In this document: piece after piece, positions 1 through 64,000 of the stretch
How the letters are laid out: every line of letters starts with the position of its first letter
How positions within the stretch are numbered: the first letter of the stretch is position 1
Virus record (IMG/VR): IMGVR_UViG_3300036772_000425
Location: 74,924 to 138,923 of that record
From: a virus
DNA: 64,000 nt
Direction: 5' to 3' (one strand)
Made by a program: the position numbers and the translations under genes
The notes under the pieces: generated by a model
Told to the model about the DNA's origin: nothing
Seen by the model: the letters and a program-made list of their open reading frames with translations, nothing else
Database searches by the model: none

Positions 1-19
1 ACTTCCGTTCGGCACCACG

Positions 20-2590
20 TTGCAGGTCATCTCAGGTTCAGGTGGATCCGGATCGGATGTTTCTGCATCGTACGTCCTGGTCGGAGCGACCGGTTCCATT
101 CCAAACGGTAGGCAGATCGCGGCAGGTTCTGGCATCACCATCACCGACAACGGCCCCGGTTCGACGTTGATCATCGCAACCAGCGGGTCAGGTGGCGGAG
201 GAGGCGGAGGTACGGTCGATCCGTCGGCCCCGATCGTCGTCACCTTCCCAACATCATCCGTGCCCTCGGGTAGGACGTTGACGGGCAGCAACGGCATCCA
301 GGTGATCGACAACGGTGCTGGAAGCACGGTAGTCGTCAGCCTCCTGAACTTCACCACCGGGTACGCATGGACCGACGGCAACAACCGGATCAACACCACC
401 GGCAGCGTAGCCATCGATTCCCAAGGAAGGTTCGCGAACCAGCTCGGTACCGACGTCTACCTGTTCATCAGCGGCACGAACGGCACCGCTCAGGGCACTG
501 CTGGCCGAAAGGCCGCGGTGCTGCCCGACACCTTTGTTTCCGGAGCGCTGCAAGGAACCAACAGATTCAGCCTTGATTCGTTGGGCAGGTCGGCCGCCGC
601 GATCGGTTCTGACATCTTCATGTGGGTCTCGGGCACCCAGGGGCTGCAGGGTTCACAGGCCCGTAGGGCGGTCATGGGCGGCGATGTGGTGGTATCAGGG
701 TCAATCATGGCCTTGGGTCAGGGCGGGTTCACCGGCAGCCTGACCCAAACGTCGACCGGCAACCCGTACATCGTTGGGATCGGCGGCGTCTCCATCACCA
801 CCAACTCGCTGGGCCAGGTCCTGGTCAGCGGATCCGCAGGGTCCGGGGGCAGCAACAACTTCGTCACCATCATCCTGTCGGGCGTGGCAGCCCAGGGACA
901 GGCTGCGTACTCTGGGTTCACGTCAGCCTCCGTGCACTGGTTGGGTTCGTCCAGCTTCCAACCGTTCGAGGTGGCCCTGAACGCAGGCACCTTCACAGAC
1001 ACGATCAGTGCGAACGTTCTCCGCAGTGGATCAACGTTCACGCTGCTCAATGGAGGTCTGTACTGGTTCCATGCAAACTTCAATGCATCGGGCAGCGCAT
1101 CCTACACCACGCTGCGCTGGCGCAGCCCATCCGGGCAAAGCTTGGTCCGCACGACATATCGGGCAGGTAGCAACGACCAATCACCAATCAGCCTAGACGG
1201 GGTTTTCTCTGCCTCCATCGGTGATGTCTGGACGTTGGAGTACATCTCGTCAGGGACGGTCGCTCCCTGGACTGCATCGAACCCGATACCAACCGACGGC
1301 AGCATGGTCAGTGGAGAGGTCAGCATCTTCATGCTGCCCACCAACCCAGCTCCGACATCGTTCGTCCAGACGGGCAGCTACGTCCAGGGAGATGCCTTCG
1401 ATGTCATGTGGTGGCCCATGCACGAGGTGCAGGGACCGATCGCCTTCAACGTGGGCACGGGCGGAGCGTCGGGCCACCTGACAGCGAGCGCAAACACGGT
1501 CCGGTTCAACCAACCCGGTGCCATCCGGACGTCGGTGGGGCCCAACGTCGCTGGGACCACCACGAACAACTGGCTGGTGACAGCGAACCTGATCACCCCG
1601 CCCGTTTTCAACAGCAGCTCCTTCACTGTTTCAGCGTGGTGCAACCCCACGTCGTTCCCAGCAAGCACCTTCGCCAAGGTGGTTCACAAGGCGTACACCT
1701 CGTCGCAGGTCACCTGGAACTCCCCCTTCGATTCCCTGGGAATCCAGCTGCCCAGCACCTCGCCCGGCCAGGGGGCGTTGCAGTACTTCGTCAACATCAG
1801 TCCAACGTTGGGTTACTCCTTCCAGGCCAACGTCTCACACAGCCTCGGTCTGGGCACCTGGAACCATGTTGGATTGGCGTTCGATGCACCGAACGGGTTG
1901 ATGAGCTGCTACCTGAACGGGAACCTGATCGGCAAGACGGTCATCACAGGAACGGCTGACCACGCTGACACCTCCCAGAACGGTTGGTGGGCCGTGGGCG
2001 GCAATCCGGCCGACGCCACGAACGAGTACTGGCCAGGTTACATCGAGGATGTAAGGGTCGCAAGCACCGTCAGGTCTGCGGCATGGTTCACGCAGGTGTG
2101 GGCATCGGGACGCCCAGATGCATCACCGCAGTTCACCTTGACCGGATCGGGAGGTATGCCCAAGGCCCCGTTGTACCCGCTGCAGATGCTGGCCGGCACT
2201 GTCACAACCAACACAGCCATCAACACGAGCAAACAGTCTCTCGGGATGGGCTACTTCGATCCCAACATAATCCAGGGATTCGGCGGTTCCTCGCGCCGGT
2301 ACTGGTACCGCACTGTCATCGACGTGCAAAGCTTCGAGACCAACATGTCGGCCGCGGTGGACATCTACGATGTCAACGGCATCGTTTCCTTCCCACCGGG
2401 TATGATCAGTGCCAGCATCATGTCGACCTCCAACCCAACGGCCAACCAGTTACAGGTCGACCTGACCAGCATCCTGCAGACCATCACGGGCAGCGGCCTC
2501 TTCGAGGCGCGCCTGTGGAGGACAGTATCGGGCAGCACCAACTCGGTGGCCAACTGCCGTAATGCACGTATCGATGTGGAGTTCAGCTGA
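20..2590 (+). CDS. tail fibre / minor tail protein, Gly-Ser-rich N-terminus, C-terminal LamG/ConA-like lectin signature (5' end may lie upstream of the window; TTG start in ORF track)
   Basis: 856-aa ORF; repeated GSGGSG tracts; motif WNHVGLAFDAPNGLMSCYLNGNLIGK resembles LamG jelly-roll domains. Confidence 0.6.
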   Translation: MQVISGSGGSGSDVSASYVLVGATGSIPNGRQIAAGSGITITDNGPGSTLIIATSGSGGGGGGGTVDPSAPIVVTFPTSSVPSGRTLTGSNGIQVIDNGAGSTVVVSLLNFTTGYAWTDGNNRINTTGSVAIDSQGRFANQLGTDVYLFISGTNGTAQGTAGRKAAVLPDTFVSGALQGTNRFSLDSLGRSAAAIGSDIFMWVSGTQGLQGSQARRAVMGGDVVVSGSIMALGQGGFTGSLTQTSTGNPYIVGIGGVSITTNSLGQVLVSGSAGSGGSNNFVTIILSGVAAQGQAAYSGFTSASVHWLGSSSFQPFEVALNAGTFTDTISANVLRSGSTFTLLNGGLYWFHANFNASGSASYTTLRWRSPSGQSLVRTTYRAGSNDQSPISLDGVFSASIGDVWTLEYISSGTVAPWTASNPIPTDGSMVSGEVSIFMLPTNPAPTSFVQTGSYVQGDAFDVMWWPMHEVQGPIAFNVGTGGASGHLTASANTVRFNQPGAIRTSVGPNVAGTTTNNWLVTANLITPPVFNSSSFTVSAWCNPTSFPASTFAKVVHKAYTSSQVTWNSPFDSLGIQLPSTSPGQGALQYFVNISPTLGYSFQANVSHSLGLGTWNHVGLAFDAPNGLMSCYLNGNLIGKTVITGTADHADTSQNGWWAVGGNPADATNEYWPGYIEDVRVASTVRSAAWFTQVWASGRPDASPQFTLTGSGGMPKAPLYPLQMLAGTVTTNTAINTSKQSLGMGYFDPNIIQGFGGSSRRYWYRTVIDVQSFETNMSAAVDIYDVNGIVSFPPGMISASIMSTSNPTANQLQVDLTSILQTITGSGLFEARLWRTVSGSTNSVANCRNARIDVEFS

Positions 2591-3909
2591 TGCCGGGTGA
2601 TACGGGAATCGGAGCGATCGTGGGGACAGGCAGCCAGGGAGCGACCGACCTGTTCATCACGATGTACAAGTTCCTGGTCAGCAGCGGCTCCACGGTCGCC
2701 GGCATCAAGCTCATCGCCAACAATTTCGGTTCGGTGCCGGGTTCTGGGTTCAACTACTGGAACCAAACGAACCCAGTGGGCAACAATGCCTGGAGCGTCT
2801 TCTGCTTTACGTCAGCTTCGATCCCATTCTACATGCTGCTGCAGTTCGGTACCAGTTCCATCGGTTCTTCGGAAGGCGGAGTCATCGGGCAACCACCGGG
2901 CAATCCCGGCAGCGCGACGAACAATGCATCGAACTACACCCAGAACGGGGGAGTCGGGATCCAGTTCGCCATGCGCTCTGACGGGGGCAACCCGTGGACG
3001 GGCACGACGGGTGCTCTGGGGGCTGACACGAAGAGCAACCCAGTGTGGACAACGGGCAGCAACTACTTCGATCCTGCGGCGGCATTCGTCTGGCCGCGCT
3101 GCAATTCGGTCAGCGGATCAGGGGCGGTGACATTGACCAGCGGCAGCCGTGCAGTCTGCCTCACCATCGCACCGCAGGCGTACATGAACGGAATTAACGC
3201 AAGCGGGATGCGCTTGCACCTCGCGTGCAACTTCGATAACATCGCAATCGCACGTGACATGTTCAGCACGGTCGGAAACTACAACTACATGTGGTTCGGC
3301 AAGTACACCACCTTCACGGGAAGCTGGCCGCAGAACAGCTCGTCAGTTGCACCAGCGGTGCCCTATGCCATGCTGTGGCGGGAACTTGAGAACGCAAGTC
3401 CCACCATCGCGGTGGGCACCGCGAACGTGTACGGTTCCACCAGCGGTGATTCTGAGAGGGAGGGCGGCATCGCGCATCCTTTCCTCAGTGGGCAGGTGGT
3501 GGGATGTTCTGTGGATGCTCCTGCGAACCTGATGGCATTCAATGCAGGCTACCAACCCAACACCATGTACAGCACGCCCCTAACGTACGATGAGTTCCCA
3601 ATGGTGCTCTACATCAATGAGGTGCTGGCACCTGATCGCGGAGGGTCGACGCCTCCGTTGCCTCCCGGAGCGTTGATGGGCCAGACCGACTACCTGAGGT
3701 TCAACTACGGGTTGTTCGTGGGTGACATCGGTTCAGGCTCCAACGGGGTGACGGCAGATGCGTCCGTAGGTTCACTTCGGATCGTGTTGGGAAGCAGCCC
3801 GACCACGGCCAACGTGTCCAAGTACAGCTTCCCATGGAGCCAGAACATCAAGGACAGCTTCCTGTCGGGCGGGAGCGGCTCAGGTTCTCGCACGGGTTCC
3901 TACTTTTGA
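2590..3909 (+). CDS. tail fibre/receptor-binding-like protein, paralog 1 of 3
   Basis: 439 aa; shares motifs FYMLLQ and DTKSNPVWTTGS...WPRCNS with the next two ORFs; start overlaps upstream stop. Confidence 0.55.
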   Translation: MPGDTGIGAIVGTGSQGATDLFITMYKFLVSSGSTVAGIKLIANNFGSVPGSGFNYWNQTNPVGNNAWSVFCFTSASIPFYMLLQFGTSSIGSSEGGVIGQPPGNPGSATNNASNYTQNGGVGIQFAMRSDGGNPWTGTTGALGADTKSNPVWTTGSNYFDPAAAFVWPRCNSVSGSGAVTLTSGSRAVCLTIAPQAYMNGINASGMRLHLACNFDNIAIARDMFSTVGNYNYMWFGKYTTFTGSWPQNSSSVAPAVPYAMLWRELENASPTIAVGTANVYGSTSGDSEREGGIAHPFLSGQVVGCSVDAPANLMAFNAGYQPNTMYSTPLTYDEFPMVLYINEVLAPDRGGSTPPLPPGALMGQTDYLRFNYGLFVGDIGSGSNGVTADASVGSLRIVLGSSPTTANVSKYSFPWSQNIKDSFLSGGSGSGSRTGSYF

Positions 3910-3921
3910 GAGGGTGCTAGC

Positions 3922-5076
3922 ATGGCCGTCCATGGAAGAATTGAGATCAGGATAGATTCAGGGTCGACAGCGAGCACCGATTTCTTCGTCACGCTCCACA
4001 ACTTCCTGCTCGGGCTGCCAGGCGTCACCAGGATCGCCAGCAGCAACGGGTCGGGCGGCACCGGGATCGACTACCGCGACGCACCGACGACGATCGGCAC
4101 CAACGCCTTCGCCGTTTTCAGGTTCGGAAACGCACAGATCCCATTCTATGTCCTGATCCAGTGCGTCAACACCACTGGTTCCGGGACCGCGATCGCAACG
4201 CCAGGAAACTTCTCAACGTACCCTGGTGGTGGTACCACCAGCTTCGGTGTGATGATCGCAATCGCTCAGCGCCTTGACGGCACGAGTCCCTGGGCGGGCA
4301 CCACCACCAACAACGGAACTGACACCAAGAGCTCTCCGGTCTGGACCCCGGGGACCAGCGCGTTGAGCGTCTTCCCAAGGGCGAACGCGGTCGGTGGCGC
4401 TTTCGCCACCAACAGGGAGGCGATGATGATGCTGAACACCGTCAACCTGGGTTCCACCGAGGCGGACCAGGACATCTTTGCGTTCGGGATGCGTGCTCAG
4501 TTCCTGGCCGACGACGATAGTCTGATGATCATGCAGGATCGATCGTCCGACGGTAGCTTCGCCTGGTTCTTCTTCGGACGCTACACCCCCCGGCCGGGCC
4601 TGTCGATCCAGGCGCCCTACGTTTGCCTGCAGCAGCAGAACGGTACCAACGATCCGATCGTACCGTCGTACACGTGGGGATCGACGACCCAGTCGACATC
4701 ATTGACCTGGGTTTCATCAGGTGACGGTGGGATCGCTCACCCAGTCGTTGCCTCCGGCGTCAAGATCGTTGCTACCGATGGCACCAACACCATGTTCAAT
4801 TCCGTGCAGTACAGTCCGAACCGGGCGAGCGGCACAGCCGGTAGGTTCGACCTGGTCCCAGTCTACGTTGTGATCAATGAAACCCCGAACATCGGGTTCC
4901 TGGGAACCATTCCTTTCTTTCGCACAGCCTACAACCTTCCACCGATGTACCTGTCACCGGACAGGAAGCTTGCTGCGTTCGGGAACGGTAGCATCTCATC
5001 CGGGAAGATTGTGGTTCCATGGGATGGGATCACAGCACCCAACAGCGGCATCAACCGGCAGGGCATCAGCTTCTAG
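3922..5076 (+). CDS. tail fibre/receptor-binding-like protein, paralog 2 of 3
   Basis: 384 aa; motifs FYVLIQ, DTKSSPVWTPG shared with its neighbours. Confidence 0.55.
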   Translation: MAVHGRIEIRIDSGSTASTDFFVTLHNFLLGLPGVTRIASSNGSGGTGIDYRDAPTTIGTNAFAVFRFGNAQIPFYVLIQCVNTTGSGTAIATPGNFSTYPGGGTTSFGVMIAIAQRLDGTSPWAGTTTNNGTDTKSSPVWTPGTSALSVFPRANAVGGAFATNREAMMMLNTVNLGSTEADQDIFAFGMRAQFLADDDSLMIMQDRSSDGSFAWFFFGRYTPRPGLSIQAPYVCLQQQNGTNDPIVPSYTWGSTTQSTSLTWVSSGDGGIAHPVVASGVKIVATDGTNTMFNSVQYSPNRASGTAGRFDLVPVYVVINETPNIGFLGTIPFFRTAYNLPPMYLSPDRKLAAFGNGSISSGKIVVPWDGITAPNSGINRQGISF

Positions 5077-5085
5077 GACAACACC

Positions 5086-6393
5086 ATGACCACAAAATGG
5101 CTTTGGGACGCGAGGATGGGTTACTCCTCAAACAGTTCTAGCGATGCTCGTTCAGAACAGGAGGTTTTTGTCAGGTTCTCCAAGTTCCTTGACAACGCCA
5201 CCGCCCTGGGTGTCACAAGGATCGCATCGTGTTACGGGTTGAACCAGTCCGGAACACTGAACCTGGGCACCTCTCCCCCCATCGCGTTGAACGGTCAGGG
5301 CCTGGGATACTGGGACGAGGCTAACAACGCTGGGATCAATGCCTTCGTCGTCTACCAGTTCGCAAACGCCACCGTTCCGTTCTACGTGTTGCTGCAATGG
5401 TCGTTGTTCGACACATCGTCACCACCTCATAACTTCGGTACCGCCCCTGGGGCGCCGGGCTCTCACCCAGACACCTCCTGGGCCGGTGTCGGGATCCAAA
5501 TTGCACTGCGTCCGGACGGTACCAACCCGTGGGGCGGTACCACCAGGAACAATGGGTTCGATGTCAAGTCGAACCCGGTCTGGACGACTGGGAGCACCGG
5601 TACGCTCTTCGTGTGGCCCAGGTGCAATTCTCCGGGCGGTGCACTGTACAACGGTAGCCGGGCAGCATGCTCGGCCATCACCAATGCATCATTGGCCGAC
5701 GGGGGAACCCCCATCAGGCACAGGTTGACGTTGATCATTGATGAGAACAACATCTTCAGCAGCAGCGATTTCCGGGCCCAACAGAACCACGACATCTTCT
5801 TCTTCGGCAAGTACACGCCGTTGAGCGGTACGGTCGCACCTGTGCCGTACTTCAGCTTCTCAGACGGCAACGATCCGCCCTTTGCGACCAACACCGTCTT
5901 CGGTTCAATGACACCAGCCTCAGGATCAGGGATCAGGGACGGAGGGGTGGCATTACCATCCATGGGCCCAAGCGGGACAGTTTCTGGTTTTGCCTACGAC
6001 GTGGCAGACCCAGCCAACTTCTTCAACCGTTTCTTCATGGGGTACATGGACGCAGCCAACACCGGTTCCAACACCCCATCCCTGACGGGTACGTTCAACG
6101 GATCGTTGAACCCAGGGGCAGGTGTCATGCTGGAGCGCCCCATGTTGATCTACTCTGATGAAGCCGCAGCGTCGGGCCCGGTGCCGTTCAACGGTCTGAT
6201 CGGCTATAGCACCGATTTTCTGAGGTTTGCGCATCCAAGTTCGCAGACATTGACCACCCTGTCCGGAGCGACAAGGTTGATCGTGGGCAACATGCTGAAT
6301 GCCGGCGGTGTCGCCGGCAAGTTCACCGTACCGTTCACGTCCTCGCTCGGACCCATGGGAATAGCCTGGAACCGGAACGGGATCGAGATCTGA
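5086..6393 (+). CDS. tail fibre/receptor-binding-like protein, paralog 3 of 3
   Basis: 435 aa; motifs FYVLLQW, DVKSNPVWTTGS, WPRCNSPGG shared with paralogs 1 and 2. Confidence 0.55.
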   Translation: MTTKWLWDARMGYSSNSSSDARSEQEVFVRFSKFLDNATALGVTRIASCYGLNQSGTLNLGTSPPIALNGQGLGYWDEANNAGINAFVVYQFANATVPFYVLLQWSLFDTSSPPHNFGTAPGAPGSHPDTSWAGVGIQIALRPDGTNPWGGTTRNNGFDVKSNPVWTTGSTGTLFVWPRCNSPGGALYNGSRAACSAITNASLADGGTPIRHRLTLIIDENNIFSSSDFRAQQNHDIFFFGKYTPLSGTVAPVPYFSFSDGNDPPFATNTVFGSMTPASGSGIRDGGVALPSMGPSGTVSGFAYDVADPANFFNRFFMGYMDAANTGSNTPSLTGTFNGSLNPGAGVMLERPMLIYSDEAAASGPVPFNGLIGYSTDFLRFAHPSSQTLTTLSGATRLIVGNMLNAGGVAGKFTVPFTSSLGPMGIAWNRNGIEI

Positions 6394-6399
6394 GGAACC

Positions 6400-6891
6400 A
6401 TGGCGACGGTCATCCTCGTCAACAACACCAACTTCATCAGCGGTACTACCGTCGCGTGGAACAGCGATCCGGCCCTTGCGCCGCTGACTCAAGGTTCGGT
6501 TGCGAACTTGGGAACTGTTCGGGGCTACGGATCGCCCATGGTCGACATCTCAAGCTCGTTCGAAACAGGCTACATCGTTCCAAGCAGTAGCATCTACGTG
6601 CCCTGGATCTCGGGCAGCCTCGCCGACATCTCCAGCTCCTTCAGCCTGCTGGGTTTCAGCCTGGGTTCCGGTTTTTTCTTCCAGAACTCCGTCGGTGCTA
6701 GCTTCATCCTTGCTGGAGATTTTTCATCGATCTCGAACGCCAACGCGACCACCTACATCATCAGGGGCTTCTACCTCGGTTCTGGGCAGTACGAATACTG
6801 GGAAAGTCCCACCAGGACTAGCAGCCCGCCCAGCGGACATTCCTTGATAGAGGTGACGGTCGTCGGTGAGATCAAGGGTGGATCGGGCTGA
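6400..6891 (+). CDS. hypothetical structural protein, Ser/Gly-rich
   Basis: 163-aa ORF continuing the plus-strand block; GGAAC 6 nt upstream. Confidence 0.4.
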   Translation: MATVILVNNTNFISGTTVAWNSDPALAPLTQGSVANLGTVRGYGSPMVDISSSFETGYIVPSSSIYVPWISGSLADISSSFSLLGFSLGSGFFFQNSVGASFILAGDFSSISNANATTYIIRGFYLGSGQYEYWESPTRTSSPPSGHSLIEVTVVGEIKGGSG

Positions 6892-7116
6892 CTGGGACGA
6901 CCTGCAGCACAGGAGCCTGCTGCAGGAGATGCTCCAAGAAAAGCTCGTCTGCGGTCGCCGGGCCCCGTGCAGGGTCGTGTTCAGGTTCCGTTCGATCGTC
7001 CACGACGCCAGAGTCCCCGAACAGGTCAATGATGATTTGTCCCATGTGCCCCTCCTGTCATAGCTATCCTGTTCCTCTTGAACAGATCGAACGGCCGTCG
7101 CAGACCGCTCGTTAAT

Positions 7117-8382
7117 TCAGGTCTCCTTTGAGGTGGAAGTCACCAACATGCAATCGATGATTACATCGAGTGACTTGTCGGACAGCTTCCCAGCATCGCA
7201 GGTCTGCCGAATCCAGGTCCGGACGTTGGGGCTTCGACCCTCCCAGATGTTGAAGTAGGGGGCACACCAGGTGCCGCTGGCGAGAACCAGCTCCGCGAAC
7301 CGCTTCCGGGAACCCTGAGCCTCCTTCCGAGCAGATTCGAACACCTCGTCAGCGTGGCGACAGTACTCCCGGTACTCGTCCTGCATCTTCAGGATGCGAT
7401 CTCCCACGTCCTTCGGGATCAGGGGCACGATGTCGTCAGCCTTCTCCAGGATCACAGCCATCAGAGCGTTGCGAGGCGAGGCCGTGACGCTGTCCTTCGA
7501 CCGATGCGCCAGAACGTACGCCTCGCTCTTCAGCTTGATCCTGCGGAAGTGAGAATCGCACACTACAGCACCTTCCAACTCGCTGGGACTGATCGAGTTG
7601 ACGAACGCCGCGAGCACAACAGCGCTGGAGATGGGCCATGATCGCGGACGACGAACGTGCTCCATTCGGATCGAATCGAGCGGTACCTCCTTGCCGCTCG
7701 GCAGGTGCCGCGCTGCGAGCAGGTAGGCACGAGGTTCAGGGTATGAAACCACGATCTGATTGTGGGGTGAGACAAGCTCGAAGACATAGGTCATCTCCTT
7801 GCTGAGATGCACCACCTTGTCCGGACCGTCGACAGACCAGTCCACCGGCTTCCCCGACAGTTCCTCACGGGTCATGATGAGAGCCTTGAGGAAGAGCTGC
7901 GAGAAGGTGGAATCTCCGATCACCAGGTCGTTCGGGTGGATGGGCAGGTCAGCCTCCGACACCGACCTGGTAGCACTGCACCAGGTGCCCTTCGTAGGAT
8001 CCCAGTAGACGATGATGCAGGTGCCGTCCACCTTCTCGTACACCCGGAGTTCAGGATCAGCCCAATCGACCTTCGCGGCTGAAAAATCGCCGTGGTTGTA
8101 GAACCTGCACATGGGCCAAGCCAGGACCTCGGTCCGACCGACAGGCACCAACTTCCAACCATCACGATCGGTGTGCCACACCGCAGAATCAGGTTCGGGA
8201 CGAATGACCAACCCACGACACTGCTCTGACAGCGGATCCCCGCTGCGTGACATGATCTGATCGTAGTTGCAGGAAAACTTGCTGAAATCAGAACTGGGTC
8301 GGGCGCACACTCCGTGCGCATCCTCGAGCTCCTTGAATGAGTGGGTTCGCAGGAATTCCTGGACAAGGAGGTTGGGTGCCAT
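7117..8382 (-). CDS. RNA ligase, Rnl1-like nucleotidyltransferase
   Basis: 421 aa; motif I EKVDGT near residue 118, as in T4 Rnl1-type ligases; sits in the tRNA/RNA-repair gene context. Confidence 0.55.
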   Translation of the reverse strand: MAPNLLVQEFLRTHSFKELEDAHGVCARPSSDFSKFSCNYDQIMSRSGDPLSEQCRGLVIRPEPDSAVWHTDRDGWKLVPVGRTEVLAWPMCRFYNHGDFSAAKVDWADPELRVYEKVDGTCIIVYWDPTKGTWCSATRSVSEADLPIHPNDLVIGDSTFSQLFLKALIMTREELSGKPVDWSVDGPDKVVHLSKEMTYVFELVSPHNQIVVSYPEPRAYLLAARHLPSGKEVPLDSIRMEHVRRPRSWPISSAVVLAAFVNSISPSELEGAVVCDSHFRRIKLKSEAYVLAHRSKDSVTASPRNALMAVILEKADDIVPLIPKDVGDRILKMQDEYREYCRHADEVFESARKEAQGSRKRFAELVLASGTWCAPYFNIWEGRSPNVRTWIRQTCDAGKLSDKSLDVIIDCMLVTSTSKET

Positions 8383-8419
8383 GCATGGCTTATACCTCCC
8401 TCCTTCCTAGACTACATCC

Positions 8420-8845
8420 TCAATCCTCAGCTTCGTTGTCCTTGAAGAGGCTCGGAAGGTCCAACCTTGCCTCTGCGTCGTCGATCGGCACCACTTCGAT
8501 GTCATTGTCAACGTACCTGCGCATCGGCAGCAACCCGCCTGAGACCCAACCGGTGTGCACCGTCACCGACAGCCCAGCCGAGTTCTTGGATTTCTGTGCA
8601 AGCCCCAACCTGATCAGATCGAGTCGTTTATGACGCTGGTTGTCCTCGTACGAGTACTCGAAACCGCGGAGCTCTGCTTCGATGAAATCACCCGGTTCGA
8701 GCAGGATCTCGTTCAGTTCAGGGATGACCGACTGCTCACCCTGTTCCATGGAGCACAGCCAGACGTACAGCGCTTCTGACGTGGGGAACAGGTACAGCTT
8801 CTTCCCATGGGAAGTGGGTCGTAGGGTGATCTTGACTTTTCGCAT
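8420..8845 (-). CDS. hypothetical protein
   Basis: 141-aa ORF in the minus-strand operon. Confidence 0.4.
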   Translation of the reverse strand: MRKVKITLRPTSHGKKLYLFPTSEALYVWLCSMEQGEQSVIPELNEILLEPGDFIEAELRGFEYSYEDNQRHKRLDLIRLGLAQKSKNSAGLSVTVHTGWVSGGLLPMRRYVDNDIEVVPIDDAEARLDLPSLFKDNEAED

Positions 8846-9195
8846 CAGTGGTACTCCGCACCGTCGTGCTTCTTGAGTTCGGTGACATGGTCATCCAGGC
8901 GCCGGATGTGTTCAGCGTTCGGAAGATCGAGCCAATCATCTTCCCGTGAGAGTTCTTGCGCTGTCAGACCCTTCGAGGCCTTGACGATGATCTCCGCGGC
9001 GTGTCGATCGCAGTACTGCACCGGCAATTTCGGATGAGAGATCGTCGCAGGCGATGAACACTCCATGCCGCACCTGGGAACAACTCCCATGATGATACGT
9101 GCATGATCGGAAGCTGCGTTGAGCAGAAGGTTGATCAACGTGGCATTTCGAAGGATGGCCTTCGCCATCAACCTGTTCTCATTGTCGTTGGTCAT
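8845..9195 (-). CDS. hypothetical protein
   Basis: 116-aa ORF; stop overlaps the next gene's start. Confidence 0.35.
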   Translation of the reverse strand: MTNDNENRLMAKAILRNATLINLLLNAASDHARIIMGVVPRCGMECSSPATISHPKLPVQYCDRHAAEIIVKASKGLTAQELSREDDWLDLPNAEHIRRLDDHVTELKKHDGAEYH

Positions 9196-9304
9196 CGAAT
9201 TTGTAGGTCCGTCCGGAGTTGCACCGGACTACGGAACTCTATAACAGCTCCTGGGTCGACTGGTCCCACGGACCCGGATCGACCCTGTATGTTCACGTCT
9301 ACCA

Positions 9305-10006
9305 TCACATCAACGATCGCAGGAGGTCCTTGTTGTCACCGCAATACGTATGTAGCTTGTCGAGCCAGACTCGAGACTTCTGCTTGAACATGATGGGCAT
9401 CTTTGTTCGTTTGTCGTTGGTTCCCTTGCACACCACGCCCTCGAATGTCATCCCAGGTAGTTGAGAACCCCTGACGCTCTCAATGAACTCTGGAGTACAT
9501 GGACCGTTGTACAGGACACGTGCATGGTCCATGTCACCGACGAGCCTGAGGTACCGGTCGGGTTCTAGGAGACCCTGGTTGAACGGTGCCACATCGAACA
9601 GCGTAACATCGAGCGTCTCGTTGAGGTCGTGCATGCCGGCGAACGATGAGGGCCCACAAAGTTCAAAGAAACACATGGCTCGCTGGTGACCCGCATCCTT
9701 CAGTGCTTTCGCAAGCGATTCTCCGTATTTGGTGGTCACCAGGTCGGGCGCGCGACCAAAGATGGGATCGGTTGCATCGACCAGTCGATGCCGAGTGCCG
9801 AACTTGTGCCAACCCTTCTTGCTGGTCCATTCTGCCCTGATGTTGCTGCCGTCCAGCTTGTCAAATGCCACGATCGGAACACGTGACTCTGTTGCGTACG
9901 AGATGCTGGGGTAAGTCTTCACAATGTTCTCCGGTTCATGGCGCTCATCTAGCTCGAAAGCGAGCTTCGGATCGCGTCGCCTGTGGTGTTCACGGATCAC
10001 GTCCAC
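9305..10006 (-). CDS. minimal ATP-dependent ligase (nucleotidyltransferase, KxDG...EGxVxK)
   Basis: 233 aa; motif I FDKLDGSN and motif V EGVVCK of covalent nucleotidyltransferase ligases. Confidence 0.55.
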   Translation of the reverse strand: MDVIREHHRRRDPKLAFELDERHEPENIVKTYPSISYATESRVPIVAFDKLDGSNIRAEWTSKKGWHKFGTRHRLVDATDPIFGRAPDLVTTKYGESLAKALKDAGHQRAMCFFELCGPSSFAGMHDLNETLDVTLFDVAPFNQGLLEPDRYLRLVGDMDHARVLYNGPCTPEFIESVRGSQLPGMTFEGVVCKGTNDKRTKMPIMFKQKSRVWLDKLHTYCGDNKDLLRSLM

Positions 10007-10563
10007 GTCTCCGAACTACCGATGTTCTCCCAGCTGCACAACCCGACAAGTTCATCGCGCCATTCGTCCACCTTCATGTCAGCGAGCGACCCCAACCTGG
10101 CTCGCCAGTTGGCCCGATCCCAACCGAAGGTGTCCCACACGTACGTCTCGAACCCAGTGAGCGGGTTCCCGTTCAGATCGTGCAACCACTCTCCGTGAAC
10201 TCTGTCGTTGAGATGCGCTGGAAGGTACTGAATTTTGCATGTTCCATCGTACAGCGGCCGGGTGCTCAGTTCATCGAGCAGTTCGACGAACGTGAGTTCC
10301 GGATGCACCATCAGATCATCAGCCAGCATGAATTCAGAGAACCCAGACAGGTCATGATCCTGGAAGCTGCCGTAGTACCCCACAACGTAATCGGGCGCCC
10401 GGCACCAAGCGTTCTGTGCCAACCAACCGTTCGTCTGGTCCTCTTGCCAGTCGGCCATCCCAGATTCAGTGAGTTGGTAGAAAGGTTGCAGTAGTTCGGA
10501 GACGCGTGGATACACGTCACGACATCGAACCGGCAACCAACAGACGCCGCCGTCAGCTCCCAT
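9997..10563 (-). CDS. hypothetical protein
   Basis: 188-aa ORF; 10-nt overlap with the downstream ligase gene suggests one operon. Confidence 0.4.
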   Translation of the reverse strand: MGADGGVCWLPVRCRDVYPRVSELLQPFYQLTESGMADWQEDQTNGWLAQNAWCRAPDYVVGYYGSFQDHDLSGFSEFMLADDLMVHPELTFVELLDELSTRPLYDGTCKIQYLPAHLNDRVHGEWLHDLNGNPLTGFETYVWDTFGWDRANWRARLGSLADMKVDEWRDELVGLCSWENIGSSETWT

Positions 10564-11001
10564 ATCGTACCAGCGGAGGGAGTCGAACCCTCAATCCCTT
10601 TCGGGCCCCCGATTTTGAGTCGGAGCTGTATTCCAGTTCCAAGCACGCTGGCATGCGTATTCTGCGCTCCTCAGTTCGAACCCTTGGCTCTCCGATCGTA
10701 CGTGTGTGACAATTCAACCCACAGTCGTGTTGGAGCTCGCACCCGATCATCTTCATCCGTGTCGATCGAGACGACAAGCACCAGCCCAAAGATCCTGAGA
10801 ACCCTGTTGATGGTGTTCAGCTGCATTTGAGTCCAACTCCCGCCCACGGTACGATAGTGCTTTCATCGATGACGATGGCACGTTTGCGGAAGTCCAGGAC
10901 CAGCTTTTCACCAGGTGATTCGAGTGTTCCTTCTCCGTTGAGGAACATTCGCTTCCGGTTGATCGCATCAACCTTCTCCTGGGTCAGCTTGCGTCGTTTC
11001 T

Positions 11002-11328
11002 TCATCCCAACCTCTTCGAGTCCTTTGTGGCCAGATCGTAGGATGATCCGATCAGGATGTACAGGTCGTTCGGAGAGAAACCCGGTACAGGTGTTCCGGT
11101 TGAGTGAAACACTTCCGCCATTTCATGGTGAACCGGGCACAGGCTGATGCCGTTGGAAGCTGCGTAGCCCCCATTCGGCATCAGGTTACGATCGGTGATG
11201 TGGTGAGCGTCCAGATCATCACGTTTGATGAAGCACACCCGACATGCGTTAGAATCACGCTTGAAAACAGCGTCCCTGAAGGCCTGCCGGATCCGCTTCT
11301 TCTCAGATGACATGGAGATGACTTCCAC
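11002..11328 (-). CDS. HNH endonuclease
   Basis: 108 aa; CRVC...DAHHI...N...LCPVHH, an HNH/His-Me finger pattern. Confidence 0.6.
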   Translation of the reverse strand: MEVISMSSEKKRIRQAFRDAVFKRDSNACRVCFIKRDDLDAHHITDRNLMPNGGYAASNGISLCPVHHEMAEVFHSTGTPVPGFSPNDLYILIGSSYDLATKDSKRLG

Positions 11329-11382
11329 CTGAGGCGGTGACGCCGCGCTTCAGCACGGCACCCCACCATTGGACGTTGAGGA

Positions 11383-11697
11383 TCATCGAACCCAGTGACC
11401 CCGCGCGAAGGCCCACCGACGGTGCACGTAGGTGTAGCGCGGGTGGATCCAACGGTACCCAGCGACGATGCGGACGTGGTACCCGGGTGACCAGACCCAA
11501 CGGTTCACAGACCAGCCCCAGTAACCACGTGACCAGATGTACCCGGGACGGACCACGAAGGTCTCCACGATGGGCGCAGGGGCCGCAACGTACTCGCACT
11601 CGGCGCTGTACACCTGCTCATCATCGGCCGAAGCATCCTTTGCAGGGAAGCAGGCAGAACACGCGATTGCAGCGGCAATGATCAGATTCTTCAGCAT
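11383..11697 (-). CDS. secreted protein with YxWGW/PGY repeats (signal peptide)
   Basis: Trimmed to internal ATG at 11697 (MLKNLIIAAAIACSA...); GGAGAGAG RBS; repeats RPGYIWSRGYWGW / WVWSPGYHV. Confidence 0.5.
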   Translation of the reverse strand: MLKNLIIAAAIACSACFPAKDASADDEQVYSAECEYVAAPAPIVETFVVRPGYIWSRGYWGWSVNRWVWSPGYHVRIVAGYRWIHPRYTYVHRRWAFARGHWVR

Positions 11698-11904
11698 TTT
11701 CTCTCTCCATACCTTGGGCGGGTGCCCAGGTGACATTGACATGAGGATGGTACTGCGTCCACGGTTGGGTGTTTCAGACCTTTTCTTCGTTGAAGTGTTA
11801 CGGTCTGTTACGGCAGTGTTACGGTCGGGTTGTAACACCCGGTGTAACACTTTACAGCACCATCACCCATGACATAGGTATCTACGATGTGGGAATTATG
11901 ACGG

Positions 11905-11976
11905 AGCAGTCCACGGGACTCGAACCCGTAACCCTCCGGTTGGGAACCGGGAGCGCTACCGTTGCGCCAGGACTGC
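11905..11976 (-). tRNA. tRNA-Gly(CCC)
   Basis: hand-folded cloverleaf: acceptor gcagtcc/ggactgc, T-arm acggg-actcgaa-cccgt, anticodon loop uucccaa. Confidence 0.7.
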
Positions 11977-12062
11977 AAATTCAAAAAGCGCTTTCACCTA
12001 CGGTCTCGGAGGTTCATGGGATCCCCACGATCTTACCGGACAGACAACGGTTACTGGCGCGG

Positions 12063-12134
12063 AGCGAGCGACGGGGTTCGAACCCGTGACAACCAGAATG
12101 GAAACCTGGTGTTCTACCACTGAACTACGCTCGC
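12063..12134 (-). tRNA. tRNA-Gly(UCC)
   Basis: cloverleaf: acceptor gcgagcg/cgctcgc, T-arm acggg-gttcgaa-cccgt, loop uuuccau. Confidence 0.65.
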
Positions 12135-12219
12135 AAAGCATGTTCACCTCCGGCTTGTCCGCTCCGCGACCCTGCGGTCGCATCACCGCCGACAAGCGCT
12201 TGGGTAGTTACTGATGCAG

Positions 12220-12291
12220 AGCAGGCGGCGGGATTCGAACCCGCGATTTCCTCCATGGCAAGGAGGTGCGATACCACTTCGCTACGCCTGC
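12220..12291 (-). tRNA. tRNA-Gly(GCC)
   Basis: cloverleaf: acceptor gcaggcg/cgcctgc, T-arm gcggg-attcgaa-cccgc, loop uugccau. Confidence 0.7.
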
Positions 12292-12314
12292 ATCATTTTT
12301 TGGTGTTGAGTCTG

Positions 12315-12399
12315 CGGTAGGGAGAGGATTCGAACCTCCGGGTCCTTGCGGACCACCGACTTTCCAGATCGGGCACTTAAACCGCTCGTGCACCCTTCC
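12315..12399 (-). tRNA. tRNA-Ser(GGA)-like, class II
   Basis: 85 nt with long variable arm; anticodon loop cuggaaa; acceptor has one mismatch. Confidence 0.5.
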
Positions 12400-12610
12400 G
12401 TTCATTTCATAGTTGGCGCGCCAGTTCGTACTGCTCCTGCTTCAGGATCTGAACTGCCGCCTCACCGATGTGACATGTGCTGCCTTCATTTTCCTCTGCC
12501 TCGCGCAGCATCGCCTTGATCCTCACCGCCCGTTCCCGAAGTTCCCGACCTGGGTTCGGTCGTTGGCTCAGGATCACATCATCCTTCATGCACAGGTAGC
12601 ACATTTCTTC

Positions 12611-12697
12611 GCGGAAGCGGCAGGATTCGAACCTGCGGGACCCTTTCGGGTCCGCCTGTTTTCGAGACAGGTGTCTTCAACCGCTCGACCACGCTTC
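12611..12697 (-). tRNA. tRNA-Ser(CGA), class II
   Basis: acceptor ggaagcg/cgcttcc; T-arm gcagg-attcgaa-cctgc; variable arm gggaccctttcgggtcc; loop cucgaaa. Confidence 0.7.
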
Positions 12698-12987
12698 CGT
12701 TCTCTCACCAGATCCTGTTCGGATCCCGTCCGATCAGACTGGACCACGACTGACCTACCGACATCATACCAACCGAACTTCCCGCAAACCCAGGGATCCT
12801 CGATCCCATGTAGGTCCCACAGACCGTGAAGGTGCACTTCGCACCGCATCCTGAGCAAACGTGCTCATAGACACCCGGGCTGTAGAACATGTGACTGGGA
12901 GGACTGTGATCCGGGCTCATGCACGGTCGATGACGACGCTCCCAATCGGGATCGGAGATCTTACGGGTCGGCATATTCAATCCTTTG

Positions 12988-13074
12988 CAGAGGAGGAGGG
13001 ATTCGAACCCCCGGATCCCTTTCAGGATCGCCTGTTTTCAAGACAGGAGCCATCAACCGCTCGGCCACCCCTCT
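12988..13074 (-). tRNA. tRNA-Ser(UGA), class II
   Basis: 87 nt; long variable arm; anticodon stem cctgt/acagg with loop cuugaaa. Confidence 0.7.
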
Positions 13075-13150
13075 ATGCTTTCTCAATTATGGGGTGCGAT
13101 GCGATGCTGTTCACCCCATACCTTCCCACCCGTAATTTTCTGGTGGGTCG

Positions 13151-13237
13151 CGGAAGCGGCAGGATTCGAACCTGCGGGACCCTTTCGGGTCCTTCCGGTT
13201 AGCAACCGGACGCCATAGGCCTCTCGGCCACGCTTCC
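13151..13237 (-). tRNA. tRNA-Ser(GCU), class II
   Basis: 87 nt; acceptor ggaagcg/cgcttcc; loop uugcuaa; long variable arm. Confidence 0.7.
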
Positions 13238-13584
13238 AAGATCTTCTACCTCATCAGGAGCCGGATCGACGACCTGATCCTCTGACTCATCGTCAGGTGG
13301 GTCTCCCGTGTCCCTGTAGTACGGGTCGCATACGTTTGGGACCCAAACTGAGCTTTCCGTTCCGTCAACCTCGACGGTCTGCACCGTTCCACCCTCACAA
13401 CCTGTCGGTCCTTCTTCGGGCGACCACAACAGGTCACCGTGTTCATGATGAACCAACGACGGTCCTTCATGCCCTGGAACCCGCGTGGCACCAGCAGAGC
13501 AACCCACCAACATGACCATCGTAGGGAACATGTACCGAAGCATGCTGGAACATACACCACGCGCTCCATGTTTCTACAAGGTCT

Positions 13585-13656
13585 GTCAGCGCAGTGGGAT
13601 TCGAACCCACGACATCCACTTCGTAAGGGTGGCGTCCTGCCTCTGGACGATGCGCT
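13585..13656 (-). tRNA. tRNA-Val(UAC)
   Basis: acceptor cagcgca/tgcgctg; T-arm gtggg-attcgaa-cccac; loop cuuacga. Confidence 0.7.
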
Positions 13657-13669
13657 GGCTGTTGTTGTT

Positions 13670-14065
13670 TCAGAGCAGGCGGAGCGTGCTGGTGATCGGA
13701 TCGATCTCCTCGGCGAGGCACGGTCCGAACGCGGCGCACGTTAGGGTTGGGACTCCGTGGAATTCAGTCCTCCCTGCGTCGACGATCGGGTAGACCTCCA
13801 CGTCTGCAAGTTTGGCACGGAGGATCAGCTGCTGCAGTTCCTCCTCGCTGTCGCACCCAGCAACGATCTTCGTGAAGGATCCGGAGAAGAGCCAGGTTGC
13901 CTCCTCGCGTGACAACTTCACCATGAGCTCATCGTCCCGATCCGCCTCATTGTTGTCGACCAGGAATTTCATGGCAGCGTGGGCGACCTGCGAGGCCAGC
14001 TTTCCCTTCCTCATGTTCAGGTCGCGACGGACGACGATAACCTGCTTGACATCGCTCATGATCAT
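13670..14065 (-). CDS. peptidyl-tRNA hydrolase, PTH2 family
   Basis: Trimmed to ATG at 14065 (MIMSDVKQVIVVRRDLNMRKGKLASQVAHAA...TLRLL); GGAGGT RBS 5 nt upstream; the longer ORF would overlap two tRNAs. Confidence 0.75.
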   Translation of the reverse strand: MIMSDVKQVIVVRRDLNMRKGKLASQVAHAAMKFLVDNNEADRDDELMVKLSREEATWLFSGSFTKIVAGCDSEEELQQLILRAKLADVEVYPIVDAGRTEFHGVPTLTCAAFGPCLAEEIDPITSTLRLL

Positions 14066-14085
14066 TACCTCCAAGGGCGATGCTG

Positions 14086-14157
14086 TGTCCCGCGTTGGGT
14101 TCGAACCAACGAGCTCCACCGTGTGAGGGTGGCGATCTACCGCTGATCTAGCGGGAC
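14086..14157 (-). tRNA. tRNA-Val(CAC)
   Basis: acceptor gtcccgc/gcgggac; T-arm gttgg-gttcgaa-ccaac; loop cucacac. Confidence 0.7.
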
Positions 14158-14192
14158 ATCGGGAGACATCCATCTGCCTCCCGTAGGTAGGA

Positions 14193-14462
14193 TCAGCGTG
14201 CCCGATTCTTGGGTTTGACGATCACTGCCGGCCTCATCTCCTCGATGAGGCCCTTGAGGTGAGCGCGCTGGCGCGCAGCACCAACACCCACCCCCAATCG
14301 AGCGTCCAGAGCAGCGAGCTGCTGTTCCGGGTTCAACCCTCGCCAGGCCACGAGACGTTCGGCGGCCTCCGTTTGCTTGATGGAGGTCTTGTCAGGGCGC
14401 GGACCGCCCTCGCTGTAGCGACGGCCCGAGCTCGACTTACGACCCATCTTCGGCATTTCCAT
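14193..14462 (-). CDS. hypothetical basic protein
   Basis: 89-aa ORF. Confidence 0.35.
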   Translation of the reverse strand: MEMPKMGRKSSSGRRYSEGGPRPDKTSIKQTEAAERLVAWRGLNPEQQLAALDARLGVGVGAARQRAHLKGLIEEMRPAVIVKPKNRAR

Positions 14463-14506
14463 GGTGTTTATGGCCTCTGCTCCCGTGGGAGCTTCACAGG
14501 TTCAAA

Positions 14507-15115
14507 TCACCAGTGATGATCGGGACACGATCCGGAACCGCACCCGCCATCACCGGTACCGCAGTTGCTTGTAAGACAATCGCATGTCTCCTTGCACACC
14601 TCGACGCATTGCAGGTACACGTGGCAGGTGCTTACGTGATCCTTCCCATCGGTGTGTTGGCATGCCGTGTAGCATCCGTCCACACATTCCTCGTGGTCAA
14701 CATACCCATCGCACGTCAACCCTCCGCAGACAGTGCCGCCTCCTGATCCGCTCGACCCTGCGGACGATGTCGAGGTCGTTGAACCGTCAGACGCCGAGCT
14801 TGAGACGTTCGATCCACCTGAACCGGTGACAGTTGGGTTCGACCCACCGGCAGCCCCTGCACCTGATACCGTCGTTGAGCTGGTGACATCGCACCCACCA
14901 TGGCCACCCGCACCAACGGAGGACGTGCTAGATGGGCTGGAAACGCTCGATCCTTGCCCGCCGGCGCCGCCGGAACCACCGGCGCCACCGGTGCCAGTCC
15001 AGGGCGGGCAATCACAACCACCCGTTCCCGATGATTCTGGGAATTCGACCAACTGCGATCCACCGCACGCAGCGAGGACCAGCGCGCTCAGGGCGCACAG
15101 TTTCGTGAACTTCAC
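14507..15115 (-). CDS. putative lipoprotein, Cys- and Gly/Ser/Thr-rich
   Basis: N-terminus MKFTKLCALSALVLAACGGS reads as a lipoprotein signal with lipobox; multiple Cys pairs. Confidence 0.5.
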   Translation of the reverse strand: MKFTKLCALSALVLAACGGSQLVEFPESSGTGGCDCPPWTGTGGAGGSGGAGGQGSSVSSPSSTSSVGAGGHGGCDVTSSTTVSGAGAAGGSNPTVTGSGGSNVSSSASDGSTTSTSSAGSSGSGGGTVCGGLTCDGYVDHEECVDGCYTACQHTDGKDHVSTCHVYLQCVEVCKETCDCLTSNCGTGDGGCGSGSCPDHHW

Positions 15116-16131
15116 TTCGAACCTTCTTTCCTGATGACGAACCTGACGTTGAACTCGACCCTGCGGTTCTCGACCCTACCCGCCTTCTTCCCGTTGTCAG
15201 CGATGGGGCGTGAGTAGCTGAACCCACGAGCTGTCATCCGGTCCGCGGGCAGGCCGGCCGCCTTCAGGCAGTCCAGCACCGCCTGAGCACGCTTCTCAGA
15301 GAGCCGCAGGTTGTGCGGTTCCGGAGGGCCATCGTTGGAGGCATGGCCTTCAACCACCAGCGACCAACCCTTGTGGGCCTTGAGAACATCGATCACGTGT
15401 GCGATGTGCGGCACGGCCGCGGGCAGGATCACCGCTGAATCAGGGCCGAATTGCACCTTCTCGTTCAGCTCGAAGGTCTCCGGTTCCACCACCCGCACGA
15501 CGGGTGCCGGCAGCTCCCTGGGCGGAAGGATGGGTTCGATCAGGGCGGGTTCACGCACTGCCTTCAGGGGTGAGGGTCCGATCTCCAGGCTGAGGCCGAA
15601 GATCAGAACGTGAGCGTCGCTGCCGTCGATCCCAGCTCGAGAGACCTGAGCGATGTCAAGGTACCTGACGTAGGGTCCGAACCACACGTTCCTCCGCTCG
15701 TTGAGCGGCACCGAGGCGCCGAGCGCTGTCGTCAGGGCAACCCGATCGAGCGGTCCGGTACGAGCGTACTGGACGCTGCCGTCGATCCAAGGAGAGACTG
15801 CGGTCAGGCCCGTCCCTGTGTTCGATTCATCATGAGGTCGCTTGAACCTGACAACGGGACCGACAGACCACATCGATCCTGCGTTGATGCCCTGGATCTG
15901 CGATGGCAGCGACAGGAACGATCCGAACGCTCCGACGTCGAAGAACGGCACGACCCCGATCAACGGCTTGAGCGCCAGGGTACCGCCGGTGTCGAACCTG
16001 TCGGTCTGCGGCGTCGCCAACGGAACAGCCACCCCACCTTCGACGGTCAGGGTCGGTGGGTCAGCCGCAAACGCAGCGACAGGCAGCAGGAACGCCGCCA
16101 TCAGGCTCAGGCTTGTCAGGGATGCTTTCAT
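15112..16131 (-). CDS. OmpA-family protein (signal peptide + OmpA C-terminal peptidoglycan-binding domain)
   Basis: Signal MKASLTSLSLMAAFLLPVAAFA; C-terminal NLRLSEKRAQAVLDCL...RVEFNV matches the OmpA_C pattern. Confidence 0.65.
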   Translation of the reverse strand: MKASLTSLSLMAAFLLPVAAFAADPPTLTVEGGVAVPLATPQTDRFDTGGTLALKPLIGVVPFFDVGAFGSFLSLPSQIQGINAGSMWSVGPVVRFKRPHDESNTGTGLTAVSPWIDGSVQYARTGPLDRVALTTALGASVPLNERRNVWFGPYVRYLDIAQVSRAGIDGSDAHVLIFGLSLEIGPSPLKAVREPALIEPILPPRELPAPVVRVVEPETFELNEKVQFGPDSAVILPAAVPHIAHVIDVLKAHKGWSLVVEGHASNDGPPEPHNLRLSEKRAQAVLDCLKAAGLPADRMTARGFSYSRPIADNGKKAGRVENRRVEFNVRFVIRKEGSK

Positions 16132-16208
16132 GTGTTGTGTTTCTCCCGGGATCCAACGGATCCGCGAGGTGAATCCTACAACACACGGTGCACCGTAAAC
16201 CTCACCAG

Positions 16209-16285
16209 CACCCCCGGCAGGGTTCGAACCTGCATGTGTCCGGTTACGGTTCCCACTGCTTAGAAGGCAGAGCCGATACGGAGGT
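16209..16285 (-). ncRNA. tRNA-like element (Arg-type acceptor and T-arm; anticodon arm not foldable)
   Basis: acceptor acccccg/cggaggt and T-arm gcagg-gttcgaa-cctgc nearly identical to tRNA-Arg(ACG) at 17688, but no canonical D or anticodon arm. Confidence 0.35.
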
Positions 16286-16424
16286 GTGACCTGGGTGTGA
16301 GCCTGCTTTCACCTTCCTGGTTCCGCCCAAGGCGGGTGCAACCCACCGCAGGGATTTTCACCCTTATGACAGTTACTCACCGTCAGGGACGCCCACCTCA
16401 CGATGGCTCCGTCCTGACGACCCG

Positions 16425-16498
16425 TCTTCCCGGCGCGATTCGAACGCGCGATCTTACGCTTCGGAGGCGTACGTTCTATCCAGCTGAACTACGGAAAG
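16425..16498 (-). tRNA. tRNA-Arg(CCG)
   Basis: acceptor 7 bp with one G-U; T-arm gcgcg-attcgaa-cgcgc; loop cuccgaa. Confidence 0.7.
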
Positions 16499-16512
16499 AT
16501 TTCAACACTGAG

Positions 16513-16586
16513 CGTCTCTGGGAGGATTCGAACCTCCGACCACCGCGTTAGGAATGCGGTGCTCTATCCAGCTGAGCTACAGAGAC
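16513..16586 (-). tRNA. tRNA-Arg(CCU)
   Basis: acceptor gtctctg/cagagac; T-arm ggagg-attcgaa-cctcc; loop uuccuaa. Confidence 0.7.
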
Positions 16587-16720
16587 AAGCGCACTTTCAC
16601 CTACGGTCCCGGTGGGATTTGCACCCACACCCTCGAAATCATACCTCGATGTGCTCCGTTACACCACGGAACAACTCTTGGCCGGCTGTCCGGCAGTTAC
16701 TCATGTGAGCTGAAGGTACA

Positions 16721-17194
16721 TCAGACGTCCTCGGCCTTACACCGTTCCCTGGTCTCCATGAGCAATTTTCCGAGCCAGTTCTGGCCTGCACCGCGGCACA
16801 CGCCCCAGAAGCGATCGTTCCAGCTGTTTCCCTCGATCAGTTCAGCTTCTTCGGTCGCCAGCAGCATCGCCCTGAGCAACGGGTTCTTGAACTTCTCACT
16901 GAGACACATTCGCATCACCTCCACCTTTCGAGCGTCCCAATCGGGAGCAAGCTGGCAGGATTGACCGAGACGCTTTGCGACACCTGGGCTTCGAGCCTCC
17001 CGGATCATCTTCTGCGTGACGGGATCTGAGGACTTTGCAGCCTGGTACGCATGCTCCACGCTCGGGTACCGAACACCGTCGAGCCAGATCGATGCCTCGT
17101 GGAAGTTGCTGAGGAACCCGAACGTTCCCGTGAAGGAATCGATCACGGGTTCAGCGCATGGCAGTTCAGGTTGCCTCGTGCTGTCCATGTTCAT
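16721..17194 (-). CDS. NADAR (YbiA-like, DUF1768) domain protein
   Basis: 157 aa; FGFLSNFHEASIWLDGVRYPSVEHAYQAAK...RFWGV matches the NADAR/YbiA signature. Confidence 0.7.
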   Translation of the reverse strand: MNMDSTRQPELPCAEPVIDSFTGTFGFLSNFHEASIWLDGVRYPSVEHAYQAAKSSDPVTQKMIREARSPGVAKRLGQSCQLAPDWDARKVEVMRMCLSEKFKNPLLRAMLLATEEAELIEGNSWNDRFWGVCRGAGQNWLGKLLMETRERCKAEDV

Positions 17195-17685
17195 GCACCT
17201 GTCGATGTTGAATGGTGTACCACGTATGGGATGCAGGCAACGATGACCCTGCGGACCATGTCAGCAGTTCCCTTGCTGGACTCCAGGTTGTCGTGGAAGA
17301 CCAGACATTCATCGAGCGGTTCATCTTGCCTGTTCTCGGTGTCAATCATCAGCTGGTTCCTGATCGGGCCAGCGGCCCGCCCGTGCTTGCTCCAATCGGC
17401 TGGGTACCCCCGGACGATGAATCCTAGCGTCTCAGCGACGACGGCACAGGTGTTGTCGGCTCCCTTGCATGCACCGTGCACCAGGATGGTGCCTGGTCGG
17501 TACACCTTGAGCGCCTCGACGATCGACTGCACGTCAGACCAGTTTCGATCACCCGTGATCAGGATCTTCCTGACCGACCGGTCCTCGGGCAGCCTCCTAC
17601 GCTCCTCGGGGTCGCGCCGATCGTTGTGCCGGCGATCGGGCTTGACGCGCCTGATCGTGCCTCCACGTCGAGCTTCATTGTCCAT
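17191..17685 (-). CDS. SLOG/DprA-like Rossmann-fold nucleotide-binding protein (DUF2493-like)
   Basis: Trimmed to ATG at 17685 to avoid the tRNA; motif ILITGDRNWSD...VHGACKGADN...AAGPIRNQLM; ATGA overlap with the NADAR gene. Confidence 0.45.
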   Translation of the reverse strand: MDNEARRGGTIRRVKPDRRHNDRRDPEERRRLPEDRSVRKILITGDRNWSDVQSIVEALKVYRPGTILVHGACKGADNTCAVVAETLGFIVRGYPADWSKHGRAAGPIRNQLMIDTENRQDEPLDECLVFHDNLESSKGTADMVRRVIVACIPYVVHHSTSTGA

Positions 17686-17687
17686 GG

Positions 17688-17761
17688 TGCCCCCGGCAGG
17701 GTTCGAACCTGCGACCTTCTGTTTCGTAGACAGACGTGGTATCCTGCTCCACCACGGAGGC
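17688..17761 (-). tRNA. tRNA-Arg(ACG)
   Basis: acceptor gcccccg/cggaggc; T-arm gcagg-gttcgaa-cctgc; loop cuacgaa. Confidence 0.7.
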
Positions 17762-17770
17762 GACGTTCCT

Positions 17771-18169
17771 TCACCAACCGAAACGGTCCTGGCGCTCGCG
17801 ATCATTCTGCATGATCAGGGACAGGTTGCCGGCTTCTTCTGCTTCTCGCTGGCGTGAGTTCTCCTCACGCGTGCGACGTTCGTGTTCGTCAGACCGCGCG
17901 AGCTCCTTTGCGTAATTCTCTTGCTGGCGAGCCCGAGCGAGCCCAGCGGCGTAACCACGATTGTACGCAACCTCTTCGATCTCTGCCCTGGTCTCTGCCT
18001 CCGTCTTTGTCCGGACAGGTTCGACGGTTTCATCGATGATTTTTTGCCATCGGTCCACGGAGGGTTCGTCCACGTGGCGTTCGTTCCTCATCTGGATGTT
18101 TTCAAGAGCTGTTTTGATCTTTTGTTTCTTTGGAGCGGTCATCAGCATCACCAGTTCCCATCGTACCAT
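17771..18169 (-). CDS. hypothetical coiled-coil/charged protein (start uncertain)
   Basis: 132-aa ORF, R/E-rich. Confidence 0.3.
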   Translation of the reverse strand: MVRWELVMLMTAPKKQKIKTALENIQMRNERHVDEPSVDRWQKIIDETVEPVRTKTEAETRAEIEEVAYNRGYAAGLARARQQENYAKELARSDEHERRTREENSRQREAEEAGNLSLIMQNDRERQDRFGW

Positions 18170-18817
18170 CGGGACAGGCGAAACTTCATGCCCGTCCGAT
18201 GGTCAGTTACCAGGTCGTCCTGTGTCCTGTACGTTCGAACCTTGTCACCGCGTTGACCTGAACCCACCTGGGTCTTCCGTTCTGATTCACGAAGCCTGTT
18301 CATCCTTTCGGATTCAACGTCATGGATCCTGGCTGCAAGGACCTTCAGGGCGGTGGCCCTGTTCTGGTGCTGCGACCTTTCGTTGTCTATCCTGACCTGG
18401 ATTCCTGTGGGGCGATGAACAGCGATCACGCACGACTCTGTCTTGTTCCTGTTCTGCCCGCCCGACCCGGTGCCGCGTGCTGTCGTCACGACAACATCCT
18501 TCTGATCCAGGTGAAAACCAGCAGACATCTCAGGATCCATCACCGCGACGGTGACCGTCGATGTTTGGACCCTACCACGCTTCTCGTTGGGAGGGACCCG
18601 CTGCCATCGGTGACCGCCTGCCTCGTTAGCGTACAGTGACCTGCATCCGGGCCCCTCTACCGTGAAAACGACCTGACCGGGCCTTTGATCGATCAGCTGG
18701 ACGTCAAAGACCCCTCTGGGCCGCAACGTTGCAGTACACGCGAAGCTGATCCTTGACAAGGAGCTTCGCATCGTCGCCGCCCTCGGCGGCCCGGATCTCG
18801 ATGATGATCGTTTCCAT
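18148..18817 (-). CDS. class-I release factor RF2-like (domains 2-4, GGQ motif) with +1 programmed frameshift at CUU UGA C
   Basis: Frame 0 from ATG 18817 (METIIIEIRAAEGGDDAKLL...AAQRGL) stops at UGA 18706-18704 within cagAGGGGuCUUUGAC; the +1 frame continues DVQLIDQRPGQV...SGGQNRNKTESCVIAVHRPTGIQV; the joined product aligns contiguously with RF2 domain 2. Confidence 0.65.
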
Positions 18818-18819
18818 TT

Positions 18820-19281
18820 TCACTCCATGAAATCGTAGTAGTGCTCTTCGAGCAGGGTCCGGTACACCCTCATGTTTGGATGGTACCGACTGAAGAAGTA
18901 CCTATCGTCACCCGTTAGAATTTTCGAGAGGGCTGCGGCAACCCCTGGTGACCTGCTCAGGCCAGCATCGCAGTGCACGATGAGCTCTTCCGCATGCGGA
19001 TGTTGCTTGATCGCGTCGAGCACCTGCCGTGCCTGCACCGGGCTGAAGCACCTGGGTTCGTAGTCCCTGACGGCGTCCGGGTGCCGGGACGAGATCTCGA
19101 TCAGGGCCCGATCGTCGAAATCGTGGAACTGCAGCTGCACCAGGGCACACGTTGCCGTGTTGGTCCTCAGCTGAGCCTCTGGTTCACCCGGTGTGCTGAT
19201 GGAGACGATGAGATGCGGATGCGACGGCATCTCGGCACGTTCAGCCTCTGTTCGGCAGAGGACAGTGAACCTGGTGATCAT
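18820..19281 (-). CDS. Cys-based (CX5R) phosphatase, dual-specificity/PTP-like
   Basis: 153 aa; active-site signature VHCDAGLSRSPG. Confidence 0.55.
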   Translation of the reverse strand: MITRFTVLCRTEAERAEMPSHPHLIVSISTPGEPEAQLRTNTATCALVQLQFHDFDDRALIEISSRHPDAVRDYEPRCFSPVQARQVLDAIKQHPHAEELIVHCDAGLSRSPGVAAALSKILTGDDRYFFSRYHPNMRVYRTLLEEHYYDFME

Positions 19282-19586
19282 GGCTCAACGTTCGTCAGGA
19301 TGCCGAAAACGTTCTTCCGGGTGCACCAACCGTTGATGTGACCGTGGTTGTTGCTGATCTGGTAGCGTTCATCGCTACCGATCGCAGTGACCTTGTGCAG
19401 CATCTGCCGACCGTTCACCTTGCACAGGACCGCATCGCCCACCCTGATCTCCCGATCTCCGATCGGCTCCACGGTCACCAGCTGCCCGCTCTGCACGATC
19501 GGGACCATGCTGCCTCCGTGCGGCCTGAACCTCACGGTCCGGCCTGAGAGCAGTTCCTGCACGTGATTTCGATTTCCGTCAGACAT
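19278..19586 (-). CDS. S24 (LexA/UmuD-like) serine peptidase domain protein
   Basis: Trimmed to ATG 19586 (MSDGNRNH...); RFRPHGGSMVP...GDAVLCKVNGRQMLHKV matches the S24 Ser-Lys dyad pattern. Confidence 0.6.
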   Translation of the reverse strand: MSDGNRNHVQELLSGRTVRFRPHGGSMVPIVQSGQLVTVEPIGDREIRVGDAVLCKVNGRQMLHKVTAIGSDERYQISNNHGHINGWCTRKNVFGILTNVEP

Positions 19587-19591
19587 ATGGG

Positions 19592-19664
19592 TACCGGGAG
19601 AGGGACTTGAACCCTCGCTAACCCTGCTTATGAGACAGGTGCTCTGCCGCTGAGCTATCCCGGC
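19592..19664 (-). tRNA. tRNA-Met(CAU) (elongator, initiator or Ile2 not distinguished)
   Basis: T-arm gaggg-acttgaa-ccctc; anticodon stem ccugu/gcagg; loop cucauaa. Confidence 0.7.
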
Positions 19665-19668
19665 ATGA

Positions 19669-19923
19669 TCATGAGAACCAACTACGAACCCTGGTCGCAA
19701 TGCGCCACACGAGCTCCCTGAAGGGGCCCGGATGCATGTCGAATGAGGGACACTCGACGAACTTCCCCCAAGGACGCAGGTCCAGCCCGCGCTCGTAACC
19801 GAGGGCACATCCGCATGCTGCGAAGTAGCTGCCTGGGCAGTTTACGCAACGATGCCACTGGAAATCTTCCGTCTCCATGGGACGGATGAACCAGCCCAGG
19901 ATCATGTACCACACTCTTTTCAT
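19669..19923 (-). CDS. small Cys-rich hypothetical protein
   Basis: 84-aa ORF between two tRNAs; CVNCPGS...CGC. Confidence 0.3.
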   Translation of the reverse strand: MKRVWYMILGWFIRPMETEDFQWHRCVNCPGSYFAACGCALGYERGLDLRPWGKFVECPSFDMHPGPFRELVWRIATRVRSWFS

Positions 19924-20002
19924 GTGCCAAAGGTGGGACTCGAACCCACACGCTCACGCGCTCCATTCTAAACGGAGTGTGTCTGCCATTTCACCACTCT
20001 GG
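19924..20002 (-). tRNA. tRNA-Leu(UAG), class II
   Basis: 80 nt; acceptor with one G-U; T-arm gtggg-actcgaa-cccac; loop uuuagaa; long D-loop and variable region. Confidence 0.65.
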
Positions 20003-20016
20003 CGCTGTCTGATCCT

Positions 20017-20511
20017 CTACGGACGTGTTCGGGCCACTAGCTCCGATGATGATTGCACCTTGTCATTCCCGCCGACCCCGAAAACCACGCTGCAACCGAT
20101 CCTCGTGCATGCCTCAAATTCGGGCACGACGGCTGAGCTCGATCGATCACCGCCCTTCGCAAAGACGTTCGGCAGCAGTGCCTCGATCGCGCCCGTCACG
20201 AACTGGCCACCATCGTCCCATGTGACCACGTAATCCACGCCCCTGATCGCTGAGACCAGCTCGAGCCTTTCCTCGACCTTCATGAAGGAGTAACCCTTCT
20301 TGCGCGCCAGGAAACCATCACCGTTGACGATCACGATCAGGATGCCGCGTTCTCCCTTCAAACGGGCGGCCTCCTGGATGCAGCGAAGGTGTCCCACGTG
20401 GATGGGATCGAAACCACCCGAGGTTGTGACCACCGTCAGGTCGGGATCTGATTCCCGCTTCGATCGGACGATCCCTGCAGCACGTTCGATGCTCACGATC
20501 TCTGCGTTCAT
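20017..20511 (-). CDS. cytidylyltransferase-fold nucleotidyltransferase (HxGH motif)
   Basis: Trimmed to ATG 20511; VVTTSGGFDPIHVGHLRCIQEAARL matches the (H/T)xGH class-I nucleotidyltransferase motif (TagD/RfaE-II/NMNAT-like). Confidence 0.6.
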   Translation of the reverse strand: MNAEIVSIERAAGIVRSKRESDPDLTVVTTSGGFDPIHVGHLRCIQEAARLKGERGILIVIVNGDGFLARKKGYSFMKVEERLELVSAIRGVDYVVTWDDGGQFVTGAIEALLPNVFAKGGDRSSSAVVPEFEACTRIGCSVVFGVGGNDKVQSSSELVARTRP

Positions 20512-20512
20512 G

Positions 20513-20586
20513 TGCCCCCGGTAGGATTCGAACCTACAACCTCGCGCTTCGAAGGCGCTTGCTCTGATCCGTTGAGCTACGGGGGC
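20513..20586 (-). tRNA. tRNA-Arg(UCG) (tentative)
   Basis: acceptor gcccccg/cgggggc perfect; T-arm gtagg-attcgaa-cctac; anticodon stem gcgc/gcgc with loop cuucgaa. Confidence 0.6.
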
Positions 20587-20939
20587 GTGGAAATGAGGCG
20601 GAGATCTAAGCGGAGTTCTGTCGAGGACGATCATTCATCTTGGGTGCACGTCACCGTGCACCTCTAGCAACAACCCGCATGCTCGGGCGAACAACCCTCG
20701 AGCGCATGCTGTTTGTCTTGCTCCGGGAGGGGCCCCATACCGTCCGCATTGCTGCGTCCGTGGTGGGCTCTTACCCCACCGTTTCAACCTTGCCTGATCC
20801 CTTGCGGGCCATCGGCGGTCTGTTTTCTGTTGAGCCTTCCGACACCTTACGGTGCCCAGTGATTACCTGGTACCCTGTTCTAGGGAGCTCCGACTTTCCT
20901 CTACGCTCTGCAGCGCAGCGATCGTCTTTCCCTGCCTCG

Positions 20940-21023
20940 TGCCATCGGGGGGAGTCGAACCCCCACGCCCTTGCGAGCATCGGCTTCTGAGGCCGACGTG
21001 ACTGCCAGTTCCACCACAATGGC
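20940..21023 (-). tRNA. tRNA-Leu(CAG), class II
   Basis: 84 nt; T-arm ggggg-agtcgaa-ccccc; anticodon stem tcggc/gccga; loop cucagaa. Confidence 0.7.
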
Positions 21024-21030
21024 ATTGTGA

Positions 21031-21531
21031 TCAATCGTGATCACGTCGTGATTGAGAAATCTTAGCTCTCGATTCTTCTGTGTGATGTCGACCTTTGAAT
21101 CCATGAGTGGGTGTCAGAGCATGACAGTTTGGACACAAGTACCGAAGGTTGGTAGGATCAGGATTTGAACTGTTACCATCGATGTGATCGATTTCAAGCT
21201 CAAGAGGTTTTCCATTCCACTCACCGGTGTTTCCGCACTTCACACATCGATATTCACGATCAAGTTCTTGAAGAACTCGACGCAATATCGTCGTACGAAC
21301 TCCGCGTTTAATCGTATGGATGTTTTGGGCGGTGATCTTTTCGGGTCCCCCACGGTGACGCTCACCAGAATTTGCTGAACGCCCCAAGAAGTGAGTTACA
21401 TCGAGCTGAAGTGCTTCAATTTCACGCTTGACAGCATGCCAAGCAGAACCAGAAGTCATTCCCATACGTAGAACAACTTCACGATAACTCTTTGAGGAAG
21501 CCACAACAACGATCAATTTCTCTCGATCCAT
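21031..21531 (-). CDS. HNH homing endonuclease
   Basis: Trimmed to ATG 21531 (MDREKL...); CVKCG...ELEIDHIDGNSSNPDPTNLRYLCPNCH. Confidence 0.65.
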   Translation of the reverse strand: MDREKLIVVVASSKSYREVVLRMGMTSGSAWHAVKREIEALQLDVTHFLGRSANSGERHRGGPEKITAQNIHTIKRGVRTTILRRVLQELDREYRCVKCGNTGEWNGKPLELEIDHIDGNSSNPDPTNLRYLCPNCHALTPTHGFKGRHHTEESRAKISQSRRDHD

Positions 21532-21573
21532 GAGGCAATGGTACTGTTCTTTTAGTACTTGTATTTGCCTAAG

Positions 21574-21659
21574 TGCCATCGAGGGGATTCGAACCCCTAC
21601 ACCCATTACGGGTACAACGTTCTCAACGTTGCGCGCCTGCCTAATTTCGCCACGATGGC
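21574..21659 (-). tRNA. tRNA-Leu(GAG), class II
   Basis: 86 nt; acceptor gccatcg/cgatggc; T-arm agggg-attcgaa-cccct; loop uugagaa. Confidence 0.7.
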
Positions 21660-21664
21660 ATGGG

Positions 21665-21737
21665 TACCCCCAACGGGATTCGAACCCGTATACCCAGAGT
21701 GAAGGTCTGGTGTCCTGAACCGTTAGACGATGGGGGC
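21665..21737 (-). tRNA. tRNA-Glu(UUC) (tentative; C33 in my fold)
   Basis: acceptor with G1-U72; T-arm acggg-attcgaa-cccgt; loop ccuucac. Confidence 0.6.
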
Positions 21738-21894
21738 ATTCACCTGGAGGGTGCCTTACGGGCCTCCCGCTTGTCGAAGTTGACCTTGTAGACGATCATC
21801 CCAGTGACCAGGACCACAAAACCGGTGGCAAGCAGCAGGTTGTGCCTCATACCTGCATCATACCAACAGCCGTGGTCCCAGTACACTGATACGG

Positions 21895-21967
21895 AGCTGG
21901 TGAGGAGAGTCGAACTCCTAACCGCCTGCTTACAAGGCAGGTGCTCTGCCAATTGAGCTACACCAGC
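21895..21967 (-). tRNA. tRNA-Thr(UGU)
   Basis: acceptor gctggtg/caccagc; T-arm aggag-agtcgaa-ctcct; loop cuuguaa. Confidence 0.7.
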
Positions 21968-22065
21968 GTTTGACCTTTCACCTTCGCTCTGGGACTCGCA
22001 CCCAGACCTTCCCAGTTGGCTGCCGGGACTTCATCTCTCCGAATTCGCTTGACAGTTACTCGGTG

Positions 22066-22139
22066 TGTCCCCGGAGGGATTCGAACCCCCAGATCTTCCC
22101 GCTTTAAGGGGGACGCGTTTGCCCTTTCGCCACGAGGAC
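22066..22139 (-). tRNA. tRNA, class-I length, anticodon arm ambiguous (reads UAA with a 4-bp stem)
   Basis: acceptor 7 bp with one G-U; T-arm gaggg-attcgaa-ccccc; anticodon stem only 4 bp. Confidence 0.45.
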
Positions 22140-22143
22140 ATCG

Positions 22144-22215
22144 AGCGAGCAGCGGGGATCGAACCCGCGACGAACAGCTTGGAAGGCTGTCACTCTACCG
22201 CTGAGCTATGCTCGC
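22144..22215 (-). tRNA. tRNA-Gly(UCC), second copy
   Basis: acceptor gcgagca/tgctcgc; T-arm gcggg-gatcgaa-cccgc; loop cuuccaa. Confidence 0.65.
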
Positions 22216-22304
22216 ATTGGTGCGAAGTACGAGGACACCCCTTCGCGTGGATGCTATTGTTCCGGCACCAGAGCAAGGTTGGTTGGGTGCTTCACCGGCC
22301 CTCG

Positions 22305-22375
22305 AGCAGACGACCGGAATCGAACCGGTGTGTTCAGGATGGCGTCCTGATGCCTAACCATTCGGCCACGCCTGC
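22305..22375 (-). tRNA. tRNA (anticodon GCC read, Gly?; C33 in my fold)
   Basis: acceptor 7 bp with one G-U; T-arm accgg-aatcgaa-ccggt; loop acgccau. Confidence 0.5.
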
Positions 22376-22486
22376 GTATTGTCTTTCACCTGCACCGCGC
22401 GGGACTCCCACCCGCTGTTTAGATCAAACCACCTTGCGGTGTGTCCAGACCGGCTGGTCATTTCGACCCTCGAAGTTACTCGACGG

Positions 22487-22558
22487 AGCTGGCGGCGGGA
22501 ATCGAACCCGCGTGATCCTCCGTACCGAGGAGGTGCGTGACCACTACGCTACACCAGC
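22487..22558 (-). tRNA. tRNA-Thr(GGU) (tentative)
   Basis: acceptor with G-U; T-arm gcggg-aatcgaa-cccgc; anticodon stem ccucc/ggagg; loop ucgguac. Confidence 0.6.
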
Positions 22559-22570
22559 ATGTTCGCGCGT

Positions 22571-22670
22571 TCAACTACTGGGATTCGAACCCACATGCCC
22601 TTTCAGGCACCCGGGTTTGAGCCAGGTGCGTCTGCCTGTTCCGCCATCGGATCTCTCCTTGACGAGTTGA
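22571..22670 (-). ncRNA. elongated tRNA-like element (~100 nt) with Leu(CAA)-type anticodon arm
   Basis: acceptor tcaacta/gagttga 6 of 7; canonical T-arm; variable hairpin tgcc-ctttca-ggca; anticodon arm cccgg-gtttgag-ccagg; about 17 nt extra before the 5' acceptor with no canonical D-arm. Confidence 0.4.
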
Positions 22671-22685
22671 CGTTTACTTGCGCGG

Positions 22686-22757
22686 AGTAGAGGGTGGGAG
22701 TCGAACCCACTATCACCTGTTTTGCAGACAGGGTCCTTGCCGTCAGGAATCCACTAC
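22686..22757 (-). tRNA. tRNA-Cys(GCA)
   Basis: T-arm gtggg-agtcgaa-cccac; anticodon stem ccugu/acagg; loop cugcaaa; acceptor has one U-U mismatch. Confidence 0.7.
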
Positions 22758-22924
22758 ATCTTCGGGATTGTCACGGTCCTTCATGGGATCATCCAACCCC
22801 CGATCGTCGCCATCGTCCCGGCTGTTCGGCCCATCTGGCAACCGAAGTTGGTCAACCAGGGCCTCACGGATAATTCTGCGAAGCTCTTGAACAGAGATAC
22901 CGATGCTCACGTCTCTAATTATGG

Positions 22925-22997
22925 TCCCTCACGGTCGGATTTGAACCGACGACGCCCGGGTTTCAGCCGGGTGCTCTACCAACTGAGCTACGGAGGG
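22925..22997 (-). tRNA. tRNA-Phe(GAA) with a bulged nucleotide in the acceptor stem
   Basis: T-arm gtcgg-atttgaa-ccgac; anticodon stem cccgg/ccggg; loop cugaaac; D-arm gctc/gagc; 3' acceptor strand carries one extra nucleotide. Confidence 0.6.
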
Positions 22998-23000
22998 ATG

Positions 23001-23072
23001 GGTGGTCGACGGGATTCGAACCCGCGTAAGCACGGTCACAACGTGCCCCCTGAACCGCTCGGGTACGACCAC
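23001..23072 (-). tRNA. tRNA-His(GUG)
   Basis: acceptor gtggtcg/cgaccac; anticodon stem gcacg/cgtgc; loop uugugac. Confidence 0.7.
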
Positions 23073-23074
23073 AG

Positions 23075-23148
23075 TCGGGAAGGAGGGACTCGAACCCCCG
23101 ATCTCGTGTTTCCAGAACACGCGCGATACCAAACTTCGCTACTTCCCG
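23075..23148 (-). tRNA. tRNA-Pro(UGG) (tentative; loop register ambiguous)
   Basis: acceptor cgggaag/cttcccg; T-arm gaggg-actcgaa-ccccc; anticodon hairpin cgtgt-ttccaga-acacg. Confidence 0.55.
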
Positions 23149-23585
23149 TTTCGTTTCTTGTTTCCGTAGGTCGGCGTTTGAGTGTGACAGTTGGGACACA
23201 AGAATCTCAAATTCTTAATTTCATTGTTGAAATGATCTCCGTCGATGTGATCGAGTTGAAGCGTCAGAGGTTTTCCATTCCAACGTGCTCCAATTCCACA
23301 TAGTTGACAAGAGTAATCACAGCCAGATGCTAGTAAGGCTTTTCTTCTAGATCTACCCGAGGAATCCTTCTGAAAGATCTGTGTGAGTTTTTCAGGCGTC
23401 AAATGAGTTCTGCGATGGCCACCCAAAGCTGAACCTGATTTGAAATCCTTGTCGCATGCATCACATCGATGTTCGATTGATCGGGGTGGTCGTTTAGGAA
23501 GGTCTCCTTTACGAACATGCGAAGAACGATGACCTGCGTATTTTTCCTTCACATCAGTTTTGTAATCACACAGATCACAATTCAT
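23139..23585 (-). CDS. HNH homing endonuclease with two N-terminal C2H2-type zinc fingers
   Basis: 148 aa; CDLCDYKT..HRSSH and CDACDKDF..HRRTH; CQLCG...LQLDHIDGDHFNNEIKNLRFLCPNCH; its stop overlaps the adjacent tRNA-Pro by about 10 nt. Confidence 0.65.
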   Translation of the reverse strand: MNCDLCDYKTDVKEKYAGHRSSHVRKGDLPKRPPRSIEHRCDACDKDFKSGSALGGHRRTHLTPEKLTQIFQKDSSGRSRRKALLASGCDYSCQLCGIGARWNGKPLTLQLDHIDGDHFNNEIKNLRFLCPNCHTQTPTYGNKKRNGK

Positions 23586-23589
23586 AGAG

Positions 23590-23660
23590 AGCTGGCGAAG
23601 GGACTCGAACCCTCACAGGCCTGCTTACGATGCAGGTACCCACCGTTGGGTGACGCCAGC
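23590..23660 (-). tRNA. tRNA-Thr(CGU)
   Basis: acceptor gctggcg/cgccagc; anticodon stem ccugc/gcagg; loop aucguaa. Confidence 0.7.
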
Positions 23661-23735
23661 GTCCTGGTCGCAGTCTCTCCTGCGGTGTCACGCCGTTTTG
23701 CTGACGTTTGCTCCGGTCTTTTTCACCCGGTGTGG

Positions 23736-23809
23736 TCGGAAAGACAGGATTCGAACCTGCGACTTCCACGTCCCGAACGTGGCGCTCTACCAAGCTGAGC
23801 TACTTTCCG
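23736..23809 (-). tRNA. tRNA-Pro(CGG)
   Basis: acceptor cggaaag/ctttccg; anticodon stem ccacg/cgugg; loop uucggga (G37). Confidence 0.7.
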
Positions 23810-23896
23810 ATAGGAACGTCCACGACCCTGGGAGTGTATGCCCAGCGTTACCGTCACCGTCACCTCCTCTTGGTGACCGATCTTGAACGTTAAGTG

Positions 23897-23968
23897 TCAG
23901 GAAGGTGGGACTCGAACCCACGACCTCAGCGATCCCGTCGCCGCCGTCTGCCACTGACTTACTTCCTG
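23897..23968 (-). tRNA. tRNA-Pro(GGG) (tentative)
   Basis: acceptor caggaag/cttcctg; T-arm gtggg-actcgaa-cccac; loop acgggau. Confidence 0.6.
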
Positions 23969-23969
23969 G

Positions 23970-24044
23970 TCGAGTGAGCAGGATTCGAACCTGCGATCCC
24001 CTGGTTCCGGACCAGGTGCGATAACCAAACTTCGCCATCACTCG
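23970..24044 (-). tRNA. tRNA (anticodon CGG read; 5-bp/7-nt versus 6-bp/5-nt loop ambiguous)
   Basis: acceptor cgagtga/tcactcg; T-arm gcagg-attcgaa-cctgc; hairpin cctgg-ttccgga-ccagg. Confidence 0.5.
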
Positions 24045-24051
24045 ATGGTGC

Positions 24052-24167
24052 GTGCAGAAGAGGACTCGAACCCCTTCGTCCCTTGCGTGCTGGGATGCCA
24101 TCCCAGTGCCCGAATCGAACGGGCTGACAACTAGACGGGACTGCTCAACCGGTGAGCACATCTGCAC
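24052..24167 (-). ncRNA. elongated tRNA-like element (~116 nt) with about 45 extra nt between the T-arm and D-arm
   Basis: perfect 7-bp acceptor gtgcaga/tctgcac; T-arm near X; D-arm gctc-aaccggt-gagc near Y; interior holds a GGC-anticodon-like hairpin ctggg-atgccat-cccag plus a second T-arm-like hairpin gcccg-aatcgaa-cgggc. Confidence 0.4.
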
Positions 24168-24208
24168 ATGTCCAATGAACGGAGGTTACACCTCCTGGAG
24201 AGGGATGT

Positions 24209-24910
24209 TCATGCATCCATGATCGCTCTTGGAAAGCGTTGCTGGGCGTACGCAACCCATCGTTCCCTGACGTTCCTGATCACCTGCTTCATGGCCTGCA
24301 TGTCGGCCCCTGCCTTCTTTGCAAGCTTCACGTAGTTCCACAGCAGGCTGTCGACGTGTTCGATGAACGGGATCCTCAGGCGCTTCGCAGCATGGTAGAT
24401 CCCGGCCACGTAGGCTGCAACCTCGGCCGGTGAGGTGAAGTACGCCTCCACTGCCGTCGGATCTGACCAGATGTTCTCGGTAGGACCCAGTGCCCTGTTG
24501 ACCACCTTGGCTCCTGACAGCATCTCGGCAGATTGGGTGCTGTGCTCCAGCTCGTGCCTGACAGTGTCGTAGCATTTCTGTTGGATCAGCGACAGGTGCT
24601 CACCCAACAGGATCCCCTCACTTGAACCGACGGTGATGCTGATCTGCAGGACCCTTTCGTTCTCAGACCACGATCCTGACACGTTGACAGCATCGGTCCT
24701 GGACTTGACAAGCTTGACGTACAAGCGCAGCTCGATCGGTCCTTCCTTTCGGGGGATCGATTTCTTGACGCCCAGGGAACCTCGCTGGTTCAACCGCCCG
24801 GACGATAGCTTGCAAACAGCGATGATGTAACCGACGACCTGGCGTGCCAGGGTGTCGAGCCTGGATTCAGCCAGCAACTTCAGCATCACCCTCTCGTACG
24901 GAACCATCAT
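24209..24910 (-). CDS. putative HExxH zinc metallopeptidase
   Basis: 233 aa; motif TVRHELEHS. Confidence 0.45.
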   Translation of the reverse strand: MMVPYERVMLKLLAESRLDTLARQVVGYIIAVCKLSSGRLNQRGSLGVKKSIPRKEGPIELRLYVKLVKSRTDAVNVSGSWSENERVLQISITVGSSEGILLGEHLSLIQQKCYDTVRHELEHSTQSAEMLSGAKVVNRALGPTENIWSDPTAVEAYFTSPAEVAAYVAGIYHAAKRLRIPFIEHVDSLLWNYVKLAKKAGADMQAMKQVIRNVRERWVAYAQQRFPRAIMDA

Positions 24911-24942
24911 CCTAAGTATTCTCCACAGTCTCCACCTCGGTT

Positions 24943-24958
24943 GGCGTCAGCCAGGTTC
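24943..24958. repeat. perfect 16-bp palindrome AGGTTCGATCGAACCT
   Basis: self-complementary over 16 nt between the tRNA block and the HExxH gene; built from two T-loop-like half sites. Confidence 0.5.
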
Positions 24959-25053
24959 GATCGAACCTAGCCGCACAAGTCGCTTACATCCGGTATTCCG
25001 TAAGAGAGGCGACGACCCAAGGAGCGCAGAAATCTGTGTTACATCTTCATTCG

Positions 25054-25125
25054 TTGGCACCGAGGGACTCGAACCCTCGACATCCGCGGTGTGGGCGCGG
25101 CGCTCTGCCTCTGAGCTAGGTGCCA
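25054..25125 (-). tRNA. tRNA-Val(CAC)-like (C33 in my fold)
   Basis: acceptor tggcacc/ggtgcca; T-arm gaggg-actcgaa-ccctc; anticodon stem ccgcg/cgcgg; loop cccacac. Confidence 0.55.
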
Positions 25126-25142
25126 GTGACTCTTCTCTACGG

Positions 25143-25217
25143 TCGGGGCGACAGGATTCGAACCTGCGACCTCGTGCGCCCAAGGCACGCGCTCTAGCCA
25201 GGCTGAGCTACACCCCG
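25143..25217 (-). tRNA. tRNA-Pro(UGG)
   Basis: acceptor with one G-U; anticodon stem cgugc/gcacg; loop cuugggc (U33, G37); D-arm gctc-tagccaggct-gagc. Confidence 0.7.
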
Positions 25218-25401
25218 TTCTGCTTCTCTTTGCCGGCTGTTTCTTTCCGGCTTGCCACTTTCAACCCCCTGGGGGATGTGGCGTGCGAAACGGCAGCACG
25301 CTCAAGGTGGACGTAAGGCATCCGACGCCGAAGCGCCGTTCCTCTGTCCTGCCTGTCTGCATGCTCAACATCATTTGATGACTCGTTTCGACCTGACTGC
25401 G

Positions 25402-25473
25402 TGATCCCTACGGGACTTGAACCCGTGTCATCACGCTGAGAACGTGATGTCCTAGCCGCTAGACGAAGGGACC
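25402..25473 (-). tRNA. tRNA-Glu(CUC)
   Basis: T-arm acggg-acttgaa-cccgt; anticodon stem tcacg/cguga; loop uucucag. Confidence 0.7.
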
Positions 25474-25547
25474 GCTCTTGTCTACTCTATACAGCTGGCG
25501 TCCTTGTTCACAACTTTTTGTGAGAAATTGAACGCAGGAGCCCATGA

Positions 25548-25793
25548 TCATCCCAACCTGTTCAGACATGCGCACTGGATCCAACCACCGCCGTCAGGGC
25601 ACACGATGTAGACCTCTCCGCACGTCGTTCTATCCTGTGTGATGACCAGGGCAATCTGCCCCACCCTGAACCGAGCTATGATTCGGGCTTTCTCCGGGAG
25701 ATCGCGTCGCGTCGGGAAATTGTACAGGCCGATCCCGGCTGAGACCAGTTCAGGGGCCAGCACCACAAGCTGGCCCGGTCTGAACTGCTTCAT
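25548..25793 (-). CDS. hypothetical protein
   Basis: 81-aa ORF. Confidence 0.3.
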   Translation of the reverse strand: MKQFRPGQLVVLAPELVSAGIGLYNFPTRRDLPEKARIIARFRVGQIALVITQDRTTCGEVYIVCPDGGGWIQCACLNRLG

Positions 25794-25813
25794 GCTCCTA
25801 TGTATGGGGATCG

Positions 25814-26077
25814 TCAGGTTGCAGGCGCAAGAGGGGGCGGCGGATCGTCCTTGTCCTGATCGGGAGGTTCACGGAGGATCCGAAGCGCGTCCAACGCTTC
25901 TTCGATGATCCGCAGGATCGTCCAGCACGTCGCCGCGAGCAACATGACAACGACCGCTTGATCCGATCGGCCCATGCAGTTCCCGATCATGCCGAACAGC
26001 ACGATGATCCCGAAAAGGAGACGGTAGTACAGGGGCAACCTTGACCAGAATTGGTCCCAACGCTTGGGCTGTTCCAT
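25814..26077 (-). CDS. small membrane protein
   Basis: 87 aa; two hydrophobic segments, then a charged and Pro-rich tail. Confidence 0.35.
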   Translation of the reverse strand: MEQPKRWDQFWSRLPLYYRLLFGIIVLFGMIGNCMGRSDQAVVVMLLAATCWTILRIIEEALDALRILREPPDQDKDDPPPPLAPAT

Positions 26078-26377
26078 TCAATCCTTGGAGGTGACGGACG
26101 ACTTGAAGGCGCCGCCGACGGTGGAGACAAAGAGGGACAACCAGAATGCCTGCATGAAGCCGATCTGGTGGCTCAGGTCGAGGGTGGGCACAACACCCCA
26201 GTTCCAACCTGCGTAAAGGAACAGGGTGCCGAGCACCGCGGTGATCAGGATGAGGATGAACGAGACCACGAGGAGAAAGATGAAATTCAGCATGCTTGAT
26301 TCCTTCTTGGGAGTGTTGTTCACGAATCCACGGACAGCTTTTTCTTCCTTGTTCAGACGTGTACGGTACGGACCCAT
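26078..26377 (-). CDS. small membrane protein (two TM helices)
   Basis: Trimmed to ATG 26377 so that it starts after the upstream gene's stop; hydrophobic LNFIFLLVVSFILILITAVLG... Confidence 0.35.
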   Translation of the reverse strand: MGPYRTRLNKEEKAVRGFVNNTPKKESSMLNFIFLLVVSFILILITAVLGTLFLYAGWNWGVVPTLDLSHQIGFMQAFWLSLFVSTVGGAFKSSVTSKD

Positions 26378-26390
26378 GTGCACATCTCCT

Positions 26391-27788
26391 TCAGCGCCAG
26401 GCTTCCGCCATGGGCCGATCCTTCGACAGGAAGATCTGGGTCTCGGGCATCTCGAAGGCCAGCTTACAGCCTTGGCCCAGGACCCAACCCCGCTTGATGC
26501 GGCTGGGGACCGGTGAACCAGCCTGTCCATCGGTCATGATGAGCATGCCGTCCCACCGCCCACGGTTCTTCGGATCATTGACGAAGTTGGTGGGTGCGTT
26601 GAAGTCCGTACCGCCACCTCGCATCCTCTGGAGCTTGGGCCGCATGCCGCGCTTCCACTCGTAGACATCATTCTCACCGCAACCGCAGTCGAAGTGAATC
26701 AGTGTGATGTCGACGCGACGGGTCAGCGAATCGAGCTCGGCGAAGAACATCTCCAGCATGCTGTCGTCCACCGAACCCGATTCATCGATGGCGACAATCA
26801 GCTTGGCGTTGTAGCCGCGCTTGGTCCCTGGGTGGATGTACGGGTACCGCTTGTTGATCCGTTTGATGGTGGTGACCCGTTGTCCACGCACGAGGCTGCC
26901 GACGAACTGACGGAGCACAGTACGCCAGTCGACCACCGTTGACACCGAGCGCCTGATCTCATCCCGAAGTTCGGCGGGGATGTTGCCCCATCCGTCGGCG
27001 CGCTCGTCGGCGTGCCTGACTGCCTTCTCGACCAGTGCCCGGATCCTTCCTGCCACGTACTCTCGAGCCTCCTCCGGAAGACCATCATCCCAACCGCTAT
27101 GGTCATCGAGCGCGACCAGGATGGGATCCTGCCCCTCTCCGGGGTACTTGTCAGGGTTTTTCTTGCGATCCTCCTGAAGCTGCTGGAAGTACCACTCCGA
27201 CGCCTTCTCGGTCGGCATCTTTTCGATCAGGTCGGAGAAGTGCTCGATCGCCTTCTTGCGCTCGGGGGTCAATGCCTCGAACCGGGCGGGATCGACCCAG
27301 GGTCGGGTGCCGGGCACCAGGGCAATTTTGGGCAACGGACCGGTGGGCACGCCGTGGTCCAGGTCACGCGAGTTGCCGTGGTTCTTCACGATCATAGAGT
27401 TGATCGCGAGGTCGGTGGCGATGTTCCAGTCGTCCGCCGGATCATGGCGTCGAACGTTCAGGTGCCCGAAGACCAGGTGGTTGAACTCGTGGGTCAGGAC
27501 CCCTCGGGTCTCCCAGTTGGTCAGCCCGGTCTCCTTGATGATGACATCCTTACCGTTTCGGTCCTTGCGAACGTACTCGCCGCCGCCCATGAAGGCAGGG
27601 TTGACCCACATGATGAGCTCATCAGCCTTCGGATCGAAGGCGACCGCCGCGGTCGGAACGTCGTAGGTGAAGTGCTTGTGAATGTGGCGCGACATTTCTG
27701 CGTAGAAGGGCACGTCCTGCATGAACGGGATCAGGTGACGGCTCAGGTTGTAACTGTGTTCGATCGAGCTCCAGCGCATGCTCACCAT
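26391..27788 (-). CDS. VWA-domain protein with N-terminal HExxH metallopeptidase-like domain (DUF2201-like), a typical MoxR partner
   Basis: 465 aa; HEFNHLVFGH; C-terminal VAIDESGSVDD (MIDAS DxSxS). Confidence 0.65.
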   Translation of the reverse strand: MVSMRWSSIEHSYNLSRHLIPFMQDVPFYAEMSRHIHKHFTYDVPTAAVAFDPKADELIMWVNPAFMGGGEYVRKDRNGKDVIIKETGLTNWETRGVLTHEFNHLVFGHLNVRRHDPADDWNIATDLAINSMIVKNHGNSRDLDHGVPTGPLPKIALVPGTRPWVDPARFEALTPERKKAIEHFSDLIEKMPTEKASEWYFQQLQEDRKKNPDKYPGEGQDPILVALDDHSGWDDGLPEEAREYVAGRIRALVEKAVRHADERADGWGNIPAELRDEIRRSVSTVVDWRTVLRQFVGSLVRGQRVTTIKRINKRYPYIHPGTKRGYNAKLIVAIDESGSVDDSMLEMFFAELDSLTRRVDITLIHFDCGCGENDVYEWKRGMRPKLQRMRGGGTDFNAPTNFVNDPKNRGRWDGMLIMTDGQAGSPVPSRIKRGWVLGQGCKLAFEMPETQIFLSKDRPMAEAWR

Positions 27789-27822
27789 CCTACCGTGTAC
27801 GGGCCGTGCATTGCACAGCGGT

Positions 27823-28098
27823 TCAACTCCGGCTGACCACGACGAAAGATACCACGACGGCGACGACCTGCAGGCCCACGAAGGTCCAACCCAACGTGGT
27901 CCAGCTGGGATCCAGGTGAAGCAGGTTCATGATGATGAACCCGAGTCCCCAGGCGAAACCCGCGGCGCACATCCCAACAAAGGCGCCGACGGTGTGGGCG
28001 AACCCCTTCGGGAACAGCAACCACAGTCCAAGGCACGCAAGGGCGATGATGAGCAGGTGCATGGTACCATCGTAGGCAAATCGCCGAACGTGTTGCAC
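27823..28098 (-). CDS. membrane protein (holin-like?)
   Basis: 91 aa; three hydrophobic helices. Confidence 0.4.
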   Translation of the reverse strand: MQHVRRFAYDGTMHLLIIALACLGLWLLFPKGFAHTVGAFVGMCAAGFAWGLGFIIMNLLHLDPSWTTLGWTFVGLQVVAVVVSFVVVSRS

Positions 28099-28149
28099 TC
28101 GTGCAACACCAGAAAATTCGAAAATTGGTGACCAATGGTTACCTACGAC

Positions 28150-28644
28150 TCATTGGTCGGGTGACACAGCCGGATCACCATCACCCTGCACGGCCGCATC
28201 GAACTCCTGGAGCCTGGACTCGAGGTTGGCGCGCTCGGTGTCGCCGGTGGTCGTGTCGAGCTTCATGTAGGCACCGGCGGATTTGTCCCACGCTGAGTAC
28301 GCAGAGTTGAGGATGTCGGTCCTCTTCTTCGTATCATCATCGGGATCAGTGAAGTTCAGGCCCTCGAAATCGTCGACCTGGTCGGACGACAGCCCATCGA
28401 TCACCGGTTGGAGCACGTCCTTTGCACCTGGTTTCACCACGGTGACCTGCGACGGTTGGCCGGTGGCATCCAGTACGACATTGCCGCCAGAGTCCTTACC
28501 GTAATCACGCTTGCCCGAGCATGCATCGCCGTACGCCGATGCCGCTGAACTGGGATCTGTCGCCGACGAGATGCTGTCCAACAGGGAGCCCAGGTCGCTG
28601 AACGTATCATGGAATTTCGTGAACGGAGGAGGATCGCTCGACAT
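28150..28644 (-). CDS. hypothetical acidic protein
   Basis: 164-aa ORF, Asp/Ser-rich. Confidence 0.4.
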   Translation of the reverse strand: MSSDPPPFTKFHDTFSDLGSLLDSISSATDPSSAASAYGDACSGKRDYGKDSGGNVVLDATGQPSQVTVVKPGAKDVLQPVIDGLSSDQVDDFEGLNFTDPDDDTKKRTDILNSAYSAWDKSAGAYMKLDTTTGDTERANLESRLQEFDAAVQGDGDPAVSPDQ

Positions 28645-28926
28645 GCATCACCGATCAGGTTGGGAACTTCCAATTTTGATCATCTGGGTAGATCACCAGG
28701 GTTTCTACGTGGCAGTTCGACGGTCCTCCCATCAGCATGATGATCACGGTCCAACCGTTCCTACGGGCCTGGGATCGTGCATGTCGACGATTGATGCCTG
28801 GCAGCTGTGCCACGACCATGCACAGCTGCCAATCGAGCTCCTCCGTGGGCAATCTGTACGGATCTTTCCTGAGGAACTTCCTCCTGTGCATCAGGAGACG
28901 TCCCGGGAGGAGGAGGTTCCTTTCCT

Positions 28927-29793
28927 TCATGCAACCGGTGTCACGGCCATGACCCTTTTCTTGAAGAGCCGTGCAGCCAACGATCCGATGGCGCGTCGAG
29001 CGTCCTTGGAATCGATGAACTCACCGGCACCCTCACGCTGCACGTCCTCCAACATGGCCGCGATCACCTTGGGCGTGTCCTTGATGTCCACGTTACCGAG
29101 CTTGTCCAGGACGTGCTCCAACCGGGTCGGCGTGACCCACTCCGCGGCGATGGCCTCAGCGTCCTCAAGGACCTTGAGCTTCGCCGGGTCGCCCACCTCC
29201 CTCACCGTCCTGGTCTCGCGCTCCTCAGCACGCTTGTGCTTGAAGATGAAGCGTTCTCCGTTGGCATCGTAGATCTCTTGCAGGGCTCGGAGAACGACGC
29301 CCTCCCGGGGTTGATCGCCTTCAACTCCGTTGCGGCGTGCCTGCTCGGACGGCGCGTCCCGTTCAGCGTCCAGCGCGGCGATCTCCACCGGAACACGTCG
29401 GTAGTGCACGAACTCGAGACCCAACCTCTGGGCGACCTGGTCAGCATCGGGCACGCTGAGCCAGCGATCGCCCACCTTGACCTCGAAGGCGATGAACTTC
29501 AACTGCTTCCCGTACCGCCAGGACTGTCCCTGTTGCTTTCCACCGTAGGCCTCACCGAAGACGATGATCTCCGGGTGACCGATGGTCTCGAAGGCGACCT
29601 TCAAGGCATCGAGGTCAAAGATCTTGATGAAGCTCGCAAGCGACTCGCCGCCGGCGAAGAGATGCACCTCCCCGTCCTTCCAGGACACGTGCGCGGAGGT
29701 GCCGTGAATCTTCTCCGATGCGTAGCACTCCCTGAGCAGAAAGAAACACTGCGCTTCAGGACGATAAAGGTTCGTCGTGTGCCTGTACCCCAT
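28927..29793 (-). CDS. RNA ligase, Rnl2-like
   Basis: 288 aa; motif I EKIHGTSA matches the Rnl2 K-I-H-G-T signature. Confidence 0.65.
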   Translation of the reverse strand: MGYRHTTNLYRPEAQCFFLLRECYASEKIHGTSAHVSWKDGEVHLFAGGESLASFIKIFDLDALKVAFETIGHPEIIVFGEAYGGKQQGQSWRYGKQLKFIAFEVKVGDRWLSVPDADQVAQRLGLEFVHYRRVPVEIAALDAERDAPSEQARRNGVEGDQPREGVVLRALQEIYDANGERFIFKHKRAEERETRTVREVGDPAKLKVLEDAEAIAAEWVTPTRLEHVLDKLGNVDIKDTPKVIAAMLEDVQREGAGEFIDSKDARRAIGSLAARLFKKRVMAVTPVA

Positions 29794-29996
29794 GTTATCC
29801 TTTCACGTTGATCTTCACCAGAGGGTGAGACCTCGTTGACGCTTCTCGCGTCGTTTCAAGAGCCAGTCCAGCAGCCTGATGAGCTGCCCGAGGCTCATCT
29901 CATCGATCCGCTTCAGGTGCAACCAACGTGCCAACCTACGTACGTTCTCCGGATGCGCCCTACGAAGTTGGTGCTTGGTCAGGCGCTCGGGTGACA

Positions 29997-30257
29997 TCAG
30001 TCGATCTTTCTACCTTCGAGCTTCAGCTGTAGGATGCGCGGAATCTCCGTCGATGGGATGTTCCGCCGTTCCTTGCAGACAGAACACTCGACATGGAAGG
30101 TCCAGTACTCCGGAGTTGATGTTGATTCCCTGGGATCGGAGTACCCAGGATGGTGAGTGCTCCTCAGATCGTTTACATCAGCTTCCAACTTTGAAAGGCA
30201 GGTGACGCACTGGAACTGCAGGTTCCATGCTGTCGTGCCACGCTCGATGACCTTCAT
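29997..30257 (-). CDS. hypothetical Cys-containing protein (Zn-ribbon?)
   Basis: 86 aa; CVTC...CSVC. Confidence 0.3.
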   Translation of the reverse strand: MKVIERGTTAWNLQFQCVTCLSKLEADVNDLRSTHHPGYSDPRESTSTPEYWTFHVECSVCKERRNIPSTEIPRILQLKLEGRKID

Positions 30258-30773
30258 CGAGGGACCTGGAAGTACTTCACGAGAGCCTCCTTCAGCATCA
30301 ACGAATCGGAGGTGTTCAGTGCGAACCGGACTGTACGTCCGGCGTTGGCACGGGCCTGGAGCTCGAAGCAGAACTCCCCGTCGGGGGATGCGGTGCCAGG
30401 GTCGATCAGGTACATCGGGACCTCACGGAGGGTTTCGCTCATGCGGAACAACCTACCCCACGCGGATCCCGATGTACTTCCCCTCATTTCACCAGAGGTC
30501 CCAGGTGCTCAAGGAGGCGACGGTGAAGGGTTCATCCCACCAACGCTCAGGATCGTTCATGATCATGAATGTCAGGTGGTTGAGCTCCCGCCGGTGCAAC
30601 CGGTTCGCCTTACGCTTCTCGTACGTGAATGCTCGTGGAACGCAGCAGGTTCGACGGACCCTGCTGATGTGTGCTTCGACTGCGGGTTTGGTTGCGATCA
30701 TCTCTGGGGACTCCTTGGCCCTAGAGATCTCCCACCCTCACCTGCCGCCTGCGCACCATGACCCTACCTATCC

Positions 30774-31091
30774 CTAGCCGATGATCAGGTGCCAGATGTA
30801 GCCCATCAACAGGCACATCGGGTAGATGACGAGGGTCAGGCTCAGGCTGGTGACGAGCGCGACGTACTTGTTCTCCGGGTACTTCCTTTCGAGCTCCTCA
30901 CGTGCTGAGTTAGCGTAGAGCGGCATGAAAATGAAATTCATGACGAGCAGCAGCCCGATCCCGCGCGCATGGTCGACGGTGGGTACGCTCGGGAACGTTG
31001 GCACCACGAACCACGACCACAGCTTCGACAGGATGAACCCTCCGAACACGATGCCGCCGACGTTGACTGCGAAACTGGCGAGGTGCTTCAC
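30774..31091 (-). CDS. membrane protein
   Basis: 105 aa; three or four hydrophobic helices. Confidence 0.4.
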   Translation of the reverse strand: MKHLASFAVNVGGIVFGGFILSKLWSWFVVPTFPSVPTVDHARGIGLLLVMNFIFMPLYANSAREELERKYPENKYVALVTSLSLTLVIYPMCLLMGYIWHLIIG

Positions 31092-31330
31092 TCGTTGATT
31101 CCCTTTCCGTTGATGATGTTCACGATCTGCCTGGGCTTCACCAGGTTACATTTCTCGATGATCTCAGGGATCCTCCGGCTCGGGATGTCGTAGTGAGGAT
31201 GCCTTGCGTGGTTGTGGAACCAACGTTGGTGGATGTGCAGTTCTCGTGCCATCAGGTGCAGGTTCTCCACCGAGTAGGGAACGCAGACCAGGTGACGTTG
31301 GTCGTCGCAGTAGTAGGTGAGCTCAGGCAC
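31088..31330 (-). CDS. hypothetical protein
   Basis: 80 aa; ATGA overlap with the downstream gene. Confidence 0.3.
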   Translation of the reverse strand: MPELTYYCDDQRHLVCVPYSVENLHLMARELHIHQRWFHNHARHPHYDIPSRRIPEIIEKCNLVKPRQIVNIINGKGINE

Positions 31331-32000
31331 CCGGACCTCGTTTCATGGTGGCGAACGCGATAGCGTCCTTCCAGCCCGTCTCATCGCCCGGGAACCGGGC
31401 ACATGGGCTGGGTGCCACCTTCTTGATGGCGCCTTGCAACGGTCCGCGGAAGTGCGGGTCGATGGTGCGCCAGAAGAAGGCATCCTTCAGCGAAATACCG
31501 CTGTAGACCATCACCTTGGTGCCCTCGTAGGCGCACTTGGCACAGTTCGGGTACCTGACACGCAGGACCAGGAAGGTACCCACCTCGTGCACCGTAAGGA
31601 CCTCGTAGTTCTGGGAGTCAGGGCTCGTTTGCACCATGGACTCAAGCTGCCTGATCTTCGACTGGAGGTCGTTGACGGTCTTGCGGCGCTTCTTCTCTTC
31701 TGACTCATTCTCGAGCTCGTACTGCCGGGCCTGCAGGTTCGAAGGGTGATGGCTGCAGTTGAGATCGTTCGGACCGTGCCTACATGTCATGGTGCTCCTG
31801 GAATTCGGGATCCATCTCGTCGTAACCACCGTTCGGATCTTCGATCCAATCGTTGGGTTCCATGCGGTCAGATCGTTCAGGGTGCGACACCTGCCTGGGT
31901 TTCCTGTTCGGGACCCCGCCACGAGGTGGCCGAGCACGTTGGACGACCCTCCACAGGCCGCCGGTGCAGACGCATGTTCCCGGTGGATGCAATCCATCAC
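31323..32000 (-). CDS. hypothetical protein (start uncertain)
   Basis: 225-aa ORF. Confidence 0.3.
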   Translation of the reverse strand: MMDCIHREHASAPAACGGSSNVLGHLVAGSRTGNPGRCRTLNDLTAWNPTIGSKIRTVVTTRWIPNSRSTMTCRHGPNDLNCSHHPSNLQARQYELENESEEKKRRKTVNDLQSKIRQLESMVQTSPDSQNYEVLTVHEVGTFLVLRVRYPNCAKCAYEGTKVMVYSGISLKDAFFWRTIDPHFRGPLQGAIKKVAPSPCARFPGDETGWKDAIAFATMKRGPGA

Positions 32001-32348
32001 GGTCCCAACGCTTCGATCGCCAGCAGCAAACGCACTCGAGCAGGTACAGCATCAATCGTTGTCCCAGCTCATGCCACAGGCACTGCAGGTGTACTGGCTC
32101 CTGCCCGGATGAGCGCAGAAGGTGCGGATCGTTCTGATCAGTTCCTGTGTCATCCGAACATCAGCGTTCAGGCCTGCCAGGTGCTTCTGCAGCATCGTGA
32201 ACGTGGGTTTGATCTGTTCCTGCTCCAGCGGGAACGTAACGTTCGGAACGCTCATGACGGGATCCCATCCCTCCAGGCGACGTATGCCTTTGAGAAAACT
32301 ATGTTTTTCATACTTCGTTTACAATGGGTTCCCCTACAGTACAAATTC

Positions 32349-32939
32349 ATGATGAAACCCAAAGAAGATCTAGAAATGTTGCTGGCTGAAGCTGAAGACA
32401 TGTACGTCAACCAGATGATGCCAATCAAGGCTGTTGTCAAGAAGTTTCGGGATGAAGGACGTTCCATCACGCTCTGGCGCCTATGTGACAGACTTCATAA
32501 CAAAAACCTCACTCGAACCCCAACACAGACCCTCATTTACCAACGATTGATCGGTAAAGTTTCCAACACCTGTGTCATCAACGGTTGTTCGAACCAGTGC
32601 ATGGGAAGACGAAAGTATTGCCGAACATGCATTCCTGATGGTACCGCTCACATCACCTACTTGCGCCACGGACTTACACATCCTCAAATCGATGCGATGC
32701 TAGCATCGCAAGGTGGTGTATGCGCTGGGTGTTTACAGCTCATGTGTCGTGGTGGAAGGGCTAAAGCTAAAAGTCAGTGTGTTGATCACGATCACATCAC
32801 TGGTGATATCAGGGGGATCTTATGTCGTGGCTGTAACACGACCCTAGGTTCGGCAAAAGATTCCGCAGCAACGCTTCGTAGACTTGCTGCATACCTTGAT
32901 GTTCACTCAGTGATACAAACGACATCGATGCAATCCTAA
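32349..32939 (+). CDS. endonuclease VII-like (T4 gp49 family) junction-resolving nuclease
   Basis: Trimmed to ATG 32349 (MMKPKED...); C-terminal CAGC...VDHDHITGDIRGILCRGCN is the Endonuclease_7 signature; the only plus-strand gene in this region. Confidence 0.6.
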   Translation: MMKPKEDLEMLLAEAEDMYVNQMMPIKAVVKKFRDEGRSITLWRLCDRLHNKNLTRTPTQTLIYQRLIGKVSNTCVINGCSNQCMGRRKYCRTCIPDGTAHITYLRHGLTHPQIDAMLASQGGVCAGCLQLMCRGGRAKAKSQCVDHDHITGDIRGILCRGCNTTLGSAKDSAATLRRLAAYLDVHSVIQTTSMQS

Positions 32940-32944
32940 TGCAT

Positions 32945-34294
32945 CTACTTGTTGAGGGCTACCCATCGTTCGTACGCTACGAGTACTGACTGATCTACAT
33001 CAGCTTCATCACGAAGTCGACAATAGACAGGGAAACGCATTTTGCCCTCGTTCGTCAACCCGTCCTTGGTCAGGGGATCGGGTTGGGCCTCGCACTCCAC
33101 GATCTTCCCGACCCAGGCATCGGGAGTGTCGAGCTGCACCTGCGTGCGCAGGGCGTCGTTGAACCCTCCACCGACACGGGTGATGACACCGTTGGGCAGC
33201 AGGACCTCGAACCCACCGAAAAGCCCTTCACGTTTGGTCCCGCGGCGACCCTCGTACCATCCGACGATGGTGCCTTCGTAGGTCACACACGGTTTCAACT
33301 TCAGGATGTTCTTGGAACGGTCCCACTCGTAGGTGGTGGCAAGCGTCTTCAGCATCACCCCTTCGTAACCCTCGTCCATGCACCTGGCGAAGAAATCCTT
33401 GAGCTCCTCCTCGTTCGTGGCCATGATGTGTGGGACCTGTCGAACATGCTTGTCGTTCGCTGCACCGAGCACCCGCTCCACGAGGTCGCAGCGTTCCCGG
33501 TAGGTGAGCAGGGTGGCCTGCGCGACCCAATCGGCGACAGGCATCGCATCGAAGACGTTGTAGAAGATGTTGGAATCGTCCTTCTTCGTCTTCGACGACA
33601 TCAGGACGCTGGCCGACTCGTTCCAGTCCTCCCCCATCGCCTCCCCGTCGAGAGCGATGTCGTCGATGGCCATGGTCTCGAGCACCGCCCTGATCTTCGG
33701 CAAGGTTTCCAGAACTGTCCCGTTGCGGGTGTAGAAGGTGACCTCTCCTGACTTCTTGACTGCGATGCATCGCAGGCCGTCCAGCTTGGGTTCGACCCTA
33801 ACGGGGTAGCTCACGCTCTCCATGATCCGGATGCCGGTTCCCCGTTCGAACTCGCTCTTCAGTGTGCAAGCAAGGGCGACGCTGAAGCCCTTGATGAGGT
33901 CGGGCCAGACCTTGTTGACTGTGGTGACCTGCACCCCACACCTGAGGTTCCTGAGCAGGATGCGCTGGCACCACTTCTGCTCCAACGCAGTCATCATCCC
34001 GAAGCATGATTCCACCGCGCGCTTGGCCTCGTTGCCCGTCAGCTCGCGAGTTGCCAGGCGATCGTGGATCAGATCCAGGAAACATCGCACCCGGTCATCC
34101 CCGGTCACCACGCCCTGTACGGCGGGAGGCATCTTGAACTTGTTGACGTAGTACACGGTGTACGGATCGAACGCAGAGATGAAGACCCTCTGCAGTAGCT
34201 CGTTGGACCGAGCGACCTGCAGGATGTCCTTCTTGGCGTTGCTGCCCTGGGTGGATTCGAGCTCCTCCAGGAGGGTGATCACATGACGTTCCAT
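32945..34294 (-). CDS. ATP-dependent DNA ligase
   Basis: 449 aa; motif I VEPKLDGLRCIA (KxDGxR); later EGVMLK. Confidence 0.7.
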   Translation of the reverse strand: MERHVITLLEELESTQGSNAKKDILQVARSNELLQRVFISAFDPYTVYYVNKFKMPPAVQGVVTGDDRVRCFLDLIHDRLATRELTGNEAKRAVESCFGMMTALEQKWCQRILLRNLRCGVQVTTVNKVWPDLIKGFSVALACTLKSEFERGTGIRIMESVSYPVRVEPKLDGLRCIAVKKSGEVTFYTRNGTVLETLPKIRAVLETMAIDDIALDGEAMGEDWNESASVLMSSKTKKDDSNIFYNVFDAMPVADWVAQATLLTYRERCDLVERVLGAANDKHVRQVPHIMATNEEELKDFFARCMDEGYEGVMLKTLATTYEWDRSKNILKLKPCVTYEGTIVGWYEGRRGTKREGLFGGFEVLLPNGVITRVGGGFNDALRTQVQLDTPDAWVGKIVECEAQPDPLTKDGLTNEGKMRFPVYCRLRDEADVDQSVLVAYERWVALNK

Positions 34295-34305
34295 TGGGTC
34301 CTATC

Positions 34306-34539
34306 CTAACCCGAGCGCGCCGGGTTTTTCACTTCGCACAGCGCTGAGCGCAGGGAGTCAGCCTGGGCGCGGGTGAGCGAGGTCCTGATGGCCTCGCCTT
34401 CATCGTTCATCTGCGTGAATTCTACCTCGCCCGTCAACGAGTTCATGTGCACCTGCAGCGTGGATCCGGCACCGTGCAGGCTCAGCAGCTCGGTCCACGG
34501 GTACCTGTGATGGTCCAGGACGATGATCTCAGCGCTCAT
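34306..34539 (-). CDS. hypothetical protein
   Basis: 77 aa. Confidence 0.3.
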   Translation of the reverse strand: MSAEIIVLDHHRYPWTELLSLHGAGSTLQVHMNSLTGEVEFTQMNDEGEAIRTSLTRAQADSLRSALCEVKNPARSG

Positions 34540-34555
34540 GGGGAACTCCGGGTGT

Positions 34556-35014
34556 TCAGACCGGCCTGACCAGGTCGATATTGTTCACGATGAACCTTCC
34601 GATGCTTGAGACGAAGGTGTGCTTCCACACCTGCACATCGAGGTACATCGAGGTTGTCATATCCCACTTCCGTTCCACGCTGCGCACCTTACCGGTGAAG
34701 ATCAGCACGGTTCCCACCCCGACCACGGGGTCGCTCATCGTCAATTCGAGCACGGCGAACGGATGTTTCCCCCTAAGCGACCAACCCAAATTAACGAGGG
34801 TCACCACGAGAGCTCCGATCGGCAGCCAGTGCTGCCATTCAACCTCCGAAGGGAGGGTGTAGCGTGCAGGTTCGTCGAGCAGACGTGCCCGAGCAGCTTC
34901 AGGGTCGAGCCAGACAACCGGACCGTCGGCCCTCCTCGGGGTCGTCGCCGGTCGTTTGACCCAATCGATCTGGGTTCCTTTCGCGCGACGGATCGGTTTC
35001 TTCGCACCCCACAT
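34556..35014 (-). CDS. hypothetical membrane-associated protein
   Basis: 152 aa; hydrophobic segments. Confidence 0.35.
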   Translation of the reverse strand: MWGAKKPIRRAKGTQIDWVKRPATTPRRADGPVVWLDPEAARARLLDEPARYTLPSEVEWQHWLPIGALVVTLVNLGWSLRGKHPFAVLELTMSDPVVGVGTVLIFTGKVRSVERKWDMTTSMYLDVQVWKHTFVSSIGRFIVNNIDLVRPV

Positions 35015-35234
35015 GGTTCGTTTCTACCACATCGCCCGGTACGTTGCACTGTGATGCAAGAGGGTGGACCGGCATCCTCGGATTCCCGTTCGATCCGGTC
35101 CTTGTTACTGGCGGGACCAGCGGTGCCCGCTTTCACATTCGACGTGTTGTTCGCGGCAGGTGCATGCTGCCGCCGCCCGAACCCGATAGCAAGGATCTCG
35201 GTGTCTGCACGAGATCCAGGTCATGGAACTTCCC

Positions 35235-35624
35235 TCAGCCACCGACCTTGTCGGTGGCGTTGGGGTTCCGGAAATTCTTGTACATCGGTTCGATCACATC
35301 CCGCCAGAAGGCATCGAAGACGAGCTGCTTCCGTGCGTTCCGTTCCTCACGGCTGGGGTTGATCTTGCCGATACCCACCTTGGCGCGTCTCTGGACGATG
35401 AGTTGTTCCTTGTTCTGGAGCTTCAGGGCGTCCTTCTTCAGGGCCCTTCGCCACAGCTTCCGGAATTTCCGGCGCAGGATCCGAGCCTCCTCGACCGGAA
35501 GCTGGGACAGGGCACGGCGCATGTCAAGGGTGGTCTTCTCCAACGGGAGGATCCCAGCCTGGAACATGACGGCCATGATCATGGCCCGGCTTACTTCGTC
35601 GAACGCGCGCTTGGGTGGGTTCAT
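35235..35624 (-). CDS. hypothetical basic protein
   Basis: 129 aa. Confidence 0.35.
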   Translation of the reverse strand: MNPPKRAFDEVSRAMIMAVMFQAGILPLEKTTLDMRRALSQLPVEEARILRRKFRKLWRRALKKDALKLQNKEQLIVQRRAKVGIGKINPSREERNARKQLVFDAFWRDVIEPMYKNFRNPNATDKVGG

Positions 35625-35689
35625 ACGGGCGATCCTGCACTTCCTGTGGCACCCGCCAGGATCGGTGACCGATCCTGGCGGGTGCAGTT

Positions 35690-37030
35690 CTACTTCTTTT
35701 CCTTCGGTTTGAAGATCCCCGGGATATTGGGCATGATGCCGATCCCTGCTTCACCCATCGGGACCCCGAAGCAATCCATCACGTGCTTGGCGCAGTACTG
35801 GTGTGCGCTCTTGGCCAGGTCGATCTTGTCGATCCCTTCGGCGGTGAGCTTGCCCCACAGGGACAGCTTCAGCTCATCGGGCAGGTCGATGAAGAGCTGG
35901 CCCATGTTCTCGCCCTGCTGGGTGTTCAGCTTGGTGAGTTCCTTGACGGCGTACGCGGCCACCTTGTCGACCACGTCGTTCTGGCGTCCCTGGCCCAGGC
36001 GGAGGACCTTCTTCCGGATCATGGGCTGATGGTACTCGTTCACGATCTCCTCGCCCGTGATGCGGTGATCAGCGCTCTTGCAGTAGTCCCTGAAGGCGAT
36101 GGCCGCCTCCGTCCCGAGGAATCCCATGCAGATGTGGTAGAAGACCTCGCTCTTCGGGTTCTCCAGCAGCCCAGCGTGCTTCAACGCATGGTGCACCATC
36201 TCCCACGAGCGGGGGCTCGGTGAAACCGCGCCGGGCTCTGCCGACTTCGGCCCGTAGAGCCAGTTGTTTCCGTCCGCACGCTTCGTCGTCTGGATGAAGT
36301 CCGGGATGAAGTCGTGCAACGAACCTCCGTGCACCGGGTCGTCGCTCCGTGCCCAGGCCAGGAACTCCTCCACGTCCGGGTTGAGATCGACGGTGAAGAA
36401 CCGATCGAGCAGCGCGGGGTCCATCTCATTGACGGTGTACGCACCGCCGGTGTTGACTGCTGCGTAAACGCGCGTCAGCGGGTGCAGTTGGAAACCGTTC
36501 AGCTCGCGGTCGAGGACGATCTGGAAGGCGGCCTGCATCACCTCGGGCGTGGCCCTGTTCAGCTCATCGAGGAACAGAGCGCACGGGGCGTTGCAGGCCT
36601 GCTTGTACCAGTCGGGAGGGTTGAACCGGGTGGTCTGGCCGTCGGTGCTGGGCAGGCCGACCATGTCGCCCTCTGACATCTGGCTGAGCCGTCGGTCGAT
36701 GACAGGGAAGAAATCGGGCGCGTTCTTGAACCTCGCCATGCTGATGATGCCGTTCCGGACAGGCACGGAATTCCCCTCGTTGGCCTGCTTGATCAGGTCT
36801 TCCCGGATGGTGGAGACCACCTGCCGGATCACCTTGCTCTTGCCCACACCGTGGTTGGCGCGGAGCAGGATCGAGGTCCAAGGGGGCAGCGCAACGGCGA
36901 CACCCTTGAATGAACCGATGGACATGGACGTCAGCGTCGACATTCTTTCAACTCCTTGAGATTTCGTTGCACTTCTAGCTTCTACCATTGATGCGAACGG
37001 ATTTGCACCCGTTCGAACGTAGAGCTGCAA
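35690..37030 (-). CDS. MoxR-family AAA+ ATPase
   Basis: 446 aa; Walker A ANHGVGKS; Walker B ALFLDELNRA; ALLDRF motif. Confidence 0.65.
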   Translation of the reverse strand: MQLYVRTGANPFASMVEARSATKSQGVERMSTLTSMSIGSFKGVAVALPPWTSILLRANHGVGKSKVIRQVVSTIREDLIKQANEGNSVPVRNGIISMARFKNAPDFFPVIDRRLSQMSEGDMVGLPSTDGQTTRFNPPDWYKQACNAPCALFLDELNRATPEVMQAAFQIVLDRELNGFQLHPLTRVYAAVNTGGAYTVNEMDPALLDRFFTVDLNPDVEEFLAWARSDDPVHGGSLHDFIPDFIQTTKRADGNNWLYGPKSAEPGAVSPSPRSWEMVHHALKHAGLLENPKSEVFYHICMGFLGTEAAIAFRDYCKSADHRITGEEIVNEYHQPMIRKKVLRLGQGRQNDVVDKVAAYAVKELTKLNTQQGENMGQLFIDLPDELKLSLWGKLTAEGIDKIDLAKSAHQYCAKHVMDCFGVPMGEAGIGIMPNIPGIFKPKEKK

Positions 37031-37062
37031 TTCGTCGTTCGGTCGTTGTCTGCGACCGGTGC

Positions 37063-37458
37063 TTACGGAGCGAGCAGGCGCTGGCGAGCCTGCGTCGTGA
37101 TGGTCGTGAAACCGTCAGCAAGCTCCTCGTAGATGTCCCAGCTCGATCCCATCAGCCTGTAGCAGGTGTAGTAGGCCTTCCTGGCCACGGTCTCTGCCAG
37201 CTCCCGCTCGATGAGCGATTCAGGCATGCAGACATCGGCAAACAGCACCCAATCACCGACCCTCTGGAAGCCCACAAAAGATCCGGTGTTACGGGCCTGT
37301 TGGTACTCCAGGACAAGTGAGCAATTTGCCAGCGTGGCCTGAGAGACCCTGGATTGGTCCTTCAGGACCCCCGCGATGTACGCGATGGTCTCTGGTCGGC
37401 ACTTGACACCCGCCAACCTTTGGTGGAACCATGGACCCAGACTGGTGATCACCTGCAT
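37063..37458 (-). CDS. hypothetical protein
   Basis: 131 aa. Confidence 0.35.
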   Translation of the reverse strand: MQVITSLGPWFHQRLAGVKCRPETIAYIAGVLKDQSRVSQATLANCSLVLEYQQARNTGSFVGFQRVGDWVLFADVCMPESLIERELAETVARKAYYTCYRLMGSSWDIYEELADGFTTITTQARQRLLAP

Positions 37459-37478
37459 GGTCGAACATTATCTCAGGT

Positions 37479-37862
37479 TCAGACAGGCGATTCTTTCTTC
37501 TGCCGTCGTCGTTTGACAGTCTCTTCTGGTCCGTTCATGATCGACCCTGGCGCCGATCGTTCATCGACGTCGTCGACGAGTTCGTCAACAGGACCAGGAG
37601 GCGCCTCAAGAACTAGGACACCTTCCTGCGGACTGTTGACGAACCGTCCCGCAGGAATGACCTGCTCGAATTCATGTTGGGTCGGTGCGACGACACCCAT
37701 CCTACCGCACCACAGTTCAAGCGCACCGTACGTTGAGATGCCCAACTCTGAGATCAGGACATGCAACGTGCTGCGCCGGCGTCGAAGAACATCGGCCAAA
37801 CGCAACCTGGGTTGGTTCTTGAGAACGATGCGTCCTGGATTTCCTCTTCCGTCCCTGCTCAT
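37479..37862 (-). CDS. hypothetical protein
   Basis: 127 aa. Confidence 0.3.
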   Translation of the reverse strand: MSRDGRGNPGRIVLKNQPRLRLADVLRRRRSTLHVLISELGISTYGALELWCGRMGVVAPTQHEFEQVIPAGRFVNSPQEGVLVLEAPPGPVDELVDDVDERSAPGSIMNGPEETVKRRRQKKESPV

Positions 37863-37870
37863 GCAGGTAA

Positions 37871-38170
37871 CTATTGCGTCGAGCGCCTGCGGGCCTCAAT
37901 GGTCTGGAGGAGTTCTGCGATCCCATGCTGGAAACCGGGATCCTTTGCGATCTCATCGATCTGCTGGTCGGTGAAGCTCCTGTCCATGTCCTCAGTGAGG
38001 GCCTCGACGAACTTTCGCATGACCCTGATGACGTAGTTCCGAGCCGATGAATGGTTCATCCTGAATCCCAGGACTGTCATCACCTCAGCGATCTCACGGT
38101 AGTTATCACCGTCGTCTTCCGCAACGGTTGCGTAACCGCGGTCGATCCGATCACCCTTTCGAAGAGCCAT
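37871..38170 (-). CDS. small HTH protein resembling sigma-70 region 4
   Basis: 99 aa; NYREIAEVMTVLGFRMNHSSARNYVIRVMRKFVEAL. Confidence 0.4.
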   Translation of the reverse strand: MALRKGDRIDRGYATVAEDDGDNYREIAEVMTVLGFRMNHSSARNYVIRVMRKFVEALTEDMDRSFTDQQIDEIAKDPGFQHGIAELLQTIEARRRSTQ

Positions 38171-38461
38171 CTATTCCTCCGGAATTTTTCGTCGGGTGCC
38201 CCTGCTCCCAACCCTGTTTTCCGGATCGTTCTGATCCGGATGGTGTCTCATGATGGGAGCAGCAAACCGGGTTTGCTGGAACTCCTGGAGTTGGTTCATC
38301 AACCGGTTCGGTCCGAACGTGGGACCCGATTGCTGTGGGTTTCCCTGCGCTTCTGGTGTGGGTGTGCGCCTGATCAACCTGATCGACCCAGCAAGGGCCA
38401 GGATGACCAAGCTACACCCAGAACAGTACAGGATGAAATCGAGCGCTGATGGCACCGTCAA
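38171..38461 (-). CDS. hypothetical protein
   Basis: 96 aa. Confidence 0.3.
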   Translation of the reverse strand: MTVPSALDFILYCSGCSLVILALAGSIRLIRRTPTPEAQGNPQQSGPTFGPNRLMNQLQEFQQTRFAAPIMRHHPDQNDPENRVGSRGTRRKIPEE

Positions 38462-38574
38462 TCACCTGACCGTAGCTGAACGGTATGCAGCCATCGTGGT
38501 CTTCCAACCCACGTAGCAACCGACAGCGAAGATGCAGCACGATGATGCCGTGAAGATCGGAACGATCCACCTGA

Positions 38575-39467
<893 letters not shown>

Positions 39468-39477
<10 letters not shown>

Positions 39478-39854
39478 CTCGGACGTCCGCCCGATGCGGC
39501 GTACACGAAGGCCGAGTTGTCGAAGTCACCCGCAGGAAGACCTTCCTCCGAACGTGCGAACGTGTCTGACTCCGACCTCAGGTACGAATCGTGGTGTTCA
39601 CGTCGAACGCGGCGCATCGCGAGCTCACGCCTGACGTAGGCAAGCTCGACCTCCCAAGGTTGGGGATCCATCAGCGAATTCACCGCCTGCAGCCGTTCGT
39701 CATCGAGACCACGGAACCGTGAGATCAGCTCATCGTCGAGCATCACGGCAAGCTGATCCATGCATGCCACGTCCGGGAAGTTCGGGATCGTGGCACGGTG
39801 GGGACGTCGATCGATATCACTGCGCTTGTTCTTCTGCACTGAATTCCCTTTCAA
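39468..39854 (-). CDS. hypothetical protein
   Basis: 128 aa; overlaps the sigma gene start by 10 nt. Confidence 0.35.
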
Positions 39855-40108
39855 GGAACCTGGCCCATACCGGACCCAAGCATCCTAACCACCCAAACAG
39901 AGGACGTACAACCTACTGGACCAGTTCTTGGGCCCAGGGCGTACCCTGCCGTCGGATCTCGCTGATCGCACGTGCGAAGTCGAGCGCCTTGGCGACGGAT
40001 CCAGCCCGCCCAGAGATCACCAGGGTGGTGAGCTCATCGGCGAGCTTCAGGATGTCCTTGATGCGTTGAGAATCATCGTCAATCGACTTGTTCATGCGGA
40101 AAACTCCT

Positions 40109-40477
40109 TCAGTTCATCGCACCCGGACCGCTCTTGGGCCAGGTACGCTTGTCGGCGGTTGAGATCGCCTGCAAGCACGATTCGACCTCTTCTTCGATCA
40201 CATTGAGCACACGGTCCACATCGTTGATCGTGTCACGGGTGTTCTGTTGCAACCGGTCGATCCGGTCCGTCTGCAGCAGGTGCAGAACCAACCCATCCAG
40301 GATGGTACGTGCACGTTCGTGGTGCTCCATGGCCTTCTGCAGGTCAGGCTTCACACCCAGACAATCCAGGGCGCTCTTCGTGCGCTGCGTCATGCAGAGC
40401 ATCACGATCAGCAGATCATCATCAGGTTCCATGCTGCGCTCCGTCGACAGGCATGCGCCACCAGCAACCATTCTCAT
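40109..40477 (-). CDS. hypothetical protein
   Basis: 122 aa. Confidence 0.35.
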   Translation of the reverse strand: MRMVAGGACLSTERSMEPDDDLLIVMLCMTQRTKSALDCLGVKPDLQKAMEHHERARTILDGLVLHLLQTDRIDRLQQNTRDTINDVDRVLNVIEEEVESCLQAISTADKRTWPKSGPGAMN

Positions 40478-40602
40478 CCTTGCAAAGGGCGAACCTGACC
40501 CCGTTGACGTGCTTGCTGTGCACGTATTTCATGGTGGGATTGAGTTGGGAAACGATGTAGACCGGGATGTCAATCCACTCTTGATCCCCGTCATCCCAAA
40601 CC

Positions 40603-40992
40603 TCAAACTTGTTCATGTTCTTCATCTACCTCAGGTGAAGGCAACAGTTCACTCATGGTTCGACGTTCAGGGATCCCACCCATCTTGATGGGACACAGGC
40701 TCTGGAAGCTGCCCGTTCGATCCTTGGCAATGTTCCAGATGCCGGTAAACGGCTCGAAGTGCCAGATGACGTCAGCCGTGTGGCTGAGCATCGTGGGCAG
40801 ACGAGACAGCTCCACCGTCTCCTTACCGATGTAAACGAGATGGATCATGTCATCCGTGAGGACCATGAAGTACTTCGGCAACGTCAAGGCGTTGAACGTT
40901 TCGAGTAGATCGGATCGTCCTTCCGGCGATGCCTGTTTGATCCGAAAGATCAGGTTGCCCAGGAACTTGTTCTTGGCGCTGGAACCCATCAT
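40603..40992 (-). CDS. hypothetical protein
   Basis: 129 aa. Confidence 0.35.
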   Translation of the reverse strand: MMGSSAKNKFLGNLIFRIKQASPEGRSDLLETFNALTLPKYFMVLTDDMIHLVYIGKETVELSRLPTMLSHTADVIWHFEPFTGIWNIAKDRTGSFQSLCPIKMGGIPERRTMSELLPSPEVDEEHEQV

Positions 40993-41035
40993 GTGCTGGA
41001 TCCTACCATCAGGCAGATGTCGGTTGCACCGCAGG

Positions 41036-41108
41036 CTGGCGAGGCCGGATTCGAACCGGCGTCTCCGGGGTCAAAGCCCGGGGTCCTGAACCGCTGGACG
41101 ACCCGCCC
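41036..41108 (-). tRNA. tRNA-Gln(UUG) with G1-A72 mismatch
   Basis: T-arm gccgg-attcgaa-ccggc; anticodon stem ccggg/cccgg; loop cuuugac; D-arm gtcc/ggac. Confidence 0.65.
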
Positions 41109-41250
41109 AGGTTTTCAACAACGTTGGAATGCCACGATGATCAAGAAGGCAAGCATCGGCGAAACACTGAGCAGCATCCTGCCCAATGAACCGAACCTGG
41201 TGCGAGCGCTTGGGTTGATCATGGTCCCTTTTCTACGTTCCAACACGTTG

Positions 41251-41322
41251 CTGGCCTGGAAGGATTCGAACCTTCGTAACCCGGGTCAGAGCCGGGTGCC
41301 CTAGCCGTTAGACGACAGGCCA
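41251..41322 (-). tRNA. tRNA-Gln(CUG)
   Basis: acceptor tggcctg/caggcca; T-arm gaagg-attcgaa-ccttc; loop cucugac. Confidence 0.7.
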
Positions 41323-41328
41323 ATGCGA

Positions 41329-41415
41329 TCACCGTAAACGGAATTGAACCGTTGCGCGCAGTAGCAGCCGCGAGCCAGACTTCCGTGAGTCCACGTGCTT
41401 TCCTCGAATGCGGTG
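41329..41415 (-). ncRNA. class-II-length tRNA-like element with a 6-nt anticodon loop
   Basis: 87 nt; acceptor 6 of 7; T-arm aacgg-aattgaa-ccgtt; variable arm cgcg/cgcg; hairpin ggact-cacgga-agtct; no canonical D-arm. Confidence 0.4.
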
Positions 41416-41420
41416 ATCGG

Positions 41421-41491
41421 CACCAGGAGCAGGAATCGAACCCGCATTAGCCGTTTTGGAGGCGGCAGTCCTACCGTTGAACGATCCTGGT
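41421..41491 (-). tRNA. tRNA-Trp(CCA)
   Basis: acceptor accagga/tcctggt; anticodon loop cuccaaa, as in the E. coli Trp loop. Confidence 0.7.
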
Positions 41492-41505
41492 GTGTCAGCG
41501 AATGG

Positions 41506-41578
41506 CACCTCCAACGGGATTCGAACCCGTATCTTCCGCTAGACAGGCGGATGTCCTAAGCCGTTGGACGATGAAGGT
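41506..41578 (-). tRNA. tRNA-Asp(GUC) (tentative; U37)
   Basis: T-arm acggg-attcgaa-cccgt; anticodon stem tccgc/gcgga; loop cugucua; D-arm gtcc/ggac. Confidence 0.6.
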
Positions 41579-42143
41579 ATGAACTTGCAGCTCTCTTCGA
41601 GCTCTGTTTCTGTTTCCGGGTCTGGGTGTGATTTTCGATCCCTGAAGTACTGAAGCGATTCTTTGGTTCCGAGGATCCTTTGGCACAGATCGCAGCTGCA
41701 CACCCGTAGCTGTTTCTTGAATTTCGGCTCACGCCTGTCAGACCTTGACCTGCTCATGGTGCCGATCCCTGGTTCTGATCCAGGCCAGGCCTCCTGATGC
41801 CGTCTGCAGGGATTCTCTCCCTGGTACGATCAGCTTCGGTGTGGTCCCCGCCGATGTGACGGGTGGGTTTCCCAGCTCCCTCGATCGGTGTGAAGTTCTG
41901 CCCAACGAGCCGGGTCGACACCCGTTGGGAGCGCTTGATCAGCGCTGGCGCCATCACCTGCAAGGACCTTTCCGTCCCCCGACCCGATGGGTTACTGGCG
42001 CGCCGTAATCAGTACGTACCTACAAGTGAAAAATGCCCGGACACAAGTGGGAATTCTCACAGTTAGAATTCATTCAGAATGCTGCAGCGATTCTGATCGC
42101 ATTGTGCCCATCGTCGTAGGCTTACCACGTACTGATCTCGTCG

Positions 42144-42217
42144 TGGAGCACCAGGGATTCGAACCCTGCGCCTCCTGCGTGCAAGGCAGGCGCTCTACCC
42201 AAATGAGCTAGTGCCCC
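42144..42217 (-). tRNA. tRNA-Ala(UGC) with G3:U70
   Basis: acceptor ggggcac pairs gtgctcc (G3-U70); loop cuugcac. Confidence 0.75.
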
Positions 42218-42270
42218 TCTATGATGAGGTCAGCGCTGTTGCGTACCTCATCATCGGCGTTTCTCGCCGG

Positions 42271-42347
42271 TGGAGCTGGAGGGAGTCGAACCCTCGGTCG
42301 TGTGAGGTCCATTGTCGGCTTTCTCAAACGCCCTGCCTTTCAGCCCC
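42271..42347 (-). ncRNA. tRNA-like element with Ala-type G3:U70 acceptor but no foldable anticodon arm
   Basis: acceptor ggggctg/cagctcc; T-arm gaggg-agtcgaa-ccctc; exhaustive 5-7-5 hairpin scan of the interior found none. Confidence 0.35.
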
Positions 42348-42429
42348 GTTGGTTGGGAACAGGATCATGGTCTCCCGCTCCCCGATCGTTGAAGCACCTA
42401 CGACCATGACACGTACCCACGATCGTGGA

Positions 42430-42502
42430 GCACACCGGACTTGAACCGGTCACCTCTTCGTTGCGAACGAAGCGCTCTCCCAGATGAGCTAGTGCCCCAA
42501 GC
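42430..42502 (-). tRNA. tRNA-Ala(CGC) with G3:U70
   Basis: T-arm accgg-acttgaa-ccggt; anticodon stem cttcg/cgaag; loop uucgcaa. Confidence 0.75.
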
Positions 42503-42525
42503 ACAGCAATTTTCAGCAACGTGGA

Positions 42526-42598
42526 GCCAGTCGGACTTGAACCGACCACCTCCTGCATGCCATGCAGGCGCTCTCCCGGATGAGCTATGGCCCCGAAA
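42526..42598 (-). tRNA. tRNA-Ala(GGC) with G3:U70
   Basis: T-arm gtcgg-acttgaa-ccgac; anticodon stem cctgc/gcagg; loop auggcau. Confidence 0.75.
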
Positions 42599-43331
42599 CC
42601 TGCGTGATCGTATCGATCTTTCCTCCACCGCCCCTGATCTTCGACATCCCGAGGTCGATCAGAACAAGCGTTCCATCGTCCCTGACCATCATGTTACCGG
42701 CGTGGTAATCGTGGAAGTCGATGCCCAATTCGGTCAAGGTGTTGAAGATGTCACGGAGACCGTACTTCTTGACCAGATCATTCCAGCTGGAATTGATGCT
42801 TCTGGCGTACTCCTGTGCCTTCGGCGAGTTCAGGTTGTCTCCAAACTTCTTCTTCACCTGGCCGAGGATGTACTCCTTGGTGAGCTTCTTGGCCTCATCC
42901 CAAGAACCCCCTGCCCTCTTGATCCAGATCGGGAGCCCCGTCGCGACGAGCGCATCATTGAACTCCTTCGCTGCTTCTGCGGGTAACGGTTTCAGCTTTT
43001 CCTGGACGATGCCGTAGTTGTCGGTGTCGCCGAACTTGACGACAGCGAAGTACCGACAGACGTTCTGCACGTCCTTGCCCACCAGTGTCGCGGCAGCGCG
43101 AGCTTCCTGTGCATCGTTGGTCACCTTGAGCACCTTGTCACCGAACTCGAAGGCGGTGCCTCGGGTGCCGGTGCCCAGAACCTGGAGTGAATCAACCTTG
43201 CTGGGGGACAGCCCCAACCGAGCGAGTCCCTTGGGGAACTTCTTGAGGAGCTCCTTGGCGTCTGAGTCCGACACCGGTCCTCCATCCTCTAGGATCAAGG
43301 ATCGCAAGCGTCCCATGGTTGTTCGGATCAT
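42585..43331 (-). CDS. protein-kinase-like fold protein (Ser/Thr kinase or aminoglycoside phosphotransferase-like)
   Basis: 248 aa; Gly-rich loop LGTGTRGTAFEF; VLKV; catalytic HDYHAGNMMV; LIDLG; 3' end overlaps tRNA-Ala(GGC) by about 14 nt. Confidence 0.55.
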   Translation of the reverse strand: MIRTTMGRLRSLILEDGGPVSDSDAKELLKKFPKGLARLGLSPSKVDSLQVLGTGTRGTAFEFGDKVLKVTNDAQEARAAATLVGKDVQNVCRYFAVVKFGDTDNYGIVQEKLKPLPAEAAKEFNDALVATGLPIWIKRAGGSWDEAKKLTKEYILGQVKKKFGDNLNSPKAQEYARSINSSWNDLVKKYGLRDIFNTLTELGIDFHDYHAGNMMVRDDGTLVLIDLGMSKIRGGGGKIDTITQVSGP

Positions 43332-43344
43332 ACGACTATCTATG

Positions 43345-43417
43345 TGCGCCCGAAGGGACTCGAACCCTTGACATCCATCGCGTCAGGATGGTGTTCTAGC
43401 CGCTGAACTACGGGCGC
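43345..43417 (-). tRNA. tRNA-Val(GAC)
   Basis: acceptor gcgcccg/cgggcgc; T-arm aaggg-actcgaa-ccctt; loop cugacgc. Confidence 0.7.
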
Positions 43418-43621
43418 ATTGTCCGGTCTCTCCCGGATGTCCTGAAAACCTCACCTGAGCTGATCACCTCTTCTTGTGATGGTAGTGCTTGCGCCAGCAG
43501 GGTCGACACATGTAGAATCGACCGAGCAGGTCAGAAGCAATCCTGCAGAACCTGCACATCTTACGCCTCCTTTCACGATGAAAGGGCGTTACGTATCTTG
43601 GATCATTCTCCCACCTTCGGT

Positions 43622-43690
43622 TGCGGATCCCGGAGTCGCGCCGGATTCTCAAGCTTATGAGGCTTGCGAGTTGCTCTTTCTCTTATCCGC
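43622..43690 (-). ncRNA. tRNA-Met(CAU)-like element with non-canonical T-loop (possible pseudo-tRNA)
   Basis: acceptor gcggatc/tatccgc 6 of 7; anticodon hairpin caagc-ttatgag-gcttg identical in loop to the adjacent tRNA-Met; T-loop agtcgcg lacks the TTCGA pattern. Confidence 0.35.
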
Positions 43691-43692
43691 GG

Positions 43693-43766
43693 AAGCGGGT
43701 GCGGGATTTGAACGCCGCGACCTTCAGCTTATGAGGCTGACGAGCTACCACTGCTCTAACCCGCTA
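43693..43766 (-). tRNA. tRNA-Met(CAU), second copy
   Basis: acceptor agcgggt/acccgct perfect; anticodon stem tcagc/gctga; loop cucauaa; T-stem has a G-G mismatch. Confidence 0.6.
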
Positions 43767-43777
43767 TGAATCTTCGT

Positions 43778-43850
43778 GAACCTGGAGGGACTCGAACCCC
43801 CGGCCAGCACTGCTTAAAAGGCAGCCGTTCTGCCACTGAACTACAGGTTC
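43778..43850 (-). tRNA. tRNA-Lys(UUU)
   Basis: acceptor gaacctg/caggttc; anticodon loop cuuuuaa, as in the E. coli Lys loop; D-arm gttc/gaac. Confidence 0.7.
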
Positions 43851-43857
43851 ATGGTGG

Positions 43858-43979
43858 AGCGTGGTGAAGGATTCGAACCTTCATTTCCGGCTGCGATTGC
43901 CGGCGTTATTTCCCATTCAGGCTTCCGGAGCGAGGTGCGCACCTCGATTTCCCTGGTCGTGAACGTCTACTAACCACGC
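43858..43979 (-). ncRNA. elongated tRNA-like element (~122 nt)
   Basis: perfect acceptor gcgtggt/accacgc 115 nt apart; canonical T-arm gaagg-attcgaa-ccttc; interior hairpins ccggc-tgcgatt-gccgg and cgaggtg-cg-cacctcg. Confidence 0.4.
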
Positions 43980-43983
43980 ACGG

Positions 43984-44062
43984 TGTGCGTAACAGGAATT
44001 GAACCTGTGACCTCCGGCACCCGGTTAACCAGGGCGGTGCTCTTTCTCTGAGCTATACGCAC
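43984..44062 (-). ncRNA. tRNA-like element with tetraloop in place of an anticodon loop
   Basis: acceptor gtgcgta/tacgcac 7/7; T-arm acagg-aattgaa-cctgt; D-arm gctc-tttctct-gagc; anticodon position is cccgg-ttaa-ccagg. Confidence 0.4.
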
Positions 44063-44064
44063 GG

Positions 44065-44136
44065 TGGGGGAGGGTGGACTTGAACCACCGACCTTCGTCC
44101 TCAACGGACGACGCTCTTTCTCTGAGCTACTCCCCC
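44065..44136 (-). ncRNA. tRNA-like element, copy A of a duplicated pair (anticodon loop cguugag with G33, or a 5-nt loop)
   Basis: acceptor gggggag/ctccccc; T-arm ggtgg-acttgaa-ccacc; D-arm gctc-tttctct-gagc; body identical to the element at 45379. Confidence 0.45.
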
Positions 44137-44240
44137 ATGTTTTCGCTGTTCACCTGCCGCTTCCGGACTTTCACCGGACCTTACGAATTCGAAGTTCGCC
44201 GTGCGTGTACCACACTGCCGCGCTTGGGTTACTGGGACGG

Positions 44241-44315
44241 TGGGAGAGGAAGCGATCGCATCTTCGACCTCCAAGATTTCAAATCCTGGCGCTCTGCTAC
44301 CTGAGCTACTCTCCC
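44241..44315 (-). ncRNA. tRNA-like element with non-canonical T-loop and 6-bp/7-nt anticodon arm reading UGA
   Basis: acceptor gggagag/ctctccc 7/7; D-arm gctc/gagc; anticodon hairpin ccagga-tttgaaa-tcttgg; T-loop gatcgca. Confidence 0.35.
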
Positions 44316-44439
44316 GTTCCATGACGGTACCAGGTTGTGCGCCCGAGTACAATCAGAATCGAAGCATTTTTCACCTTCACGGTTCTGTACCGTCTGGCTC
44401 ACCCTTTGCCCTCACGGGCATGTAGGCAGAAATTGAATT

Positions 44440-44500
44440 CCTGCTGGAGCCCATGCTGGGATTCGAACCCAGTCCTGAATGAATGGTTACTGTTCTGCCA
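44440..44500 (-). ncRNA. tRNA fragment-like (T-arm ctggg-attcgaa-cccag without a matching 5' acceptor)
   Basis: canonical T-arm, but no complementary acceptor strand found within 100 nt. Confidence 0.2.
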
Positions 44501-44505
44501 CGAAG

Positions 44506-44581
44506 CGGGGGAGGATGGGCTTGAACCACCGTCTTCGGACCTATTGCGGTCCGACGCTGAAGTCTACTGAGCTACTCCCCC
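44506..44581 (-). ncRNA. tRNA-like element with 8-nt (or 6-nt) anticodon loop
   Basis: acceptor gggggag/ctccccc; T-arm gatgg-gcttgaa-ccacc; anticodon hairpin cggac-ctattgcg-gtccg. Confidence 0.4.
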
Positions 44582-44643
44582 AAAACAGCTGCGGTTCCCT
44601 GAAGGAACACGAACGGAACGATTTCCCGCTCTCACAACCACTG

Positions 44644-44716
44644 CGGATCCGGTGGGACTCGAACCCACGGCAATCAGGGTAAGGGCCTGACGTTCTAGCC
44701 GCTGAACTACGGATCC
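44644..44716 (-). tRNA. tRNA-Lys(CUU) (tentative; C33 in my fold)
   Basis: acceptor ggatccg/cggatcc 7/7; T-arm gtggg-actcgaa-cccac; anticodon stem tcagg/cctga; loop cccuuac. Confidence 0.6.
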
Positions 44717-44758
44717 ATGCGAACGAGAGCTACATTGAAAGCGTAGGACCACGTTCGG

Positions 44759-44829
44759 CTGTAACGGAAGGAATCGAACCTTCTTCCAAGGGTCTAACAG
44801 GCCCGTGCTCGCCATTGAGCTTCGTTACA
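44759..44829 (-). ncRNA. tRNA-like element, anticodon arm not foldable
   Basis: acceptor tgtaacg/cgttaca 7/7; T-arm gaagg-aatcgaa-ccttc; D-arm gctc/gagc; interior lacks any 5-7-5 hairpin. Confidence 0.4.
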
Positions 44830-45418
44830 ATGCTCTCCAGTCATTTCTGACTGAAATGTCCAGACCCAAGTCTTGGAGATCAGTGCCAGACAGGACGATC
44901 AGTTTCTTTGTGAATTGTGACCACTTTGCTTCATCCTTGAGCGTCTTCCAACCCTTCACTTCGACATAACAGTCTAGTTCAGGCAGGTAGAAATCTGGGA
45001 CGTAGCGTCTTGGTTTGTCAAACTCATACGTGAAACTCTGTTTGTTCCTGACCCAGGGAACCTGATGCTGATCGAACCAGATGGCTAGCTTCAGTTCCCA
45101 CGTACCATCGAATGATTCGTTTCGATACGAATATCGCCTACTACGTGCAAACGAATTGTGCCATGTGCCCGCTTCAACACGTTGGCTGATCGTCCTTGAC
45201 AATTTTGCTCTGGTTTCAGGAGACAAGAACTTTCCAGTCATGCGAAACGAAACTTTTTTGTTGATTTCGTCACGTTTTGGGTTATTCTTGCAGCGAACTG
45301 CGTGTCCTCCCAGACTTTGCCCTTTCTGGAATTCACGATCACAGAATTGACATGTAAACACATGTGATTCTACATCGGCGCGGGAGGGTGGACTTGAACC
45401 ACCGACCTTCGTCCTCAA
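44825..45418 (-). CDS. putative homing endonuclease: C2H2 zinc finger + PD-(D/E)XK nuclease motif (start uncertain; annotated ATG lies inside a tRNA-like element)
   Basis: 197 aa; FTCQFCDREFQKGQSLGGHAVRC; C-terminal RYVPDFYLPELDCYVEVKGWK; AT-richer than the flanks. Confidence 0.5.
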   Translation of the reverse strand: MRTKVGGSSPPSRADVESHVFTCQFCDREFQKGQSLGGHAVRCKNNPKRDEINKKVSFRMTGKFLSPETRAKLSRTISQRVEAGTWHNSFARSRRYSYRNESFDGTWELKLAIWFDQHQVPWVRNKQSFTYEFDKPRRYVPDFYLPELDCYVEVKGWKTLKDEAKWSQFTKKLIVLSGTDLQDLGLDISVRNDWRAL

Positions 45419-45450
45419 CGGACGACGCTCTTTCTCTGAGCTACTCCCGC
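45379..45450 (-). ncRNA. tRNA-like element, copy B of the duplicated pair
   Basis: acceptor gcgggag/ctcccgc 7/7; body identical to 44065..44136, including the D-arm and aberrant anticodon arm. Confidence 0.45.
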
Positions 45451-45456
45451 ATCTGC

Positions 45457-45525
45457 TCCGGCGCAGGGATTCGAACCCCGATGAGCTGGTAAACAGCCAG
45501 CCGTCCTCCCGTTGAACGACACCAG
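45457..45525 (-). ncRNA. tRNA-Asn(GUU)-like element lacking a pairing acceptor stem
   Basis: T-arm caggg-attcgaa-ccccg; anticodon hairpin gctgg-taaacag-ccagc gives loop cuguuua; no complementary 5' strand found. Confidence 0.3.
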
Positions 45526-45531
45526 AATGTG

Positions 45532-45602
45532 CTCCCAGAGCTGGCCTTGCACCAGCACCTCCGTGCGTTCTAGCACGGCGCTCTGCCTTGAGCTACCCGG
45601 GA
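45532..45602 (-). ncRNA. tRNA-like element with non-canonical T-loop and 6/8-nt anticodon loop
   Basis: acceptor 7 bp including two G-U; T-arm-like gctgg-ccttgca-ccagc; hairpin ccgtgc-gttcta-gcacgg; D-arm gctc-tgcctt-gagc. Confidence 0.35.
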
Positions 45603-45648
45603 ATGTTGGAACGTAGGTTGTCAAAGAAGTGAGGATTGAACCTCACGG

Positions 45649-45732
45649 TGGGGTACCACGGTATCGAACCGTGCGGGCCTTTTGGACGACAGATTTACAG
45701 TCTGTCCCGTCTCCTTAGCGGTCTAGTACCCC
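45649..45732 (-). tRNA. tRNA-Tyr(GUA), class II
   Basis: 84 nt; acceptor ggggtac/gtacccc 7/7; T-arm cacgg-tatcgaa-ccgtg; anticodon stem acaga/tctgt; loop cuguaaa; long variable arm. Confidence 0.7.
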
Positions 45733-45947
45733 GTGATTTGTGTCGAAACGTATCGTCGCCGGTTCCTTTCGGTTCCGGCGACACCCTGACGTTCAGCTTC
45801 TGCTTTCGCGTTCAGGTGCTCCGGAAGCGGACAGAGCACCTATGTGCTCGTCACCGCCCAGTATTATCCTGGGCAACGGCATACTGCCATTGCTTGGTCT
45901 GTTTGGTGATAGCTGCGTTGAAGTTCATGTTGATTCTCAGTGAATCG

Positions 45948-46022
45948 TGGGACTGGGCGGAATCGAACCGCCGACTTCCCGCTCATCAGACGGGCGCTCT
46001 AAAACCCCTGAGCTACAGTCCC
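45948..46022 (-). tRNA. tRNA-Ile(GAU)
   Basis: acceptor gggactg/cagtccc 7/7; T-arm ggcgg-aatcgaa-ccgcc; loop cugauga; D-arm gctc-taaaacccct-gagc. Confidence 0.7.
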
Positions 46023-46115
46023 AGTCAGGGCAGCCTCAGTGGCTGTGTTGAATACCTTATCACTGTCAGCGCCATCGGTACACAATTTTTTCCGTAGAGC
46101 GACACTTTGTTGTCG

Positions 46116-46472
46116 TCACGCCGTCCGTGCAAAATCGTCGTCGAGCCTGACCACATCGTCCAGTTCGGGCGTGGAAACCTCGCCCAAGGTGCAGCCCTGG
46201 GGACCTGCACAGATCCGGTGAACGGTCCCTGCCTCGCAGTGGAAGGATGAGCCCAACGGCATCTCCAGTGTATGGAAGGAACCGTGCTTGGGATCTCCGA
46301 CCTCCAGGACCATCGAACCGTTCAGGACGATGAATGTTTCAGTCTTCTTCTCGTGGTACTGCCTCGACAACCTGCATGCGGGTTTGACGACGAGCAGCTT
46401 TCCCACGTACGTAGAGGTCCTTGCCCACAGGACCTCATGACCCCAGGGCTTCTGGACGATGATCTGTTCCAT
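46116..46472 (-). CDS. cupin-fold protein
   Basis: 118 aa; PWGHE...H...ETFIVLNG...G pattern of the cupin barrel. Confidence 0.5.
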   Translation of the reverse strand: MEQIIVQKPWGHEVLWARTSTYVGKLLVVKPACRLSRQYHEKKTETFIVLNGSMVLEVGDPKHGSFHTLEMPLGSSFHCEAGTVHRICAGPQGCTLGEVSTPELDDVVRLDDDFARTA

Positions 46473-46532
46473 GCTGGCAATTATTGGCCGCGCGCGGCCA
46501 ATGGAAACCCTGTTTTGGTACTATCGAATTTT

Positions 46533-47279
46533 CTAGGGACAGCTCCCGGAGCAGGGTGCAGCCATTCGGTCCGTCGCAGGGACGTCAAAAAGCTTCGTCA
46601 GCATCGTGCTGACGAGCACCGGAAGCGATGGGAACGGCCACGATTCATCGTTGTTCACGACATGTTCCACGTCAGCGTCCGCCGCGAGCCTGTTCTCGCT
46701 CGGGTGTTGGCGCCAGGCCTCGTCCGGCCGCGCGCGGCGTGCCCGACGGGTCCGAACGTCGACCCTGCGCGCACCCAACCAGCGGTGCAGGTTGTCACGG
46801 TCGTTGTCGTTGCGTGCGTCGTTGATGACGATGCGAGCTCCCGCTGCAAGCATGCCCTCCAGTTCGGGCCTCGCCCGCATCGTCAGGGCATCAACATGGA
46901 TCATCTGGCGCATCCACTCCTCGCCCAGGAGCTGCAGGATCCGACGGGGAGAGTTGTCGTTGATCGATCCAACACCTTCACAGTCCTCGCACGGACTGTA
47001 ACGGTAGACAATCTCGGATCCTTGAAGCTCAGAGCCCCAGCACACGCTGCCCGTCTGCTTGCAGAACATACACGGGCGCGCCCAACGAGGATCGGGAGCG
47101 TTCCGAGCGGAGCTCGGTCCGTATAGCTGTTCCTTGGTGAACCCAAACATGTCGCCGACGAAGCGCTTCATGGGGGCCGCGAGCGAGTACGGAACCCAAC
47201 CGTGCTGCTCGACAAGCAGTTTCGCGACGGCATCCTTGCCCGCTCCGGCAACCCCAGACAGTACGATGAGCTGTGACAT
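46533..47279 (-). CDS. deoxynucleoside monophosphate kinase (T4 gp1-like)
   Basis: 248 aa; N-terminus MSQLIVLSGVAGAGKDAVAKLL...YSLAAPMKRFVGDMFG parallels T4 gp1 MKLIFLSGVKRSGKDTTADFI...YQLAGPIKDALAYAWG. Confidence 0.75.
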   Translation of the reverse strand: MSQLIVLSGVAGAGKDAVAKLLVEQHGWVPYSLAAPMKRFVGDMFGFTKEQLYGPSSARNAPDPRWARPCMFCKQTGSVCWGSELQGSEIVYRYSPCEDCEGVGSINDNSPRRILQLLGEEWMRQMIHVDALTMRARPELEGMLAAGARIVINDARNDNDRDNLHRWLGARRVDVRTRRARRARPDEAWRQHPSENRLAADADVEHVVNNDESWPFPSLPVLVSTMLTKLFDVPATDRMAAPCSGSCP

Positions 47280-47311
47280 GTGTTCATCGTACCATCAAAG
47301 GCTTCGAACTT

Positions 47312-47803
47312 TCACCCGTTGAAGGTTGAGAGGTGCCCAGGCGCTGCATCACGCCAGCGTTCTGCCCGTTTCTGGAGCAGCGCTGCCACCACCTCGTCTG
47401 AGCGCGGGCAACGCCCGACCTTCCGATCGTGCCTGATGCCCTTAGCATTGTTGCACGCTGAACACGCCAGCGCGAGGTTACGCGGATCGTCAGAGCTGCC
47501 GCCGGCGCACAGTGGCCGGATGTGTTCCAGGGTCGCGGTCGTTGAACCATCGAGCATGACGCAAACAGGTGAACTGCAATGGATGCACTTGCCGCGCCAG
47601 TAGGCCTGTTCGACAGCGACGATCCGGAAACTACTGTCTGTCACCACGATCAGTTCGACCAGCTTTGTCCTTGCCTTGCCCCGGGGCCTCGTCGCCTTCA
47701 TCAGGCTCAGCTCCCGATTTCTCCTGCTTTTCTTCATGGTCGTCCGTGTCTGAACCTTCCTCCTCATGATCATCACCACCCGAGCTGGGTTTGGCATCCG
47801 CAC
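47312..47803 (-). CDS. HNH endonuclease (true start probably an internal Met)
   Basis: CIHCSSPV...ATLEHIRPLCAGGSSDDPRNLALACSACNNAKG. Confidence 0.55.
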   Translation of the reverse strand: MRMPNPARVVMIMRRKVQTRTTMKKSRRNRELSLMKATRPRGKARTKLVELIVVTDSSFRIVAVEQAYWRGKCIHCSSPVCVMLDGSTTATLEHIRPLCAGGSSDDPRNLALACSACNNAKGIRHDRKVGRCPRSDEVVAALLQKRAERWRDAAPGHLSTFNG

Positions 47804-48407
47804 CCAGCACCTTGGACGTATCAGACCCTGCGCTCAGCTGCCAGATCGCAGGAGCCCTCCTTGCAGCGATCCCTCCCGTGCCCGCCGCGGCGGGTGGGGT
47901 GGTGGTCGGATCTGTGTCCTTGGGGTGCATCCCGATCTGGGCGTTCGGATCCTCCCCCCTGTACGGATCACCGCTGGTGCCTGCCTCCCGTCCGGGCGAA
48001 CGGTACCAGGTCGCGGAAATGTCGTCGGTGCCGGTATGGTCACGGACCATGTCGAACGGCGCGTACGCTCCCTTGGCGTCCCTCGGGTCTGAACCGCTGG
48101 CACCTGCCGGGCCTTCCTGCAGGAAGAAGTCCAGGAACTCCAGCTCGAGCCCCAACGATTCAGCGACAGGGTCGCCCAGGCCGCGCCCTTCCTCATCGTC
48201 GACAAGGTGCTCTGCCACATCGTCGTCAGGGTTCCCACCCGGCCCGCGATCGTCACCCTCGATCCGGGCGTCTGACTCGGAAACTCCCGGATCGAGACGC
48301 TCTGATTCAGGACCGCTCACCGGTTCACCGTCAGACGGGAGCCAGCGACCTGGCATCCATGCCTGTTCTCGGATGTATTCCCTAAGGATCCGGAGCCTGA
48401 CCTTCAT
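47631..48407 (-). CDS. hypothetical highly acidic Asp/Glu/Gly-rich protein
   Basis: 258-aa ORF; its 3' end overlaps the HNH ORF in another frame. Confidence 0.3.
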   Translation of the reverse strand: MKVRLRILREYIREQAWMPGRWLPSDGEPVSGPESERLDPGVSESDARIEGDDRGPGGNPDDDVAEHLVDDEEGRGLGDPVAESLGLELEFLDFFLQEGPAGASGSDPRDAKGAYAPFDMVRDHTGTDDISATWYRSPGREAGTSGDPYRGEDPNAQIGMHPKDTDPTTTPPAAAGTGGIAARRAPAIWQLSAGSDTSKVLGADAKPSSGGDDHEEEGSDTDDHEEKQEKSGAEPDEGDEAPGQGKDKAGRTDRGDRQ

Positions 48408-48416
48408 GGTGAGTAA

Positions 48417-48884
48417 CTATCCGGGATGTTCCGCCCATCGCATCCCTGGCAACCATTCAGCGAGCTCCATGAACCCAGACAAACGCTCTCCAGAAAGCAT
48501 GCACGGACCGAACAGGAGCGTTTCCTTCGCCTCCTTTGGCACCGAGCGGCCCGGTACGGGTGCATTGAGCCATTCAAAGAACGATCGATCGCCCATCGAC
48601 CGGCGGCGGCCAAGCAGCATCCGGTTCGCATCAACCAGGCTCAGGGTCCCACGGTGCTGGTTGCAGTGGTAGTGCGACGGACCGACGTTGTCGACAGCTC
48701 GGCGGCTGCCTCCCATCGATTGGGGGACGAGATGCTCCCTGGTGACGCAGGCCAGGTTCTTGAATGAATGACCGCAGACGATGCACTGGTTGCCCCATCG
48801 CTCGACCAACCTGCGGAATGCTCGCAAGGTTGTGGCAGACATCGTGTTCGGCGGTGGCCGAGTCTTTCCCATGCTCAGTGCCAT
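48417..48884 (-). CDS. HNH endonuclease
   Basis: 155 aa; CIVCGHSF...TREHLVPQSMGGSRRAVDNVGPSHYHCNQHRG. Confidence 0.6.
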   Translation of the reverse strand: MALSMGKTRPPPNTMSATTLRAFRRLVERWGNQCIVCGHSFKNLACVTREHLVPQSMGGSRRAVDNVGPSHYHCNQHRGTLSLVDANRMLLGRRRSMGDRSFFEWLNAPVPGRSVPKEAKETLLFGPCMLSGERLSGFMELAEWLPGMRWAEHPG

Positions 48885-48921
48885 GGTACCACGGCACCTA
48901 CCGGTGATTCACCGAACACGA

Positions 48922-50214
48922 TCAACCTGCAAAGATCTGGATGTGCTTCTCCGCGACGCGTTCCCATGAATTCTCGTTGATGAATTTCAGCTGACGTTCG
49001 ACCTGCTCCTTGCGTGCCAACCTGTTCGAGAACATCCGATCCAGCGCGTGGGCGATCTCCTCCGGAGTGTCAGCCTTGATGGTTGGGATGTCGGAGAAGT
49101 GGTTGACGCTGGTGGTCACCACGGGCGCGCCCTTCGACATGGCCAACCGTGCGGCACCCGAGGCTCCGAAGACCTCGTGCTGTGGGTGTGAGACGTACGG
49201 GAAGACGATGGCCTGGTTCGTCCTCATGTACGAATCAAGGGCTGCATCGGACTGGTACCCTCGGATGATTGCTACGTTGTCCTGGATGCCCAGGGACTCG
49301 ACCTCCCGCATCAGGCTCTCGTAGTACAGCTGGTGATCTGCTGTGTTGAAGGATGATTCGCTGTACAGGCCGGTGAAGAAGACGTCCGGGTACCTTTCAC
49401 GCAGGATCGCAGCTGCTCGGATCGACTTCTCCCAGCCCTTGTACCTGAACCCGAACCCGAACTGCATGAACGTCCGATCGCTGTGGTAGAAGTTCCACAA
49501 CCTCTCCGGTTCAGCTATGGGTTCGCAACCGTGTGGGACCACGTGCACGGGTGAGGCAATCCCCTTCTCTGATTGCAGGACATCACGGGCGCCCTGCAGG
49601 TGGACGATGATCTCGGGCATTGCAGCCTCCACGATCGTCTTGTCCAGGTGGTGGAAGACGGAGTGCATGGTGACGATGGTCCGGTAGCTGTCCAACCGGT
49701 TCATCAACGACAACCAGTGGCCTGCGTTGGGCCAGATGCCGAACTCGTGTTGGATCCAGACGATGTCTGGGTCGTATTCCCTGACCGCGCGCGCCAGGTC
49801 ACCGAGCGGCGCGCCCCGGTTCCAGCACGGGATCACGCGATCGTGGCCCACCACCACATCACCGATCATGTTGACGGGTCCCGTCGGTGTGTCATTGCGC
49901 TCGATGAAGAGCTTGAAATCACCGAACCTCCGCGCGACGTGCGGCAGCAGGTTCTCAGAGTAGGTGGAGATGCCGCATTGCATCTTCCAGTTGCCGATGA
50001 ACGCAAGCTTCAACCGGTCCACCGGACCCGACGTTCGTCTGGGACGAAGCCTGCCGGCCCTGACCTGCAATTGGGTCACCAGTTCACTGGGTGCCAGGTG
50101 CACGTACTCGCTGGGCACCTCTAGCACCTTCACCGCTGGGTCGTCGTCGGTGATGGGTGATGATGATACTACGAAGATGCTACCGTCACGGATCGCGACA
50201 AACCTACTCAACAT
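48922..50214 (-). CDS. glycosyltransferase, GT-B fold (family 1/4-like)
   Basis: 430 aa; C-terminal HEVFGASGAARLAMSKGAPVVTT resembles the GT1 E-x-FG...PVV motif. Confidence 0.6.
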   Translation of the reverse strand: MLSRFVAIRDGSIFVVSSSPITDDDPAVKVLEVPSEYVHLAPSELVTQLQVRAGRLRPRRTSGPVDRLKLAFIGNWKMQCGISTYSENLLPHVARRFGDFKLFIERNDTPTGPVNMIGDVVVGHDRVIPCWNRGAPLGDLARAVREYDPDIVWIQHEFGIWPNAGHWLSLMNRLDSYRTIVTMHSVFHHLDKTIVEAAMPEIIVHLQGARDVLQSEKGIASPVHVVPHGCEPIAEPERLWNFYHSDRTFMQFGFGFRYKGWEKSIRAAAILRERYPDVFFTGLYSESSFNTADHQLYYESLMREVESLGIQDNVAIIRGYQSDAALDSYMRTNQAIVFPYVSHPQHEVFGASGAARLAMSKGAPVVTTSVNHFSDIPTIKADTPEEIAHALDRMFSNRLARKEQVERQLKFINENSWERVAEKHIQIFAG

Positions 50215-51194
50215 TTTTCACCCTCGATGGCAGAAACAACCTGGTCAACGAAACCATCGTAGGCCGCGCGTACAGCCCGTTGGTCAATTCCCGGCAAAAA
50301 AGTGCGTGACCTGATCACCGCCTCATGGATCAATGCCTTGGTCGCCCCATGGTACTTCACGGAAGAATGGTTGACGGGGTGCAGGTCTCGGAGCTTATCA
50401 TGGTGGTCGATCACCACGCAAGGAACTCCCGCCATCGCGGCGACAACTGCACCGTGGAAGCGCTGGGTGATCACCAGCCTGCACCTGGACATCTCTGACA
50501 CCAGCCCGTCGATGTCGGGCATGCCCTGCAGGACACGCATGTGGGTGGACCGACGGTCCATTCGAGCCAGTATCTCATGAGCGGGCCAGGTATCGTCCAT
50601 CGCTGGGTTCCTGCACAGCGTCATGAAACAGACGTCAACTTGGGCCAGCACGAGCGAGTCCAGGTACTGTGCGAGCTCATCCTTCCAGCGATCCCATGCA
50701 ACATGGCTCCAGTGTGGGGCGCGCCAGGTCGGTACGACCTCCACGTTCGGGATCACCATGACCGGCCCATCGTCTGCGTAACCCGTGGACGCGACCGTGA
50801 GCAGGTTGACCAGGTCGGGTACCACGATCGCATGGGGGGCCCAAGCAGGCGCGCGGGGTGACCTGGTGAAGATCGCGCGGGCTTCTGCGGCGAGGGCAGC
50901 ATGGACCGGATCCACCGCAGTCTCTGTGCCCACCCCCACGTAGAAGATCGGCCGGCGATGGGCGCTCGTCAGCATGGCAAGCGCACCGTCGGTGATGTCA
51001 GGTCTCCCGTGGAGCATGCTGCCCCCGCCGACGATGACGGCTGCGCAGCCCTGCAGTGCCTGCTCGTCGACACGGTCCACGAACCTGAGCTGAACCTTCG
51101 TGCGGGCAAAGATCGCCCGTAGGGCCTGGGCCATCAGTTCATCACCGACATTGCCCCTGCCGTACCACCCGTAGACCAGGACGGACGGTTCCAC
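50208..51194 (-). CDS. polysaccharide pyruvyl transferase family protein
   Basis: 328 aa; N-terminal LVYGWYGRGNVGDELM matches the pyruvyl-transferase (CsaB/WcaK-like) signature. Confidence 0.55.
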   Translation of the reverse strand: MEPSVLVYGWYGRGNVGDELMAQALRAIFARTKVQLRFVDRVDEQALQGCAAVIVGGGSMLHGRPDITDGALAMLTSAHRRPIFYVGVGTETAVDPVHAALAAEARAIFTRSPRAPAWAPHAIVVPDLVNLLTVASTGYADDGPVMVIPNVEVVPTWRAPHWSHVAWDRWKDELAQYLDSLVLAQVDVCFMTLCRNPAMDDTWPAHEILARMDRRSTHMRVLQGMPDIDGLVSEMSRCRLVITQRFHGAVVAAMAGVPCVVIDHHDKLRDLHPVNHSSVKYHGATKALIHEAVIRSRTFLPGIDQRAVRAAYDGFVDQVVSAIEGEKC

Positions 51195-51209
51195 GATCGA
51201 CGATTCCTC

Positions 51210-51527
51210 TCAGGTTGGGATCTTGATCTGCCAGATCACGGTCCGCGGCGTCGATACCTTCCAGCGGATCCTGAGCCGCAGCTCCTCCTCCGGATGGTTC
51301 GCCCTTGGTTCTCGAACATGGTGCATGTAGAGCTCCCAGTCCACCTCATCGACCATCCGGTGATGGCCGCACGGTGGCGGGTGATGATCGTGCGGATCGA
51401 AGCACACGCTGACGTAGTCAGCCGGGTGCACCAGGAGCGCACGGCTCTTGGGCACCATTTCTTCGATGTTGACCTGGCCTTCACCCGTGACCAGAAGACG
51501 ACCGTCCGTGAAGATCCGAGAGCTCAT
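51210..51527 (-). CDS. hypothetical protein
   Basis: 105 aa. Confidence 0.3.
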   Translation of the reverse strand: MSSRIFTDGRLLVTGEGQVNIEEMVPKSRALLVHPADYVSVCFDPHDHHPPPCGHHRMVDEVDWELYMHHVREPRANHPEEELRLRIRWKVSTPRTVIWQIKIPT

Positions 51528-51530
51528 GCA

Positions 51531-51935
51531 TTAGGTATTCACCTTGACGCAGATCCGGATGCTGTCAACTGGGACGGTGGGCACCACCATCGCGCTAACG
51601 TTCACGGTGATATTTTGAGCTCCGGTCGAAGCAGAACGTAGGAACGCCCCGTGGCCATCTCCGTCGACCTGGACCAACAGGCCCAACTCGCCCGTGCTCG
51701 ACCGGTGCATGTCTCCCGGCCATGCGGACGGTGCCAGGTCAGAGACCGGCACCAGGAGGTGCTCACGTGTGACAGAGGCCCGGATGTCACCGTGAGCGGT
51801 GATGATACCCTGGCTCAGGAACGAGTCCAGGACCGTCCTGATGCATCCCTTCGCGGCGCTCGCCTTCATCGGGTTGGTCGCCACGATCCTGTTCCGGATG
51901 GCGGAGGCGATCAGCTCCGCCGCGTTACGACCCAT
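51531..51935 (-). CDS. hypothetical protein
   Basis: 134 aa. Confidence 0.3.
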   Translation of the reverse strand: MGRNAAELIASAIRNRIVATNPMKASAAKGCIRTVLDSFLSQGIITAHGDIRASVTREHLLVPVSDLAPSAWPGDMHRSSTGELGLLVQVDGDGHGAFLRSASTGAQNITVNVSAMVVPTVPVDSIRICVKVNT

Positions 51936-52250
51936 CAGGATCGGATCCTGGTGTCCGCACCGTACGTGATGACACCGCTAGCCCAACCGATCGTCTGCAG
52001 GACGGAGTCCTCGTCCGCATGGACATGCCCATCATCGATTGTGAACCACCAGCGTTCATCGTACGACATGGACCCGGTCGAGTGGCTGACGTGGTTCATG
52101 CAATGCAGCCCAAAGTCCACAAAGCATCGTCCGTGCAGCGGGTGCTGCCTGTCGACAGACACGAGCGCGATCCATCCCCATCCATCAGGTGACGGACATG
52201 CATCGCAAACCGCTAGGCCGCATTGGAAGGTGGTTCTCACGATCTTCCCC

Positions 52251-52826
52251 TCAGCGGGGGAGGAACTTCGCAGCCCGGCGTAGCGCAGCCGCGACCACCT
52301 TTGAACGTTGCTTGTACTGGGCGGTGGTGCACGCGCGTTTGTGGTCGCAAACACCGTCGTTGATCCCAGGGATCCTGTCGAGGGCATCCCGGAAGCTCTC
52401 CTCTGAGCTACCGTCGTACCATCCCTCCACATCTTCATCCACGGCGAGGAAGAACCTGCTCCGGAGCTCCGGCGGAACATGCATCTTCTTGATCCGTGCC
52501 TTCATGTCAGCCACGGCGCGGGCCCTGAGGTTGTTCAGGGGCGACAGCTGCACGGCCAGGTCGACCACCTCTTCTTCGTTGATGCGGGTCCGTTCTGGTT
52601 GCTTCCCGGTCATGGCGAAGTACAGCTCACCCAGGCCGCAGTGCATGGAGCGCTTCCCGTCAGTCGGATCTGGACCGTTCTTCAGGGTCCCGCTGCACAG
52701 GCGGAGAAAACGTTTGTTCTTCCCGTCATAGATGGTACGGGCCAGCTCGACCAAGAACCGACGGTCGACGGTGACAGTGGGTTTCCTGGCGCTGCGGTTG
52801 CCCTTCGGTGACTTCCTGATCTTCAT
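52251..52826 (-). CDS. hypothetical basic protein
   Basis: 191 aa; overlaps ORF 51935..52480 in another frame, so one of the two is mis-started. Confidence 0.3.
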   Translation of the reverse strand: MKIRKSPKGNRSARKPTVTVDRRFLVELARTIYDGKNKRFLRLCSGTLKNGPDPTDGKRSMHCGLGELYFAMTGKQPERTRINEEEVVDLAVQLSPLNNLRARAVADMKARIKKMHVPPELRSRFFLAVDEDVEGWYDGSSEESFRDALDRIPGINDGVCDHKRACTTAQYKQRSKVVAAALRRAAKFLPR

Positions 52827-52879
52827 CGTTCTACCACTCCTTCAGTGCAGCCGATCCTACGCATCCGGTGCTACGAAGT

Positions 52880-53101
52880 TCAAGTGATGTTGATGCTCGA
52901 GCCGCCCCTGAAGAGCTGCGCCTCCACCTCACCCCTCTCCACCGACTCCCGGATGACGTACACGTGGGTGGAGCTGACAGCACCCGTGCAGTCCAGGAAC
53001 TGGCACCTGGAACCGACGACCGACAGCACCAGGTACCCATACCAGACATTGTTCCTGATGGGCCCGATCCAGCGCATCACCAGCATGTCACCCGGCAGCA
53101 C
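52880..53101 (-). CDS. small hypothetical protein, PGDML paralog 1
   Basis: 73 aa; MLPGDMLVMRW. Confidence 0.3.
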   Translation of the reverse strand: MLPGDMLVMRWIGPIRNNVWYGYLVLSVVGSRCQFLDCTGAVSSTHVYVIRESVERGEVEAQLFRGGSSINIT

Positions 53102-53312
53102 GGTGGCTGACCAACACCGCTGAACCGTAGTACAACCTGTCCGCCACCGGCATCAGGTTGCGCCGGTGCACCCTGCCGTCGCCCAGGATCCAGAGGGTGT
53201 CGCCCTGCACCTGCAGGACCAGCTCGGTCGTACCGACAGTCGAATCGAGCAGCATGTCGCCCGGGTGCAGCACCATGATCGGGATGAGCCTTCCGGCCAT
53301 GTCAACCCGCAT
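53088..53312 (-). CDS. small hypothetical protein, PGDML paralog 2
   Basis: 74 aa; VLHPGDMLLDS; tandem with paralog 1. Confidence 0.3.
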   Translation of the reverse strand: MRVDMAGRLIPIMVLHPGDMLLDSTVGTTELVLQVQGDTLWILGDGRVHRRNLMPVADRLYYGSAVLVSHRAAG

Positions 53313-54258
53313 GCTTGCCCAATCCCAGCACCAGCAGTCCCTCTGCTGCGTATGACTCTGCGTTCAGGTCCGACGACAGCTGCCCACCCGCCATCGCAGC
53401 CTCCAGCTGTTCCTTGAGCTCGCCTAACCAGGGTCCGGGCGCTGCGCCCGAACGGGCCAGGATGATGCCCATGGTGCCCTTCGGCAACCGCGGTAGGTTG
53501 TCAGCGGCGTACAGTTCCCGGACACGAGCCTCCAGCTCATCGCCCCGGCGCATCGCCGCGGCACGCTTCCGTGGGTTCTTGGTGGTCAGGTCGGCACGTG
53601 ACAGAGCCAGCAACCGCTCGAAACCCCGCATCCCGTCCAGGTCGGTGAGCAACCGGCGGACAGCGCTGTCGGTCCATCCGCTGCTGTAGCCCGCCGGGCG
53701 CAGGTGGTTGAGGACGAGCGACCGGACGGTGCGCAGCAAGGCCACATCCTTTCCGAACAGGCCCAACCTGCGCTCGATGGAACCCACCGCCCGCGCACCG
53801 ACCACATCGTGGTTGTGGAAGCTGACACGGCCCTGCCGGTCGACGGCCCGGGTCTGCGCCTTCCCCACGTCGTGCATCAAGGCGGACCAGCGCATCTCCA
53901 CCGTGGCGGGCACCCCGAGGACCACCTTCTTGGTGTGATCCCAGACGTCCTTGTGGAGCGCAGCCTCCGGGTCGTCGCCCAGGTCACGCAGGGCCTGCAG
54001 CTCCGGGATCAGCGCGGCCAACGCGCCCGACCTGAGGAGCAGCTCCAGGCCTGCGTCCGGGAAGGGTCCGGTCAGCAGGGCGTCAAGGATCGCGCGCACC
54101 TGCACGGGGTGACGCCGCCAGGCATTCTGGTAGTCGCCCTGCCCGAAGATGCGGGGAACCTGCACGTCATCTGGGACGCCCTGCTGGGCACCCAGGGCGC
54201 ACAGATCCAGGACCTCGAGGGCGTCCATCAGTCCCTCCTGTCGCCCCGGGGGTCGCAC
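53302..54258 (-). CDS. HD-domain phosphohydrolase (resembles the C-terminal HD domain of bacterial CCA-adding enzymes)
   Basis: 318 aa; LHKDVWDHT...ALMHDVGK...HNHDV. Confidence 0.55.
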   Translation of the reverse strand: MRPPGRQEGLMDALEVLDLCALGAQQGVPDDVQVPRIFGQGDYQNAWRRHPVQVRAILDALLTGPFPDAGLELLLRSGALAALIPELQALRDLGDDPEAALHKDVWDHTKKVVLGVPATVEMRWSALMHDVGKAQTRAVDRQGRVSFHNHDVVGARAVGSIERRLGLFGKDVALLRTVRSLVLNHLRPAGYSSGWTDSAVRRLLTDLDGMRGFERLLALSRADLTTKNPRKRAAAMRRGDELEARVRELYAADNLPRLPKGTMGIILARSGAAPGPWLGELKEQLEAAMAGGQLSSDLNAESYAAEGLLVLGLGKHAG

Positions 54259-54464
54259 TGGCCCTCGGTGCCGAAGTAGTCCTCGTCCAGCAACCGGTCC
54301 AGCATCCGGTCGAACTCTGCGCAGGCCTGCCGGGCACCCTCGTCCTTCTGCACCCTGTCGGACGTACCGTGGTCGAGCACGTGGGCCACGAACAGCGTGG
54401 CGCGCTCGGCCAGGTTCTTGGGCGTGGTGCTCGCGATCTTCTTCTTCATGCTGTTCTCTCCCGT

Positions 54465-54935
54465 TCAGAGCATCGCGATGACGGTGGGCAGGGAATCCGC
54501 CGCGCCGGAGTAGCTCCGGAGTTCCACGGAGGCGCCCGCCCTGATCAGGGCCTCGGCTGCCTGGCGCGCGAACTCGGCAGAGCCGGCCACCATGATGGGG
54601 GTGCCCAGGGGCGACTCCACCGCCTCCTTCGCCTCCTTCAGGCCCAGGCCCGTCAGCTCCCGGATCACCTTGATGACGTTGATCTTGGCCGTGCCGACGG
54701 CCTGCAGCGACACCGCCTGGCGCCCAGCCGGGACCATCAGCAGGGTCGAGGCCCGGCAGAAGCGGTCGAACAGGTCGGACAGGTGTGCCACGGGCACCAC
54801 CTCCGACATCCGGATGCCCCGGGGTTCCTCGTCCGGCGGGAGCTCTGACCCATCCTCGGCGACCTCCCTGACCACGAAGTCGACCCGGATCCTCGAGAGG
54901 GGTTGGCGGCTGCGCATGCTCTCCATGTTAACCAC
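54465..54935 (-). CDS. protein with ribosomal bL12 (L7/L12) C-terminal domain
   Basis: 156 aa; [56 protein letters not shown] parallels the bL12 CTD ([27 protein letters not shown]...). Confidence 0.55.
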   Translation of the reverse strand: [156 protein letters not shown]

Positions 54936-54959
54936 CCTACCACCGGTGCATCCCAGGTT

Positions 54960-55517
54960 TCACAGCTCCACGATCCATTTGCCGCCGCTCCCCGTGGGCA
55001 CAGCCCCCGCTGCACGGAACAGGGCCCGACCACGTTCGCTCCATGGGAAGCACAGGAAGCGCCGGGCGCCGAGCGCCCGGGACACCTCGATCGCCCGGTC
55101 GACCAGGTGCCGGCCCAGGCCGGCGCCGCGGTGGGGGGCAGAGACGTACACAGCGACCTCCATGTCCCTCGGATCCGATCCCGGAACGACCAGGGCCCAG
55201 GCGATGGGTTCCGCCGGCCTGATGACCCACCCGCACGGTGCTGGGCAACCGTCCAGGGCACGTTCCAGGTGCATCCGCATGTCTGACTCCAGCTCACAGG
55301 TCCCGACCGAGCCCGACGGGAGCTCCCCATCGTCGGGCGCGCGGTTGGTCAGGGGCAGCAGGGCATGCAGCTCATCGGGCACCAACGTACCCAACCCGAC
55401 GACGCGGAGGGCGGGACGGGGCGCCCCGATGGCCTCACGTGAACCCAGGCTGACTGTGATGGGGGGAACAACGGCCGCGCGCGGGCGATTGACGGTGGGC
55501 CTCACGGTGGAGATCAT
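54960..55517 (-). CDS. GNAT family N-acetyltransferase
   Basis: Trimmed to ATG 55517 (MISTVRP...); VAVYVSAPHRGAGLGRHLVDRAIEVSRALGARRF matches GNAT motif A. Confidence 0.5.
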   Translation of the reverse strand: MISTVRPTVNRPRAAVVPPITVSLGSREAIGAPRPALRVVGLGTLVPDELHALLPLTNRAPDDGELPSGSVGTCELESDMRMHLERALDGCPAPCGWVIRPAEPIAWALVVPGSDPRDMEVAVYVSAPHRGAGLGRHLVDRAIEVSRALGARRFLCFPWSERGRALFRAAGAVPTGSGGKWIVEL

Positions 55518-56495
55518 GCTTTCCTTTTCATCCCTTTCAGAGCAGGTGACCGGCGGTGCCGACGGTCGGTGGAATACAGCCGGACGGGCCCAGCTGGTCG
55601 TGCACGGCACGCAGGGCGGTGACCAGGAGCTCGCATGCCGCGGCGAGCTCGGGTTCACCTGAGCCCCGGAGCATGTCGGGCAGCCCAGCGAGCGGCAGAT
55701 CCTGCAGGCGGACCCGCAGGCGAAGCCCGGCCAGGTCGGCAAGCGATCGTTGCAGGGCCCGGAGCTCGCGGGGGTCGAGCTCCATCAGCCGCTCCACCGG
55801 GTCCACATGACCGCGGTGCCCTCGGGACCGTGGGAGACGACCAGGCCCAACCGGTGGTGCGGGGGCTGGTGCTTCGCCGAACGGTGCTGGACCAGGGCGC
55901 CCGGTTGCAGGCACGGGAAGCAGGTGACCAGGCAGGAGGCGAAGAACCCTCCTGCCTGGGCATCGTACCGCTTGAGCTCGGTGCCGGCGGTCAACGGTCG
56001 ACCACCACGCGTTCCAGCAGGGCCTGCAGCTCAACGTGGGCCCCGGGGGCCGCCCGGGTCGGGTACACGCTGACGATCCGCTCGCCGGGCAGCAGCGCGG
56101 CGGCGACCGCCATCACGTCGGGCTCACCGTTCGGGTGGGCCGGGACGGCGACCGTCCGGTACGGGCACGGCCGGAAGGTGGCGGACGACCGGCGCAGGCG
56201 ATCCGGGATGCCGGGGACAGGGGGAACGCTCATGTTCAGAGGATCCTCGGGTCAGCACGGTGGACATTGAGCTCACGCAGGCGTGGGCCGATACGCGCGA
56301 GCAAGGCGATCGCCCGGTGTTGACTGTCGGCGCGCCCGTGGTACCCGGCCACGAGAGCCAGGCGGACGACGCGGCACGCGGCCAGGAGGTCAGGGTCGGG
56401 CAGGTCGGCGAGGGAGAGCCTGCTCGCCAGGTCCCAGAACCCGGCGGCGGGCAGCAGGAACAGGGCATCGCCCAGCTGGGCTGCCGCGCTCCGGT

Positions 56496-56831
56496 TCATC
56501 GACCACCGTCGGCTGCATCAGGGAGCGCCCAGCGAACGCACGGGCAGCGCTGTTCGTATTCCTGGCGCCAGCGAGAGCACCACTGCTGCGGGTAGGCCCC
56601 GGCGTTGCCGTAGTTCCCAGCGGTGAGATTGTTGGTGCGGGTCTCGGTGCACGTCAACCCCGATGGGCGTTCGGTGCAGGGACCCCGCTCTGCGCAGGTC
56701 GGAGCAGGCGCCGCGGGAACCGAGGGGGTGGCTGCGGTCGACGGCCCGGTGTCGGCCGGCATGTCGCCGCAGCCGACCATGCACGCCAGGACGATGATGG
56801 TGAGGTGAGCGAGGGTGGTACGACTGTCCAT
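56496..56831 (-). CDS. putative Cys-rich lipoprotein
   Basis: Trimmed to ATG 56831 (MDSRTTLAHLTIIVLACMVGCGD...); very GC-rich region, frame uncertain. Confidence 0.35.
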   Translation of the reverse strand: MDSRTTLAHLTIIVLACMVGCGDMPADTGPSTAATPSVPAAPAPTCAERGPCTERPSGLTCTETRTNNLTAGNYGNAGAYPQQWCSRWRQEYEQRCPCVRWALPDAADGGR

Positions 56832-57156
56832 ACTCAGCAGGGTACCACGGATGGGCCCAGGGTTGCACTGCCCAGGATCCGGAAGGTGCACCGGCGTGCC
56901 TGGTGGCCCAACCTCAGCTGTGTCTTCATGCGGGTACGTATGGTCGCCCGGCGGAAAACAGTGCACCGGCAGCAGGGATCCCGCGCGGGTCCGGAATTTC
57001 ACGCGTGATTTGTGTGCATACCCCAAGCGGGAGGCCGCCCGAGACCTTCGACAAAGGTTGCCAGCGGGCCGGGGCGGCCCCCCACCCCCTAGAAGGGGCC
57101 GTTTAGGGGGCCGTCGATGGGGCCCTGTGAGGGGCCCCGGGGCCGGGGCGGCCCGT

Positions 57157-57453
57157 TCAGTACAGCGGGTACTCCACGATCGCCCAGTACGGGCGGGTGG
57201 ACAGTTCCGTCCCCGACCACTCGCAGGGTTCGCCCCCGTCCTCCTCCATGTGCTCGCCCTCCGGCTCGCCGTCGAAGTGGGCGAGCAGCTCGGCGTCCTT
57301 CCGGACCTTCATCGCCTCCACCGTCGCCCGGTCGAGCGACACCATCGCCACCTCCAGGGTGACCCCGCTGCCCATCGACACGTCGCCCTCCAGCTGGAGG
57401 ACGTAGGCGTACTGGGACCCGTTCTTCTTGGTCGACTTCTTGGTGGTTTCCAT
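57157..57453 (-). CDS. small protein of the motif-preceded gene array (starts METTKK)
   Basis: ATG 57453 abuts conserved upstream motif copy 1. Confidence 0.5.
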   Translation of the reverse strand: METTKKSTKKNGSQYAYVLQLEGDVSMGSGVTLEVAMVSLDRATVEAMKVRKDAELLAHFDGEPEGEHMEEDGGEPCEWSGTELSTRPYWAIVEYPLY

Positions 57454-57495
57454 GGTCCTAGTATATCCTCCGCGCATCCGAGGTTTCACAGTCGA
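57454..57495 (-). promoter_or_regulatory. conserved promoter-like motif, copy 1
   Basis: coding strand CTGTGAAACC-N18-GGATATACTAGGACC then ATG. Confidence 0.5.
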
Positions 57496-57499
57496 ACTC

Positions 57500-57796
57500 T
57501 CAGGCGATGGCGGTCGCGGTGACCCGCAGGCGGGTCGTGCGGCCGACGATCCGCTCGTCGACGGAGATGAAGCAGTGGCAGTCGGGCAGGGCGAAGCTGA
57601 GGTCACCGTTGACGTAGCCCTTCGACGCCAGGAACCGGCCCAGCGCGCTCTCCGGGTCGAAGTACGCGACCAGCTTGGTGTACGGGTCGTCCTTCGGGCC
57701 CGTGGTGGTGGAGGACACGGTGGGGGAGGCCTCCAGCAGGGCCGCGATGCGGCAGCCGAGCATGGGGGAGATTGCGGTGTGCTTGTTGGTTTCCAT
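57500..57796 (-). CDS. small protein of the array (starts METNKH)
   Basis: internal Met 93 of ORF 57500..58072 coincides with the motif; ATG GAA ACC. Confidence 0.5.
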   Translation of the reverse strand: METNKHTAISPMLGCRIAALLEASPTVSSTTTGPKDDPYTKLVAYFDPESALGRFLASKGYVNGDLSFALPDCHCFISVDERIVGRTTRLRVTATAIA

Positions 57797-57838
57797 GGTT
57801 CCAGTATAACCCCGACGGGATCCCGGATTCACCGGGAT
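57797..57838 (-). promoter_or_regulatory. conserved promoter-like motif, copy 2
   Basis: GGGATCCCGGTGAATCCGGGATCCC...GGTTATACTGGAACC then ATG; -35-like element sits inside an inverted repeat. Confidence 0.5.
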
Positions 57839-57855
57839 CCCTGTCGAGGCCGGCG

Positions 57856-58167
57856 TCAGACCGCGTAGCGGGAGTTGAAGTCGTCCAGCAGGCTGCGCTC
57901 GGTGCGGACCATGCCGACCTCCCTGAGGTGCGACAGCGTCCGCGTGATCGACAGCGTCAGGGTCAGCGGAGCGGCGGGCGCGTTGCCGCTCATGAGGGTG
58001 ATGAACTCCATGACCACCTCGTTGCGGGGCGTGATCCCCACGACCCTGAGGGTCAGGCGCTCGAAGGTCCACTCGTCCCCCACGTTGAGGTGTTCCTTGT
58101 CCAGGCGGCGTTGGACGCGCTCGGTGAGGACGGGGGCCGTGCGGTTGCAGCTGCAGTTGGTTTCCAT
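57856..58167 (-). CDS. small protein of the array (starts METNCSCN)
   Basis: ATG 58167 abuts motif copy 3. Confidence 0.5.
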   Translation of the reverse strand: METNCSCNRTAPVLTERVQRRLDKEHLNVGDEWTFERLTLRVVGITPRNEVVMEFITLMSGNAPAAPLTLTLSITRTLSHLREVGMVRTERSLLDDFNSRYAV

Positions 58168-58209
58168 GGTCCTAATCTACCAGGATCGGGACCGTGGATT
58201 CACCGACGA
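58168..58209 (-). promoter_or_regulatory. conserved promoter-like motif, copy 3
   Basis: GGTGAATCCACGGTCCC...GGTAGATTAGGACC then ATG. Confidence 0.5.
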
Positions 58210-58356
58210 TTCAGACAGCGTCCAGGAAGCGGACCGCCGCCCGGTGCACCCGGTAGTCGTGGGGGCGCAGGGCCTCGCCCCTCTCGGAGGCGGAGATGAC
58301 CTGGTCCAGCGCATGGAGGGCGACGTTCCGCAGGAAGGAGATGATGAGGTGTTCCA
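58177..58356 (-). CDS. small protein of the array (59 aa, MEHLIISFLRNV...)
   Basis: ATG 58356 abuts motif copy 4; TAG stop lies inside the next motif; below the ORF-track cutoff. Confidence 0.4.
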   Translation of the reverse strand, partial: WNTSSSPSCGTSPSMRWTRSSPPPRGARPCAPTTTGCTGRRSASWTLSESSVNPRSRSW

Positions 58357-58398
58357 TGGTGTCCAGTCTACCTTCCGCGCATCCGAGGTTTCACAGCG
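58357..58398 (-). promoter_or_regulatory. conserved promoter-like motif, copy 4
   Basis: TGTGAAACC...GGTAGACTGGACACC then ATG. Confidence 0.45.
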
Positions 58399-58592
58399 TT
58401 CCGAGGGCCAGGCTGACGACCCAGAGCCACAGCACCGTCGCCAGCACGGTGGCGAGGGCGGTCAGTTCATCGTGCTCGACCGAGCGGTCGATCCGGACCA
58501 GCGTACCCTTCAGCATGTCCCATCCTACCTTCTGCGTGCCCCCGGATTCACCCTTGAGAATCCGGGAGGGCTGGGAGGTTTAACCCCTCAGA

Positions 58593-58898
58593 TCAGAGCT
58601 CGCCGCACTCGGTGACCGCACCGGAGCCCTGGACCAGCTCGCGGGGAGCGTGGCATCCCCACACCTTCCGCGACGGGCGGGCGGCGGGGGCGACCGGGCG
58701 TTGGCCGACGATGACCATGTTCCCCATGACCTGGACGGGAGCGACCGGCGCCTGGACCGCCGCCGCGACCGGGCGGTGGGTGACGGGCGCCTCGGCTGCC
58801 GCGACCGGGGTGGGTGCGGCGAAGGCGAGGAAGGCGAAGGACGCCGTGGCGATCAGGGAGAGGACGGTGCCGAGAACCTGCTTGGTGGTGGTCTTCAT
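58593..58898 (-). CDS. small secreted protein of the array (signal peptide MKTTTKQVLGTVLSLIATASFAFLAFA)
   Basis: internal Met 118 of ORF 58593..59249 coincides with motif copy 5. Confidence 0.5.
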   Translation of the reverse strand: MKTTTKQVLGTVLSLIATASFAFLAFAAPTPVAAAEAPVTHRPVAAAVQAPVAPVQVMGNMVIVGQRPVAPAARPSRKVWGCHAPRELVQGSGAVTECGEL

Positions 58899-58940
58899 GG
58901 TATCAGTATACCTCCGTTGGGATGGGGTTTTCACTGGGAA
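58899..58940 (-). promoter_or_regulatory. conserved promoter-like motif, copy 5
   Basis: AGTGAAAACC...GGTATACTGATACC then ATG. Confidence 0.45.
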
Positions 58941-58968
58941 ACTTGGGGGCGCTCGGTGCGGACCATGC

Positions 58969-59391
58969 TCACTGCCAGTACTCCCACCCGGTGAGGTCCT
59001 TCGTGGACACCATCCACCCGCCGGGGGTGCTGGGGATGAAGAGGAGCGGGTACACCGTGTCGCCGGGCACGTACTGGGTGGGCCCGTGGGGTGAGACGCA
59101 GCAATCCTCGTTCTCTGCCCACCAACCGATGAGGACGGCGTCCTCAGATCGGGTGTTGAAGATGAGGAACTTGGGTTCGCTGTCATCGAACCAGGTGTCC
59201 TGAGCCTCGTGGACGATCCCACGGAGCAGGAGGTACGGGCACCAGTCACCCTCCTCGTTGACGGTGAATGCGCCGTAGGTGTCCGGGATGACCGGATGGG
59301 CGAAGAGGTGGGTCACCGTGACGGGTCCCGGGTTGAGGGAATCCGGGGTGATGGAAGAGTTGATGAGGGCCTGAGCTGCGGTGGTGTCCAT
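58969..59391 (-). CDS. small protein of the array (starts MDTT)
   Basis: ATG 59391 abuts motif copy 6. Confidence 0.5.
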   Translation of the reverse strand: MDTTAAQALINSSITPDSLNPGPVTVTHLFAHPVIPDTYGAFTVNEEGDWCPYLLLRGIVHEAQDTWFDDSEPKFLIFNTRSEDAVLIGWWAENEDCCVSPHGPTQYVPGDTVYPLLFIPSTPGGWMVSTKDLTGWEYWQ

Positions 59392-59433
59392 GGTCCTAAT
59401 CTACCACGAATGGGATCCCGGATTCACCGGGAT
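59392..59433 (-). promoter_or_regulatory. conserved promoter-like motif, copy 6
   Basis: GGGATCCCGGTGAATCCGGGATCCC...GGTAGATTAGGACC then ATG. Confidence 0.5.
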
Positions 59434-59447
59434 CCCATTGGGAGGTC

Positions 59448-59810
59448 CTAGGCCCGGGCGCACCTACGACCGGCGGGCGTCAGGGAGTACGTCAGGCGAC
59501 CCGTGGAGGTGCGCCCGGTGATCCTCACCAGCCCGTTGACGATGACGGAGTAGCGCGCCTCGTCGTGGAACCCTCGGGGCCCACCGTCGTGCATCCTCCG
59601 GAAGTAGCACCGGTTGGAGTCGCCCGACAGCTCCGGGTTCACCCTCCCCATGATCTCCAACCGGGTGCTCCCGGGGTGGGAGAGGAGGTCCTCACAGATC
59701 GACTTCATCTTGGGGGACCGGTGCTGGAGACCCCTCGGGAGACTCCTCCGGTGCTCGAGCGCGGGGTGGGAGAGGTAATTCGAAGGGGTGATGGGGGTGT
59801 TGGTGTCCAT
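59448..59810 (-). CDS. small protein of the array (starts MDTN)
   Basis: ATG 59810 abuts motif copy 7. Confidence 0.5.
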   Translation of the reverse strand: MDTNTPITPSNYLSHPALEHRRSLPRGLQHRSPKMKSICEDLLSHPGSTRLEIMGRVNPELSGDSNRCYFRRMHDGGPRGFHDEARYSVIVNGLVRITGRTSTGRLTYSLTPAGRRCARA

Positions 59811-59852
59811 GGGTCCAATCTACCTCAGATGGGATCCGGGATTCACTCCTGA
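59811..59852 (-). promoter_or_regulatory. conserved promoter-like motif, copy 7
   Basis: AGTGAATCCCGGATCCC...GGTAGATTGGACCC then ATG. Confidence 0.5.
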
Positions 59853-60070
59853 TCCAGGTCGATCAGCTGCCCAACCACCGTCACCGTGTACTCGACGCGC
59901 AGGTTGGGCGCCGTCGGGTGGTGGTTGAACATGGTGAAGCTGGCGACCTCACCGGTGGGGGTCTGCACCGTCGTCGGTTCATGGTCGCTCGAGTCGGTGT
60001 CGACCGGGATCCGGTGCTGGGAGAACGCGTTGATGATCTGCTGGGCGATCAGGGTGGGCTTGATTTCCAT
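59843..60070 (-). CDS. small protein of the array (starts MEIK)
   Basis: ATG 60070 abuts motif copy 8. Confidence 0.5.
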   Translation of the reverse strand: MEIKPTLIAQQIINAFSQHRIPVDTDSSDHEPTTVQTPTGEVASFTMFNHHPTAPNLRVEYTVTVVGQLIDLDQE

Positions 60071-60112
60071 GGTCCTAGTCTACCACAACCGGGACCATGG
60101 ATTCACCCCGAT
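60071..60112 (-). promoter_or_regulatory. conserved promoter-like motif, copy 8
   Basis: GGTGAATCCATGGTCCCGG...GGTAGACTAGGACC then ATG. Confidence 0.5.
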
Positions 60113-60113
60113 G

Positions 60114-60317
60114 TCAGCGGGGGAGGCTGCGCACCCGCTTCAGGATGGCGGCGATCTCCCCGTACGCCTTGTTCCAGTCCTCGGCGTTGAGGCCCTGATC
60201 GTCCAGCGCGGAGATCACCTGCGTTGCGGCACCCTCCGCGTACTGCAGCTTCTCCTCCACGTCGGCGGCGGCCTCACGGCGTTGCGTCAGCAGGTCGGTC
60301 TTCTTGGTTCCAGGCAT
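60114..60317 (-). CDS. small protein of the array (MPGTKKTDLL...)
   Basis: internal Met 20 coincides with the variant motif GGTACAACCGATCATG. Confidence 0.45.
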   Translation of the reverse strand: MPGTKKTDLLTQRREAAADVEEKLQYAEGAATQVISALDDQGLNAEDWNKAYGEIAAILKRVRSLPR

Positions 60318-60359
60318 GATCGGTTGTACCTCAGATGGGGGTTTGGGTTCACCCGGTGA
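60318..60359 (-). promoter_or_regulatory. conserved promoter-like motif, copy 9 (variant)
   Basis: GGTGAACCC...GGTACAACCGATC then ATG. Confidence 0.4.
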
Positions 60360-60627
60360 CGGGTTGAGCTTCACCGAGCCAGCGCATCTGCAGCGAGAAC
60401 ATCTCCTCGTCGGTCATCTGCTGGTCACCTCCCAAGCACTCCGGGCACGTCCAGAGGCGGAGGTCCAGGCCGTGTTCGCAGCAGGAGCACACCTGGTCGA
60501 ACGGGTCCACGTGGATGTCGGAACCGGAGCCCAGCTCCTTCTCCGACATGGCGAAGAGGCCGAAGAGCTCACGCTCCTCGTCGTTGGACAGGACGGTGAG
60601 CTTGCAGTTGGGGCACTTGGTGTCCAT
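60349..60627 (-). CDS. small Zn-ribbon-like protein of the array (CPNC...CPEC)
   Basis: ATG 60627 abuts motif copy 10. Confidence 0.5.
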   Translation of the reverse strand: MDTKCPNCKLTVLSNDEERELFGLFAMSEKELGSGSDIHVDPFDQVCSCCEHGLDLRLWTCPECLGGDQQMTDEEMFSLQMRWLGEAQPVTG

Positions 60628-60669
60628 GGTCCTAGTCTACCTCGGTTGCAGAACGGGTTTCACCCTCGA
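60628..60669 (-). promoter_or_regulatory. conserved promoter-like motif, copy 10
   Basis: GGTGAAACCC...GGTAGACTAGGACC then ATG. Confidence 0.5.
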
Positions 60670-60692
60670 GCGGGCGCTCGGCACGCGTGTCC

Positions 60693-60887
60693 CTAGGGCT
60701 GTGCCATCATCTGGAGGCACTCCGTCCAGGCGTGTCTGTACGCCCGAACCTCGGACGTGCTGGGTGCATGGCCCAGGGCACGGGTTGCGGCCTCCCAATC
60801 GGGCGTCTCCGAATCGTTCCCGGCTCCGATGGACGCATCGTGCGCCGTCCGTTCCAGGAGACGCTTCACTGCGGGGGTGATTTCCAT
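60693..60887 (-). CDS. small protein of the array (starts MEIT)
   Basis: ATG 60887 abuts motif copy 11. Confidence 0.5.
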   Translation of the reverse strand: MEITPAVKRLLERTAHDASIGAGNDSETPDWEAATRALGHAPSTSEVRAYRHAWTECLQMMAQP

Positions 60888-60929
60888 GGGACCAGTCTAC
60901 CCCTTTCGAACCCGATCATTCACCGGTGC
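60888..60929 (-). promoter_or_regulatory. conserved promoter-like motif, copy 11
   Basis: GGTGAATGATCGGG...GGTAGACTGGTCCC then ATG. Confidence 0.45.
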
Positions 60930-61067
60930 CAGCCTGACGATCTCGCCCCGCTGCGTCCGGACCATCGCCACCGTCAGCTCGTAGGTCAGGTGGGACCTGA
61001 CCACGATGCGCTCCTGGGTGCCCGGGGAGCGGGTGAAGATGACCTCGAAGGGTTGGAAGGTGTTCAT
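60897..61067 (-). CDS. small protein of the array (MNTFQPFEV...)
   Basis: internal Met 32 coincides with a variant motif. Confidence 0.45.
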   Translation of the reverse strand: MNTFQPFEVIFTRSPGTQERIVVRSHLTYELTVAMVRTQRGEIVRLAPVNDRVRKG

Positions 61068-61109
61068 GATCCTGTTGTACCCTGGATGATGGGTTGGGTT
61101 CACCCCTGC
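61068..61109 (-). promoter_or_regulatory. conserved promoter-like motif, copy 12 (variant)
   Basis: GGTGAACCCAACCC...GGTACAACAGGATC then ATG. Confidence 0.4.
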
Positions 61110-61513
61110 GGATGGACGCCGTCGTTGAAGCTGTGGAACATCACGCCGCCGATCACCCACCGCGGGTTCGCAGGAGCGTACGCTCGCCAGTCGCTGCGGG
61201 TCCGGCGGGTGAACTCGGTCCGTGCATGGAAGGTGACGATGTCGTCACGGTCCGCAGCGATGGTGGCGATCAGGTCCTCCGTGGTGACCGAGCCCATGTC
61301 CAGCAGCACCTTCAGGTGCCCCGCCGGGCACCAGTACCCGTCCGCGGTCAGGACCTGGACGGTGCCCACCTCGTCCACCAGTGCATCCACCACCGTGGAG
61401 GAGCGCCCGGCGGTCGGACCGGTGACCTGCCTGACGCGCTTGCCGATGAGCTGTTCTGACTCCTCGGAGATCATGACCTCGATGCCGCCGACGACCTTGG
61501 TGTTCGTGTTCAT
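61100..61513 (-). CDS. small protein of the array (starts MNTNTK)
   Basis: ATG 61513 abuts motif copy 13. Confidence 0.5.
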   Translation of the reverse strand: MNTNTKVVGGIEVMISEESEQLIGKRVRQVTGPTAGRSSTVVDALVDEVGTVQVLTADGYWCPAGHLKVLLDMGSVTTEDLIATIAADRDDIVTFHARTEFTRRTRSDWRAYAPANPRWVIGGVMFHSFNDGVHPQG

Positions 61514-61555
61514 GGTCCTACTCTACCCAGGATGGGATCAGGGTTTCACGGTGTG
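61514..61555 (-). promoter_or_regulatory. conserved promoter-like motif, copy 13
   Basis: GTGAAACCCTGATCCC...GGTAGAGTAGGACC then ATG. Confidence 0.45.
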
Positions 61556-61813
61556 ATTGCCACCGCACACGTAGCACATGGAACCGGGTCCGGCAGGGAG
61601 GCGGCACGAGCACTCGCGTTCCTGGAAACCGGGAGCCACGTACCTGAAGGGCATGCTGAAGTGGGCGGACCGCAGCTCCACGCCCACCCGGTCTGGGGCA
61701 CCCTCCATGGGCTCCACCGTGATCTCGATGCTGTGGATGTCCGATCCGGGGTACCGGACCTTGTGCTCTTCGATGATCGCCCGGGCCCGTTCCAGCATGG
61801 TGTCGGTGTGCAT
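61538..61813 (-). CDS. small Cys-containing protein of the array
   Basis: ATG 61813 abuts motif copy 14. Confidence 0.5.
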   Translation of the reverse strand: MHTDTMLERARAIIEEHKVRYPGSDIHSIEITVEPMEGAPDRVGVELRSAHFSMPFRYVAPGFQERECSCRLPAGPGSMCYVCGGNHTVKP

Positions 61814-61855
61814 GGTACCAGTCTACCCCGGTTGCGGTTCAGATTTCACCGCGTC
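61814..61855 (-). promoter_or_regulatory. conserved promoter-like motif, copy 14
   Basis: GGTGAAATCTGAACC...GGTAGACTGGTACC then ATG. Confidence 0.45.
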
Positions 61856-62301
61856 CTGAGGAGCGCCTGCGCGGCCGTCACCCGGCGGCACAGGTCCTGC
61901 TCCCGACCCGTGAAGTGGTGCCGGGTGGAGATCCGCAGCTCCTTCCCGCAGTGCGGGCAGGAACGCGTGTACGGCGAGGCGCTGGAGAGCTCGATCACCT
62001 CCAGCGCCAGGAGGTCTCCCAGGTTCGGGTTGAAGGTCCGGTAGGCTCCGGGCGTCCCGGCTGCGTTGTCACGTTCGTTGACGATCAGGGTGAAGACCAC
62101 CTCACCCCGGGAGGTGAACCACAGCGACGACAGCGCGCCGGTGAAGTGGTGCCGGCTGATCCCCTCCGCCTCCGCGCGCTTCGCCTGCTGCTGGGCCAAC
62201 GGGGTCGCCGGGCGTCCGGCCAGGTAGGAGACGAAGAGCTCTGAGCCCGGGGGGACGTGCCGCAGCTTCAGGAAGGCATCGACGGGGCTGATGGTGTCCA
62301 T
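61846..62301 (-). CDS. small protein of the array with internal RHHFTG duplication
   Basis: ATG 62301 abuts motif copy 15. Confidence 0.5.
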   Translation of the reverse strand: MDTISPVDAFLKLRHVPPGSELFVSYLAGRPATPLAQQQAKRAEAEGISRHHFTGALSSLWFTSRGEVVFTLIVNERDNAAGTPGAYRTFNPNLGDLLALEVIELSSASPYTRSCPHCGKELRISTRHHFTGREQDLCRRVTAAQALLRTR

Positions 62302-62343
62302 GGGTCCAATCTACCTCCTTTGGGCCCTGCGCTTCACCCTAGA
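62302..62343 (-). promoter_or_regulatory. conserved promoter-like motif, copy 15
   Basis: GGTGAAGCGCAGGGCCC...GGTAGATTGGACCC then ATG. Confidence 0.45.
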
Positions 62344-62623
62344 ACCGGAGCCTGCCGCTGGCGGGCGGCCACGACGCGAACTGTCCCTCTTCCAACCAGC
62401 GATCCACCGCCTCCGGCGTCAGGCGACGGGCCGTGTCGCGCCAGTGCGCCAGCAGGACGAAGTCCACGACCTGGTCGGCCGTCTTCGGTGCGGGGCTCCA
62501 GGGACGGACGGTGGCACGGATGGCGTACGATCCGTCGACGGCAGGGTCAGACTCCAGCAGCAGCTCCTGCACCTGCAACCCAGTGTACAGTTCCACGCCC
62601 AGCTTGATGGTGTCCTTGATCAT
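62339..62623 (-). CDS. small protein of the array (starts MIKDT)
   Basis: ATG 62623 abuts the variant motif GGTACAACAGATCATG. Confidence 0.5.
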   Translation of the reverse strand: MIKDTIKLGVELYTGLQVQELLLESDPAVDGSYAIRATVRPWSPAPKTADQVVDFVLLAHWRDTARRLTPEAVDRWLEEGQFASWPPASGRLRF

Positions 62624-62665
62624 GATCTGTTGTACCTCAGATGGGGGTAGGGTTTCACTCAGGCC
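62624..62665 (-). promoter_or_regulatory. conserved promoter-like motif, copy 16 (variant)
   Basis: AGTGAAACCCTACCCCC...GGTACAACAGATC then ATG. Confidence 0.4.
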
Positions 62666-62825
62666 TGATGTCAGCGAGCGCGATGCCGATCACCTCATCG
62701 CAGACACCGCTGCACCGGAGCAGTTCCTTGATCTCAGCTGCCGAACTGTCGGCGTCTGCGTGCTTGGCGATCAGGTCGTATGCCCTGGAGAGCTCCGCGG
62801 CGAGCTCGACACGCGTGCTAGACAT
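62655..62825 (-). CDS. possible translationally coupled small ORF (56 aa)
   Basis: ATG overlaps the TAG stop of the upstream gene (ATGTCTAG); no motif of its own. Confidence 0.25.
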   Translation of the reverse strand: MSSTRVELAAELSRAYDLIAKHADADSSAAEIKELLRCSGVCDEVIGIALADIRPE

Positions 62826-63144
62826 CGAGGTACACCACCAGGTTCTGCTTGCACAGCTTCCGGGACGAGAAGATGATGTACCCGTCCTGGGCCTCCACCC
62901 CCTTCGACGCCTGGAGCTCCCGCAGCACCTTGGTCACCTCCACGTCCGAGACGTCACGGTCCTCGTAGGCGTAGCCACGTTCCTTGTCGGCCGCCGCGCG
63001 CTTGTCAGCGCGGACGAAGTACCGGCCCTTGCACCCGCACATGCAGGCGTGCTTCCCACGGTACGCCTTCAGGATCTGCTCCGGCCTGATGGCCTGGAGA
63101 ACGCTGTGGGGGACGGGACCTGCCGGGATGGTGTTGGTTTCCAT
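62818..63144 (-). CDS. small Cys-rich protein of the array (starts METNTIPAG)
   Basis: ATG 63144 abuts motif copy 17. Confidence 0.5.
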   Translation of the reverse strand: METNTIPAGPVPHSVLQAIRPEQILKAYRGKHACMCGCKGRYFVRADKRAAADKERGYAYEDRDVSDVEVTKVLRELQASKGVEAQDGYIIFSSRKLCKQNLVVYLDV

Positions 63145-63186
63145 GGTTCTAGTCTACACCTTGGGTTCCTTGGGTTTCACCGCGAT
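63145..63186 (-). promoter_or_regulatory. conserved promoter-like motif, copy 17
   Basis: GGTGAAACCCAAGG...GGTGTAGACTAGAACC then ATG. Confidence 0.45.
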
Positions 63187-63405
63187 CGGGACCATGTGGA
63201 GGCCACGCTTGATCGCCTCCGCTTCTACGTGCGGGAGCCAACGGGTGACGTTGCGGAAGAAGATGTCGCGCTGGGGCACGCCGTCGATGTCCGGACACTC
63301 AGTCCAGATCTCATCGAACTGCCCCTCCCACGCCATCTTCAGGCCGGTGTGGCCCAGCGTCACGGACTCCCTCAGGGTCTCATCATCCAGGTCGGAGGTT
63401 GCCAT
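63154..63405 (-). CDS. small protein of the array (starts MATSDLDDE)
   Basis: ATG 63405 abuts motif copy 18. Confidence 0.5.
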   Translation of the reverse strand: MATSDLDDETLRESVTLGHTGLKMAWEGQFDEIWTECPDIDGVPQRDIFFRNVTRWLPHVEAEAIKRGLHMVPIAVKPKEPKV

Positions 63406-63447
63406 GAGTTCCAGGGTACCTCCAATGCCCTCACAGCTTCACCCACG
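63406..63447 (-). promoter_or_regulatory. conserved promoter-like motif, copy 18
   Basis: GGTGAAGCTGTGAGG...GGAGGTACCCTGGAACTC then ATG. Confidence 0.4.
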
Positions 63448-63476
63448 TTTATTCGATGGGCCGGTGTCCGTGGCTC

Positions 63477-63995
63477 CTACCCCTCGACGACCTCGATTTC
63501 AAAGTCCATCAGCATCAGCCGGCGCCCCGATGCATCCTGCACGTAGTAGCAGACGACGGGGCAGTCAGCGCCCGGGTTCGTTGGGACGTAGGCGATGGGG
63601 GTGCCGCCCAGCGCGTTCACCTTCACGTCGCACCCGTCCTCGACCAGGTTGCCCACCACGATGCCCAGGAACCCCACGTCCTCCGGGCCCGGGTGCAGCT
63701 CGCGGCCGCAGAACCCGTTGGGGTCGACGTTGGTGCACCGGACGACGGTCCCGTACCGGTGAACCCGGGTGATCTCCAGGCCGCAGCCCCGCGCATGCTT
63801 GCTGTCCAGGTACGCCTCGCCGTACTCCTTGACGGGGTTGACGAAGCGCCTGCTGGTGGCGTCGAACTGGGGCTCGGTGATGCACACCCCGTCGAACATG
63901 AAACCCTCCCCGTCCTCGGAGGCCTCGCAGTCGCAGTCACTGACCCGGCGGGCATCGCAGAAGAAGCACCGCTTCTGGTTGGTGTTGGTTTCCAT
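63477..63995 (-). CDS. Cys-rich protein of the array (starts METNTNQKRCFFCD)
   Basis: ATG 63995 followed by CCATGG at the window edge, so the motif is truncated. Confidence 0.5.
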   Translation of the reverse strand: METNTNQKRCFFCDARRVSDCDCEASEDGEGFMFDGVCITEPQFDATSRRFVNPVKEYGEAYLDSKHARGCGLEITRVHRYGTVVRCTNVDPNGFCGRELHPGPEDVGFLGIVVGNLVEDGCDVKVNALGGTPIAYVPTNPGADCPVVCYYVQDASGRRLMLMDFEIEVVEG

Positions 63996-64000
63996 GGTCA

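What the first reader, a model, noticed from the sequence alone, without database searches (positions are those of the whole stretch)
16721..17194. NADAR (YbiA-like) domain gene, translationally coupled to a SLOG-like gene, next to tRNA-Arg: candidate anti-DarT/ADP-ribosylation reversal factor
The ORF carries the NADAR signature FLSNF...YPSVEHAYQAAK...WGV. NADAR proteins hydrolyse ADP-ribose from guanine in DNA (reversing DarT-family toxins) and occur in phages as counter-defence. It overlaps by ATGA a SLOG/DprA-like nucleotide-binding gene, suggesting a two-gene module.
Basis: established knowledge. Interest (0 to 1): 0.6.

Follow-up and report, generated by a model that had tools for sequence, protein, structure and literature searches.

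The report
Phage NADAR hydrolase with SLOG partner
A giant soil phage carries, inside its large block of tRNA genes, an intact gene for a NADAR enzyme that strips ADP-ribose off nucleic-acid bases, next to a nucleotide-binding SLOG gene; this is a known kind of phage counter-defence gene, so the finding is correct but mostly ordinary.

Summary
ORF 16721..17194 (-) is a NADAR-domain protein (Pfam 94.8 bits against a cut-off of 35.1). Glu47, Lys54, Glu121, Asp127 and Trp130 are all present. The AlphaFold model matches E. coli YbiA and the ADP-ribose-bound Phytophthora NADAR. The upstream gene (17191..17685) is a YAcAr-family SLOG protein.

The window is part of a ~340 kb uncultivated huge phage. 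It holds 56+ tRNA genes, an RNase P RNA, a release-factor-like gene, PTH2 and three RNA ligases.

The NADAR is the Glu-type core enzyme. It is not the DarT1-linked type and not the T4 gp30.3 type. It is 46% identical to AdfN of phage Bas32, which was shown experimentally to neutralise DarT1, and 43% identical to YbiA, which does not. So "ADP-ribosylation reversal factor" is well supported, but "anti-DarT" specifically is only one option.

SLOG-NADAR linkage recurs in several phage contexts and was already described by Iyer et al. (2021, 2022). I found no description in the papers I searched of two further points: this NADAR clade sits upstream of PTH2 in 46 of 80 viral loci, and the whole block lies in a translation and RNA-repair island. 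This hints at an RNA target.

Verdict: new member of a known kind, with modest interest.

The parts
16721..17194 (-). NADAR (YbiA-like core, Glu-type) ADP-ribosyl N-glycohydrolase gene. The most likely start is the ATG at 17188 (155 aa).
   Evidence: Profile matches: Pfam PF08719 94.8 bits, TIGR02464 88.6 bits. E47, H48, K54, E121 and D127 are invariant in 29 relatives. The AF2 model has pLDDT 88. Foldseek gives YbiA TM 0.78 and 8bau TM 0.71. The Shine-Dalgarno AGGTG lies 7 nt before the ATG at 17188.
17191..17685 (-). SLOG-superfamily gene (YAcAr / YspA-cpYpsA-related, formerly DUF2493), 164 aa. It has a conserved Arg-rich N-terminal extension of 38 aa.
   Evidence: Pfam PF10686 45.2 bits; PHROG 289 82.6 bits. 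It is identical to P0121, which lies on a 340,433-bp contig. The alignment shows GDR, GAxxGAD and AGPIRN motifs. The AF2 model has pLDDT 87 for the core; the best PDB match is DprA, and it is marginal.
17685..17761 (-). tRNA-Arg(acg). Its 3' end abuts the SLOG start codon.
   Evidence: ARAGORN and Rfam 62.6 bits. The same juxtaposition is seen in L002, L004 and L006.
16604..16673 (-). tRNA-like element 48 nt downstream of the NADAR stop codon.
   Evidence: Rfam tRNA 41.2 bits against a gathering score of 29. ARAGORN does not call it.
16424..16586 (-). tRNA-Arg(cct) and tRNA-Arg(ccg), downstream of NADAR.
   Evidence: ARAGORN; Rfam 65.5 and 62.8 bits.
13670..14059 (-). PTH2 peptidyl-tRNA hydrolase, the conserved downstream synteny partner of this NADAR clade.
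   Evidence: Pfam PF01981 97.2 bits. A PTH2 homologue lies downstream of NADAR within 3 kb in 46 of 80 viral loci and directly adjacent in 26. Pfam confirms PTH2 in L032 and L066.
18148..18771 (-). Truncated class-I release-factor-like gene (GGQ motif), a conserved upstream neighbour in this phage clade.
   Evidence: Pfam RF-1 97.6 bits plus a PCRF C-terminal part. NCBIfam prfA, prfB and prfH all score below their cut-offs. It is present in L001, L002, L006, L009-L011 and L020.
18820..19281 (-). Cys-phosphatase-like gene (HCDAGLSRS motif), a conserved neighbour in the clade.
   Evidence: Weak Pfam DSPc match, 18.5 bits. Homologues lie in the same position in L001, L002, L004-L006, L010, L011, L013, L016 and L018-L020.

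Best explanation
This is an intact, expressed-looking gene for a small core NADAR enzyme of a ~340 kb uncultivated huge phage.

Shown:
- It has the YbiA-like fold and the full set of ADP-ribose-binding and catalytic residues: Glu47, Lys54, Trp86, Glu121, Asp127 and Trp130.
- It belongs to a clade found almost only on viral contigs.
- It sits in a co-directional run of tRNA genes and translation/RNA-repair genes.
- In several different phage backgrounds it is preceded by a YAcAr SLOG gene, and in many it is followed by PTH2.

Inferred: early in infection the enzyme hydrolyses the N-glycosidic bond between ADP-ribose and a nucleobase. The base is guanine, and cytosine is likely too because the enzyme is Glu-type. 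The substrate is phage nucleic acid that a host ADP-ribosyltransferase defence has modified. The hydrolysis restores the template or RNA and releases free ADP-ribose. This is the same chemistry and role as the AdfN counter-defence proteins.

The SLOG partner is inferred to bind or further process an adenine-ribosyl or ADP-ribose-type ligand. It may act as a sensor or regulator, or as a second glycosidase on the released product.

Undecided: whether the physiological substrate is DNA (DarT1-type defence) or RNA/tRNA (suggested by the neighbourhood).
For: Family membership and active site:
- establish membership and the active-site residues.
- Structure: pLDDT 88; TM 0.78 to YbiA and 0.71 to ADPr-bound Pn NADAR.

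Similarity to a tested protein:
- 46% identity (117 bits) to bas32_0066, the only NADAR gene I found in phage Bas32.
- AdfN^Bas32 neutralises DarT1 and restores plaquing of three phages on DarTG1 hosts (PMC11825919 section 11).

Biochemistry of the family:
- All NADAR families remove G-ADPr from DNA and RNA in vitro.
- Glu-type enzymes also remove C-ADPr (PMC11125620; PMC11833690; PMC12945103).

Viral distribution:
- 475 viral-contig matches.
- Only one match among 185,579 species genomes with the clade motifs.
- Relatives lie on 325-370 kb contigs.

No cognate toxin in the window:
- No ART, Macro, Nudix or KptA domain among about 60 window ORFs, so this is an orphan 'antitoxin-like' enzyme and not a toxin-antitoxin pair.

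SLOG linkage:
- SLOG lies within 1.5 kb upstream in 14 of 80 viral loci.
- These include loci with no tRNA array and no PTH2: L082, L086 and L100.
Against: - No experiment has been done on this protein.
- It is almost as similar to E. coli YbiA (43%), which hydrolyses riboflavin-pathway intermediates and does not protect against DarT1 in cells.
- It passes the curated TIGR02464 cut-off for that activity.
- It lacks the basic N-terminal extension that DarT1-linked NADARs use for ssDNA binding (TM 0.45 to 8bat).
- Iyer et al. argue from context that phage NADAR and SLOG proteins mainly target soluble ADP-ribose derivatives, not macromolecular adducts (PMC9503650).
- The host and its defence repertoire are unknown.
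Confidence: 0.55

Rival explanations
1. SLOG and NADAR together degrade soluble NAD-derived immune signals or toxins, such as cADPR isomers, ADPr-1''-phosphate or ADPr>P. SLOG binds or cleaves the adenine-ribose bond, and NADAR cleaves the other N-glycosidic bond. The effect would be to blunt TIR/Thoeris-type or RES-type host defences.
For: Iyer et al. 2021 and 2022 predict this from recurrent SLOG-Macro/NADAR fusions and neighbourhoods in DNA viruses. SLOG-NADAR adjacency recurs in unrelated contexts here: L022, L050, L054, L082, L086 and L100. The SLOG ligand-binding motifs are invariant.
Against: None of the papers I read reports a NADAR cleaving a soluble cyclic ADPr signal. Every tested NADAR acts on base-linked ADPr. 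Only 14 of 80 related NADAR loci have a SLOG gene, so NADAR works without it in most phages.
Confidence: 0.18
2. The enzyme is part of a translation-apparatus protection and repair island, and its substrate is RNA. It would remove ADP-ribose from bases of tRNA, rRNA or mRNA modified by RNA-targeting ARTs, or clear ADP-ribose by-products of NAD-dependent RNA repair. It would work alongside PTH2, the RF-like factor and the RNA ligases.
For: PTH2 lies downstream of NADAR in 46 of 80 viral loci and immediately adjacent in 26, always in the same order and on the same strand. In the reciprocal search, 26 of 77 PTH2 loci have NADAR upstream. The window holds 56+ tRNAs, an RNase P RNA, an RF-like gene, PTH2 and three RNA-ligase genes. 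NADARs de-ADP-ribosylate guanosine and cytidine in RNA, and YbiA prefers RNA.
Against: The linkage is concentrated among the closest PTH2 relatives, so it may be inherited synteny and not functional coupling. The closest tested homologue, AdfN^Bas32, sits among nucleotide-metabolism genes and acts on DNA adducts. No KptA/Tpt1 or 2H enzyme is present in the window. NADARs do not act on phosphate-end RNA ADPr.
Confidence: 0.2
3. It is a housekeeping YbiA-type N-glycosidase that destroys reactive riboflavin-biosynthesis intermediates. It would be an auxiliary metabolic gene with no role in conflict.
For: It passes the TIGR02464 equivalog-domain cut-off, 88.6 against 73.7 bits. It is 43% identical to YbiA, and YbiA is the best structural match.
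Against: No riboflavin genes (RibA, RibD) were seen in the window. The clade is essentially virus-only. It is linked to SLOG and PTH2, not to metabolic genes. The equally similar Bas32 protein is a proven counter-defence.
Confidence: 0.05

Closest known systems
AdfN^Bas32 (bas32_0066, Escherichia phage IrisVonRoten, T5-like), an orphan NADAR anti-DarTG1 factor (Johannesman et al. 2025, PMC11825919)
   Same: Both are phage-encoded, stand-alone core NADARs of about 150 aa with no N-terminal extension. Both are Glu-type (LIEGN). They share 46% identity over 140 aa. Neither has a cognate ART.
   Different: The Bas32 gene lies among nucleotide-metabolism genes (thymidylate synthase, RNase H), with no SLOG, PTH2 or tRNA array nearby. 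The function of the window protein is untested.
E. coli YbiA (PDB 2B3W), a riboflavin-intermediate N-glycosidase that also removes G/C-ADPr in vitro
   Same: YbiA is the best structural match (TM 0.78). The two share 43% identity, the same Glu-type catalytic set, and both pass TIGR02464.
   Different: YbiA is chromosomal, in a LexA-controlled operon, and does not protect against DarT1 in cells. The window protein belongs to a virus-only clade.
DarG1 / DarT1-associated NADAR antitoxins (E. coli C7, G. lovleyi 8BAT; Schuller et al. 2023)
   Same: Same superfamily and the same chemistry, hydrolysis of guanine-N2-ADP-ribose. Glu and Lys equivalent to E88 and K95 are present.
   Different: DarG1 proteins are about 230 aa with a basic N-terminal DNA-binding extension, have Asp at the signature position, and are encoded next to DarT1. 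The window protein has none of these features (no ART in the window).
T4 gp30.3 / AdfN^T4 (His-type 'phage NADAR' family, Pfam Phage_30_3)
   Same: Both are phage-encoded NADAR counter-defence candidates with the core domain only.
   Different: The Pfam Phage_30_3 match is only 21.1 bits against a cut-off of 36. The signature residue is Glu, not His.
Viral SLOG (YpsA-like/YAcAr) with NADAR/Macro neighbourhoods and fusions (Iyer et al. 2021, 2022)
   Same: A YAcAr SLOG gene lies directly upstream of a NADAR gene in a jumbo phage, which is exactly the association they describe.
   Different: Here the two are separate genes embedded in a tRNA array. The SLOG has a clade-specific Arg-rich N-terminal extension and a start codon that abuts a tRNA. 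These papers do not mention PTH2 linkage (no 'Pth' occurrence in PMC9503650).

Membership tests
NADAR superfamily (Pfam PF08719 / DUF1768 / COG3236) | Significant match to the family profile above the curated threshold | tested here: met
   94.8 bits against a cut-off of 35.1, covering profile positions 10-161 of 163. PDB phmmer: YbiA E 2.8e-22.
NADAR superfamily (Pfam PF08719 / DUF1768 / COG3236) | YbiA-like alpha-helical core fold | tested here: met
   AF2 model with pLDDT 88 and pTM 0.81. Foldseek: 2b3w TM 0.78, 8bau TM 0.71, both at probability 1.00.
NADAR superfamily (Pfam PF08719 / DUF1768 / COG3236) | Catalytic and ADPr-binding residues equivalent to Pn NADAR E43, K50, W89, E125, D130 and W133 | tested here: met
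   E47, K54, W86, E121, D127 and W130 align. R93 aligns to K90 and R79 to Q78. E47, K54, E121 and D127 are invariant in 29 relatives.
NADAR superfamily (Pfam PF08719 / DUF1768 / COG3236) | ADP-ribosyl-base N-glycohydrolase activity | not testable with these tools
   This needs an in vitro assay on G-ADPr or C-ADPr oligonucleotides.
YbiA-type (Glu) NADAR subfamily | Glutamate at the signature position (Pn E125), as opposed to Asp (DarG1) or His (T4-type) | tested here: met
   E121 lies in LIEGN. The criterion comes from PMC11543638 and PMC12945103.
YbiA-type (Glu) NADAR subfamily | Passes NCBIfam TIGR02464 (riboflavin-intermediate N-glycosidase domain) | tested here: met
   88.6 bits against a cut-off of 73.7.
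DarG1 (DarT1-associated NADAR antitoxin) | Encoded next to a DarT1 ADP-ribosyltransferase | tested here: not met
   No ART domain was found among about 60 window ORFs scanned. The neighbours are SLOG and tRNAs.
DarG1 (DarT1-associated NADAR antitoxin) | N-terminal basic beta-beta-alpha extension forming a ssDNA groove, with Asp at the signature position | tested here: not met
   The protein is 155-157 aa, the core only. TM to 8bat is only 0.45. The signature residue is Glu, not Asp.
AdfN (phage orphan NADAR anti-DarTG1 factors) | Phage-encoded stand-alone NADAR homologous to a tested AdfN | tested here: met
   46% identity and E 2e-39 to the NADAR of Bas32. The gene sits on a huge-phage contig.
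AdfN (phage orphan NADAR anti-DarTG1 factors) | Neutralises DarT1 toxicity and restores phage growth on DarTG1 hosts | not testable with these tools
   This needs co-expression with DarT1 or plaque assays.
T4 gp30.3-type phage NADAR (Pfam PF08010) | Match above the curated threshold, and His at the signature position | tested here: not met
   21.1 bits against a cut-off of 36. The signature residue is Glu.
YAcAr / YspA-cpYpsA-related SLOG family (Pfam PF10686), for the upstream gene | Profile match above the threshold, with a Rossmannoid SLOG core | tested here: met
   45.2 bits against a cut-off of 28.2; PHROG 289 82.6 bits. The AF2 core has pLDDT above 95 with alternating beta/alpha elements. 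The best PDB match is DprA, a SLOG protein, but it is weak: E 1.5e-3, TM 0.40.
YAcAr / YspA-cpYpsA-related SLOG family (Pfam PF10686), for the upstream gene | Binds or processes a nucleotide or ADPr-derived ligand | not testable with these tools
   Only predicted in the literature.

The most novel reading that the evidence does not exclude
The conserved order SLOG -> NADAR -> PTH2, embedded with an RF-like factor, RNA ligases, RNase P RNA and 56+ tRNAs, would mark a phage 'translation-apparatus protection island'. In it, this NADAR clade removes ADP-ribose from bases of tRNA, rRNA or mRNA. That would make it a counter-defence against RNA-targeting ADP-ribosyltransferases and not against DarT1, and would define a functional NADAR-PTH2 partnership that I did not find described.
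Probability: 0.2. Interest if true: 0.6.

Novelty: new member of a known kind. Interest (0 to 1): 0.3.

Why it matters
Phage NADARs are a recently proven class of enzymatic counter-defence that reverses DNA ADP-ribosylation by DarT1. This gene extends that class to an uncultivated clade of ~340 kb soil phages.

It also shows the NADAR in a setting where its conserved partners are tRNA and translation factors (PTH2, an RF-like protein, RNA ligases, RNase P RNA), not DNA-metabolism genes. If the substrate turns out to be RNA, that would point to host defences that ADP-ribosylate the translation apparatus and to a matching phage repair kit.

As it stands, the gene itself is an expected member of a known family.

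Tried and rejected
Rejected classifications:
- DarG1-type antitoxin. There is no ART neighbour, no N-terminal extension, the signature residue is Glu and not Asp, and TM to 8bat is 0.45.
- T4 gp30.3-type NADAR. The Pfam match is 21 bits against a cut-off of 36.
- The 'NADAR family anti-phage protein' model NF053876. It scores 70.8 bits against a cut-off of 240.

Checks that gave nothing useful:
- PADLOC gave only a weak candidate match, PDC-M42C at 33 bits, and nothing for SLOG.
- A scan of about 60 window ORFs for ART, Macro, Nudix, KptA or 2H partners found none.
- The RF-like gene does not reach the cut-off for prfH, prfA, prfB or ArfB.
- The 170-206 aa gene that separates SLOG and NADAR in relatives has no Pfam match. 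It is absent from the window.
- The SLOG fold search found no close solved structure.
- The genome-contig scan returned a single Planctomycetota MAG contig, so no host was identified.
- No isolated phage is a close relative. The best SLOG hit is 42% identical, and the NADAR hits are at or below 50%.

Literature that could not be reached or was wasted:
- de Souza & Aravind 2012 and Aravind et al. 2015 are not held.
- The supplements of PMC11825919 are not held.
- One literature search was wasted on the surname 'Nadar'.

Full report
**1. The observation**

The ORF at 16721..17194 on the minus strand is real and is 157 aa long.
- Pfam NADAR: 94.8 bits against a curated cut-off of 35.1.
- PHROG 1017: 139.6 bits.
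- NCBIfam TIGR02464: 88.6 bits against 73.7.
- Solved-structure sequences: YbiA (2b3w) E 2.8e-22 and the ADP-ribose-bound Phytophthora NADAR (8bau) E 8.8e-8.
- 1194 homologues were found in the metagenome protein collection. The best is identical except that it starts at the second Met (P0001).

The upstream ORF is a SLOG protein of the YAcAr family: Pfam PF10686, 45.2 against 28.2 bits, and PHROG 289, 82.6 bits. Its true start is the ATG at 17685. This gives 164 aa, identical to JGI protein P0121 on a 340,433-bp contig. The longer 204-aa ORF merely reads through tRNA-Arg(acg).

The ATGA overlap is literally present. However, an AGGTG Shine-Dalgarno lies 7 nt before the second ATG at 17188, and relatives align to that Met. 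The likely junction is therefore TGA-AC-ATG. The spacing is tight either way.

tRNA-Arg genes flank the pair. Rfam adds a tRNA-like element at 16604..16673.

**2. What the window is**

All 56 ARAGORN tRNAs lie on the minus strand between 10.5 and 46 kb. Rfam also finds a bacterial class-A RNase P RNA at 20591..20938, 255 bits.

Protein genes interspersed with the tRNAs include:
- PTH2, a truncated release-factor-like protein with GGQ, an OmpA-domain protein and a Cys-phosphatase-like protein;
- three RNA-ligase-family proteins, an ATP-dependent DNA ligase, a sigma-70-like factor, an AAA+ ATPase with a DUF2201 VWA/metallopeptidase partner, and several HNH endonucleases.

Close relatives of both the NADAR and the SLOG lie on 325-370 kb contigs from soil and other metagenomes, with the same gene order. 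The clade motifs hit 475 viral contigs. They hit only one contig among 185,579 species genomes. I conclude that the window is part of an uncultivated huge phage. No isolated phage is a close relative.

**3. The NADAR protein**

I aligned the protein to the ADP-ribose-bound Phytophthora structure, whose contacts are listed by Schuller et al. (PMC11543638). This places E47, K54, W86, K90, E121, D127 and W130 at the positions of E43, K50, W89, R93, E125, D130 and W133. Only R79 is unmatched, aligning to Q78. E47, H48, K54, E121 and D127 are invariant in 29 relatives that are 57-75% identical.

The AlphaFold model (pLDDT 88, pTM 0.81) gives these Foldseek matches:
- YbiA: TM 0.78;
- 8bau: TM 0.71;
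- the DarT1-linked Geobacter NADAR 8bat: only TM 0.45.

The signature residue is Glu. This places the protein with the 'NADAR' and 'YbiA' families. The DarG1 family has Asp there and the T4-type family has His. In the 2026 study, only the Glu-type enzymes removed ADP-ribose from cytidine as well as guanosine, on both DNA and RNA.

**4. Comparison with tested proteins**

The T5-like phage NADAR gene is 98% identical in DNA to bas32_0066 of Escherichia phage IrisVonRoten. The locus tags show that this phage is BASEL phage Bas32. The window protein is 46% identical to it, at 117 bits.

Johannesman et al. showed that AdfN^Bas32 neutralises DarT1 without other phage factors. It restores growth of RB69, T5 and Bas25 on DarTG1 hosts but has no effect on DarTG2.

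The window protein is also 43% identical to E. coli YbiA, at 88.6 bits. YbiA removes G-ADPr in vitro but does not rescue DarT1 toxicity in cells. Sequence alone therefore cannot decide the in vivo specificity.

**5. Gene linkage**

I built HMMs from my alignments and scanned six-frame ORFs of 80 viral loci retrieved with the NADAR alignment.
- A SLOG gene lies upstream within 1.5 kb in 14 loci, and directly adjacent in 7.
- A PTH2 homologue lies downstream within 3 kb in 46 loci, and directly adjacent in 26.
- The order and strand are always SLOG -> NADAR -> PTH2.

Pfam confirmed PTH2 in two of the adjacent cases. In one of them a PP-loop (TilS-like) gene follows.

SLOG-NADAR adjacency also occurs where there is no tRNA array and no PTH2 (L082, L086), and on the opposite strand from PTH2 (L100). 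This argues for a genuine, though facultative, two-gene association.

In the reciprocal search, 28 of 77 PTH2 loci hold a NADAR. In 26 of them it lies upstream on the same strand, and these are concentrated among the closest PTH2 relatives. The PTH2 link could therefore be clade-level synteny.

In the closest relatives (L002, L004, L006), a tRNA-Arg(gcg) and a 170-206 aa gene with no Pfam match lie between SLOG and NADAR. The direct abutment in this window is a derived, deleted state.

No ART, Macro, Nudix, KptA or 2H domain was found among about 60 window ORFs. The NADAR is therefore an orphan and not half of a toxin-antitoxin pair.

**6. What is already known**

Iyer et al. 2021 (PMC7824862) and 2022 (PMC9503650) already report YAcAr/YpsA-like SLOG domains in jumbo phages. 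They describe frequent fusion or neighbourhood with NADAR and Macro domains, and predict that these proteins process soluble ADP-ribose derivatives or RNA-repair by-products. They discuss PTH2 separately, as a ribosome-rescue factor. They do not link it to NADAR: 'Pth' does not occur in the 2022 paper.

The anti-DarT role of phage NADARs has been experimental knowledge since 2025.

**7. Judgement**

The gene is a bona fide NADAR hydrolase. Most likely it is a phage counter-defence that removes base-linked ADP-ribose from nucleic acid (confidence about 0.55). The target, DNA or RNA, is left open.

The rivals are:
- joint SLOG/NADAR degradation of soluble ADPr signals (0.18);
- an RNA/tRNA-directed role within the translation-repair island (0.20, which is also the most novel reading);
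- a housekeeping riboflavin-damage role (0.05).

The identities and the general biochemical role are right. The specific anti-DarT label is only one of several options, and the 'module' is broader than two genes. The finding is a new member of a known kind, and interest is modest (0.3).

Noticed in passing
window 20591..20938 (-); also L002 6544-6885, L004 6270-6660, L011 4343-4697, L012 5141-5494, L020 3985-4342: A full-length bacterial class-A RNase P RNA (Rfam RF00010, 224-277 bits against a gathering score of 100) sits inside the phage tRNA array. In the window, L002, L011 and L020 it lies between tRNA-Leu(cag) and tRNA-Arg(tcg). It is present in 5 of 7 related huge-phage loci examined. 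One search for papers combining 'RNase P RNA' with 'phage-encoded' or 'tRNA array' listed none whose title or abstract describes a phage-encoded RNase P RNA.
   Followed up: partly
window 17683..17688; L002 8804-8809; L004 8622-8627; L006 8888-8893: The SLOG start codon lies 2-3 nt after the discriminator base of a tRNA-Arg in four phages, which leaves no room for a Shine-Dalgarno. The 38-aa Arg-rich N-terminus it encodes is conserved at protein level. This suggests tRNA-punctuated processing that yields a leaderless or nearly leaderless mRNA.
   Followed up: partly
window 10567..46022 (-): The array holds 56 ARAGORN tRNA genes, plus at least one more found by Rfam, all on one strand and covering all 20 amino acids. 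Two have 4-base anticodons or 8-nt anticodon loops: 44505..44581 'caat' and 45531..45602 'agaa'. These may be frameshift-suppressor-like or degenerate tRNAs.
   Followed up: no
L024, L027, L035, L036, L042, L047 and others (PTH2 ORFs listed): Many PTH2 homologues that sit directly after NADAR in phages without tRNA arrays have lost the DAGxT motif. The window's PTH2 and canonical Pth2 keep it. These variants may be inactive or may have a changed activity.
   Followed up: no
window 18148..18771 (-): A 207-aa release-factor-like protein has the GGQ domain and only the C-terminal part of PCRF. It scores below the curated cut-offs of prfA, prfB, prfH and ArfB. It is conserved upstream of SLOG in related phages and may be a phage ribosome-rescue or termination factor.
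   Followed up: partly
window 7117..8382, 9305..10006, 28927..29793 (-): The window holds three separate RNA-ligase-family genes (Rnl1-like, RNA_ligase and Rnl2-like). It also holds an ATP-dependent DNA ligase (32945..34294) and an HD-domain protein with a weak match to a tRNA nucleotidyltransferase PHROG (53302..54258). This is a dense RNA-repair complement.
   Followed up: no
L002 4377-4449; L023 11904-11989: Related phages carry a tRNA with anticodon UCA that ARAGORN calls tRNA-SeC, and a tRNA that Rfam matches to tRNA-Sec. These may be UGA-suppressor tRNAs.
   Followed up: no
window 54001..64000: G+C rises from about 55-62% to 65-70% over the last 10 kb, and gene orientation becomes mixed. 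This may be a different genome module or an assembly junction.
   Followed up: no
L005 1..6200 versus L004: A Logan contig joins the same SLOG-NADAR-OmpA block to ordinary bacterial genes (ribosomal protein L28, an amino-acid permease, an aminotransferase). The 324-kb ENA contig shows phage context at the same place. This may be a chimeric assembly, or a hint to the host.
   Followed up: no

Follow-up and report, generated by a model that had tools for sequence, protein, structure and literature searches.

The gene described here codes for a phage release factor that is derived from RF1 and lacks domain 1, and its full-length product very likely arises by programmed +1 frameshifting at a CUU UGA C site, judging by the reading frames and their conservation in relatives. 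It is located in a 64,000-nt stretch of viral DNA, referred to below as the window, which corresponds to positions 74,924-138,923 of record IMGVR_UViG_3300036772_000425; window coordinates are used throughout. Its sequence features suggest that this huge, tRNA-rich phage makes the supply of its termination factor depend on how efficiently the infected cell reads stop codons. While the mechanism is already known, the gene lineage, the position of the site, the mix of stop codons and the read-through form found in relatives are new. It is about an even call that we are dealing with a large unannotated family of RF1-derived release factors from phages and tRNA arrays, in which an early stop codon has been placed repeatedly, in at least three architectures, and in which the protein is made only when stop reading falters. 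The three architectures are a CUU-stop +1 site at codon 37/38, that cassette displaced 7 codons downstream, and one or two in-frame UGAs.

Gene layout and protein family

The frameshifted gene occupies positions 18817-18148 on the minus strand; the strand was not given in the preliminary description. Its frame-0 part, ORF0 (18707..18817, minus strand; METIIIEIRAAEGGDDAKLLVKDQLRVYCNVAAQRGL), starts with an ATG at 18817, comprises 37 sense codons ending with CTT, and codes for the start of RF domain 2, including the GG-x-D helix tip, a counterpart of RF1 G116/E119 that serves recognition of the first stop-codon base. A ribosome-binding site, GGAG, can be read 5 nt upstream of the ATG (18823..18826, minus strand), and the stop codon of the upstream PTP-like gene (18822-18820, minus strand) lies between the two, an arrangement that suggests translational coupling. 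The frame-0 stop TGA (18706-18704, minus strand) is embedded in the sequence CAG AGG GGT CTT TGA C. The shift site CUU UGA C spans 18703..18709 on the minus strand, with CUU at 18709-18707, UGA at 18706-18704 and GAC at 18705-18703, and it is preceded by an SD-like AGAGG (18713..18717, minus strand; within CAG AGG), which was assigned from family conservation and is separated from CUU by 3 nt (GGU). Skipping the T of TGA places the ribosome on GAC, in a frame that stays open for 185 codons up to a TGA at 18150-18148 (+1-frame ORF, 18148..18705, minus strand) and encodes the rest of domain 2 together with domains 3 and 4. This ORF, in which SGGQNRNKTESCVIAVHRPTGIQV is present, contains the decoding loop HRWQRVPPN (18586..18612, minus strand), with PPN at the place of RF1 PxT, Q181 kept and V180 replaced by W, and the GGQ motif for peptidyl-tRNA hydrolysis (18454..18462, minus strand; SGGQ forms residues 118-121). 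Thus, the preliminary description was accurate in ending the frame-0 ORF at the UGA of CUU UGA C behind an SD-like element, and in letting the +1 frame continue directly into a release factor domain with GGQ; its choice of an AGGGG abutting CUU as the effective SD-like element is not borne out by family conservation, which favours (G)GAGG followed by a 3-nt spacer.

The joined product of 222 aa matches Pfam RF-1 and PCRF, the latter only over the last 94 positions of the profile (101-194 of 194). When it was compared with NCBIfam profiles, the scores were 210.9 bits for prfA, 132.5 for prfB, 98.2 for PrfH and 30 for ArfB, with none reaching the curated cut-off. The RF1 equivalogs TIGR00019 and NF001859 (210.3 and 210.9 bits, below cut-offs of 423.25 and 400) still constitute the best-scoring family, and the product covers positions 113-332 of the 361 in the prfA profile. 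The RF2 model (TIGR00020) stays below its cut-off of 370 as well as below the RF1 score, PrfH (TIGR03072) stays below its cut-off of 166.65, and the ArfB/ICT1-type match is confined to residues 96-130. In a 27-member alignment, RF1 models were matched by all members, the best E-value being 6e-71 for RF1 versus 3e-45 for RF2, and sequence searches of the PDB yielded E-values of 1.5e-46 for RF1, 1.3e-25 for RF2 and 7.8e-15 for PrfH. The AF2 model, which has a pLDDT of 86 and comprises domains 2-4, superimposes on ribosome-bound RF1 with a TM-score of 0.91 and an rmsd of 1.9 A, as compared with TM-scores of about 0.87 for RF2 and 0.69 for PrfH. The gene had initially been called RF2-like, and this assignment has to be given up: profiles, PDB matches and model are all nearer to RF1, Q181 and T194 are kept, the relatives have P-P-T, and SPF is found in none of them. 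The contiguous alignment that had been reported with RF2 domain 2 does hold in being unbroken across the junction, also against solved RF1 structures (...RDLFNMYLRFAEEMGFETEVLDSHP in T. thermophilus RF1 versus ...KDQLRVYCNVAAQRGLDVQLIDQRP in the window product), but the best match is RF1 rather than RF2.

Two candidate assignments to rescue factors were considered and ruled out: an ArfB/ICT1-type factor, because the window protein has the full codon-reading superdomain, and a PrfH-RtcB rescue module, because the PrfH score is below the cut-off and no RtcB was seen among the neighbours.

The window protein starts at the position of residue 107 in T. thermophilus RF1 (residue 112 in E. coli), and therefore domain 1, which contacts RF3 and the L11 stalk, is absent; this loss had been noted at the outset, and it agrees with the partial PCRF match and with the domains present in the model. 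Truncated RF1 works in vivo, and domain 1 is dispensable for codon-specific peptide release (PMC1586002). By analogy with such truncated RF1, the RF3 contact was probably lost along with domain 1.

Comparison of the decoding residues in 83 family members (T. thermophilus RF1 numbering) reveals a mixture of conserved and altered positions. G116 and T194 are kept in the family and in the window protein, as is Q181 (77/83 members), and GGQ is invariant throughout (83/83). Substitutions shared by the window protein include E119D (83/83), V180W (75/83) and H193Q (46/83), while the P184-x-T186 motif, P-P-T in 66/83 members, is P-P-N in the window protein (T186N). The SPF tripeptide of RF2 is present in none of the family members compared, a few of which have Ser in the first position, e.g. 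SPT. Judging by these residues, the family is of RF1 lineage but its decoding pocket is not that of canonical RF1, and, in view of the changes E119D, V180W, H193Q and T186N, RF1 codon specificity is an assumption. Neither T186N nor H193Q showed a significant correlation with the identity of the stop codon at the shift site: all 7 frameshift-type members with Asn186 have UGA, which is not significant given a UGA background of 77%.

Conservation of the shift site and its in-frame UGA counterparts

We fetched loci from 23 viral contigs, 80 metagenome contigs and 9 bacterial-genome contigs, and found that the same +1 shift is needed in about 70 independent relatives from phages, metagenomes and bacterial genomes (41-72% identity). 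Among the first 103 loci fetched, the tblastn match of 68 passes from frame 0 into frame +1 at residue 37, and those initially matched over the C-terminal part only, but with enough upstream sequence, switch frame likewise in 8/8 cases. A frame-0 match to ORF0 is present in 68 fetched loci, with residues 1-37 being 48-86% identical in the viral-contig relatives. The CTT-T sequence is invariant in 59/59 distinct relatives with a shift at codon 37/38, and the stop codon always comes next, so that the comparison of homologues, which the preliminary description had named as the test that could refute it, shows a conserved site. At 53 non-identical sites, CTT is found in all 53, followed by TGA in 41, TAG in 10 and TAA in 2, with C (38) or G (15) as the base after the stop codon; CTT accounts for only 16% of Leu codons in the remainder of these genes. 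Third-position information is low in frame 0 upstream of the site and in frame +1 downstream of it, and this flip in third-position variability indicates that the coding frame changes exactly there.

Most of the 53 sites carry CGG AGG NNN directly 5′ of CTT, and the synonymous third positions -10 and -7 within CGG AGG are G in 83-90% of sequences, as compared with 0.1-0.6 bit of information at most other third positions. The family consensus of GGAGG, a 3-nt spacer, CUU and a stop codon has the geometry of prfB. The SD-like element of the window (GAGG, in AGAGG-GGU-CUU-UGA-C) is weaker than the family GGAGG, and it is absent in a minority of relatives, e.g. CTC CAT CGT CTT TGA. No stimulatory RNA structure was found at the shift site (fold z-score -0.08, no relevant Rfam match). 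The site also occurs in the published 485-kb phage LR745208 and in Myxococcota MAGs, while in three betaproteobacterial isolates, Thiobacillus denitrificans, Novimethylophilus and Achromobacter anxifer, CTT TGA C is found 7 codons further downstream. Deposited phages yielded no close nucleotide match to the window, and cultured phages (mycobacteriophages, phiPsa374-like) encode only small GGQ-domain proteins which are outside this RF family.

In about 23 AT-rich relatives there is no frameshift, and the early region in question is interrupted instead by one or two in-frame UGAs. These are present in 18 of 20 unique metagenomic loci without frameshift, always between residues 38 and 60, as well as in the same region of a Bacteroidetes MAG (L110) and of four published 635-735 kb phages (LR745206, LR756504, LR756501 and LR756502). 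In loci L038/L043 (GGG TAT TGA CTG) and L052/L055 (CTG TGA ATG) the in-frame TGA is located exactly at the position of the shift-site stop. The base after every in-frame TGA is A or C, which in E. coli makes for a weak termination context. Recoding of TGA (code 4) in the AT-rich relatives was ruled out, as flanking genes of up to 657 aa, with up to 18 TGG codons, contain no internal TGA; several of these genes end in TGA, and the conserved Trp of HRWQR is always encoded by TGG. In huge-phage genomes, only UAG reassignment has been reported, in some genomes (PMC7162821). The in-frame UGA variants are unique to the RF gene within phages using the standard code. In a neighbour-joining tree, which is approximate, the AT-rich read-through clade is basal, and the frameshift clade has UAG, UAA, in-frame-UGA and uninterrupted members interspersed. 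Few genes are fully uninterrupted (L035, L040, LR756511 and 13 protein clusters). The occurrence of interrupted forms across architectures, with few uninterrupted ones, indicates that an early stop codon was kept through several changes of recoding mechanism.

Genomic setting and competing readings

The window has a GC content of 60% and 56 tRNA genes, with the RF gene in the middle of one array. Its approximate gene calls end in TGA about 64 times, in TAG 21 times and in TAA 3 times; with a share of about 73%, TGA is the ordinary and dominant stop codon there. A suppressor tRNA was found neither in the window nor in the 118 loci fetched, and there is no second, RF2-like RF gene in the window; published huge phages have a single RF match each. 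The neighbours of the RF gene are PTP-like, 132-aa ORF, YspA-SLOG, NADAR and S24-like genes, and the order S24-like, PTP-like, RF1-like, YspA-SLOG, NADAR is common to close relatives. Genes of the family often reside within tRNA arrays, with an average of 0.54 tRNA per kb in the flanks of frameshift loci and 26 tRNAs in the 6.6 kb around the copy in Thiobacillus. RF-1 genes in tRNA arrays were noted earlier, with the suggestion that extra tRNAs need extra termination or rescue factors (PMC5966550). Outside the RF gene, the phage encodes a tRNA-Leu(GAG) (21573..21659, minus strand) which reads CUU and can re-pair on UUU, and which, by analogy with E. coli prfB, may play a role in the shift; tRNA-Asp and tRNA-Glu are also encoded, for the first +1 codon.

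In the proposed mechanism, a compact class-I release factor consisting of domains 2-4 with GGQ would be completed only if peptidyl-tRNA-Leu on CUU slips +1 onto UUU and no termination takes place at UGA, with the SD-like GAGG 3 nt upstream probably aiding the slip. Since slippage would compete with termination, the yield of the factor would depend inversely on termination at that stop and should rise when termination there is slow. Going by the decoding residues, UAA and UAG are most likely the codons recognised by the product. Recognition of UGA would be unexpected for a factor of RF1 type, and hence the UGA may report host RF2 activity instead. Read by host RF2, the shift-site UGA could act as a sensor of termination capacity while phage tRNAs flood the cell, and relatives would be gated alike, by read-through of in-frame UGA or by a CUU-UGA site at another codon. 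We consider it rather probable that the gene encodes an RF1-derived compact factor gated by the shift, with UGA serving as a sensor in trans via host RF2 and not as a self-sensor of the prfB type. It should be kept in mind that an RF1-type product closes no feedback loop at UGA, a less tidy logic than that of prfB. With TAA ending only about 3% of window genes, little would be gained by relieving RF2 of UAA termination.

Sensing in trans, of host RF2 or of the overall termination load, is slightly favoured over autoregulation, whereby a factor with broadened or shifted specificity terminates at its own site and represses its own synthesis as in prfB; the latter, which amounts to the originally proposed model minus its RF2 ancestry, we hold to be unlikely, albeit with several features in its favour. 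The cassette of SD-like element, CUU, UGA and C is that of RF2 autoregulation, and an early UGA was kept across three different recoding architectures; the finding of UGA, UAG and UAA at the site fits an omnipotent factor, as might the family-specific pocket changes E119D, V180W and H193Q, along with T186N in the window, and a factor reading UGA would suit a phage with a predominance of TGA-ended genes. However, most members keep the RF1-type Q181, P-x-T and T194, none has acquired SPF, and both HMM and structural comparisons group the family with RF1, all of which speaks against autoregulation.

It is also conceivable, if quite improbable, that nothing is being sensed, and that the stop codon combined with slippage or read-through merely sets a low constant level of a potentially toxic factor. 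RF overexpression does lower fitness (PMC12421855), stop-codon identity varies among sites, and the SD-like stimulator is missing in some members, yet a weak ribosome-binding site would do likewise at no cost. Such fixed attenuation explains the conservation poorly. An early stop persisted while the mechanism changed, and L038/L043 and L052/L055 kept the TGA position after regaining the frame. In addition, A or C follows every read-through TGA, and these weak contexts indicate selection on competition with termination. Finally, one extra T in CTTTG, whether from an assembly indel or from decay into a pseudogene, would give the same picture, and gene callers annotate only the downstream ORF, which could be expressed from its own ATG (MRSS..., 18771). 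An artefact of this kind is hardly credible: about 70 independent assemblies have the same interruption with an invariant CTT-T, the upstream frame-0 codons are constrained at the protein level and specify the helix tip that an RF needs for stop recognition, and transcriptional slippage would require a longer run than three T. Moreover, 68% of relatives have C at position -28 and thereby lose the +1-frame ATG derived from TAT-GCN. Sequence error and an independent MRSS start, both raised in the preliminary description as possible refutations, are thereby effectively refuted, as the site is conserved and the +1-frame ATG is not.

Relation to known termination factors and viral recoding

The bacterial prfB gene is the textbook case of regulatory +1 frameshifting, which has been thought to be confined to RF2, and its shift site is at about codon 25/26, in domain 1. 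The phage gene resembles it in being a class-I RF gene in which frameshifting would compete with termination, and in using a CUU slippery codon, mostly UGA often followed by C, and an SD-like element 3 nt upstream. In contrast to prfB, it is derived from RF1 and is found on phages and mobile tRNA arrays, and its sister genes use in-frame UGA in place of a frameshift. Since the phage site is at codon 37/38, in domain 2 as had been recognised in the preliminary description, it is not homologous to that of prfB and probably arose independently. That one cassette should occur at non-homologous positions in prfB and in a phage gene of RF1 descent speaks for convergent evolution, as well as for stop-codon competition as a general means of metering termination factors. 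The stop codons differ as well: UAG is present at 10/53 sites of the phage family versus 0 of 8,164 in prfB, and the two UAA sites beside UGA and UAG make up a mix of stops never seen in prfB (PMC12421855). When more than 12,000 bacterial genomes were surveyed, prfA showed no programmed frameshift (PMC12421855), and the CUU-stop +1 sites in RECODE all belong to prfB (PMC10885494).

With bacterial RF1 (prfA), the phage factor shares its best HMM, sequence and structure matches and the fold of domains 2-4, as well as GGQ, Q181 and T194, with PxT present in most relatives. Unlike RF1, it has no domain 1, its C-terminal tail is shorter, it scores 210 bits against a cut-off of 423, and E119D, V180W and H193Q are family-wide or common, with PPN in the window. 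PrfH (RFH), the partner of RtcB, is similar in lacking domain 1 and in its size of about 200-220 aa, but its sequence similarity is much weaker, rtcB is not adjacent to the phage gene, which retains the RF1-type stop-reading residues, and the recoding site has no counterpart in PrfH.

Production of a viral termination factor via recoding at stop codons is shared with the eRF1 gene of giant viruses (Megavirus/Mimivirus-type), which is, however, a eukaryote-type gene of amoeba viruses, with a different protein family, host domain and signals. Its expression by read-through plus frameshifting is the only viral analogue mentioned (cited in PMC5009743). Control of RF genes by an early in-frame UGA was hypothesised decades ago but none was found, and an RF1 counterpart was 'also unknown' (PMC5009743). 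Papers on huge and recoded phages (Al-Shayeb 2020, PMC7162821; Borges 2021 preprint) report RF1 and RF2 among the genes present or among 'code-change' genes, and the word 'frameshift' is in neither text; in the phages analysed by us, TGA serves as an ordinary stop codon. Phage RF genes with a frameshift or an interrupting UGA were not described in the full-text literature that we searched. Members of the family are contained in the published genomes LR745206, LR745208 and LR756501/02/04/11.

If the proposed reading is true, this would be the first programmed frameshift in a gene of RF1 lineage, and a bacterial-type RF gene would for the first time be found in nature to be controlled by read-through of an early in-frame UGA. 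It could also conceal a bacterial-type RF of altered or omnipotent codon specificity, and an unusual specificity might be of use in genetic-code engineering. The sister genes with in-frame UGA would offer a natural experiment comparing gating by frameshift and by read-through in one protein family, and the large phage tRNA arrays would become linked to termination control, giving a handle on translation fidelity in huge phages. The closest 119 protein clusters in the large protein database are mostly 170-210 aa long, and their start, ..GGVF(D/E).., corresponds to GGGGUCUUUGA read in the +1 frame; the N-terminal EIRAAEGG segment is retained in only 13 of them and is missing in 106. Gene callers truncate these RF genes, and as a result inventories of phage translation genes under-report or mis-describe them.

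Decoding-loop variants

Four members of the release-factor (RF) family found in the largest phages, namely L017, L022 and the two loci from published huge-phage genomes, L107 and L108 (LR756501 and LR756502), carry HCF(V/I)R in place of the HRWQR decoding-loop motif. Position 181, where RF1 has the glutamine that reads the third base, is thus occupied by V or I, as is likewise the case in RF2, and P-P-T is retained. The combination of V/I at this position with P-P-T might restrict reading to UAA. In the frameshift-type member L104, from a 485 kb phage (LR745208.1), the decoding loop is shortened (HRVQRT----SNGRIHSS), and the PxT tripeptide is wholly missing from it.

Gene neighborhood and members in cultured bacteria

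The RF gene of the window lies within a conserved gene order (16721-19808, minus strand) that is common to its close relatives, L001-L003, L024-L029 and L045, and consists of S24-peptidase-like, small PTP-like, RF1-like, YspA/SLOG and NADAR genes. The small PTP-like protein beside the RF gene has an HCxxGxxRS motif and a weak match to DSPc, and the junction GGAG TGA AA ATG suggests that translation of its gene is coupled to that of the RF gene. A local hairpin is possible at 18650-18715 (minus strand), in which the shift site would base-pair with sequence downstream of it (GGUCUUUGAC ... GAUCAAAGGCC); the stability of the overall fold is not above that of shuffled sequence (z -0.08).

Family members also occur in the genomes of the cultured bacteria Thiobacillus denitrificans DSM 12475 (L114; NZ_AQWL01000017.1), Novimethylophilus kurashikiensis (L116) and Achromobacter anxifer (L117), in all of which the CTT TGA C shift site is located 7 codons further downstream than usual. 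The Thiobacillus gene is surrounded by 26 tRNA genes in a 6.6-kb array. The Achromobacter gene has a probable NADAR gene close by, recognized by eye in the sequence; the window likewise has a NADAR gene near its RF gene, there confirmed by Pfam. These strains offer possible experimental systems for the family.

tRNA-like genes with predicted four-base anticodons

ARAGORN reported two tRNA-like genes ("tRNA-???") on the minus strand, at 44505-44581 and 45531-45602, assigning to them the four-base anticodons caat and agaa. Both adopt a cloverleaf-like fold, in which the anticodon arm can be drawn either as a 6-bp stem closing a 6-nt loop or as a 5-bp stem closing an 8-nt loop. The two may be quadruplet-decoding or defective tRNAs, and are of interest given the reliance of the phage on frameshifting.

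From about 0.57-0.61, GC content climbs to 0.65-0.68 in the last part of the window (52000-64000), where ORF GC3 reaches 0.8-0.95; this region could represent a compositionally distinct module or a recent acquisition.

Follow-up and report, generated by a model that had tools for sequence, protein, structure and literature searches.

Three elongated tRNA-like genes of a huge bacteriophage, here termed e1, e2 and e3, are best read from sequence comparison as tRNAs carrying inserts, i.e., as intron-containing tRNAs. We estimate a probability of about 0.55 that they are three tRNA-derived genes with one structured insert each, a phenomenon of the type found in Lak megaphages, in which the insert would be removed and the flanking halves rejoined. 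The analyzed window is a 64,000-nt portion of the phage genome. An earlier note on this DNA had located the three elements correctly, and all of them are encoded on the minus strand, as are the other window features positioned below.

Results

The minus strand of the window carries ~60 tRNA genes of bacterial type and, within the tRNA array, the gene for a bacterial type-A RNase P RNA (20591..20938; 255 bits, gathering score 100). The window also encodes a T4 Rnl1-like RNA ligase (7117..8382), an Rnl2-like protein of the RNA ligase family (28927-29793), a further RNA-ligase-family protein (9305-10006), a DNA ligase and four HNH endonucleases, the genes for the last of which are located inside the tRNA arrays. 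Related viral contigs are 309-369 kb in length, and a protein identical to the one neighbouring the elements was found on a 340-kb contig. The phage has a GC content of ~58%, and its window is readily translated with the standard code. TAG serves as the stop of 11/56 window ORFs, and in-frame TAG recoding, considered as a possible feature of the window, was not evident. Pfam searches of the 72 window ORFs (64 kb of ~340 kb) detected no domains of splicing endonuclease (including tRNA_int_endo), RtcB or polynucleotide kinase, which counts against removal of the inserts. The same arrays contain two other conserved, non-decoding tRNA-like RNAs: x41, in which 11/19 pairs covary, and x42, which has an acceptor of the Ala type and lacks an anticodon arm.

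The termini of e1, e2 and e3 form a tRNA acceptor stem, and the intact elements produced no ARAGORN call at default settings and no match to the Rfam tRNA model (RF00005) even at E<=10. Deletion of one contiguous segment allowed e1 and e3 to be called by ARAGORN at default and e2 to be called only at relaxed settings. ARAGORN in intron mode at low thresholds gave inconsistent calls, except for CTA in e2. Taken alone, the folding z-scores of the elements were modest (-2.0 to -2.5). The extra nucleotides described in the earlier note proved to be real and contiguous, measuring 17 nt in e1, 47 nt in e2 and ~52 nt in e3, and to form hairpins as it had described. Since the extra segment occupies a different site in each element, between positions 7 and 8 in e1, between positions 37 and 38 in e2 and in the D-loop in e3, the three do not constitute one family.

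The 116-nt e2 gene (24052..24167) consists of an acceptor stem, a D-like hairpin whose loop contains GG, a stem of 5 bp at the anticodon position, the insert, a variable region of 2 nt and the T arm AGGGG-TTCGAGT-CCTCT. Its acceptor strands, GTGCAGA/TCTGCAC, pair 7/7 by Watson-Crick rules. When the upstream 60-230 nt were shuffled, a 7/7 partner for the acceptor was found in 1.0% of 5000 shuffles for e2 and in 1.2% for e3, indicating that both acceptors are more than chance. Directly after the anticodon-position stem, GTCTAG (24131..24136) provides G32-U33-C34-U35-A36-G37, the 5' half of an anticodon loop with the anticodon CUA, and the A at 24083 occupies would-be position 38. As read from its sequence, the e2 loop is a putative amber-suppressor-type anticodon loop split at 37/38, with G-U-CUA-G and A on the two sides of the insert. 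U33-CUA-R37 and A38 are thus all present but 47 nt apart, and the loop is contiguous only when the insert is removed.

The e2 insert (24084..24130) is composed, in order, of a 6-nt linker, the T-loop hairpin GCCCG-TTCGATT-CGGGC (24108-24124), 1 nt, hairpin B (CTGGGAT-GGC-ATCCCAG, 24090-24106) and another 6-nt linker, and it had no Rfam match. The first hairpin corresponds to the second T-arm-like hairpin recognized in the earlier note and is kept in the ortholog described below. What had been taken for an Ala(GGC)-type anticodon hairpin is hairpin B, which is no anticodon arm: it has a 7-bp stem and a 3-nt loop, and its counterpart in the ortholog is TGGGA-AGGT-TCCCG. Removal of the insert would create the predicted exon junctions of ...GUCCCGUCUAG with AGGGAC... 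and of GTCCCGTCTAG with AGGGACGAAGG. ARAGORN called the resulting molecule, as a tRNA with the anticodon CTA, only when the threshold was relaxed (-ps90), and the molecule is a poor tRNA, with a 2-3-nt variable region and G32, which counts against removal of the insert.

An ortholog of e2 with an identical architecture was found in a distant relative (L103:10843-10953), which was reached through P0002, the sole useful homolog of the neighbouring protein in the protein database. In the comparison of the two, 97.7% of cells pair, and 6/22 pairs are altered on both sides, versus 0-1 in slid controls. Every helix of e2 is common to the ortholog, and the linkers have diverged. The hairpins of the insert are kept through compensatory changes (one double, two single), with an invariant TTCGATT loop in the inner hairpin. 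GTCTAG in e2 and GTCTAA in L103 abut the stem, the 3' strand of the stem is preceded by an A in both genes, and the insert splitting the loop measures 47 nt in e2 and 45 nt in L103. e2 also contains invariant TCCC/GGGA/TCCC/GGGA repeats (RNA positions 28-31, 64-67, 73-76 and 86-89), which might permit an alternative pairing. Deletion of the insert from the L103 gene did not yield an ARAGORN call. These results indicate that the e2 insert is under structural selection, which would suit a functional cargo as well as an intron. No uninterrupted ortholog of e2 was found, and a pattern for the spliced form had 0 matches in the viral contigs, where DNA patterns for the interrupted form of e2 and for the 3' end of e3 gave one chance match and otherwise none. 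An uninterrupted tRNA(CUA) with the loop GUCUAAG in the relative L007 (346-421) is unrelated to e2. L048:9527-9637, tried as a homolog of e2, was rejected because the MAFFT alignment was too divergent.

The e3 gene is a 121-nt Arg-like tRNA gene (gene body 43859-43979) that is followed by the discriminator U and CCA (43855..43979 in total). Its acceptor, GCGTGGT/ACCACGC, pairs 7/7 and ends in an encoded TCCA, and it contains the T arm GAAGG-TTCGAAT-CCTTC (43866-43882) and the arm CCGGC-AATCGCA-GCCGG (43887-43903). The insert, a 52-nt helix-closed domain (CGTTCA...TGAATG, 43914..43965) in the D-loop, contains the perfect 16-nt palindrome CGAGGTGCGCACCTCG and no T-loop. Without it, e3 was called as tRNA-Arg(tcg) by ARAGORN at default, with a predicted exon junction of GGTTAGTAGA with GGAAATAACGCC (boundary +/- 2 nt). 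The ortholog of e3 (L105:282-424) was called as tRNA-Arg(cct) when its insert was deleted, and it retains the acceptor, the arm, the T stem and TCCA, with two double and one single compensatory changes. Its own insert of ~67 nt, closed by GTCC/GGAC, is unrelated to that of e3 and lies at the same site, between AGA(A) and GG of the D-loop; the neighbour proteins of these e3-bearing relatives are 87% identical. The loop of the e3 arm varies in both length and sequence (AATCGCA versus ACCTC in the ortholog) and has no U33, features that speak against a role in decoding. Both orthologs have Arg anticodons, a weak indication given that two random triplets share an amino acid at ~6% by hand estimate. 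Derivation of e3 from duplication of the neighbouring tRNA-Thr was considered and rejected, the local alignment being weak. The earlier note had proposed a comparison of orthologous loci, and this comparison, with one ortholog for each gene (L103 for e2 and L105 for e3), revealed helices kept via compensatory changes in both cases, indicating that selection maintains the fold of the e2 and e3 RNAs.

Such selection could also act on stable tRNA-like RNAs that keep the insert as a working part and never serve as translation adaptors, a possibility that we consider the less probable one, yet one to be taken seriously. The acceptor/T-arm handle would then allow processing by RNase P/Z and the addition of CCA and would stabilize the RNA, which might act as a protein platform, as a decoy for anticodon nucleases or tRNA-targeting defences, or as a regulator. 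The conserved insert hairpins of e2, with their compensatory changes and invariant loop, are in line with this possibility, and so are the retention of the e3 handle and TCCA while the cargo was swapped between close relatives, the unconserved e3 arm loop without U33, the presence of x41 and x42 as other non-decoding RNAs in the arrays and the failure to find splicing machinery among the window ORFs. There are known precedents: the stable RNAs C and D (species 1 and 2) of the phage T4 tRNA cluster are non-decoding and tRNA-like, and the bacterial and phage YrlA (Y RNA-like) RNAs are tRNA mimics whose tRNA-like module confers processing and stability. By analogy, e1-e3 may resemble them as non-decoding tRNA-like small RNAs amid phage tRNA genes. 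Against a retained insert, e2 and L103 conserve GUCUAR and the A but not the adjoining linker bases, as predicted for an anticodon loop divided between 37 and 38, each element becomes recognizable as a tRNA once exactly one segment is taken out, and, as far as it goes, the Arg identity is shared by the two e3 orthologs. We keep to the reading as insert-bearing tRNAs.

The 100-nt e1 gene (22571..22670) has a tRNA-Leu(CAA) body with a D arm, an anticodon arm (CTCAAAC), a long variable arm and a T arm. Its acceptor, TCAACTC/TAGTTGA, pairs only 6/7 (mismatch C7.T66), and its T stem contains a G.G mismatch (G49.G65), so that the perfect 7-nt acceptors and canonical T arms that had been ascribed to all three elements hold for e2 and e3 and not for e1. 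The 5' acceptor strand TCAACTC sits 17 nt upstream of the canonical position, and only 2/7 pairs can be read from the sequence in the canonical register. As a 6/7 partner arises in 16% of shuffles, the long-range acceptor of e1 could be due to chance. The extra segment of 17 nt (GTCAAGGAGAGATCCGA, 22647..22663) lies between acceptor position 7 and U8 and contains no T-loop. Its deletion, with the predicted exon junction of TCAACTC with TGGCGGAAC, gave a call of tRNA-Leu(caa) by ARAGORN at default; the canonical boundaries gave no call. The best match of e1 was the Leu(caa) gene of L039. In L039, L043 and L048, the Leu-like genes that occupy this Cys..Thr(ggt) slot are missing the 17-nt segment, and they likewise have mispaired acceptor tops and have non-U33 loops.

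These features of e1, i.e., two helix defects and an acceptor at chance level, together with the condition of the Leu-like genes in the three relatives, would fit functionless tRNA pseudogenes or rearrangement scars in an array churned by homing endonucleases. The HNH genes within the arrays point in the same direction, as does the lack of e2 and e3 at the corresponding sites in several relatives, e.g., L009 and L031. As an account of the elements this is nevertheless improbable, and for e2 and e3 it is already disfavoured: their helices are kept by double compensatory changes while the linkers have diverged, unlike neutral decay, their 7/7 acceptors are improbable by chance, and the inserts are neither repeated nor mobile in the data searched.

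No further copies of the inserts were detected in ~1.3 Mb of sequence (the window plus the loci), and the idea that the inserts are mobile repeats was abandoned, each being unique in these data. Among 242 distinct tRNAs from the window and its relatives, no close scaffold was found for e2 or e3, which speaks against a recent insertion into a known tRNA and, with the inserts being single-copy, against the fused or duplicated tRNA scaffolds that the earlier note had offered as one option. Other candidate identities were also rejected. ARAGORN made no tmRNA call, and the acceptors of e1-e3 lack G3:U70; the features of tRNA-Sec were not found; and YrlA (RF02553) gave only sub-threshold hits on ordinary tRNAs (<=25.5 bits versus a gathering score of 69), and differs from these elements in that its 5' and 3' ends form the Ro-binding stem and its tRNA-like part is internal.

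Searches for additional relatives were carried out in several ways. The neighbouring 233-aa protein led to no orthologs in IMG/VR, and an exact look-up returned only a 1.4-kb copy from the same genome. Viral and metagenome loci anchored on the DNA ligase (best ligase identity, 70%) contained syntenic arrays and no ortholog of e2 or e3, and blastn of the elements against all loci gave matches at the level of the T arm only, save for L105 with e3. Two other loci of the clade followed the same pattern and became recognizable upon removal of a segment, L039:14428-14521 as a UCA tRNA after removal of 24 nt and L111 (~481-615) as a GTG tRNA after removal of 49 nt containing an inner T-loop hairpin.

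We searched the elements for the signatures of classical tRNA introns. Strict counts of the bulge-helix-bulge (BHB) motif (3-4-3) were at shuffle level, with none at the exon-insert junctions and none common to the orthologs; the 3' end of the e2 insert shows no complementarity to positions 32-35 of that gene; and no group I intron (RF00028) or other ribozyme was matched in Rfam at E<=10 in e1-e3, whose inserts, at 17-52 nt, fall far below group I size. Thus, even though the e2 insert is at the canonical 37/38 site and D-loop and acceptor-stem sites are known among archaeal non-canonical introns, classical introns processed by a splicing endonuclease at a BHB or by group I self-splicing are very improbable here, the more so as the tRNAs and RNase P RNA are bacterial in type and the window has no tRNA_int_endo. 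The earlier suggestion of intron- or insert-bearing tRNAs accordingly stands in that the cloverleaf is regained on deletion and the e2 and e3 helices are kept, and falls as regards its BHB and group I models.

Discussion

If the elements are insert-bearing tRNAs, their maturation may be envisaged in three steps. The transcript ends would be processed as for tRNAs, given the intact acceptor/T-arm stack and the nearby gene for an RNase P RNA. The insert would be excised by endonucleases other than the archaeal splicing enzyme, and the halves would be sealed by the ATP-dependent RNA ligases of the phage. The break in e2 would fall in the anticodon loop, the natural substrate of T4 Rnl1. This route would be expected to yield a tRNA(CUA), an Arg-like tRNA and a tRNA-Leu(CAA). 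In the e2 insert, the T-loop hairpin, stacked on the 7-bp stem, resembles a closed acceptor/T-arm minihelix, which may be a handle whereby tRNA-processing enzymes locate the insert.

A broader proposal, which we advance with considerable doubt, is that huge phages splice tRNAs by a pathway of their own that depends on neither BHB motifs nor self-splicing, in which a nuclease cuts and Rnl1/Rnl2-type ligases rejoin. Such a pathway would act at 37/38, the canonical site, as well as at the non-canonical D-loop and 7/8 sites, with some inserts mimicking a tRNA minihelix. Candidate nucleases would be RNase Z, another enzyme of the phage or RNase P, the RNA of which is phage-encoded within this tRNA array.

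Inserts of 79-114 nt lie right after position 37 in Lak megaphage tRNAs for Tyr, Phe, Thr and Gly, each with an inner T-arm-like hairpin and no Rfam match, and near the 3' end they read ...GGTTCGAATCC... (Devoto et al. 2019, Nat Microbiol; PMC6784885). By analogy, e1-e3 may belong with these 'enigmatic introns', the nearest precedent known for them. They share with them a huge phage genome, tRNA clusters and genes too long for callers at bacterial settings, and e2 alone also shares an insert directly 3' of position 37 with a T-arm-like hairpin and no Rfam match. The two differ in several respects. In Lak, an open acceptor-like stem lies on either side of the inner T arm, giving a nested tRNA in normal order, whereas the shorter e2 insert (47 nt) has a T-loop hairpin followed by a closed 7-bp hairpin. 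The Lak hosts are AT-rich Prevotella and the code is code 15, in contrast to the ~58% GC and standard code of the present phage. The 37/38 insert occurs here in a CUA tRNA and not in the Tyr, Phe, Thr or Gly tRNAs of Lak, and the D-loop (e3) and 7/8 (e1) sites are absent among the Lak introns of PMC6784885 and Table S6.

Other systems offer partial likenesses. The BHB introns of archaea and eukaryotes (EndA/Sen, RtcB or Trl1) are also short inserts at 37/38, in archaea also at non-canonical sites including the D-loop and the acceptor stem, and an RNA ligase seals their exon ends; in yeast, Trl1 includes a ligase domain of the T4 Rnl1 type, and the window has an Rnl1-like gene. They differ in that no BHB was found at the junctions of e1-e3 and no endonuclease domain in the window, whose system is of bacterial type. 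Group I introns likewise interrupt the tRNA anticodon loop in bacterial-type genomes, but they have a conserved catalytic core and measure at least ~200 nt, against inserts of 17-52 nt with no model match here. The intervening sequences of bacterial 23S rRNA are excised by RNase III without religation, and the e3 insert may be likened to them in being helix-closed and variable between close relatives; the host RNA and the scale are different, and e1-e3 have no long perfect duplex of the RNase III type.

Protein-dependent tRNA splicing is regarded as archaeal and eukaryal, and bacterial tRNA introns as self-splicing group I introns. To our knowledge, short, non-self-splicing, structure-conserved inserts in phage tRNAs have been noted only in passing, in Lak megaphages, and never explained. 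The present analysis adds covariation evidence for selection on an insert together with its host tRNA, a case in a stop-codon-reading (CUA) tRNA, and inserts at non-canonical positions. As tRNA finders in bacterial mode miss such genes, suppressor tRNAs are probably under-counted in phage genomes. If the inserts are kept, these genes would be natural 'tRNA-scaffolded' small RNAs. If they are removed, a new RNA-processing route and possibly a switch for stop-codon read-through would exist, and, should the phage's own splicing be true, production of the e2 amber-suppressor tRNA would be conditional on phage-encoded processing.

Anatomy of three over-long tRNA-like elements

We read e1 (22670->22571), e2 (24167->24052) and e3 (43979->43859), three over-long tRNA-like genes on the minus strand, as tRNA genes that bear inserts of the megaphage-intron kind and are probably processed, with a probability of roughly 55%. 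In e2 and e3 a perfect 7-bp acceptor helix abutted a canonical 5-bp T stem with the T loops TTCGAGT and TTCGAAT, respectively, and a 7/7 acceptor partner at 60-230 nt was found in ~1% of shuffles. The acceptor of e1 paired 6/7, a level reached in 16% of shuffles, and its T stem carried a G.G mismatch. At full length, e1, e2 and e3 received no call by ARAGORN default and no Rfam match even at E<=10. The observation is real for e2 and e3, and the case is weaker for e1. The earlier note had assigned perfect acceptors and canonical T arms to all three, which holds for e2 and e3 and fails for e1; its observation was largely right and its interpretation partly right.

e2 carries a putative split CUA anticodon loop

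From its 5' end, e2 contained the acceptor strand GUGCAGA, a D-like hairpin with GG in its loop, the 5' strand of a 5-bp stem (GUCCC), a loop 5' half (GUCUAG), a linker (UUGUCA), T-loop hairpin A (GCCCG-UUCGAUU-CGGGC), a spacer A, hairpin B (CUGGGAU-GGC-AUCCCAG), a linker (CACGCA), an A at position 38, the 3' strand of the stem (GGGAC), a variable region (GA) of 2-3 nt only, and the T arm with the 3' acceptor strand. Hairpin A is the second T-arm-like hairpin of the earlier note, and the "Ala(GGC) anticodon hairpin" proposed there turned out to be hairpin B, which has a loop of 3 nt and was not conserved in that form.

For the 233-aa protein next to e2, a single distant homolog (46% identity) came from a Logan contig; it adjoins the e2 ortholog L103:10843-10953, which lies amid the same tRNA-Pro genes and has the same architecture. 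MAFFT aligned four helices in register; in these, 97.7% of cells paired, and both-sided changes occurred in 6/22 pairs, compared with 0-1 when the partner was slid by 1-3 columns. A hand-registered count including hairpin B found 17 pairs unchanged, 3 changed on one side, 6 changed on both sides and 1 broken. The linkers had almost nothing in common beyond the six bases that follow the stem (GUCUAG vs GUCUAA) and the A before its 3' strand. The pattern is that of an anticodon loop, G32-U33-C34-U35-A36-R37 ... A38, interrupted at the canonical 37/38 position, by 47 nt in e2 and by 45 nt in L103. The relative L007 has an uninterrupted tRNA(CUA) whose loop, GUCUAAG, shares the unusual G32. After deletion of the insert, e2 needed a relaxed ARAGORN threshold to be called, as a CTA tRNA, and the L103 version was not called. 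The closing stem and hairpin B have the cores TCCC/GGGA/TCCC/GGGA, which were invariant in both orthologs and could pair in an alternative order.

e3 carries an insert in the D loop

e3 consisted of the acceptor strand GCGUGGU, UA at positions 8-9, the start of the D arm (GUAGA), a 52-nt helix-closed insert (CGUUCA...UGAAUG) including a perfect 16-nt palindrome, the remaining D arm (GGAAAUAAC), the arm CCGGC-AAUCGCA-GCCGG, the variable region AAAU, the T arm with the 3' acceptor strand, and a U-CCA end. Its neighbour, a 248-aa kinase-like protein, has a homolog 87% identical on a Logan contig, and the e3 ortholog L105:282-424 lies ~530 nt upstream of that homolog. L105 has the same acceptor with one U-A to U.G change, one double compensatory change each in the T stem and the arm, and an identical TCCA end. 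Its insert (~67 nt, GUCC/GGAC closing) is unrelated to that of e3, and the site is common to both, between the 5' part of the D loop and its usual 3' part with GG, AGUGGUA. When the inserts were deleted, ARAGORN default called both as tRNA-Arg, e3 with the anticodon tcg and L105 with cct. Their ability to decode is doubtful, because the arm loops of e3 and L105 are of unequal length and have no U33. The elements might also be unspliced RNAs built on tRNA scaffolds, an alternative that we consider less likely.

e1 is a tRNA-Leu body with 17 extra nucleotides

Internally, e1 is built as an ordinary type-II tRNA-Leu, with the D arm UGGCGGAACAGGCAGACGC, the anticodon loop CUCAAAC and a long variable arm, and its closest match among 242 distinct tRNAs was Leu(caa) of the relative L039. 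The sequence at the canonical 5' acceptor site, GATCCGA, pairs 2/7 with the 3' strand, and the complement of that strand, TCAACT, lies 17 nt upstream of the canonical position. Without the 17 nt, ARAGORN default called tRNA-Leu(caa); canonical boundaries gave no call. The tRNA-Cys/tRNA-Thr(ggt) slot of e1 is occupied in L039, L043 and L048 by Leu(taa)-like genes without the extension, whose acceptor tops are mispaired and whose position 33 is C or A. e1 is thus one of two things, a Leu gene that carries a small insert after position 7 or a paralogue in decay. That the elements are pseudogenes or scars is improbable overall and concerns mostly e1.

Intron types and origins

The BHB and group I models suggested in the earlier note found no support: BHB counts in a strict search were at shuffle level, with none at junctions and none common to orthologs, and nothing in Rfam, group I introns and ribozymes included, matched e1-e3. 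Positions 32-35 of e2 had no complementarity to the insert's 3' terminus, and the window ORFs contained no splicing endonuclease, RtcB or polynucleotide kinase domains. Classical introns are hence very hard to credit. Each insert occurred once in the ~1.3 Mb of window and loci, and the e2 and e3 scaffolds had no close canonical tRNA among the 242.

Other unusual tRNA-like RNAs in the clade

L039:14428-14521 without 24 nt of its anticodon loop became a UCA-anticodon tRNA; taken over 14428-14524, the gene encodes its CCA, and the 24 nt lie at 37/38. L111 (~481-615) without 49 nt became a type-II-like GTG-anticodon tRNA, and its insert holds a T-loop hairpin. Over-long tRNA-like genes with long internal hairpins were seen at L048:9527-9637 and 9751-9843, the former resembling e2 in that a stacked hairpin comes after an inner T-loop hairpin.

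A conserved tRNA-like RNA of 80-100 nt lies between tRNA-Trp and tRNA-Gln (window 41328-41417, minus strand; L006:2313-2413, L007:1317-1412, L059:3288-3382, L090:3353-3449, L088:2134-2215). Its termini form a 9-bp stem, and it has a T arm but neither D arm nor anticodon arm; 11/19 pairs covary, the motifs UUYGAGGAAAG, CACAGAA and GCGGCUGCUAC are invariant, and no Rfam family matched. Among the tRNA-Ala genes is a conserved 76-nt RNA (window 42272-42347, minus strand; L009:1729-1804, L088:567-642, L080:1336-1412, L106 ~8777-8850, L107 ~10823-10898) with a tRNA-Ala/tmRNA-like acceptor (GGGGCUG/CAGCUCC, G3:U70, A73), a T arm (GAGGGUUCGACUCCCUC) and an interior (..GAGAAAGCCGACAAUGGA..) without an anticodon arm, for which ARAGORN gave no call. 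A "closed minihelix", an orphan T-arm hairpin without the 5' tRNA half followed directly by a closed 5-7-bp stem, occurs at 44400-44472 (minus strand) downstream of the caat tRNA, and downstream of tRNA-Lys(ctt) at L059:1818-1848 and L090:2234-2266, between which its stem covaries.

Phage genome and tRNA arrays

The window is part of a huge phage, since related viral contigs, found by a search anchored on the DNA ligase, reach 369 kb with syntenic tRNA arrays and a 340-kb contig encodes a protein identical to the neighbour of e2. The phage-like protein set includes a Laminin_G_3 fibre-like protein, ATP-dependent DNA ligase, a sigma factor and endonuclease VII. GC is ~58%, and the standard code reads well across the window (ORF stops TGA 42, TAG 11, TAA 3). 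At 54000-64000, GC climbs from ~0.58 to 0.65-0.70, and the ORFs there had no Pfam matches.

ARAGORN found 56 tRNA genes in the window, minus strand throughout, in two arrays (10.5-25.5 kb and 41-46 kb), and Rfam added a few more. Genes overlooked by ARAGORN default lie on the minus strand at 16604-16673 and 43621-43691 (41.2 and 38.2 bits, reaching the Rfam gathering score) and at 16210-16285 (76 nt, acceptor 7/7 with one G.U, T arm). Anticodon loops of 8 nt occur at 44505-44581 (caat) and 45531-45602 (agaa), both minus strand, and loops of 6 nt at L009:101-247; relatives also have tRNA-Asn genes 81-87 nt long, whose D-loops are enlarged, and tRNA-Lys(ttt) genes 81-82 nt long. An RF1-like release factor without domain 1 (18148-18771, minus strand, 207 aa) is encoded in the array; it keeps GGQ, has PPN as its PxT codon-recognition tripeptide, and best matches RF1 in PDB (E 5e-40 vs 6e-22 for RF2). 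The window has four HNH endonucleases, of which those at 23139-23585 and 21031-21606 (minus strand) carry C2H2 zinc fingers and are scattered among the tRNA genes. In a relative, a homolog sits in another spacer (L009:248-648), which suggests that homing endonucleases remodel the arrays. The hexamer AGTAAC, found 12 times on the tRNA strand and 3 times on the opposite strand, chiefly in inter-tRNA spacers (minus strand, e.g., 44491, 44233, 41996, 22480, 22060, 16701, 16377, 12212, 12055), may be a promoter or processing signal; many relatives have (A)AGTAA(A/C) in their spacers, and it is also found immediately upstream of e1 and, in L105, downstream of the e3 ortholog.

Possible processing of the inserts

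The gene for a bacterial type-A RNase P RNA, complete at 20591-20938 (minus strand; Rfam, 255 bits), lies within the tRNA array, flanked directly by tRNA-Arg(tcg) and tRNA-Leu(cag), and the window encodes T4 Rnl1-like and Rnl2-like RNA ligases and a third protein of that family. These genes are near elements whose helices, in e2 and e3, are under selection. RNase P and RNase Z cuts leave 3'-OH and 5'-phosphate, and ATP-dependent ligases join such ends directly. The transcripts of e1-e3 would mature at their ends as tRNAs do, the insert would be cut out by endonucleases, and phage ligases would seal the break. Within the megaphage-intron reading, actual splicing is possible, and we propose it tentatively.

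Comparison with Lak megaphage introns

Lak tRNA inserts are 79-114 nt long and directly follow position 37 in the tRNAs for Tyr, Phe, Thr and Gly (Table S6 of Devoto et al., PMC6784885). Each insert sequence in that table has a T-arm-like hairpin near its 3' end, e.g., aattggTTCGAATccaatt, with an acceptor-like stem flanking. e2 is filed as a putative member or variant of this poorly understood kind, because insert position and T-loop module match, although its insert is shorter and its T-loop hairpin precedes a closed stem. The inserts of e3 and e1 are at non-canonical positions, and we treat these two as further variants. The elements have a published precedent that is itself unexplained (PMC6784885), to which they add covariation, the CUA reading and non-canonical insert sites.
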